From positions 29,982,854-30,046,853 of the forward strand of contig NC_068983.1 in NCBI RefSeq assembly GCF_001194135.2: a DNA stretch of 64,000 nt. The letters are read 5' to 3'. Origin of the DNA: Octopus bimaculoides (lineage: Eukaryota). Below, piece after piece: positions 1-64,000 of the stretch (the first letter of the stretch is position 1; every line of letters begins with the position of its first letter). A model generated the notes under the pieces. It saw nothing but the letters and a program-made list of their open reading frames with translations. It was not told the DNA's origin and did no database searches. Made by a program: the position numbers and the translations under genes.

Positions 1-389
1 TGCCTTGTTTAATACCACCACCACCTGATACTTGAGTGCCTTAAGTGGAGTCTGTCCTGTTGTAAACATTGTTATTGGATCTCTGGTTTAAAAATTCTTT
101 CTTTTACCAATACCAGAAGCCCTGCAAAAGGTCATGGGCATTGCCCTTCATTCTGTGGCTTTGGCATTAAAAATGCAGAACTAAAAATATTATCAGTCTT
201 GGTACATTTATCAGTTTCTTTATTCCATAATTCATTTGCATTTGTTTTCCACACAAGTTATTGAAAATAAACAGTTATACATTAATGCTTAATTTTACTG
301 AAGAAATTTATAAATTCTGTCTCTGCTATGAACTTGTTTAAATATAAACAATTTAGAAAAAGTGTAATTGTGAATTACCTTTTTTGTAG

Positions 390-479
390 ATGTGTTGGCA
401 GTGGTTATACTTCTCGTTGGCATCATATATCAGCTGGAGAGCATTTTTGTAATGAATGCTTTGAATATTTCTACAGAAG
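390..479 (+). CDS. KDM1B: KDM1B exon (C4H2C2 zinc finger part)
   Basis: tgtag|a...CVGSGYTSRWHHISAGEHFCNECFEYFYR ag|gtaag. Confidence 0.93.
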
Positions 480-3400
480 GTAAGTTGTATTCTCTTCTAT
501 AAAATGTTTAAGAATTTCACTCGGAATCTTAGTTAATGATTCACTGATAGATAAATGTCTGATGTCTTATCTCTTTTTTAATCTACTCTCTATGTTCCTC
601 TCAGTAGCAACATTACAAAGAAAGTCAATTTCTCAAAGCTTCTTACTTCTTGAGCTATCACAAATTTGTTCCAGTAGAGTTGAAATTGGTTCATGAACCA
701 CTAAACTACTCTGTCAAGCTTTCAACTTAATTAATACCCTTACTGCATATTGGAATCATAGTCAAAGAATCACTTGATTGATAAATGACTATCAATATTG
801 TCTTTCTTTGCTACTGTACTTGCCACATATGTCTTAATAACTACGAAGAAAGTAAATGTCTCGGTGTTTTTACTTGCATTAGCTGTTGTTTGTATTTCAG
901 TCATAAACTTGGTTATGAAACATTCTGTAAATGGAAGAGTGAATGGTCATCAAAAGCCAAGATGGAAGCTTCAGTCTGTGTGTTCATGGCTGACAAATTG
1001 TTACCATTCTGGGTTCAGTGTACACGACCCGAGTGTTGCAAGTGGCGACAGCTCTCCAGAGATTTTGACTTGTATCCAGATTTTATTCGTAACTTCACCT
1101 GTGGGATGACATCAGAAGGGAAAAAGGTAATATTTTATTTCATTTGATTAATAATCCATTATGATTTTACTCAGTAGATTTCATAATTACTTTAAGTTTA
1201 TCTGTTGTTTTTACACCCACCACCCCACTCTTCCAGCCACCAGCAGTTATTTGACTAACCTTCATCCTGCATTCATAACATCTCTCTCTCATCACCTCTC
1301 TGAAGGCATCATGTTTGTTGATATTGATACATACTACTTCTCTTGTGCAGAATCTCAATTGTTTTTCATTTTAAGCTACACCACTTAATATCCACTCTTA
1401 TTTCTCTTCCTCACTCACATTTGAAACTCCTTTGATGTCTTACTCACCTCCAATCTTCATCATTACCTATCTGTCTCTACAGCCATTTGATCACTAGCTA
1501 ATCAAGGCAACAATTTCACAAAACTCCTGCCATCATTCCCTCTCTTTTTTTTTTTTATTACCTTGGTTTGGAGGAAGATGTTGTGCACATTGTCTCAACA
1601 GGTCTTCGGAGATTAGTGAGATCAATATAGTTAATGTGCTTGAACAGTTGCATGTTGACAGCTGCATGAAAAACATGACAAGGGAAGAATTCCAAGGTTG
1701 TGATATACTAGAAGGGAAGAAATAGGAAAGTGGTTAGTACAGGGCCTATTTGGAGAGAGAGGACAACACGGGTTTGTGAAATGAAATAACATGAGTGAGT
1801 GACATTAGACAACAAAGTAGATATAAAAGCCAGTAAGGAAACAGCACGTCTCTATATCAGGGATTAGTATGTGCTGGTGAGGAGCTCATGCCAATCATCC
1901 AAGTAGCTTTTTTGGATGTGAATTAAAATATCAGTGTGTAGCAGTAAATAAGGGAACAGTACTCTATTGTGGATCTCACTTGAGCTTTGTAAATGGTTAG
2001 TGGTTGTTAGGTGATGAGGGATGAAGTATTTTCTAGCACTGAAAAGAAAGCCAACATTTGCTAAGTTGAAGAGATTCTTAGTAGTGGTGAGGCCTAGCAT
2101 TTATTTCAACCTTGAGGATTATAGCCAAGTGTTTGTGTTCAGGAAGTGGGATATGATATTGTTTTCCTGGTTTGTGTAGTGATTGTATCTTTGTACTTTT
2201 TAAGAAAACAAGATTAGCACATCTCCATATTAGAATGTGTTTAAGTTTCCCTTCATAGAGATTGGTGTGAGATGTCTAGGCTGCATGTAGTGGGGACTTG
2301 GGCACAATAAGAGAAGTGGGAGTTTTAATTAGTTAGCAGATAGCCGGCAGAAGAGCACCATCTCTCTTTCAACATGGAGCAGCCTCTTGGTTTTGCACAC
2401 CAACTTTGCATCAGCTAGCTCTAAAATATATTTCATCTCAACTGGTAGTACCACAAACAGCTTTTCATTTGCACACCAATTTCGTGTCTGCTAGCTCTGA
2501 ATTATATCACAGCTCTTCGTTTTTCACATCGACTTTGTGCAGCTAACTCTGAATTATATTGGCTCTCAACTTACCACTAAATTCATGTTTCAAGTGTAAC
2601 GGTTAAGTGCTTTTCCCTGACTCGCACACACACACACACACACACAGAGGCTACACAAATTTCATCTGACTTATGCACGCATGGTAAAATGGACATTAAA
2701 ACAACGATGATGATGTATCTTCACATTTTTAATTTTCAGTATCCTCTAACACTAAATAATAAAAATTCAGAGACTTGTTGTTCAACTGTTTTTTTTGCAT
2801 TTTCCTTTATTTAGAAAGAAAGACAACTTGAAGCATGTGCTGTACCAGAAGATCATGTAAGTATTTTACAAAACCAGACCATNNNNNNNNNNNNNNNNNN
2901 NNNNNNNNNNNNNNNNNNNNNNNNNNNNNNNNNNNNNNNNNNNNNNNNNNNNNNNNNNNNNNNNNNNNNNNNNNNNNNNNNNNNNNNNNNNNNNNNNNNN
3001 NNNNNNNNNNNNNNNGCCAACTAAATTTCAATTCCTATGTTATAAGCATGAAAATATAGACTTTAACCTTTTAGCATTCAGATTTCTCTGTCAAATATGA
3101 AAAAAAAAGTAAAGACCCCCTTCGGTCATGAATGACCATGGGATTGCACCTAGAAAGTTCCCCTCCAAGGCACAAGTCCAGGCAAAGTTGTTTGTGGAAG
3201 ACCAGCAGTCACCCATGCATACCAGCCTCCCCTCCCTATGCCACCAATGTTATCCAAGGGAAAGGCAAAGGCCAATACAGCTTGGCACCAGTGATGTTGC
3301 AACTCATTTCTACAGCTGAGTGAACTGGAGTACTGTGAAATAAAGTGTCTTGCTCAAGAACACAGCACACAGCACCCAGCCTGGTCTGGGAATCAAACTC

Positions 3401-6400
3401 ACTACCTCATGACTGTGAGCCCAACACTCTAACCACTGAGCCATGTGCCTTCACTAAGTCAAATATATCTAACTATATCTAATGCAAGCCAACAAGAAAG
3501 CCTAGGGCACTTTGATTTACTAGAAGTAACTGCCAATTCCCTCAAATCATTCTTTCTTACATTAGGAAGGATTCATTGAACAATGTTGTTCTAAACAAAC
3601 AAAAATGTGAGAAGTTCAAGGCTTGCTCAGTCATGGCTGATCTGGAGCTCAACAGCCAGAACAATAACATCTTAACATATTCCCCTCATTTTGAAAGATA
3701 TTTTGTGTGCAAAGTGTACAATTCTACTTATATTAAACAATTCTATTGAAACTATTCAAAACCTGTATGTCAAAAAGATCATTTCTTGTATTGCCAAATA
3801 AATATATTGTAAATTTTATTTAAAATCATCTTCCTATTAGATTGTCTTGGTTATCTTCTATTCTAGAGAGTAGAAATGTGTCGCTCTCCTTGGTGGTTTA
3901 GCCAGCTGACAGCCAGTGTAGGGCTGAAGATGTCACCATCATTACACTTCCTATCAGATTATTCTTCAGATGCCATAGGACATTGTCCTTTGGATGTAAC
4001 TTACCTTCAGCCGGAAAATACATCAACCAAAACAAAAGGTCAGTAGTTTGATTTGAATTTATTTGATTAAATTTATTTGATGTTATATCATCATCATCAT
4101 CATAACATCCACTTTTTCTTACCTGCATGGGCAGGACAGATTTTATTGGGGCAAATTTTCTAAGTCCAAATACTCATCCTGGCACCAGATCTTACCTGCT
4201 TCCAAGTAAGGTTATCTTTTCCCCTGATTAGACATATTTTCATAGAATACTGGAAATGAAAGGCATTCATTTACGGCAATCACGCGATGTCAAGGAGACA
4301 CAAACACTTACACACATGCACACACACATGCACACACATGCACACACATACACACTCAATTGGTTTCTTTCAGTTCCCATCTATCAAATCCACTCACAAG
4401 GCTTTGGTTGGTCTGGGGCTATAGTAGAAGACACTTGCCCTAGGTGCCATGCAGTGGTAACAAGCCCCCAAAACCATGTGGTTGGGAAGCAAACTTTATA
4501 ATCACACAGCCATGCCTACATCTTGGAGATGTTATAAAATGAGAATGTTTCAGATTATAAACACCGTCCTTAGAGAGGAAACCTTTTTATGTCTTTCGAT
4601 ATAACATCTCTCATTTTAAAGTGTTCAGATTTTAATTAGTACCTTCCATTGTAATTTTACATAAGCTCTTTTTGGGATGTTATGTTTCTAACATCATCGT
4701 CATTGTCGATATCCTGTTTGCTTTTTCCATATTGGCATGGTTTTAATGACACTTCTTGAGGCAGTATCCTTTGACTGGATAACCTTTTTAGTTGTTTTTC
4801 AAGTGAGATATTTTTTCCATTGGTCTTCTAGTCAAAACTGCCATGCTATAGAACATTGTTTACAGATGTAAACAATAATGTCACCATCACCAACAAAGTA
4901 TCAATGCAAAAGACATAGGGATATAAGCATTCATGCACACACACACAAAACAAGTTTCCATATGGCTTTTGTCCACTAATTTCACTCACAAGCCATTGGT
5001 CAGTCTGAGGCTATAACAGCAGATAGGCACTTGCAATCTCTTTTACAATTTTCCTCATTTAACCAATCAGACAGCAGGAGAATGTTTGTAAATATGATGA
5101 TCATGATGGTACTTAACACCAAGTCTTTTTTTTCTTTTTTGTTTTCATATTGTTTAGCACTGTGGTGAAAGCACATGGCTTAGTGATTAGGGTAATTGGC
5201 TCATGATTGTAAGGTCATGAGTTCGATTGCTAGCAGAATGCTGTGTCCTTGAGTAAGACACTTTATTTCACATTGCTCCAGTCCACTCAGGTGGCAAAAA
5301 TGAGTTGTACCTGTAATTCAAAGGGCCAGCTTTGTCACATTCTGTGTTATGCTGAATCACTCTAAGAACTATGTTAAGAGCACACGTGTCTGTGGAGTGC
5401 TCAGCCACTTTTACAAAAATTTCACGAGCAGGCTGTTCCGTTGATTAGATCAACTGGAACCCTCGTCATCACAACTGATGGAGTGCCAGTTTTTTTAGCA
5501 CTGTGTCAAAACTGCTTGAGTGGATATGTTTCTCATATTACTGTATGTCCCCATGTCAAGCTTGAATGAACATACTAATGTTACAAGATTCAGTGAAAAT
5601 TGATTGTTTTTTCCCCCCCTCTTTTTAATTCTTATCTGATCTATTTCAGTATGGGAGATGTTTCGGCAACCATTCAGTCACAGCCATGAAACGGATACAG
5701 CTGGAACTGTTAAAGCAGATGAAATGAGTGAATCAGAATGCAATTACTTTCCGCATTTAGCCAGAGAACCAAAAATCTTCCTCAGTCTACGCAATCTCAT
5801 TATAAGTTTATGGAATCTTAGCATAAAGGTAATCTTTCTTCATAATTTTCTTGCATTTTTCTTAAAGTTTGCATTAATACAAAACCTCAAATTTAGAGAA
5901 GAGGTAAACATTGAGAAGTTTCTATGCTTATATCATTCATAAGGATAATATAGACCTAGGTAGAGTGAAACCAAATGAAGTTAAAAACTTGAAAACTTTA
6001 TGGTGAGAGGTTTGATCAAAAAGTATTGGGACTGGTGCTGTAAAAAGAAAACTACAACACATATCAATTCGGTATTTAATTTCCTTCGAAGTAGTCCCCT
6101 TCTGAAACCACACACTTTATCCAACGTCATTTCCATTGATGGAAGCATTCCTGAATCTTCTTTTTGGGGATAGCATGCCGCTGCCTCTTTGCATTCTCTT
6201 GGGTTTCCTCAACATCTTAAAATCTTGTTTCTCTCGAGTGGGATTTGATTTTTGGAAAGATTCTTAGCTCTAATAATCTTCGAACCCTCTCTCTTTCCAT
6301 GCACACACACACACACACACATGCACATTTTCTCTGCCATGGTCACTGATGGAACCTCTGGTGTGGTGAGACGTCCACATTCTACACACTTTGCTTCCAA

Positions 6401-9400
6401 GTACTGCTATAAACAGCAGAAGTAAGCAAGAATGTTATAACTTAGTGTACATACACAATAGTGTTCAAGCCCATTCTGTGCTGAGCGGTTTCACTCTAGA
6501 GAACTTTAGCTCTGTAACCATAGTAACAGTTCTGATACTTTTTGATCAGATCTCGTATTTTACAGTGCATTCTTCAAATTCAGGTCTTGTCTCTCTTCTT
6601 CACGCTATGCGTCTCTCCACTTTGAACCACATCTCTCTTCTTTGCACTGTACCGCTTCCTTACATCTCTCTCCTTTGTCACACCTCCCTCCTTCACACCA
6701 TACCTCCCTCTGTTATCCCATGTCTCATTCATACTACGATGTCCTAATTCTATTTAGTTGATATGGTTGTATCAATGTTCAGACTTAAATTAAAAAATCT
6801 TTTGACCTCAGCATAAAGCCAAAGAAGGACCTTCTACTTGGTTCCTCTCCCTACTGGAAACAGCAGCCAAACTACCCTCATATTGCAGCCTAGCATCTTT
6901 AAAACGTAACAATTGGATGATCATAACTGGAATGCTTTTCATCATAGATTTGCTTCATCACATTCAGTGTCATGTCACACTTCTTTAATTATGTTTTACA
7001 CAGTCTAGCTGTCACTTGAAGAGAAAATACTTCGATATTGTTTACTTCCTGGTCAGTAGTGATCAAGCAAACCTATGATCAGTGATATTCCATCGATTGT
7101 GTGGTCTTTTATTCCAACATATTATATTGGAATAAACTTCATGATCTAAAGCAGTGGTTCTCAGTCATTTTTTGCCTCCTTTGATTCTTATATTACTCAA
7201 CTGGATACTTGCAAACGTCATTAGATGCTAATGAATCCTTTGGATGGGAGCCTCATTAGATATTTTATCCCACAAAAGCTAGATTTCAGAGCAGGGCTGA
7301 ATGGCAAAATTAAGACCAGACATCGAATTTTATTGTTGCTCCTTTGTATTCCTTGCTATGAATAAAGTATTTTGAGGCTGAAATTTCAGTATACTATTCT
7401 TTAGTTTTTGAACAGTTTTATATATTTGAAATGTGCTCTATGGGTTTTGTGTTATTTTTTTAATGTTATTTTTCTTTTTATATTTGTAGGAATGGATGAC
7501 TTGGCAGCGGTGTGCTAATTATCTGATATATAGAGGTGTTTCAAGAATTAAGTGTGTTGAATTATTACAGTCAATTATTTACTATCTTACTCGGGAAGGT
7601 CTTATTAACATTGGTTTGCTGCATGATCCACCAACTAGCTTATTGCTACCAAATGTAAACTATGAAAATGTAAGTGTCATTTAATTTACTATGGCTTTCA
7701 CCAGCACGTACACGTTTTGCCTGGTCCTGGTCACAAGAAAGTACAGTTACATAGAAATAAGGAGAGAATACAACTGAGTAAAAAAAAGACAAACAGCATA
7801 TAATACAAGCACTACAGAGCAACAATCCTATTCCAACACTAAGAAAAAATATTTTTAAATTATACCATTTATTAAAGAAACTCATTAAAATAATTATAAA
7901 AATAAAGTTGAAAAAAAGTTGGTATTTATATGAAAATTCTTAAAAATCAATAATAATTAAGAGAAAGAAGACAGTTTAAATTTGGGCAGAGCAGATGATG
8001 TCATCTAGTAGTGAAGCAAAAAAAAAGTGACAATACATATTTGATGGTTACATCCTGAAGAATACCATTTGTTTAGGTAAAAGCTAATAAAGATTGATAC
8101 AACATACACAACATAAAATAAAGAAGAGAAAAAGAATGGGTAAGAAAAGTAAATTGCATGTTTTGCAAATACTAAAACTAACAAATATCCAGTAAAAATG
8201 AGAGAAAGTAGAGCTAATTATCTGATATATAGAAGTGTTTCAAGAATTAAGTGTGTTGAATTATTACAGTCAATTATTTACTATCTAACTCGGGAAGATC
8301 TTATTAACATTGGTTTACTGCATGATCCACCAACTTGCTTATTGCTTATTCTCCCAGAAATACTGTTTCTTATTTATACAAACATAAGACAACATAGAAA
8401 CAATGAAATTGTATACTTTACAAATGCTAAAACTTTGCAAAATATCTAACAAGAACGAGAGAATATATCACAAAATTGATCTCTCAGAAGTACCTGGTAG
8501 TTGCATCAAGATTAAGATGTAATTTCAAATTTCAAATCTTGTAGTTCTCAATATATCTCTTCTAAGTTTATCTCTTGTTGGATTCTAATTCAATATCTTT
8601 TTTGTGTTACAGCATTCAGTTATTGTGGTCGGGGCTGGCATTACTGGACTTGCAGCAGCGAGGCAGTTATCTAATTTTGGAGTGAAGGTTAGTTCTTAAC
8701 CCTTTAGCATTTAAACTGGCCATTTCTGGCCAAAATATTCTGTCTGCTTTACATTCAGACTGGCTGAATCTGGCCTCTCACACCTACCCTATAATGTCAT
8801 TCTAAAAATAGTCACATTATCAAAATCTTGAAGCTACAACACAATTCATGATTAATTCAAAACAACATGAACGAATAAACAGCATATTTAACAGAATAAC
8901 TTGAATGCTAAAGGATTAAAGTATTTATATTTCAGTTGATATTTTTGCTACAGACATCTGTGTTAGTCACTGACAAAGGCAGTATTTACATAAATACCAC
9001 TGATTTAATCTAATTTTAACCAGTATTATTATTTTAATGCATAGGTGCAGGCGTGGCAGTATGGTTAAGAAATTTGCTTCCCAGTCACATGGTTTCAGGT
9101 TCAGTCCCATTGCATGGCACCTTGACTGGCCAAAACCTTGTGAGTTGATCTGGTAGATAGAAACTGAAAGAAACCTGTTGTGTGTGTGTGTGTGTGTGTG
9201 TGTGATTGTGTTGCCATGCCTTGACATTGTGTAATAGTTGTAAATGAGTGTCACAGTCATTCATTTCCAATATTTTGTAATGTGTGGTGTGAGGCTGTTT
9301 GATAAGAAGAGGACTGAGGATTTGATAGGGATGCTGGGGTTAGAAGAATCAGTGGAACGGCTGGCAAGGGTGAATGGGGTTCGGTGGTATGTGCATGTGT

Positions 9401-12400
9401 TGAGGAGGGATGAGGAGCATGTTCTGAAGAGGGTAAGGTAAAGAGTTTGAGGTAAATGGATACTCTCGGAGTGGCTGATGTTAGGAAGGGCATCCAGCTG
9501 TAGAAACCTTGCCAAATCAGATTGGAGCTTGGTGTAGCCTCCCGGCCTGCCAGTTCTTGGTCAAACTGTCCAACCCATACCAGCATGGAAAGTGGACGTT
9601 AAACAATGACAATGATGATAACCCATCCCATATTTTTTTCTTTTTTGCATAACACTAGATTAATTTGTCTTTCATTATTTTTAATAAGGTGTTATTTGAG
9701 GGAGATTTGGTTGTTGTTTCTAGCATTTTGAGCAGCCATAAAGATGTACCATGTTTTGCTGGACTTTATTTATTTGTTTCATTTTTTTAAAAACTCTGAA
9801 CACACCAAAAATACATGGTTGTGTAAAGAAAGATAATGGTGACTAAGAGTTGATAAGACAGATCCAAGTAGGAGAAATGGGCTAGATCAACAATGAAAAC
9901 CTGGAAAAGACAATTTGGGGAGCATTTTCAAGTTGACCTTTGAAATGTTGTCTCGCATAATTGACATTGAAATGAATTACAACCTTTAAAATATGTAATT
10001 TGGTTTTATTGTTATAAATGATGAGCATTCAGCATTATACAACCTTAGAATGTGTATGTATGTGTGTGTGTGCGTGTGTGAGGCAGCAGCTGCACAGGAT
10101 TCAGGGAGAAACAGATTGACCTTTATTTTATTTATTTTTTTTTTTGTTGACATAGAGTTTTTGAAAGCATGGATATTCATGATACCCTTTAAAGATCTTT
10201 AAACTCCTATGAGACTGCCTCTCATCCCATGCCATAAAGCTTCATTTTAAGGCATGCATCATAATTTTGTGTAAGACACTTTTGTTCAACTAGGCTCTAA
10301 ACATCATCATCATCATCATAGTCATCATCCTTTAACGTCCATTTTCCATGTGGGCATGGGTTGGACAGTTTGACCAGAGCTGGAGAACTGCATCAGGTTC
10401 CAGTCTGATTTGACTTGGTTTCTATGGTTAGATGTCGTTCCTAATGCTAACCATTTTACAGTGTGTGCTAGATGCTTTTAACGTGGCATAAGCATGTTGA
10501 TATGGCATTGGCATAAGTGCTTTTTATGTGGCACCAGAACAGGACTCTTGCAGGCCAATCCTCTTCACTAGGAGATGTGGCCTTAATATTTCTGTAGTGG
10601 AGGATGGGTCTTCTGAGAGTACAGCAAGGTACCAGGTGTCTCGGTCTTTTGTCATTTCATCCAAAAGTTCAGCGTCCTGAGGTGGTCATCCTAACAAGCA
10701 ACAACTTTAATAATGTAGAAGTTATTTTTACTATATTCTTTGAAATTGGTGATTAATTTCAAAATTAATAAAAGCACATAGTGTATTTCAGTAAAACCGT
10801 GGTTGTAAAAGGGTTAAGTTTATATAAGAATTAAGATGAAATTCAAAGACTTCATGAGAAATGGTAAGACATTTGAAATTTATGACATACACTGTGATAA
10901 CTGCCTGTAAACATTACAAGAATGAGTGTATTATAGTTAATGATAGATTTCTCTACTGTCTGGATTTTCTTTCATTCAATTCACATTTTTATAAGACTTA
11001 ATAGTTGTTTATGAATATCCTTTAATAGTAGCATCAAGCAGCTGTATCTTATCAACCTAGATCTTCACCTTTTTCAAATGTTTACACTATGAAATGACTT
11101 ACATTATTATCTGAATATATAAGCTTGAGACCGATGACTGTAAATTCTTGAAAAGAAATTGTTGTATTTTTGATATCAATTAAGACTTTATATTAATCTA
11201 TATCGTATTTCTATTTTCTGATTAATATTTTTTTTTTTACTGATTAGGTGACTGTATTAGAGGCCCAGAACTGTTTAGGAGGCAGGGTTGATGAAGCAAG
11301 TAATATTGGGGATATGTGTTTGGGCCAAGGAACTCAAATAATCAACAACTGTGTTAATAACCCGATTTGTTTGATGTGCATGCAGGTGAGTTTGTGGCTT
11401 TGATCAATAGGGAAGAAGCAATTACCATCTTGGCAGTCCAGTTGCATTAGTATATGTAGTTGTCATTTTTAGCATTTTTTTTTTTAGTTTCATGGATGAC
11501 ACATTAACTTTTTATTTATAATTGAAATGTTAAACCTTGGTTTAATCATTATATTGTTCCCTTAGCTATGACATTTGTTTTTGCTTTGGTTATTTTATTA
11601 AATATTTATCACTCTCATTTTCTTATAGATAATAAAAAGGGGGAGCTATCTATAAGACACTGCTTCAAACAGTTCCTGCAAGCAAATAGACACTAAATTC
11701 CAACCCTTGTTATCATAATACAAAAGTTTTCTAAAGTGTGAGTAGATTTTAAGGGTTTTAGCTTAGCTTTGGTTTCATGGCATTAAGAATCAGAGTTTAA
11801 TGCTGGTTTTGTGAGATTATGGTTAGTTTGGTTCAGGCCTTATGACATTAGGGTTAGAACATAGTGCTGGTCTTTTGACATTAAACATATGGAAAAAATA
11901 TATCTTCTACAGATATAATGCTAATCTGTTACAGGCAGCAATTCCAGATAATCCAACAGGTTTGAAAATTGAGATGTGTAGAATTATGACACTGCCCAAT
12001 TGCACTACACATATGAACACAAGAACTATAAGTTTGTGGTTGAATACCATAGCTATTTCAGTTAATATGGAAACTTTAAGAAATGTGTTTTGGAGGAAAT
12101 ATTGTTTCTCTTTCTATCTTATCAAAAGCACTTTTAATCTCTGCATGTACTGTACCAGAGCTGATATTTTTAACTTTGGTGATTACTGGTTTATATCCAG
12201 TATTTAATTTAGCATTTCATTCTTTTGAGATCAGTAATATAAGCTCCAGTAATATTCTGAGAGCAAATAGATTTGGCTCTTATCTGGAGAAAAATGTGTC
12301 TCTACCTTCCTTGTTGCTGCAGAAGCTGTTAATCAACACCAGCCACTCTGATTTGGCATTCTCTGTTTGCCATGGGTTTAAACCAGAAATTTACTAAGCT

Positions 12401-14705
12401 AACAAATGTCTTACAGATAAGATTAACCATAGAATATATTTAAAATGAAAACCTATCATAAGTAGTGAGAAAGTGTAGATTTTGAATATTTTATTTTCAG
12501 GCAGACATAGATATGAAAATTATTCGAGACAAATATGAATTAATCTTTGAAAATGGTCAGCTGGCACTGCCAGAATCTTGTCGGCGATTGAATTTCCACT
12601 TTAATGCTATTCTCGATGTTATTGCTGAATGGAGGAAAGATAATGCTTTAGCAAAAGATACTGGCTTATTAAGTAAGTATATTTGTTAGAAGTGTTTCCT
12701 TTGTTAAATAGTCTGCATAATTTATTTATATGCTTTAGCTTATGTTTAATTTGGTTCTTAGCCCCAGAGTTAACCCCTATCTTTGCAAAACTTTTCAATT
12801 TCTTCCTATCTCAATGAAAATCCCTTGGCCCCTCTTATTTGCTGGTCTTTTGCACTCACTTCTAATATCTCAAAGTTGATGGAAAGATGACAGTCATTAA
12901 AAAAACACCTCCAACACCTTAAATTCCTCTCCTTCTTCAATGACCATCAATAACTTCCATAAAACCAAATCTACTGGAGACCTACTCTCCTGTGTCACTC
13001 ACCAATGGGCCTTCACTTTTGAAAAATTTAATAAGAACATATTTATTTACATGACATATCTGGAAAGCAAATCTCCCAGCTAGACAAGGCTTCATTATCT
13101 CTTGGATAGGGTGCATTCAATCAGATCACACCATGATGTTATGTAATGATAGAGCCTTCTCTCTGACCCATACTTTTGAAACTCTATGTGCCCCATAGTT
13201 TGATTTCATTCTTCCACAATTTTATTCCAGTATATAAACAACCTATTTGAAATTTCCTTTAGCAATGCTCCTGACTGCAGATGATATGACCTGTCACTCC
13301 TCTCCAGCTGTCTGTGTTCAAGTGTCATCTACATGTAAACTAGATGCCATATACCATATTTATACTGACTTCATGCATAAAAACCTCAAAAGCATTCTCC
13401 AATGAGGTCATATCAATCTTCTCTCCATCAACAATAAAACAATATAATCACTACATATATCACACAAAAAGTTAGTTTTAGGCCTCACCATCAATAAAGA
13501 TCTCTCTTGCTGGTCTCTTAACATCAACTTAGCAAAGGCTATATCACAAGGACTGATCTTTCTTCTGGGGCTAAAAATACAGCCTCTTCCGCCTTAACTA
13601 CGTACTCTACAAAGCTTAAGTGAGGACTACAATAATGGAATACTAAAAGCCCATCTCCAAAGAAGGTTACCTTACTTAAAGCCTGCTACAACAGTGGCTG
13701 CTGTTCCCAAGAGTTGGGTGGTGTCATGCCACATGCACTTAGGCCTTCCTAACTCATTTGCCTCTTTCTCTTCTTTTCATCACTCATATTATGTCCTTTC
13801 CATCACTGCACTAACCACATCATCCAGTCCTTTCTCCTCAAGACAACAGGCCCTTGAAATCCCATCCTGCCCGTTTTTTTTCTAGTAATTATTCAAGAGG
13901 AACATGGATTATATCAATCTCACCAATCAGAGAGAGCCCATAAAGACCGTTGGTACAGTTCTTACAGTTCCTTTCTCCAGATCAAACCATTAAAAAAAAC
14001 CCATTTAAGTTTAGTAATAAATTTTTGTGTTCAGAATTTGTTTTGATTTTATGTATTTTGAAAGTGACTTTATTGTTTTGTTTCTTTAACAGTAATGACA
14101 TTAACCTTTTATGGTGACTCCACATTTTTTTTTTTATATTACCTAAGACAGCATCACAAAACCTATTCCCCTTTAGGGTCAGGAAGTATTCCAAACCTGA
14201 ACAGCAGTTAGTTAAAATATGACCAGTACAGATGCATTTCCTATACAGTATCTCTCTCTCTCAGATTCTTGAAAGGATCTAAGGAAAATGTGCTTGTCAA
14301 CCTCTGTTCTCCCTGTCTTTCCACACTATTTCTGTTTCTCTGAGCCTACTGATTCTATACACTACCTAAAACAACTGCAATTCCTTCACCTCATCTGTTT
14401 CTGCCCTTCCTAATATACAGGGTGTCCACAAAGTCTGGGTACATGTAGTAAATAAAATCATAACATAAACAATTAAATATAAGAAATAATAATTTCTTAA
14501 AATATGTGTTAATCCCCATGTACCCAGACTTTGTGGACACCCTATACATTATTTTTTTAGTCCTGTGCGAAACATTTCAGCAAATATTTTTTCCAAGAAC
14601 TGCTTCCCTAGAGATATCCCTCCTAGCCATATTTACTTTTTTCCAACCCCAACCCTGCCACAATCCAATCTGATTCTTATTCTTTAGTTCAGAAAGGTGT
14701 CAGAT

Positions 14706-14741
<36 letters not shown>

Positions 14742-17700
14742 AAAAGCAAATACAGATCACATGCTATTATTTAATACTCAGATATTTCTTTGATTCCTTC
14801 TAAATATTACATCTTTCATATACTTTTATTTTAGGTTCTTTATTAAAATGAAAATTATACAAGTTGCACATTTATACATAAACACACATATGTATATTTC
14901 TTTTACGTAGTTTTGTGTTGTTACAGGCAAGTTTCGAGAAGCCCATGACCAATTTTTGGAGCAGTCCCAAATAGAATTTTCTCTGGTGAGATATTCAGAT
15001 TCTTTAAATCTATTTTTAAAAACAGAAATATCTTTTGATATTTCTGCTTGTCACCATGTTTATGCCTTCCAATGTTAAACACATTTGACCATGGTGCAGG
15101 CATGGCTTTGTTGTTAAGAACCTTGCTTTGCAACCATGTGGTTACAGGTTCAATTCCATTGCATAGCTCCTTGGACAAATGTCTTCTACTACAGCTGATC
15201 AATGCTTTGTGAGTGAATTTGGTATGTGAAAGCCCATCATCATCATCATCGTTTAACGTCTGCTTTCCATGCTAGCATGGGTTGGACGATTTGACTGAGG
15301 ACTGGCGAACCAGATGGCTGCACCAGGCTCCAATCTGATCTGGCAGAGTTTCTACAGCTGGACGCCCTTCCTAACGCCAACCACTCCGAGAGTGTAGTGG
15401 GTGCTTTTACGTGCCACCAGCACATGGGCCAGTCAGGTGGTACTGGCAACGGCCACGCTCAAAATGCTGTTTTTTACGTGTCACCTGCACAGGAGCCAGT
15501 CCAGCGGCACTGGCAATGACCTTGCTTGAAACTTTCTGTTTTTCTCTTTTTTTGAAGCCTGTCATGTGTATATATATATATATATATATGTATGTAAGGG
15601 ACGACCGTGCGAACTCAAAAAGGAGAAATGGTGACGAATGGAAAAACAGAGGACTCCTTTTATTTAAACGTGTCACACGGTCGAACACACAATAATATGT
15701 ATCAGATGATGATATATATGATATGTTATACGACGATAACATAGATGACCAGTAATGAAAGACCACAACCGTATAAGATGAATAACAGAGATATTTATTG
15801 TAGNNNNNNNNNNNNNNNNNNNNNNNNNNNNNNNNNNNNNNNNNNNNNNNNNNNNNNNNNNNNNNNNNNNNNNNNNNNNNNNNNNNNNNNNNNNNNNNNN
15901 NNNNNNNNNNNNNNNNNNNNNNNNNNNNNNNNNNNNNNNNNNNNNNNNNNNNNNNNNNNNNNNNNNNNNNNNNNNNNNNNNNNNNNNNNNNNNNNNNNNN
16001 NNNNNNNNNNNNNNNNNNNNNNNNNNNNNNNNNNNNNNNNNNNNNNNNNNNNNNNNNNNNNNNNNNNNNNNNNNNNNNNNNNNNNNNNNNNNNNNNNNNN
16101 NNNNNNNNNNNNNNNNNNNNNNNNNNNNNNNNNNNNNNNNNNNNNNNNNNNNNNNNNNNNNNNNNNNNNNNNNNNNNNNNNNNNNNNNNNNNNNNNNNNN
16201 NNNNNNNNNNNNNNNNNNNNNNNNNNNNNNNNNNNNNNNNNNNNNNNNNNNNNNNNNNNNNNNNNNNNNNNNNNNNNNNNNNNNNNNNNNNNNNNNNNNN
16301 NNNNNNNNNNNNNNNNNNNNNNNNNNNNNNNNNNNNNTGCTGTCGTGTGGTACACGGAACAGTTCTCAAAGAGAAACTGGACCGAGACAAATTTGTGGGG
16401 TATGAGTTGATCTATATATAGCGTTAAGAGGGCTCCCAGATGGCTTCAGAATTTTACTCTATCACGTGACCTTATTAGGGGCCGTGATTGGTCAGTTTGC
16501 GTTCTGGCGGGAAAGGTTCGAAGAAGTTGCCGATTCGAATAATAATCAGTCACGTGATGACAAGGAATGGGTTCTCTACTACGCTCGCATTTATTTATAT
16601 TTAAATGAGAAGATTGTATGTAATGGCGATAGTAGTTTGTATCTAATGGCAGGAGGTAGTTTCACTACATATATATATTTGTCCCCCCATCACTGCTTGA
16701 TGACTTGTGTTGGTGTGTTTACATCCCCATAGCTTAGCAGTTTGGCAAAGAGACCGGTACAATAAGTACTAGGCTTTAGATTATTAGTCCTGAGGTCAAT
16801 TTATTCAACTAAAAAAAAACATTTAAGATTATTGTCTCAATTTGATCTAAATTCTCAAAACCGTTTCTTTATTTTCTTGCATTCCAGTTAAGACTTAGAA
16901 TCAGAGATAAAAGAAACAATAACCTAAGGATGACTATTGTGTAGTGAAACTTTTTTAAAGAAAATAAGGAATTAATGATTTAAATGCTCCAAAATGAATA
17001 TGAAATGTTTTGTGTTTCTGAATTTATGGAATTATCATTGCTTATTATTTGACTATTATATTTTTCTTACTTTAGGATGAAGAAAAGATCCTTGAGTACT
17101 ATCTGGGTCACATGGAGTTGGTTAGTGGTTGCAGCGTGGAAGATTTATCATCGATGCATTGGGATCAACATGAAGCTTTCCCTCAGCTTGGCAGTTCCAG
17201 CATAATGTTATGTCAAGGACTATCAGAGTTATTAAATCTTCTCGCCAAAGATTTAGATATTCAATATAATGTTGAGGTCTGTGGATATTTTCTTTAGAAA
17301 TAATAATTTTTTTTCTGGGATCAGGTGTGATGGTGTGAGTAAGAAGTGGTTTGGAGTTCAATCCCACTGTGTTGTACCTTGGGCAAGTGGCTTCTACTCT
17401 ACCCCAGTATTAAGCAAAGCCTTGTGGACAGATAAAAAAATTAAGTAAATCAATAAAACAAAATATTTTCTCTGATTATTACCTGAAAGGATGAAAGTCA
17501 AAATTAACTTGCTGAGAGCAACTTTACCTTCCGTCCTTTAAAATATAATACTGGTCAAGTTCTGGGGTTGATTGTAACAGTGAAATCCCTTTCTCCTAAT
17601 TTCAGGCCTTATGCCTATGCTAGAAACACCTGTTAAATTTATAGGTACCAGCATGGCTATTTGGTTGAGAAGTTTTCTTCACAACTATGTGGTTTTGAGT

Positions 17701-20700
17701 TCAGTCCCACTGTCTGGCACCTTAGTGAAATGTTTTATACTACAACCCCAAGTCAACCAAAGTCCTGTGAGTGGATCTGGTAAACAGGAACTAAAAGAAC
17801 CCCATTGTTTGTGTGTGTAAGTGAGTGAATGGGCTTGTATTTCTTTGTAAGCAAAGGGTTCATTCATACAGTGTCATTTGTTTCCAGTCCTTGACATTAA
17901 ATGTGTCCAGACTGCTTGTTATTTGTTAGACTGAGAGATTGTTATCCCACTTGGAAACAAGAAGGGCATCCAGCCAAAGAAAACTCTGTTCCAACATACT
18001 TACCTGACCCATGCACGCATGGAAAATTAGACATTAAAATGATGAAGATTATGCTAACAAGTGGGTTGGCTTGTGTAAATTTAAATGTTCATGTATGAAT
18101 TGCTGGTACAAGAGGACATCTGTCTCATTCTACTGCTAACTCCTCACTCATGAAGTGGAAATGATACTTATTTTACAGCTAAGTAGACAAGAGCAAACAG
18201 AGTAACTAAGTTTGAAGTTATGTCTTTGTGGTCAACATAAATAAGGATTTAGTAGATAGAATTGATTAGCAAAAGCTGTCTCTCTTTTATTCCTATAAAT
18301 GATCACTCAGTAAAACTTAATATGAATGTATGTTTTGTGGAAATGTGGCTTTATACAAATGTTAAATTTACTTTAACTTTGACTAAAACCTCTTTGACTT
18401 TCAGGTTGTAAAGATTGACTATAGTGAAGCTGATGTGATAGTGCATGCATCATCTGGAGCTGTTTTCCGAGCCAATAAGGTCTGTTCAATCACACTTTAT
18501 GGCTTATTAGCTTTTTAAGTTAATTAGTCAACATTTCTAATTATTTAATCGTTATTTTTGTTTAATTACAGTTATTTGTAGCACTTTTGATTCTCAACCC
18601 AAAACTATTCATGATTTATTTATGAATTGACTTTAAACTCAACTTCAAATAGTTAATGTTGCCTTCTCTCTGTCTCTTTTCTATTTCTTTTTCAATAATT
18701 AGACTCATCTAAATTGAATAGGCAAAGCAGTCAGCTGGGACCCTAATGTACCGGAGAGAGGGATCAAATTATGATTGGTTAATATGTTAAAACGTGTTTG
18801 GTTAATGCTAAGGTGGTAGATTAGAAAAAGTGATAGAACAAATGCCAAAATACCTTTTAGTATTTGGTTATGTTGCTTTATATTTTGAGTTCAAATCCTA
18901 CTGATTATCAACTTTGCTGTTCATCCTTACTAGGTTGATGTAATTGAGAATAGAAGTTTTTTTTAAAATTTTTACCCATTCACCAGACATCTTTGACTTT
19001 TAAAGCTATAAAATGGTCAACATTTAGTCGTTCTGAAACCTTGCATTGTTTTTTGTGGAACAGCTTCAATAATGACCCTTAGTTAGTTATTGTCCATTGA
19101 AGGTCATCTACAACCTTCGTCATCTTCAAGTATCATCTTAAACTAATAATTCATGGTTGTTACGAACAAACAATACTCAAACTCCTACTTGTTTAGATTA
19201 AAGTTTTGTTACCTGAAGCACTAAGCTATTCAGTCTTTACATTAATTATAAAAACATTATAGCATGTAATGTAGAGTAAATTACTCAAAGATGCTTTTAC
19301 ATGGAAAAAAGTTACAATCAGGTGAACATATTTAATACAGGGAACATTAAAAAGCTAGTTAGAAATATTTATACTGAGAGAATATAAAACAACATTTAAT
19401 CAATGACTAATAATACGTTATTTCAGCAAGTACAGGAGACAACTCTTGACATGTTTCAGTCTTATTACAACCTTATTAGCAAATCAATAGATTTCACTGT
19501 ACCTGCCAAAGTAGTGATAGGAGGGTCTATCAGTAAATATAGTGGTTAACTTTTGCCAGGTTTGTAATATTTATTTTTCCCTTCAACTTTACATTGTTAA
19601 TAGGTTCCCATTTCTTCTCTATATAAAGCAACATAATTACATAATTATACAAAATGCAACCACAGAAACATTGGTATGTAAAGTAAATTGTGTTTTCTTC
19701 ATTACCAGGTATTGGTTACAGTTCCCTTATCTGTGTTACAAAAAGATGTTATTGATTTTGTGCCTCATCTGCCAGTGGAGAAAACTAAAGCAATTAAGTC
19801 ACTTGGTGCTGGTGTTATTGAAATGGTAAGTCTTGAGAATTAGAATTTTTTTTTTATGTTTCTTGCAAAGTAGGTGGGTGAGTGCAGAATCCTTTGAAGG
19901 ATGAACAAAATTCCTTGTGGTATTTCTTTACATCTATAGGAAAACTAGAATTAACATTTAAGTTGTTATTATTTAATCCCTGTCAGAGATTTAGCTGCTA
20001 TTTCTGTAAGGCTGAGTGAGCACAAAGAGTAGAGATTCTCAACATGGGAGGTACCACTGCCAAGGTGGTGCTGGGTATGTTGAAGGGGATGTTAGCCCTT
20101 AGGGGGCTATGAGGTGGGAGTGGGACAGTGAGGTAACATAATTAACATACTAGTTTTGTTTTTTTCATGCTTTTACTGATCACTGCATGTGTGTGTGTGT
20201 GTCTGTATGTATGTCTGTGTGACAGCTGTCATAGGAAATATCAGTTGACTGTGACCAGCAGTTCTTTGGATCATTGACTCAAAGCAGTGTGTGATATACA
20301 ATAGAGTTTTGTTAACAAGGTTCTAAATTGGTGAATCCTGATGTTTATTTTTGTTGTTTGTAGATTTTTAGCTGAAATGTTTACAAGTTTCTAAACTGTT
20401 GTTGTTGTTGTTTAGGTTGTTTTGCAGTTCAAGAAGAACTTTTGGCGAGAGAAGGTGAAAGATGTCGATGTATTTGGTTATATTGCCTCTGATGAAAGCT
20501 GCCGGGGGCTGTTCAGTGTGTTCTATGATCTCTCAAAAGTCCAGGTGAGAATCAAGAAATTGTTCAACATGAATTTTTAATCTTTTTTTTTATATATATC
20601 ATTTTCCATAATTTTAGACTTTGGAGACATTTTTATTTAAATCTTGTTTTTGCATTGTTAAGTGTTTCATTATTTTCAATTTTGAGTTCGGATAAATATT

Positions 20701-23304
20701 TTACTTTAAACATACATACCTACAGACAGACACACATGCTTTTTCTTGTATTAATTATACTTTTTTTTATTATTATTTTGTCCCTTGTCAGAAATCTGGC
20801 AAAGAGACTCACGTTTTAGTGACCTATATTGCTGGAAATGGTCTGAAAAAAGTGATGGGTAAATCAAGTGAAGAAATTGTACAAGCATGTACGGATGTCT
20901 TGAGTAAGCTGTTCCCAGAACAGGTTAGTATTTATAATTAGAGGGACCAGCTATCCGAATTGACAGTACCTCCACTACTAACTTGGTCACCCAGATAACG
21001 GAAGTTATCTACTACCTCTATCTTACCCCACTAGCAGTTGATGGAGTCTATTTTCTCTACATTTTCAGTGTTTGTTGTACCTGTGCACCTTCCACACACA
21101 AAAATTGTTGGACAAAGGAGAAAGAGCAGCTCATGATATGTGATAGCTCTCCTGTGGTTATGTAGTAACAGAGGGTTTGAAATGGAAATTGTTACCGTAA
21201 AGGGTATTATAAATGTGGATGACTGTTTTTGCTTTGGGTCCCTATTGCAACAGTTTAGTTTCACTTCTCCTCGCTGACAGTGGTCTGTACACAAATTGCC
21301 TGTGCACAAATTAATATTGAATAAGTTTTTTATGCATGTGTATCTATTAAATTTGAAAGATCTTGTCTGTAATATTAATATTTTGAGAACTAACCAACGT
21401 ATGGTGAGCTATCCTGTTCAACTGCATTATTTACCGAGGACATTCAACTCTTTCATGTTTCATTCACCTAATATTTTCAGTGGTCCTATGTTTCAGAAAA
21501 ACTCAGTTTATTTGATGTGAAATATGTTATTATTAGATGGTATTTAAAATAAGTGTGTATTTATTACAAATTTAATAAATCATAATAAACATGATGCCTA
21601 AAGAATTTTTGAAAAATCAAAGCATTTGTTGTTCAGATTACTCTGTCAAATGTAATGCTTATTTATTCCCATTGGGCATGTCTTAATGTTGGTTTAGAGC
21701 AACATAAATCTTAAGATATCATTCATGTTATGAGATTTTTATTGAGTACAAAATATCCCATTATATCAATATCTAAAATATTTTTATCAGAAGAAAGTCT
21801 TTTCAAATATTTTTGTTTTGGCTGCAGAAAATCCCAGAACCTGAGCAGTATTACACAAGTCACTGGCAGAAAGAAAGTTCCAATCGTATGTCTTACAGTT
21901 ATGTCCCGGTTGGTGTAGATGCATCTGTATACACACACATTGCACAACAGCTCCATGACAAGATTTTTTTTGCTGGAGAAGTAAGTACTACATTTTCATG
22001 TTGCGATAACCTTGTTTTTGTAAAAGATATTTGCCTAGTTTAACCCTATCGTGATCATATTTTCAATGAAATATACTGCCTGTGTGTGTTTCATTTAGTT
22101 TTTAAAATAATCAAGAATTTGGAAGATATAGTAAAATAACGTTTTCTATATTTATTTGTTGTTTGGAACATAATTTAACAGAAGCTTCTTTGATAAAATT
22201 ATGACAGAAGGTTTTAATTTAAAAATAAAGGCAAGATTATTGCAGTAATAAGTTCAGTTATTGGGTGAAGGAGTGGGGACCAGGAAATAACATTTTAAGT
22301 TACAGGCTCTTAGATGGAGTGTAGAAAATTGGTGTGTTGAAGTAATTGCTGATGGAAATTATTAAATACAACAAACTCTCTTGTAAATTTACTGTTTATT
22401 TTTCTTAATGATGCAGGCCTTAATCACTTTCTTTGACTTCTTAATCTTAACTTTAATATAAATATGAACACTTTATAGAATGGACGGTTTTGTATTGTGT
22501 ATTCAGAATTAGTCTCACTACTTTCCCTTCACCTCCATCTCCACTTCCCTTTCGTAATCTCACAAACTTAACCCATCCACTCCCCCTATCCAATCCTTGG
22601 CTCCACTTATATGCATTTCTCTGTAACTTGAATGTACCCATTGTTCACATCTTCAACATCTCCCCACCTCTCTCTCTCTCCAACTGAGGTTGCCTTGTAT
22701 CCCCTTTACTGCAAGGCACCTATTTCTGACCTCTGTTCATATTCATACCAGGTGGTCAGGCAGCTATACCAGTTAGTGTCTATCATTATCCAGTATCTTT
22801 GTGATGCTATTTCTATTGAAACACATTACCTGTGTGTTTGAATTAATTTTTAAAATAATGAAAATATGGATAAATTTGGCATACTGGTTTTTCTCAAAAA
22901 TGCTTTACATGTAGAATTATGATCCGTTTCAATATAGATATGGATATTTTAAAATGAACAATCTTATCTCATAGAACTAGATGAACAGTCTTAGATTCAT
23001 TGCTGTCTTAAGATTTAAATCATTGTTACTTCCTTTATAAATAGTCTTTCATGAATAATTATGGACCAAAGTTTCAATTTAAATATGAACACTTGAAAAC
23101 AAACAATTTCATAACATAGAACTGGTGGAGCAGTCTTAGCTTTGTTGGTATCAAATTACTGAGTTATTTCCTTTTATAAGTAGTTGTTAATTGTTTAAAA
23201 ATATATTTCAGGCCACCTGCCGACAGTTTCCACAGTCACTGGCTGGTGCTTATTGGAGTGGATTGAGAGAGACTGAAACAATTCTGAAGTGTTTTGATCA
23301 ATGA
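390..23304 (+). CDS. KDM1B: Lysine-specific histone demethylase 1B (LSD2/AOF1) homolog, 5'-truncated by the window; 17 coding exons
   Basis: Join 390-479,901-1126,2815-2856,3867-4038,5650-5828,7490-7669,8613-8687,11248-11385,12501-12672,14927-14985,17076-17276,18405-18479,19709-19825,20416-20544,20792-20923,21828-21980,23212-23304 gives one open frame with AG/GT borders. Recognisable LSD2 motifs: SRWHHISAGEHFCNECF, zf-CW FWVQCTRPECCKWRQL, SWIRM LSLRNLIISLW, Rossmann VVGAGITGLAAARQL, FHFNAILDVIAEWRKD, FFAGEAT...GAYWSGLRE, stop TGA at 23302-23304. Confidence 0.96.
901..1126 (+). CDS. KDM1B: KDM1B exon (zf-CW)
   Basis: ttcag|t HKLGYETF...FMADKLLPFWVQCTRPECCKWRQL...CGMTSEGKK|gtaat. Confidence 0.95.
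1555..2420 (-). mobile_element. Degraded CR1/L2-like LINE RT and 3' remnant
   Basis: Minus-strand pieces read LGLTTTKNL...GFLFSARKYF and a ..WNSLP-like 3' end; many stops and frameshifts. Confidence 0.55.
2815..2856 (+). CDS. KDM1B: KDM1B short exon (last zf-CW Cys)
   Basis: tttag|KERQLEACAVPEDH|gtaagt; corresponds to human DHCSLPED. Confidence 0.85.
3109..3454 (-). mobile_element. tRNA-headed SINE (same family at 31053-31382 on - and ~59318-59617 on +)
   Basis: Three near-identical copies of gtaaagacccc...ggattgcacctagaaag...aaccactgagccatg; A/B-box-like head on the element strand. Confidence 0.8.
3867..4038 (+). CDS. KDM1B: KDM1B exon (linker)
   Basis: ttctag|RVEMCRSPWWFSQL...TSTKTK g|gtcagt; corresponds to human RVLEVSNHWWYSML. 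Confidence 0.88.
5165..5488 (+). mobile_element. tRNA-headed SINE with CORE-like motif (second copy ~46328-46558)
   Basis: tggcttagtg..ttagg head, gagttcgat B-box-like, gtgtccttgag.aagacactttatttcac; repeated within the window. Confidence 0.75.
5650..5828 (+). CDS. KDM1B: KDM1B exon (SWIRM, N-terminal part)
   Basis: ttcag|ta WEMFRQPF...FLSLRNLIISLWNLSIK|gtaat. Confidence 0.93.
6005..6555 (-). mobile_element. Internally deleted mariner/Tc1 element
   Basis: Imperfect TIRs (gagaggtttgatcaaaaagtattgg / tctgatactttttgatcagatctcg-ta) and a degraded transposase C-terminus on the minus strand. Confidence 0.65.
7490..7669 (+). CDS. KDM1B: KDM1B exon (SWIRM, C-terminal part)
   Basis: tgtag|EWMTWQRC...YYLTREGLINIGLL...NYEN|gtaagt. 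Confidence 0.93.
8213..8346 (+). pseudogene. Duplicated fragment of KDM1B exon 7490-7669
   Basis: 134 bp colinear with 7514-7647, 5 substitutions, no splice signals. Confidence 0.93.
8613..8687 (+). CDS. KDM1B: KDM1B exon (FAD-binding GxGxxG)
   Basis: ttacag|HSVIVVGAGITGLAAARQLSNFGVK|gttagt. Confidence 0.95.
8700..8915. mobile_element. piggyBac-like MITE (also 30633-30836, 41918-42138, ~50602-50969, 56767-56983)
   Basis: TTAA|CCCTTTAGCATT...AATGCTAAAGGG|TTAA termini, cleanest at 41914-42142; five copies share the internal sequence. Confidence 0.85.
9283..9620 (+). mobile_element. RTE-clade LINE 3' fragment (ORF C-terminus joined to (GAT)n-tailed 3' end)
   Basis: LGLEESVERLARVNGVRWYVHVLRRDEEHVLKR resembles the RTE RW.GHV.RR motif; followed by the abundant ...aggaagggcatccagc...acgttaaac(gat)n tail. 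Confidence 0.75.
10305..10690 (-). mobile_element. RTE-related 3' end remnant
   Basis: (cat)n tail, shared 3' module and an RTE C-terminal-like segment (EMTKDRDTW). Confidence 0.6.
11248..11385 (+). CDS. KDM1B: KDM1B exon (amine oxidase domain)
   Basis: attag|VTVLEAQNCLGGRV...GTQIINNCVNNPICLMCMQ|gtgagt. Confidence 0.94.
12501..12672 (+). CDS. KDM1B: KDM1B exon
   Basis: ttcag|ADIDMKII...NFHFNAILDVIAEWRKD...GLL a|gtaagt. Confidence 0.94.
12830..13900 (+). mobile_element. Degraded CR1/L2-like LINE RT remnant
   Basis: Fragments resembling TADD.T, LGLTINKDLS.W and LYKA.VR..MEY with frameshifts. Confidence 0.55.
14418..14544. mobile_element. Tc1/mariner-type MITE
   Basis: TA|CAGGGTGTCCACAAAGTCTGGGTACATG ... 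27/28 inverted match|TA. Confidence 0.9.
14927..14985 (+). CDS. KDM1B: KDM1B exon
   Basis: ttacag|gc KFREAHDQFLEQSQIEFSL|gtgag; phase fits both neighbours; corresponds to human KESGIQFSE. Confidence 0.85.
15238..15530 (-). mobile_element. (GAT)n-tailed RTE-related SINE-like element (other copies ~27311-27600 -, 29953-30112 -, 38100-38325 +, 49035-49250 +, 49471-49650 -, 53250-53470 +, 62680-62855 +)
   Basis: Many mutually similar copies ending ...gcatggaaagcggacgttaaac(gat)n. Confidence 0.85.
15593..16669 (-). mobile_element. Probable solo LTR (contains an N gap)
   Basis: TGTA...TACA termini, CpG-rich. Minus-strand order: E-box 16551, TTTCCCGC 16514-16507, CCAAT 16491-16487, E-box 16463, TATA-like 16412-16421, AATAAA 15799-15794. 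Confidence 0.65.
17076..17276 (+). CDS. KDM1B: KDM1B exon
   Basis: tttag|DEEKILEYYLGHMELVSG...WDQHEAFPQ...LAKDLDIQYNVE|gtctgt. Confidence 0.93.
18405..18479 (+). CDS. KDM1B: KDM1B exon
   Basis: ttcag|VVKIDYSEADVIVHASSGAVFRANK|gtctgt. Confidence 0.92.
19709..19825 (+). CDS. KDM1B: KDM1B exon (ends at the catalytic-Lys position, here Met)
   Basis: accag|VLVTVPLSVLQK...KSLGAGVIEM|gtaagt. Confidence 0.95.
20416..20544 (+). CDS. KDM1B: KDM1B exon
   Basis: tttag|VVLQFKKNFW...RGLFSVFYDLSKVQ|gtgaga. Confidence 0.94.
20792..20923 (+). CDS. KDM1B: KDM1B exon
   Basis: gtcag|KSGKETHVLVTYIAG...LSKLFPEQ|gttagt. Confidence 0.92.
21828..21980 (+). CDS. KDM1B: KDM1B exon
   Basis: tgcag|KIPEPEQYYTSHW...MSYSYVPVG...KIFFAGE|gtaagt. 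Confidence 0.95.
23212..23304 (+). CDS. KDM1B: KDM1B last coding exon
   Basis: ttcag|ATCRQFPQSLAGAYWSGLRETETILKCFDQ*. Confidence 0.95.
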   Translation, partial: ATCRQFPQSLAGAYWSGLRETETILKCFDQ

Positions 23305-23561
23305 CCAGCCAACAATCAACTTCCTTTGGATCACCTCTACTGACTTTCTCTTTGATTTCATTCTGTGCATGATGTTTAATGAAATTCTCCTCGTTTGTTG
23401 CCTTGTCAGTCTCTCCACAATAAGCCAACATTTCTGTTAAAACACTTGGCTGTACTGTTATAAATTTCTGATCTAATACACTTGTTATTCATTTATTACA
23501 AACAACTGTACACTCATCATTATTCTATATAAATTATTATTATTATCATTTTATTTTATTT

Positions 23562-23568
<7 letters not shown>

Positions 23569-23609
<41 letters not shown>
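23569..23609. repeat. (TA)n microsatellite
   Basis: Direct read. Confidence 0.95.
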
Positions 23610-23614
<5 letters not shown>

Positions 23615-24279
23615 CCATTTTGGCATTTTAAAATAAAGAATTGTTGAGCCATGGTATTCCATGGAATTTCCAAAATTTTTTTTAACCTTTTTGAAAGAAT
23701 ATGAAGCTGTATGGAAATGAGACATGAAGCATCGGATATATAGGCATATAGGCTATCTGCAAAGGCTGGAGAGACATGAATTGTGTACAATTAATCATTG
23801 GATTTTTCGCGTTAGCTTGCACGACAGCAGACCTCGAATAAGATGAGAAAGTGTTAGGAACATCAAAGGCTTCCATCAGCCAATGATACTAGAAAATCAA
23901 CTGTGCCTGGATGTTTATGTCAGAGTTCTACCAGCCAATAATACTGGAGAATCAACTGTGCTGGTACGGCTGTGTGAGTCAGTAGATAGTGACTGCTGGG
24001 TGAATTGAGGGTACCAGTGGTAGAAGTTTGTTGATGTTCTTGACTCCCAGGTGAATATTAAACAAGCAAATTTATGATCATGATCAAAGTGGTTCCAATT
24101 GTGACCATCCCATCTTTTTATTACTTGTAGCAGTGGTTCTGCACTGGGGTCCATATAAGATTTTGTTGTTAAAATTTATGAGCAATAAATTGATTATACT
24201 TTTACCTTACACAGAATATTTTAACAATTTTTTGTTTAATTATAAAAATATAATTGGATTTTTTTAAACCATTGAATGG

Positions 24280-25086
24280 CTTGATACATTCGAGAGAGCC
24301 CTAAGGAAATCACAGATAGCTCTGCATCAATTCTTAAGAGTATACTGTGTGACACCAAATCCAAACACACCAGCAGGTATGTCACCAATTGAGCTGGTGT
24401 TTGCTAGGAAAATAAAATCAGTCTTTTGACAAATTACTACCTGGTAAGAAAAGAAAAATTGCAATGGATAAGACAGCAAGATATTTCAAAATTGGTGAAA
24501 ATGTATTTGTTAGGGCATATAAGAACAGAAAACAAAGTTGGGAAGATGGCATGATTACCAAATGTATAGGAAAAATGCTATACTTGATAAAAGGAAAGAA
24601 TGAGTTATACAAGAGACACATAAACCAACTAAAAAAAAGATTTGTTGAGAGCGAACCCAAGAGAATGGAAGAACTCAATGGAGTGGTTATATGATACTTT
24701 TCCAGTACCAACACCACTACAAATAATTGAACCCAGACGCACAAGTGAAAGAAAAAGAAAATGTCTGGAGTTCCTGGAAGTGGATGCTAAATGAAAAAAA
24801 TATTAAATGTGTAGCTGTATGAAAAAAAAACTCAAAAAAGGGAGGTAGGGTGACGAAAAATTCATTGCTAATAAAAGAGGTAAGATTACACTCCCTAAGA
24901 AAAAAGAAAAACTTAAAAGGGAGATGATATAGTAATAATGGAACACCCCTCCTACATGAATGGTATGTGTTAGTCATAAATACTGTGTTGTAGTGTCGGT
25001 CATTACATAGTCATGTCTTTACTTGTCTAACTAACTATACTGCTATACAGGAGTGGGCGTTATAACTCTGACAGAGGATTACAACA
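24280..25086 (+). mobile_element. Ty3/Gypsy remnant: integrase C-terminus, PPT and possible 3' LTR (24925-25086)
   Basis: DTFERAL...YCVTPNPNT.AGMSPIELVFARKI (frameshift) ...WEDGMI...KRHINQLKKR; ttaaaagggaga PPT followed by TG...ACAACA. Confidence 0.75.
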
Positions 25087-26142
25087 CACTCCATAATAAA
25101 TTTCAATTGCTGAGATACACCCCATTTTTTTTCCTTTTTACAGAAATTAATCAGTAATTAATCAGAAATTAATCAGTAAAATGAATGTTATTTTCATTAC
25201 ATGAGTAATTTTAATTAAATTATTAGCCACTTATTCACATAACTACTATGATGATTATGTGTAATACATATCCCAGTTTTGGGGGTCAAAATTTTCTTAA
25301 AACCTTTAAAATCCCATATATAACATGCATTGTTGCACAACTGTTACAAAAGTGGATAATCTAATATATTAGTTTTTATCTTTTTATATATAAGATATTG
25401 ATCAAATCAAAAATAATCTAAGTAAATAAGAAATCCTTATTACATAAACATGTAAGGCGAAAATACATCTGAATATTATATAAGGTATCGAGCTGGCAAA
25501 ATTGTTAGCACATCAGACAAAATGCTCAACAGCATTTCTTCCAGCTCTTTATATTCTAGTTCAAATGCAGCTAAGGTCAATAAAATAAGTACCAGTTGAC
25601 CACTAGAGTCAATGTAGGCTCACCCCCCCCCCCTCACACACACACACATACACACACCCAAAATTACTGGCCCTGTGCCAAAATTTGAACCCATTATACT
25701 CCACCCTAATTTTAATCTTGATTTTGAAATGGAAAAAGAGTGTAAGGTGCAGGCATGGTTGTGTGGTTTCAGGTTCAGTCCTTCTACTGTAGCCCCAAGC
25801 AAGTTAATACATTATGAGTGAATTTGGTTGACAAAAACTGAGTAGAAGCTCATCATATATGTCATGTGATCACATGACTGACCAGACTATCAGATGTTGT
25901 TAGACATCATTTGTCACAATGTGATTTACATTGTTTTCACCTTCAAATGATACCACCCCACTGGCTCGTCAAGCAGGCCCGCATTCTCCCACTTGATTGG
26001 AAGGGGAACTGGCATAACATGAAATAAAATGTTTTGTTCAAGAACACAAAACTTCCTGGTCCAGGAATTGAACCCATGATCTAGCAATAAATAGCCTAAC
26101 CACTAGGCCATATGCCTTCACACTTACACGCATACATATATA

Positions 26143-27298
26143 CAAGGGTATGCTGAAAAGTTCCTGGCTTTAGGTAAAAGAAAACACAGGAGGATCAATT
26201 AATTATGATTTTATTTAACATATTCCCCTCCCAGTTTCACACACTTAATGCACATGATATCTTTCGGGCGAGTTCGTTGCCAGTGCCCCTGGGCTGGCTC
26301 TTGTGTGGGTGGCGCATGAGGTGTTTCGAGCGGATCGTTTGCCAGTGCACCCCGGACTGGCTCATGTACGGGCGACATATGAAATCTTTCGAGCGGGATC
26401 GTTGCCAGTGCCCCTGGACTGGCTCATGTGTGGGCGACACATGATATCTTTCGAGCGGGATCGTTTGCCAGTGCCCCCAGACTGGCTCAAGTGCGGGCGA
26501 CACATGATATCTTTCGAGCGGGATCGTTGCCGGTGCCCCTGGGCCGGCTTGCGGGTGACACATGAGGTTTTTCGAGCNNNNNNNNNNNNNNNNNNNNNNN
26601 NNNNNNNNNNNNNNNNNNNNNNNNNNNNNNNNNNNNNNNNNNNNNNNNNNNNNNNNNNNNNNNNNNNNNNNNNNNNNNNNNNNNNNNNNNNNNNNNNNNN
26701 NNNNNNNNNNNNNNNNNNNNNNNNNNNNNNNNNNNNNNNNNNNNNNNNNNNNNNNNNNNNNNNNNNNNNNNNNNNNNNNNNNNNNNNNNNNNNNNNNNNN
26801 NNNNNNNNNNNNNNNNNNNNNNNNNNNNNNNNNNNNNNNNNNNNNNNNNNNNNNNNNNNNNNNNNNNNNNNNNNNNNNNNNNNNNNNNNNNNNNNNNNNN
26901 NNNNNNNNNNNNNNNNNNNNNNNNNNNNNNNNNNNNNNNNNNNNNNNNNGGTGGCACATAAAAGACACCATTTCGAGCGTGGCCGTTTTCGTGCGGGTGA
27001 CAGGGTGACACGTAAAAGCACCCACTACACTCTCTGAGTGGTTGGCGTTAGGAAGGGCATCCAGCTGTAGAAACTCTGCCAAATTAGATTGGAGCCTGGT
27101 GTTGCCATCCGGTTTCACCAGTCCTCAGTCAAATCGTCCAACCCATGCTAGCATGGAAGGCAGACGTTAAACGATGATGATGATGATTGCAGCAGCTCCT
27201 CAGCTTTCCTAAGTCCTGGAAAAGAACTTGGAAGGTTAGGCCTCCAACCAGGCCTTTTGCGGTACCCTTAAAGCCAAGAACTTCTCAGCACCCCCTTG
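26143..27298 (-). mobile_element. Mariner-derived MITE split by a retroposon insertion (intact copy 55899-56116)
   Basis: 26143-26250 plus 27187-27298 reconstitute the reverse complement of 55899-56116; TIR gctgaaaagttcctggcttt / aaagccaagaacttctcagc; TA flanks. Confidence 0.8.
26252..27186 (+). mobile_element. Long copy of the (GAT)n-tailed element with a 5' tandem array of ~60-bp units
   Basis: At least 5.3 units (26252-26577) before the N gap; standard 3' module 27015-27186. Confidence 0.85.
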
Positions 27299-27903
27299 TA
27301 TGTGTGTGTATCATCATCATCATCATCGTTTAACGTCCGCTTTCCATGCTAGCATGGGTTGGATGATTTGACTGAGGGCTGGTGAACCAGATGGCTACAC
27401 CAGGCTCCAATCTGATTTGGCAGAGTTTCTACAGCTGGATGCCCTTCCTAACGCCAACCACTCCGAGAGTGTAGTGGGTGCTTTTATGTTCCACTGGCAC
27501 GAAGGCCAGTCAGGCGCTACTGGCAATGGCCACACTCAAAATGGTGTATTTTACGTGCCACCTGCACAGGAGCCAGTCCAGTGGCACTGGCAACGCAAGA
27601 AGGCGATGCTGGGCACAGGTGCCATCACGATTTCGCTTGCCCCAACAGGTCTTTGCAGGCCGAGTTTAGTGTCCAATGTATATATAAGTGCAGGCATGGC
27701 TGTGTGGTTAGGAAGCTTGCTTCCCAGCTACATGGTTTCAGGTTCAGTCCCACCACGTGGCACTTTGGGCAAGTGTCTTCTGCTATAGTCCCGAGCCGAC
27801 CGAAGCTTTGTAATTGAATTTGGTAGGCGGAAGTTACTGCCGTGTGTGTATATGTCTGTGTATGTGCTTGTGCCTCTCTCCGAAAGAGAGAGAGAGGGAT
27901 ATG

Positions 27904-27945
<42 letters not shown>

Positions 27946-29581
27946 AAGAGAGAGAATTGATATACAAACATCAAAAGATATATCCACTGTAATAAAGAAT
28001 TCAGTTAATATGTCATTGCAGTAAATTCAGGTGGAAAAAAATTGCATGTATATACATAATCAGCTAAAACAATCTTTTAGAACAGCATATTTAGAATAAA
28101 AAGCTGTAAAGCATAAATTTCCCAAATGGTTCATAATTTAAATATATTAGTTATGTAACTTAACGATGGAATTAAGGATGTTTATTGTTAAAGAAACAGC
28201 TGTTGAATGAACATAATTAAACTCTGAGTTATTTGAAACTTTTGCTTTTTATTCTATGTGTGTGCAGATCATTGTGTTTGTTTTCACACAGCTTGACAAC
28301 TGGCAGTTGCAGATTTAAAAAAAAAGTAAGTACTGAGGTCAATTTGTTCGGTCAAACCCTTCAAGGTGGTGCCCCAGCATGGCCACAGTCCAATGACTGA
28401 AACAAGGAAAAGAAAAGCAAAATTATACATGGTGTTTTACAGTAAACTACATGAGACCAATCCATCTGATATAATTCCATTTCCATAGGCTTTTGTATGC
28501 ATTTCACAAATACAAGAGTCTACCCTTAATCTCAGATTTCATCTAAGCAAATATCCACTGCAAAATGCTGAGAACAGTTTAGCTTTAATGTGAATGAACA
28601 AATTCTTTCAAACCATGAAGGGATGGGCATATAAAGTCACACATGAAGCAGATTTTGAAGAATTTTATCTAATTTGTGGGGTTCCAAAATGATTGCAGAA
28701 TCATTAGTAGCAACTCACTTATAAAAGGGTAATGACCTTTATAAAAGGTCATGACCTTAATTTTGAACTTGCCCCCACAAAATTTGATTTCCATATGTTG
28801 CTACTGCTAAAATACATCATCTGAAATATAACAGCTGATTTTAATTAATTTAAGTGGAAAGTTAAATTTTATGGGCATGATTTTAAAAAATAATTGTTTT
28901 TTTCTTTTTGCTTTATGAGTGATTCACTACACATAAATAAAAATGAAATTGCATGGTAAAAGATGCGAATGGAAGTACTGAAGGACTAGACATGAAAATG
29001 TAAACTGAAAGGAAAGGTAAGCGAAACTGAAAAAAATAGTTCACTGAGGAAATAGGAGAGATGGAAATCAATAAGAAAAGGGAAGACAGAAATTGAAAAA
29101 GGGACAAGATGAGAGAAAATGAGCCATTTTAACTGAGTTACAGAGATACAGAGGAAGAAAACGTGATGGAAGAGAGAAATAGGCAAAAAAAAAAAAAAAA
29201 AAAAAAAAGAGAGACAGGAAGAAGGTAAAATGATTTCACTGTAAAGTGGTAGAAGACAGAAAAGAAGTTAAAAAGAATGAGAAAGCTGGTGATAGAGAGC
29301 CTAGATGTGGCCAAGCTTTCAATGACGAACAGGAAGAGATAGAAGATGTAAAAAGAGATTCAATACAGTGGTGGTAGTAGGAGATGGCTACATACGAAAG
29401 AAAGAATGGAGAAAAGATGGACGTAGAAAGTTTCTCAACATAAATATATGATAACTAATGAGGATCAAGCAATGTTCCATTTCATTTCAAGTGTGAATTT
29501 TGCATTTGTATTGTATTTCTGTTTAAATTTTGAAACTTATTTAGTGTAATACTATACACTATTCTTATTTTTACCTATTCA

Positions 29582-29612
<31 letters not shown>

Positions 29613-29646
29613 TTTAAGGAATGGAGAAAACGCATGTTATAATTGC

Positions 29647-29743
29647 ATACTTTATTCCTACATATGTTTCAAAGGATTACAACCTATGTGATCCATAGGG
29701 ATCTGTGATATTGAAATTGTAACCTTCTCATCAGGGAAAGCAT
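29647..29743 (-). ncRNA. Type I minimal hammerhead ribozyme, Penelope-like-element type
   Basis: Minus strand: stem I 5' ATGCTTTCC; CTGATGA (29734-29728); stem II GAAGG-TTACAA...TTGTAA-t-CCTTT; GAAAC (29670-29666); ATAT loop; GTA cleavage triplet (29661-29659); stem I 3' GGAA(taa)AGTAT. Confidence 0.8.
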
Positions 29744-29813
29744 GGGAATCATCTTAAACGGTCATAATGCCTTACGTTTAAGATGATTCCCATGCTTTCC
29801 CTGATGAGAAGGT
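29722..29813. repeat. Perfect 39-bp inverted repeat with 14-nt loop, abutting an N gap
   Basis: 29722-29760 is the exact reverse complement of 29775-29813; N run starts at 29814. Confidence 0.95.
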
Positions 29814-32273
29814 NNNNNNNNNNNNNNNNNNNNNNNNNNNNNNNNNNNNNNNNNNNNNNNNNNNNNNNNNNNNNNNNNNNNNNNNNNNNNNNNNNNNNNN
29901 NNNNNNNNATTTTATTCATTAAGATAGAAGAAATACATATAATTATATATATATCATCATCATCATCATCATCGTTTAACGTCCGCTTTCCATGCTAGCA
30001 TGGGTTGGACGATTTGACTGAGGACTGGTGAAACCGGATGGCAACACCAGGCTCCAATCTAATTTGGCAGAGTTTCTACAGCTGGATGCCCTTCCTAACG
30101 CCAACCACTCAGAACATCCATTTTCCATCATGGCATGGGTTGGACAGTTTGGCTGGAGCTGGTAAGGTCAGAGTCTGTACCAGGCTCCATTGTCTAGTTT
30201 GACATAGTTTCTATGACTGTGGCACTAACACCAGCACTTTTTACATGGCTTCATCACCAGTACTTTTTATGTGGCACCAGCACCAGTGCTTTTTACATGG
30301 CACCAGCACTGATGCTTTTTATGTGGTACCAGCACTAACAGATTCACCAAATAAACTTGCAAGATAAAAACCTCTTCAGGATATCAGTTCTGTTGTGTAT
30401 GTGTGCATGTGGTTAACAGAAGGCATAGGCATGACTGTGTGGTTAAGTTTGCTTTGCAAGTTCATAATTTAGAGTCCAGTCTCACTTGTAAGTATCTTCT
30501 ATATAGCCCTGGGTCAATCAATATCTTATGGAGTAAAATTTGCTCACCAAAATGTCAATATATGATTGGCTTCCTTGCAATTTTTGTCTACCAGTTTCAC
30601 TCTCAAGATATTCAACCAGAAATGTAGGTGAACCCTTTAGCATTTAAACCAACCATATCTGGCCAATATATTTTGCCTGTTTTATGTTCATACTGGTTAG
30701 ATCCAGCCTTTCATACCTTACCTACAATGTCATTCTAGTAATAAACTGTCACAGCATTGAAACCCTGGAGCTTTGAGATAATGCATGATTAATTCAAAAG
30801 CATTACATTTGACAAAATAATCTAAATGCTAAAAGGTTAAGAAACCTTGTCAAATCATAAGAATTTCAACATTAGCATTCAGAAAGCCTCCAACTACATC
30901 CAATGGAATAACACCTGTAAGGTTATCTCTTGGTTCAAGAATATATGAAATAAAAACAGAAGCATACAGTTTGATATTGTGAAAGGTTTGCTCACCTTTG
31001 CTGAGCTTTATACTTTTATAAGCAATGAAGACTTAGATATCATATAAATTGGGTAAAGACCCCCTTTGATCAAGAATGACTGTGGGATTGCACCTAGAAA
31101 GTTACCCTCCAAAGTACAAGTCCAGGCACAGTTGTTTTATGGAAGACCAGTAGTTGCCCATGCATACTAGCCTCTCCTCTCCATGCCACTGATGTTATCC
31201 AAGGGAAAGGTAAAGGCCAATACAGCTTCGCACTAGTTACATCACAACTCATTTCTACAGCTGAGTGAACTGGAGCAATGTGAAATAAAGTGTCTTGCTC
31301 AAGAACACAACACACAGCCTGGTCCAGGAATCAAACTCACTACCTCATGATTGTGAGCCCAACACTGAGTCATGCGCCTTCATATACTATACCAAGAAAA
31401 CCCTACTCTTTGATAAGGATGCAGCCTGGGTAAGAAAAAAAAAGCCAAATCCAGAGGGTACCTCCAATGTGAACATGGGATCATTTATGTGATTTCACTG
31501 GGCTATTCAACTTGGATTCTTTAAAAAGGGTATTCTTCTTTATTTAGTTTACATAAGAATGACACTCTAACCATCTCCAGCCATGTTAATGAACACATAT
31601 TAGGTTAAATAAAGATATTGAAGAGACATTCAAATCCCCAACTAGAGGAATTTAAAAGCATTGAGCTAGCAGCAATTTGTTGACAGGAAAAGTTACCAGT
31701 TGCATTCCGGCCACAAACAGCAACATCGTTGCTTGTAGCTCAGTTATGAACTGTCACAATCTGTAGTGTAGTTCATTGTAAACTGTAAACATTCATACAC
31801 ACTCAGTTACTTGTATGTGTGTGTGTGTATACATGTACACATCTTTTGTTTTAAAATAGATTTGGGCATTGCTCATGATTCCATGATGTGTGGTACTTTG
31901 TTTTCTCCGTAGCTTGTGGAGTGATTGAAGGTCCAAACATACATGTGTTGCCTCTTTCTTTTCAATCTCTTCATAGCTATAATTTTCAGTGAAATAACAG
32001 TGTTACGCAAAGCATTTGGACAAATGTAGTTGTTAGTCAGTCAGTTGGTTTTATGTTAACTGGATGATTGCAAAGGTAAGGTACTGGAATAGCCAAGCAC
32101 CATGCTGAGAATCATCTGATATTTCAGTGAAATGAGACTCTAACAAAGTCAAAAATCTCATCAGCAGTTCAACTTCTACAAACGTCTGAATAGCTACCGG
32201 TTGAAAACTGTAATTTGCAGACATGTTATTTCTATGGCTTGTTCGTTAGGGATACTGTAAATCCAGATTGGTG

Positions 32274-32520
32274 AAGGCGCGTGGCGGCCAAGTGGGTTAG
32301 GATGTTGCATTCACACAGTGCATTGTGTTCTTGAGTAAAACGCTTCATTTGACATTTCTCTCATCCACTTAGTTGTAAATGAGTAACTTGGCAATGGACT
32401 GGCATCCTGTTCAGGGGTAATGTTGTGATCTCAGTTACTTATACGCAGAGATCTCAAAATAACTGGCATTAATAGTCTTAAGACTTGAAGACAGTAATAA
32501 CCAGGGGAGACTTACTTTAC
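32274..32520 (+). mobile_element. tRNA-headed SINE with Meta/V-domain-like core
   Basis: gaaggcgcgtggcgg head and gcaatggactggcatcctgttcagggg, which resembles the GATGGACTAGCATCC..TCCAGGGG core of MetaSINEs. Confidence 0.5.
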
Positions 32521-32701
32521 AACACCATCTCAACTGTAGCATTAAGGAGGTGATGGAGCGAAAGAGTTGCTAACAGTAATTTTACATATGTGGCATCTTC
32601 CTACCATTCCCAGGCAATCCTACTGACTCAAGGATTGAACGGATATTTACCCTGAATAGGTCTCCTTGTTTTAGGGTTGTTTCACATATCTCAAACTCTT
32701 C

Positions 32702-33060
32702 TACTTGTTTCAGTCTTTTGACTGCGACGAGGCTGGAGCACCGCCTTTAGTGGAACAAATCGACCCCAGGACTTATTCTTTGTAAGCCCGGTACTTATGC
32801 TATCGGTCTCTTTTGCCGAACCGCTAAGTTACAGGGACGCAAACACACCAACATCGTTTGTCAAGCGATGGTGGGGGGACAAACACAGACACACAAACAT
32901 ATATATACGGCGGGTTTCTTTCAGTTTCCGTTTACCGAATCCACTCACAAGGCTTTGATCGGCCGGAGGCTATAACAGAAGACGCTTGCCCAAGGGGCCA
33001 CGCAATGGGACTGAACCCGGAATCGTGTGGTTCTTATCACACAGCTACCCCTGCGCCTAT
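32702..33060 (-). mobile_element. Near-complete tRNA-headed SINE with internal microsatellite (many copies, e.g. 4370-4520 -, 9043-9260 +, 54322-54500 +, 61800-62160 +)
   Basis: Shared head ggctgtgtgg...ggttcagtccc...ccttgggcaagtgtcttc and tail ...gcagtcaaaagactgaaacaagtag. Confidence 0.8.
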
Positions 33061-33517
33061 GTTGTATAATTCTCCACAAGAAATCTATAACTGTCTCGTC
33101 GATACTGGCTAATTCATTGGTACTAAATAAAAATACGTGAACGTAACGCCATCACACTTCAGTCGGCTATTGTAGATTGTTTTGCTTTAGCGCCTCCAAT
33201 TTGTCGTATTGCTTTAAATTTTTGCGGGCGGTCAAGGGTGTTTTGAAAACGTATGGCTCCAAAAAGATTGTTCCCTCCCCGACTCCACCACACACATAAC
33301 TTATAGAAAAAATAACCTTACAACTCATCAGTTAATAGAAAGCTGATTTCTCTACTAGGAAAAAAATAGGAAAACAATTTTAAGAGCCGAATTAGTAAAC
33401 CAAATTGAGAAATTAATTCCAATTATTTGCTACCAAACTACCAAATACTTTCAGTCGTTTTCAGAAACTGTGGAGAGTTCGCTTTTGGAAGCTGAACCAA
33501 GAATTAAAGCAGTTTAA

Positions 33518-33527
33518 CGCATGCGCA
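33518..33527. promoter_or_regulatory. NRF1-like motif in the CpG-enriched NCBP1 promoter/5' region
   Basis: CGCATGCGCA about 50 bp upstream of the ATG; CpG density rises over ~33100-34600. Confidence 0.45.
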
Positions 33528-33575
33528 GTTGTACAGATTCCGTCGAACAAATTTGAAAGCAAAACGTGTGCAACT

Positions 33576-63684
<30,109 letters not shown>

Positions 63685-63962
63685 GTATTTGTTTTTAAAT
63701 GTTCATATTCTCTCTGTTTTAGTATTCTTGAACAATCACCACTACCATTATCATTGTTGACTTCCTTTAGGTGTTCCAGCCATTATCATATCTATCTTTT
63801 TTTTTTCTGGTTGCAGGCATGGTTGTGTGTTTAAGAGGCTTCCTAACCATATGCTTTCAGGTTTAGTCTCACAGCATGGCATTTTAAGCAAATGTCTTCT
63901 ATAGCTCAGGCCAACCAAAGTCTTGTGAATGAATTAGATAGAGGAAAAATGAAAGAAGCTTG

Positions 63963-64000
<38 letters not shown>
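63963..64000. repeat. (TG)n microsatellite inside a SINE
   Basis: Direct read. Confidence 0.95.

What the first reader, a model, noticed from the sequence alone, without database searches (positions are those of the whole stretch)
19823..19825. Catalytic lysine of KDM1B/LSD2 replaced by methionine: candidate pseudo-demethylase
Seen: the spliced sequence reads GAGVIE-M|VVLQF (codon ATG, last of its exon). Known: human LSD2 reads GAGIIE-K-IALQF. This Lys (K661 in LSD1 and LSD2) bridges to flavin N5 via water, and Lys-to-Ala or Lys-to-Met substitutions strongly impair LSD and polyamine oxidases, although LSD1 K661A keeps some activity on nucleosomes. A-to-I editing cannot restore AAG from ATG. 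The ORF, zinc fingers, SWIRM and GxGxxG are intact. Inference: a lineage-specific LSD2 retained as a scaffold, reader or ligase, or with altered chemistry.
Basis: partly seen in the sequence, partly recalled or inferred. Interest (0 to 1): 0.85.

Follow-up and report, generated by a model that had tools for sequence, protein, structure and literature searches.

The report
Octopus LSD2 lacks its catalytic lysine
In octopuses and cuttlefish-type cephalopods, the chromatin enzyme LSD2/KDM1B has lost the lysine that nearly all flavin amine oxidases need and has a rebuilt histone-binding pocket, yet the gene has stayed intact under strong selection, so it probably no longer works as a normal histone demethylase.

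Summary
The window is Octopus bimaculoides. It carries exons 3-19 of KDM1B/LSD2 on the + strand (390-23304). My gene model is identical to residues 70-812 of XP_014767604.1. Codon 19823-19825 is ATG, the last codon of a 117-nt exon, and it aligns with the flavin-N5 lysine (K661) of human LSD2.

It is not an error or a private allele. ATG occurs in three Octopus species, another octopod, Sepia pharaonis and four further decapodiform sequences, two of them spliced cDNAs. Argonauta has ACG (Thr). All 118 non-cephalopod LSD2 orthologues examined have Lys.

Sixteen other near-invariant residues also changed in all coleoids. All lie in the amine-oxidase domain, and 10 of the 17 fall in the H3-tail pocket segment. 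Fifteen of the 17 derived residues are identical in octopus and decapodiforms.

dN/dS stays at 0.03-0.16, and the predicted fold matches human LSD2 (TM 0.83-0.90). Argonauta has also lost the FAD-binding GGR motif.

Best reading: an ancient, coleoid-wide, constrained non-canonical LSD2 that has lost or strongly reduced canonical demethylase activity. Altered chemistry is not excluded. Nautilus is unsampled and activity is untested. I found no prior report.

The parts
390..23304 (+). KDM1B/LSD2 gene, exons 3-19 of the O. bimaculoides RefSeq model (residues 70-812 plus stop). Earlier exons lie upstream of the window.
   Evidence: tblastn and manual splice model. Exact match to XP_014767604.1. 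PDB best hit is human LSD2, E=1e-198.
19823..19825 (+). ATG (Met) codon at the position of the flavin-N5 lysine (human LSD2/LSD1 K661). Last codon of its exon.
19709..19825 (+). 117-nt exon encoding VLVTVPLSVLQKDVIDFVPHLPVEKTKAIKSLGAGVIEM.
   Evidence: Acceptor ...attaccag, donor gtaagt, phase 0. Same 117-nt exon in Argonauta and O. sinensis.
20416..20544 (+). Next exon, VVLQFKKNFW...SKVQ. An in-frame alternative acceptor at 20428 would not change the Met.
   Evidence: cDNAs L003/L004 join ATG to GTTGT..
17076..17276 (+). Exon encoding the remodelled substrate (H3-tail) pocket segment, human LSD2 residues about 531-598: ...ILEYYLGHMELVSGCSVEDLSSMHWDQHEAFPQLGSSS...
   Evidence: Ten of 21 otherwise invariant columns are changed in all coleoids. 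Identity to deuterostome LSD2 is 31% versus 54% for other molluscs.
8613..8687 (+). Exon with the dinucleotide-binding motif GAGITG (GxGxxG), intact.
11248..11385 (+). Exon with VTVLEA...LGGRV (FAD ribose/pyrophosphate-binding motifs). Intact here; the GGR motif is replaced by ETQ in Argonauta.
21828..21980 (+). Exon with MSYSYV (Tyr equivalent to LSD1 Y761 is kept) and FFAGE.
23212..23304 (+). Last exon: ATCRQFPQSLAGAYWSGLRE...FDQ plus stop. The otherwise invariant Asn of GEATNR is Cys in all coleoids.
390..1126 (+). Two exons (390-479, 901-1126) encoding the second half of the C4H2C2 zinc finger and the CW-type zinc finger.
5650..7669 (+). Two exons (5650-5828, 7490-7669) encoding the SWIRM domain.
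12501..18479 (+). Remaining amine-oxidase-domain exons 12501-12672, 14927-14985 and 18405-18479 (plus 17076-17276, listed above).
2815..4038 (+). Linker exons 2815-2856 and 3867-4038.
20792..20923 (+). Amine-oxidase-domain exon KSGKETHVLVTYIAGNG...LFPEQ.

Best explanation
This is the single-copy LSD2/KDM1B orthologue of Octopus bimaculoides. On the stem lineage of coleoid cephalopods (inferred by parsimony), the Lys that bridges through a water to flavin N5 was replaced by Met (AAR to ATG). In the same interval, 16 other residues that are otherwise near-invariant were replaced. All 17 changes lie in the amine-oxidase domain, and ten of them line or flank the H3-tail pocket.

Shown here: the derived state has been held almost unchanged in octopods and decapodiforms; the reading frame, the splice sites, the zinc-finger, CW and SWIRM modules and (outside Argonauta) the FAD-binding motifs are intact; and the predicted fold is that of human LSD2.

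Inferred mechanism: the protein still folds and reaches chromatin through its zinc-finger, CW and SWIRM modules, and in Octopus and cuttlefish it probably still holds FAD. Without the Lys-water-N5 bridge, flavin re-oxidation by O2 is crippled, and probably amine oxidation as well. With a rebuilt tail pocket, it no longer turns over H3K4me1/2 at a canonical rate. It is kept as a constrained, largely non-catalytic chromatin binder or scaffold (a pseudo-demethylase) whose rebuilt pocket binds a ligand that selection still cares about.
For: - ATG with a canonical donor, aligned to K661.
- K in 118/118 non-cephalopod LSD2, and in every LSD2-like cluster representative other than the coleoid one.
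- M (ATG) in O. bimaculoides, O. sinensis, O. vulgaris, octopod L002, Sepia pharaonis, and decapodiform L001, L003, L004 and P0134. T (ACG) in Argonauta.
- Spliced cDNAs carry the ATG.
- 17 near-invariant columns are changed in all coleoids: 0 of 24 outside the amine-oxidase domain, and 10 of 21 in human residues 520-580 (Fisher p=1.9e-5). In 15 of the 17, the derived residue is identical in Octopus and decapodiforms.
- The changed positions correspond to LSD1 H532, N535, A539, N540, D555, F560 and H564. LSD1 A539E and D555K impair substrate or SNAG binding (PMC9803847).
- The segment at 520-580 is 31% identical to deuterostome LSD2, versus 54% for other molluscs, while the other domains are not unusually diverged.
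- dN/dS is 0.03-0.16 overall and 0.00-0.05 in the pocket segment.
- If the codon were neutral, ATG would be expected to survive in both lineages with p of about 0.026 at dS about 2.1.
- Argonauta lost GGR (to ETQ) and changed GEAT and G807 in FAD motifs, yet keeps an open frame.
- The AlphaFold model has pTM 0.82 and TM 0.83-0.90 to human LSD2 crystal structures.
- The Lys is nearly universal in the superfamily and key for reaction with O2 (PMC12224317). It is strictly conserved in all polyamine oxidases (PMC7576179).
- LSD2 has a reported demethylase-independent E3-ligase role (PMC11118440).
Against: - No activity or FAD-occupancy data exist.
- LSD1 K661A keeps about 20% activity on nucleosomes (PMC9803847). 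From my own recollection (not checked here), mouse polyamine oxidase K315M mainly slows flavin re-oxidation. A Met variant could therefore still be a slow enzyme.
- The very strong constraint on the rebuilt pocket, the retained FAD motifs in Octopus and decapodiforms, and the retained cage Tyr are equally what one expects of an enzyme with a new substrate.
The LSD2 alignment was checked against PDB; no three-dimensional coordinates were used.
- A diverged K-bearing paralogue in coleoids is not fully excluded.
- Nautilus was not sampled.
Confidence: 0.55

Rival explanations
1. The protein is still a working flavoenzyme, but a different one. The stem-coleoid burst retuned the pocket to a new substrate (another methyl-lysine context or a non-histone amine). 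Lys-to-Met changed the oxidative half-reaction, for example to slow O2 reactivity or use of another electron acceptor, as in the dehydrogenase members of the flavoprotein amine oxidoreductase superfamily.
For: - Burst-then-freeze pattern: 15/17 derived residues are identical across coleoids.
- Omega is 0.00-0.05 in the pocket segment.
- Met itself is retained in both major lineages (with the p of about 0.026 calculation).
- GxGxxG, VLEA, GGR, GEAT and the cage Tyr are retained in Octopus and decapodiforms.
- The superfamily contains bona fide dehydrogenases. The Lys is linked mainly to O2 reactivity, and a natural Lys-to-Glu member has the lowest kox (PMC12224317).
Against: - The dehydrogenase members such as NicA2 still keep the Lys.
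- Argonauta replaced Met by Thr and lost the GGR FAD motif while keeping the gene, which is hard to reconcile with an essential redox function.
- No candidate substrate or acceptor is known.
Confidence: 0.3
2. The protein is a canonical H3K4me1/2 demethylase that is essentially unaffected. On nucleosomes, with its cofactor, the Lys is dispensable and the other changes are neutral or compensatory.
For: LSD1 K661A retains about 20% activity on nucleosomes. The gene is under strong purifying selection.
Against: K is invariant in 118/118 other LSD2s, in LSD1-type representatives and in all polyamine oxidases, so it is not dispensable elsewhere. Ten invariant pocket residues changed together. Argonauta lost an FAD-binding motif.
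Confidence: 0.1
3. It is an artefact or a decaying gene: a sequencing or assembly error, a wrong splice model, an unprocessed pseudogene, or a paralogue of an intact LSD2.
For: The window contains N gaps and an intronic duplicate of part of a SWIRM exon. Tegillarca has two LSD2-like proteins.
Against: - The same codon occurs in at least nine independent assemblies or transcriptomes.
- The model is identical to RefSeq.
- All 16 introns are GT-AG and the frame is open.
- Omega is far below 1.
- There is no second copy of this exon in the window.
- No other cephalopod protein appears among the best 120 hits, all of which score 650 bits or more.
Confidence: 0.03

Closest known systems
Human LSD2/KDM1B (AOF1), PDB 4GU0, 4HSU, 4FWE
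   Same: Same architecture (C4H2C2 and CW zinc fingers, SWIRM, amine-oxidase domain without a Tower). Collinear alignment over 737 residues at E=1e-198 and 43% identity. The predicted structure superposes at TM 0.83-0.90. FAD motifs and the cage Tyr are kept.
   Different: Lys661 is Met. H539Y, N542H, L543M, A546V, C547S, L551V, N562H, F568L, G570S and H572S in the H3-tail pocket. Also C465Y, D480C, E523Q, T755S, G776A and N798C.
Engineered catalytic-lysine mutants: LSD1 K661A, maize polyamine oxidase K300M
   Same: The same residue is removed. K300M is the same Lys-to-Met change in a homologous fold. K661A is the standard 'demethylase-dead' allele and still supports scaffold functions.
   Different: Those are laboratory point mutants in an otherwise wild-type pocket. 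Here the change is natural, is shared by both major coleoid lineages (so predates their split), and is accompanied by a rebuilt and then conserved pocket.
Dehydrogenase-type members of the flavoprotein amine oxidoreductase superfamily (NicA2, Pnao) and the natural Lys-to-Glu member from Pseudomonas sp. GL-RE-19
   Same: Members of the same superfamily with suppressed O2 reactivity. One has naturally lost the N5 lysine and shows the lowest kox (PMC12224317).
   Different: These are bacterial small-molecule enzymes, and most keep the Lys. No chromatin role, and no evidence that coleoid LSD2 has an alternative acceptor.
Catalysis-independent roles of LSD-family proteins (LSD2 E3-ligase activity on OGT; LSD1 scaffold function; S. 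pombe Lsd1/2)
   Same: These give precedent that LSD proteins do useful work without demethylation (PMC11118440; PMC9803847; PMC7226997, listed).
   Different: In those cases the catalytic site is intact in the wild type. Here the wild type itself lacks the catalytic Lys.

Membership tests
LSD2/KDM1B orthologue group | N-terminal C4H2C2 zinc finger plus CW-type zinc finger | tested here: met
   Pfam zf-CW hit at 33.4 bits, above the cut-off of 27.5. All eight C/H ligands can be read in P0125, and the window covers the second half.
LSD2/KDM1B orthologue group | SWIRM domain followed by an amine-oxidase domain with no Tower insertion, collinear with human LSD2 | tested here: met
   Pfam SWIRM and Amino_oxidase hits. 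A single 737-residue alignment to 4gu0_A. TM is 0.83/0.89 to LSD2 versus 0.58/0.72 to LSD1.
LSD2/KDM1B orthologue group | Closer to LSD2 than to LSD1 or polyamine oxidases, and the only such gene in the proteome | tested here: met
   E=1e-198 for LSD2, 6e-59 for LSD1 and 5e-32 for PAO. There is only one Octopus cluster among the best 120 hits. A diverged short paralogue is not fully excluded.
LSD2/KDM1B orthologue group | FAD-dependent H3K4me1/2 demethylase activity | not testable with these tools
   Needs a biochemical assay.
Catalytically competent flavin amine oxidases (MAO/PAO/LSD superfamily) | Lys hydrogen-bonded through a water to flavin N5 | tested here: not met
   Met (ATG) at 19823-19825, and Thr in Argonauta. 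K in 118/118 other LSD2s.
Catalytically competent flavin amine oxidases (MAO/PAO/LSD superfamily) | FAD-binding motifs: GxGxxG, acidic residue after beta-2, GGR, C-terminal GEAT | tested here: met
   GAGITG, VLEA, LGGRV and AGEAT are present in the window protein. In Argonauta, GGR is ETQ and GEAT is GEVT.
Catalytically competent flavin amine oxidases (MAO/PAO/LSD superfamily) | Substrate-pocket residues shared by LSD1 and LSD2 (LSD1 H532, N535, A539, F560, G562, H564) | tested here: not met
   All are replaced in every coleoid (Y, H, V, L, S/N, S).
Catalytically competent flavin amine oxidases (MAO/PAO/LSD superfamily) | Aromatic-cage Tyr next to the flavin (LSD1 Y761 / LSD2 Y767) | tested here: met
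   MSYSYV aligns with GSYSYV and MAYSFV.
Pseudoenzymes (operational definition) | Loss of a key catalytic residue while the fold is kept | tested here: met
   K-to-M. The AlphaFold model has pTM 0.82 and matches LSD2 crystal structures.
Pseudoenzymes (operational definition) | Purifying selection on the inactive domain | tested here: met
   Amine-oxidase-domain omega is 0.034-0.048 (O. bimaculoides vs O. sinensis), 0.064-0.092 (two decapodiforms) and 0.12-0.16 (Octopus vs Argonauta).
Pseudoenzymes (operational definition) | Demonstrated absence of the ancestral activity | not testable with these tools
   Needs an enzyme assay.

The most novel reading that the evidence does not exclude
Before octopods and decapodiforms split, the LSD2 amine-oxidase domain was converted in one evolutionary burst into a module with a new, still-selected specificity. 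It would now be either a flavin-containing reader of a histone or peptide ligand, or an amine oxidoreductase with a different substrate or electron acceptor. That would make coleoid LSD2 the first natural LSD-family protein whose wild-type form has left canonical H3K4 demethylation, and a lineage-specific change in the chromatin toolkit of the animals known for massive RNA recoding and genome rearrangement.
Probability: 0.3. Interest if true: 0.8.

Novelty: new variant of a known kind. Interest (0 to 1): 0.66.

Why it matters
LSD2 is one of only two flavin-dependent histone demethylases in animals. Its N5 lysine is the residue experimenters mutate to make 'dead' controls.

A whole animal clade in which the wild-type protein lacks that lysine is a natural experiment on what LSD2 does besides demethylating H3K4. 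The protein also has a rebuilt tail pocket, yet is conserved as tightly as a working enzyme. The case bears on the unresolved role of the Lys (amine oxidation versus O2 activation). It also suggests that gene-body H3K4 demethylation in coleoids is organised differently from other animals.

It is directly testable with recombinant protein and M-to-K or pocket revertants.

Tried and rejected
- **Sequencing or assembly error.** Rejected: the same ATG is present in independent genomes and transcriptomes.
- **Wrong splice site.** The only in-frame alternative, the acceptor at 20428, deletes VVLQ but keeps Met. Decapodiform cDNAs support the 20416-type junction.
- **Mutually exclusive K-bearing exon.** A permissive tblastn (E up to 10; hits below 1 inspected) found one copy of this exon only. 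The only exon duplicate is an intronic partial copy of a SWIRM exon.
- **RNA editing rescue.** Impossible from ATG; A-to-I gives GTG.
- **Paralogue.** No second cephalopod LSD2 among the best 120 hits. Not fully excluded for short or diverged copies.
- **Acceleration specific to the amine-oxidase domain in Argonauta.** Not supported. Argonauta is faster in all domains (46 vs 20 unique changes in that domain, 15 vs 6 elsewhere; Fisher p=1).
- **General fast evolution of coleoid LSD2.** Rejected. The zinc-finger, SWIRM and FAD-lobe regions are as conserved as in other molluscs; only the 520-580 segment stands out.
- **Nautilus or a K-bearing sister sequence.** Not found in the 5.8-billion-protein search or the 1.84-billion representative search. 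The closest non-coleoid hits are bivalves, gastropods, an annelid, amphioxus, a coral and a fish.
- **Species identity of SRR27666067, SRR9970004, SRR11869391 and ERZ21867824.** No paper mentions them. They are placed only by similarity to Sepia pharaonis or Octopus.
- **Two Fitzpatrick papers on the Lys (PMC2880204, PMC3197729).** Not held.
- **First tblastn codon mapping.** Incomplete; replaced by an exact spliced mapper. One MAFFT run timed out and was replaced by hmmalign.
Full report
**1. Observation**

Positions 19823-19825 read ATG. They are preceded by GGT GCT GGT GTT ATT GAA and followed by GTAAGT. After a 590-nt intron ending in ...gtttag, the next exon (20416) begins GTT GTT TTG CAG TTC.

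phmmer against all PDB chains aligns this stretch, without gaps, to human LSD2 ...SLGAGIIEKIALQF... The Met sits opposite the Lys. That is K661 in the 822-residue human numbering. One paper labels the LSD2 residue K666.

**2. Gene and organism**

With it and manual splice-site inspection I built a 17-exon model on the + strand, spanning 390-23304. All 16 introns are GT-AG and the 743-codon frame is open.

The model is identical to residues 70-812 of XP_014767604.1, 'lysine-specific histone demethylase 2 [Octopus bimaculoides]'. The window is therefore O. bimaculoides, and the first 69 residues lie upstream of it.

- Pfam finds zf-CW, SWIRM and Amino_oxidase.
- The best PDB matches are human LSD2 (E=1e-198), then LSD1 (6e-59), then polyamine oxidases.
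- An AlphaFold2 model of the 99%-identical O. vulgaris protein has pTM 0.82. It superposes on LSD2 crystal structures at TM 0.83-0.90, against 0.58/0.72 for LSD1.

**3. The Met is neither an error nor a private allele**

| Source | Codon or residue |
|---|---|
| O. sinensis, O. vulgaris | Met |
| Another octopod, genomic contig (L002, 89% nt identity to the window) | ATG |
| Sepia pharaonis CAE1281704.1 | Met |
| Sepia-like genomic contig (L001) | ATG |
| Further decapodiform protein (P0134) | Met |
| Two decapodiform spliced cDNA contigs (L003, L004) | GAA ATG\|GTT GT. across the junction |
| Argonauta hians, both annotated copies | ACG (Thr) |

The column is Lys in all 118 non-cephalopod LSD2 orthologues among the best hits, including 15 or so other molluscs. 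It is also Lys in 138 of 146 representatives, clustered at 50% identity, from an exhaustive HMMER search. The eight exceptions are one alignment gap in an LSD2-like fragment and seven lower-scoring hits, most of them short proteins of about 420-490 residues.

The simplest history is K (AAR) to M (ATG) before octopods and decapodiforms split, then M to T (ACG) in the Argonauta lineage. Nautilus could not be found, so the change is placed on the lineage leading to coleoids, after it separated from the other molluscs sampled.

**4. The lysine did not change alone**

Of 146 columns that are at least 98% invariant in the 118 non-cephalopod sequences, coleoids depart at 19-29. Other molluscs depart at 9 or fewer.

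Seventeen columns are changed in every coleoid. None of the 24 scored invariant columns in the zinc-finger, linker or SWIRM regions is among them. Ten of the 21 invariant columns in human residues 520-580 are (Fisher p=1.9e-5). In 15 of the 17, the derived residue is identical in Octopus and both decapodiforms.

By alignment, the changed LSD2 positions correspond to LSD1 pocket residues as follows.

| LSD2 change in coleoids | Equivalent LSD1 residue |
|---|---|
| H539Y | H532 |
| N542H | N535 |
| A546V | A539 |
| C547S | N540 |
| N562H | D555 |
| F568L | F560 |
| G570S/N | G562 |
| H572S | H564 |

LSD1 A539 and D555 are documented substrate- or SNAG-binding residues (PMC9803847).

The 520-580 segment is 31% identical to deuterostome LSD2 in coleoids, against 54% in other molluscs. 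The zinc-finger, SWIRM, FAD-lobe and C-terminal parts are no more diverged than in other molluscs. Within coleoids the same segment is 80-87% identical.

**5. Selection**

I built exact coding sequences for O. bimaculoides, O. sinensis, Argonauta and the two decapodiform cDNAs.

| Comparison | Overall dN/dS (NG86) | Amine-oxidase-domain omega |
|---|---|---|
| O. bimaculoides vs O. sinensis | 0.036 (dS 0.13) | 0.03-0.05 |
| Octopus vs Argonauta | 0.10 (dS 0.95) | 0.12-0.16 |
| The two decapodiforms | 0.075 (dS 0.62) | 0.06-0.09 |

- Omega in the pocket segment is 0.00-0.05 where dS is estimable. LWL85 and ML estimates agree.
- At dS of about 2.1 between Octopus and decapodiforms, a neutral ATG would be identical in both with probability of about 0.026. 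The Met is therefore itself constrained in most lineages.
- Argonauta evolves about 2.3 times faster than Octopus, but in all domains alike.
- Argonauta has nevertheless replaced the FAD-binding LGGRV by LETQL, in frame, and changed GEAT to GEVT and G807 to A.

**6. Interpretation**

The conserved Lys is nearly universal in the flavoprotein amine oxidoreductase superfamily. It is implicated above all in the reaction of reduced flavin with O2, and a natural Lys-to-Glu member is the slowest with O2 (PMC12224317). It is strictly conserved in all polyamine oxidases, where K300M is the classical impaired mutant (PMC7576179). LSD1 K661A is inactive on peptides but keeps about 20% activity on nucleosomes (PMC9803847).

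Coleoid LSD2 combines loss of this Lys with wholesale replacement of tail-pocket residues. Canonical O2-dependent H3K4me1/2 demethylation is therefore probably lost or much reduced (inference). The burst-then-freeze pattern and the low omega show that the domain is not decaying, and its new surface is functional.

I rank the readings as follows:

1. A non-catalytic binder or scaffold, that is, a pseudo-demethylase: 0.55. The loss of FAD motifs in Argonauta and LSD2's known demethylase-independent E3-ligase role (PMC11118440) favour it.
2. An altered enzyme: 0.30.
3. Essentially normal activity: about 0.1.
4. An artefact or pseudogene: about 0.03.

**7. Novelty**

Full-text searches for KDM1B with octopus, LSD2 with K661, and cephalopod with histone demethylase found no report of this substitution. 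It is a new natural variant of a well-known enzyme, not a new kind of system.

**8. Limits**

- There is no biochemical evidence.
- Pocket mapping is by sequence equivalence, not by coordinates.
- Vertebrates dominate the 118-sequence comparison set, although every mollusc in it agrees.
- Nautilus and many coleoid lineages are unsampled.
- A short, diverged paralogue cannot be excluded without whole-genome searches.

Noticed in passing
window 8213-8346 (copy of 7514-7647): A 134-nt direct duplicate, 96% identical, of part of the SWIRM-encoding exon lies in the following intron. It has no usable splice sites, and its frame runs on into non-homologous sequence. It looks like a dead partial exon duplication.
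   Followed up: partly
window 59112-59158 (-): Rfam Hammerhead_1 (type I hammerhead ribozyme) hit at 34.4 bits, just above the gathering score of 34, in the repeat-rich region downstream of the gene. It may be a retrozyme or Penelope-like-element hammerhead, or a borderline false positive.
   Followed up: no
window 51474-51545 (+): tRNA-like Rfam hit (34.3 bits), probably the head of a tRNA-derived SINE rather than a tRNA gene.
   Followed up: no
window 15355-15408, 27417-27788 (+), 26237-27118 (-) and others: A repeated element whose translation contains [19 protein letters not shown] recurs in introns and downstream of the gene, apparently an abundant octopus SINE-like repeat. A 63-nt tandem array (26251-26577) abuts an N gap. 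Further N gaps lie at about 2880-3010, 26580-26990 and 38060.
   Followed up: no
L005 23097-23234 and 36999-37001 (Argonauta hians, GCA_054771915.1): Argonauta LSD2 has Thr (ACG) at the Lys position. LGGRV is replaced in frame by LETQL, GEAT by GEVT, and G807 by A. FAD binding may therefore be lost in this lineage, while the 812-codon frame and 19-exon structure are kept.
   Followed up: yes
proteins P0211, P0247, P0248, P0290-P0304 (Menidia menidia): The Atlantic silverside annotation holds more than 20 LSD2-like amine-oxidase-domain fragments (228-528 aa) on many chromosomes. This suggests a dispersed retro-copied or transposon-captured piece of KDM1B.
   Followed up: no
protein P0137 (Tegillarca granosa KAJ8305079.1): The blood clam has a second, shorter LSD2-like protein (517 aa, keeps the Lys) in addition to its full-length LSD2 (P0020). 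LSD2 duplication does therefore occur in molluscs.
   Followed up: no
window 23305-64000: No ORF of 110 aa or more with recognisable coding character was seen downstream of the LSD2 stop codon. About 40 kb appears to be intergenic repeat-rich sequence, though small-exon genes were not searched for.
   Followed up: partly
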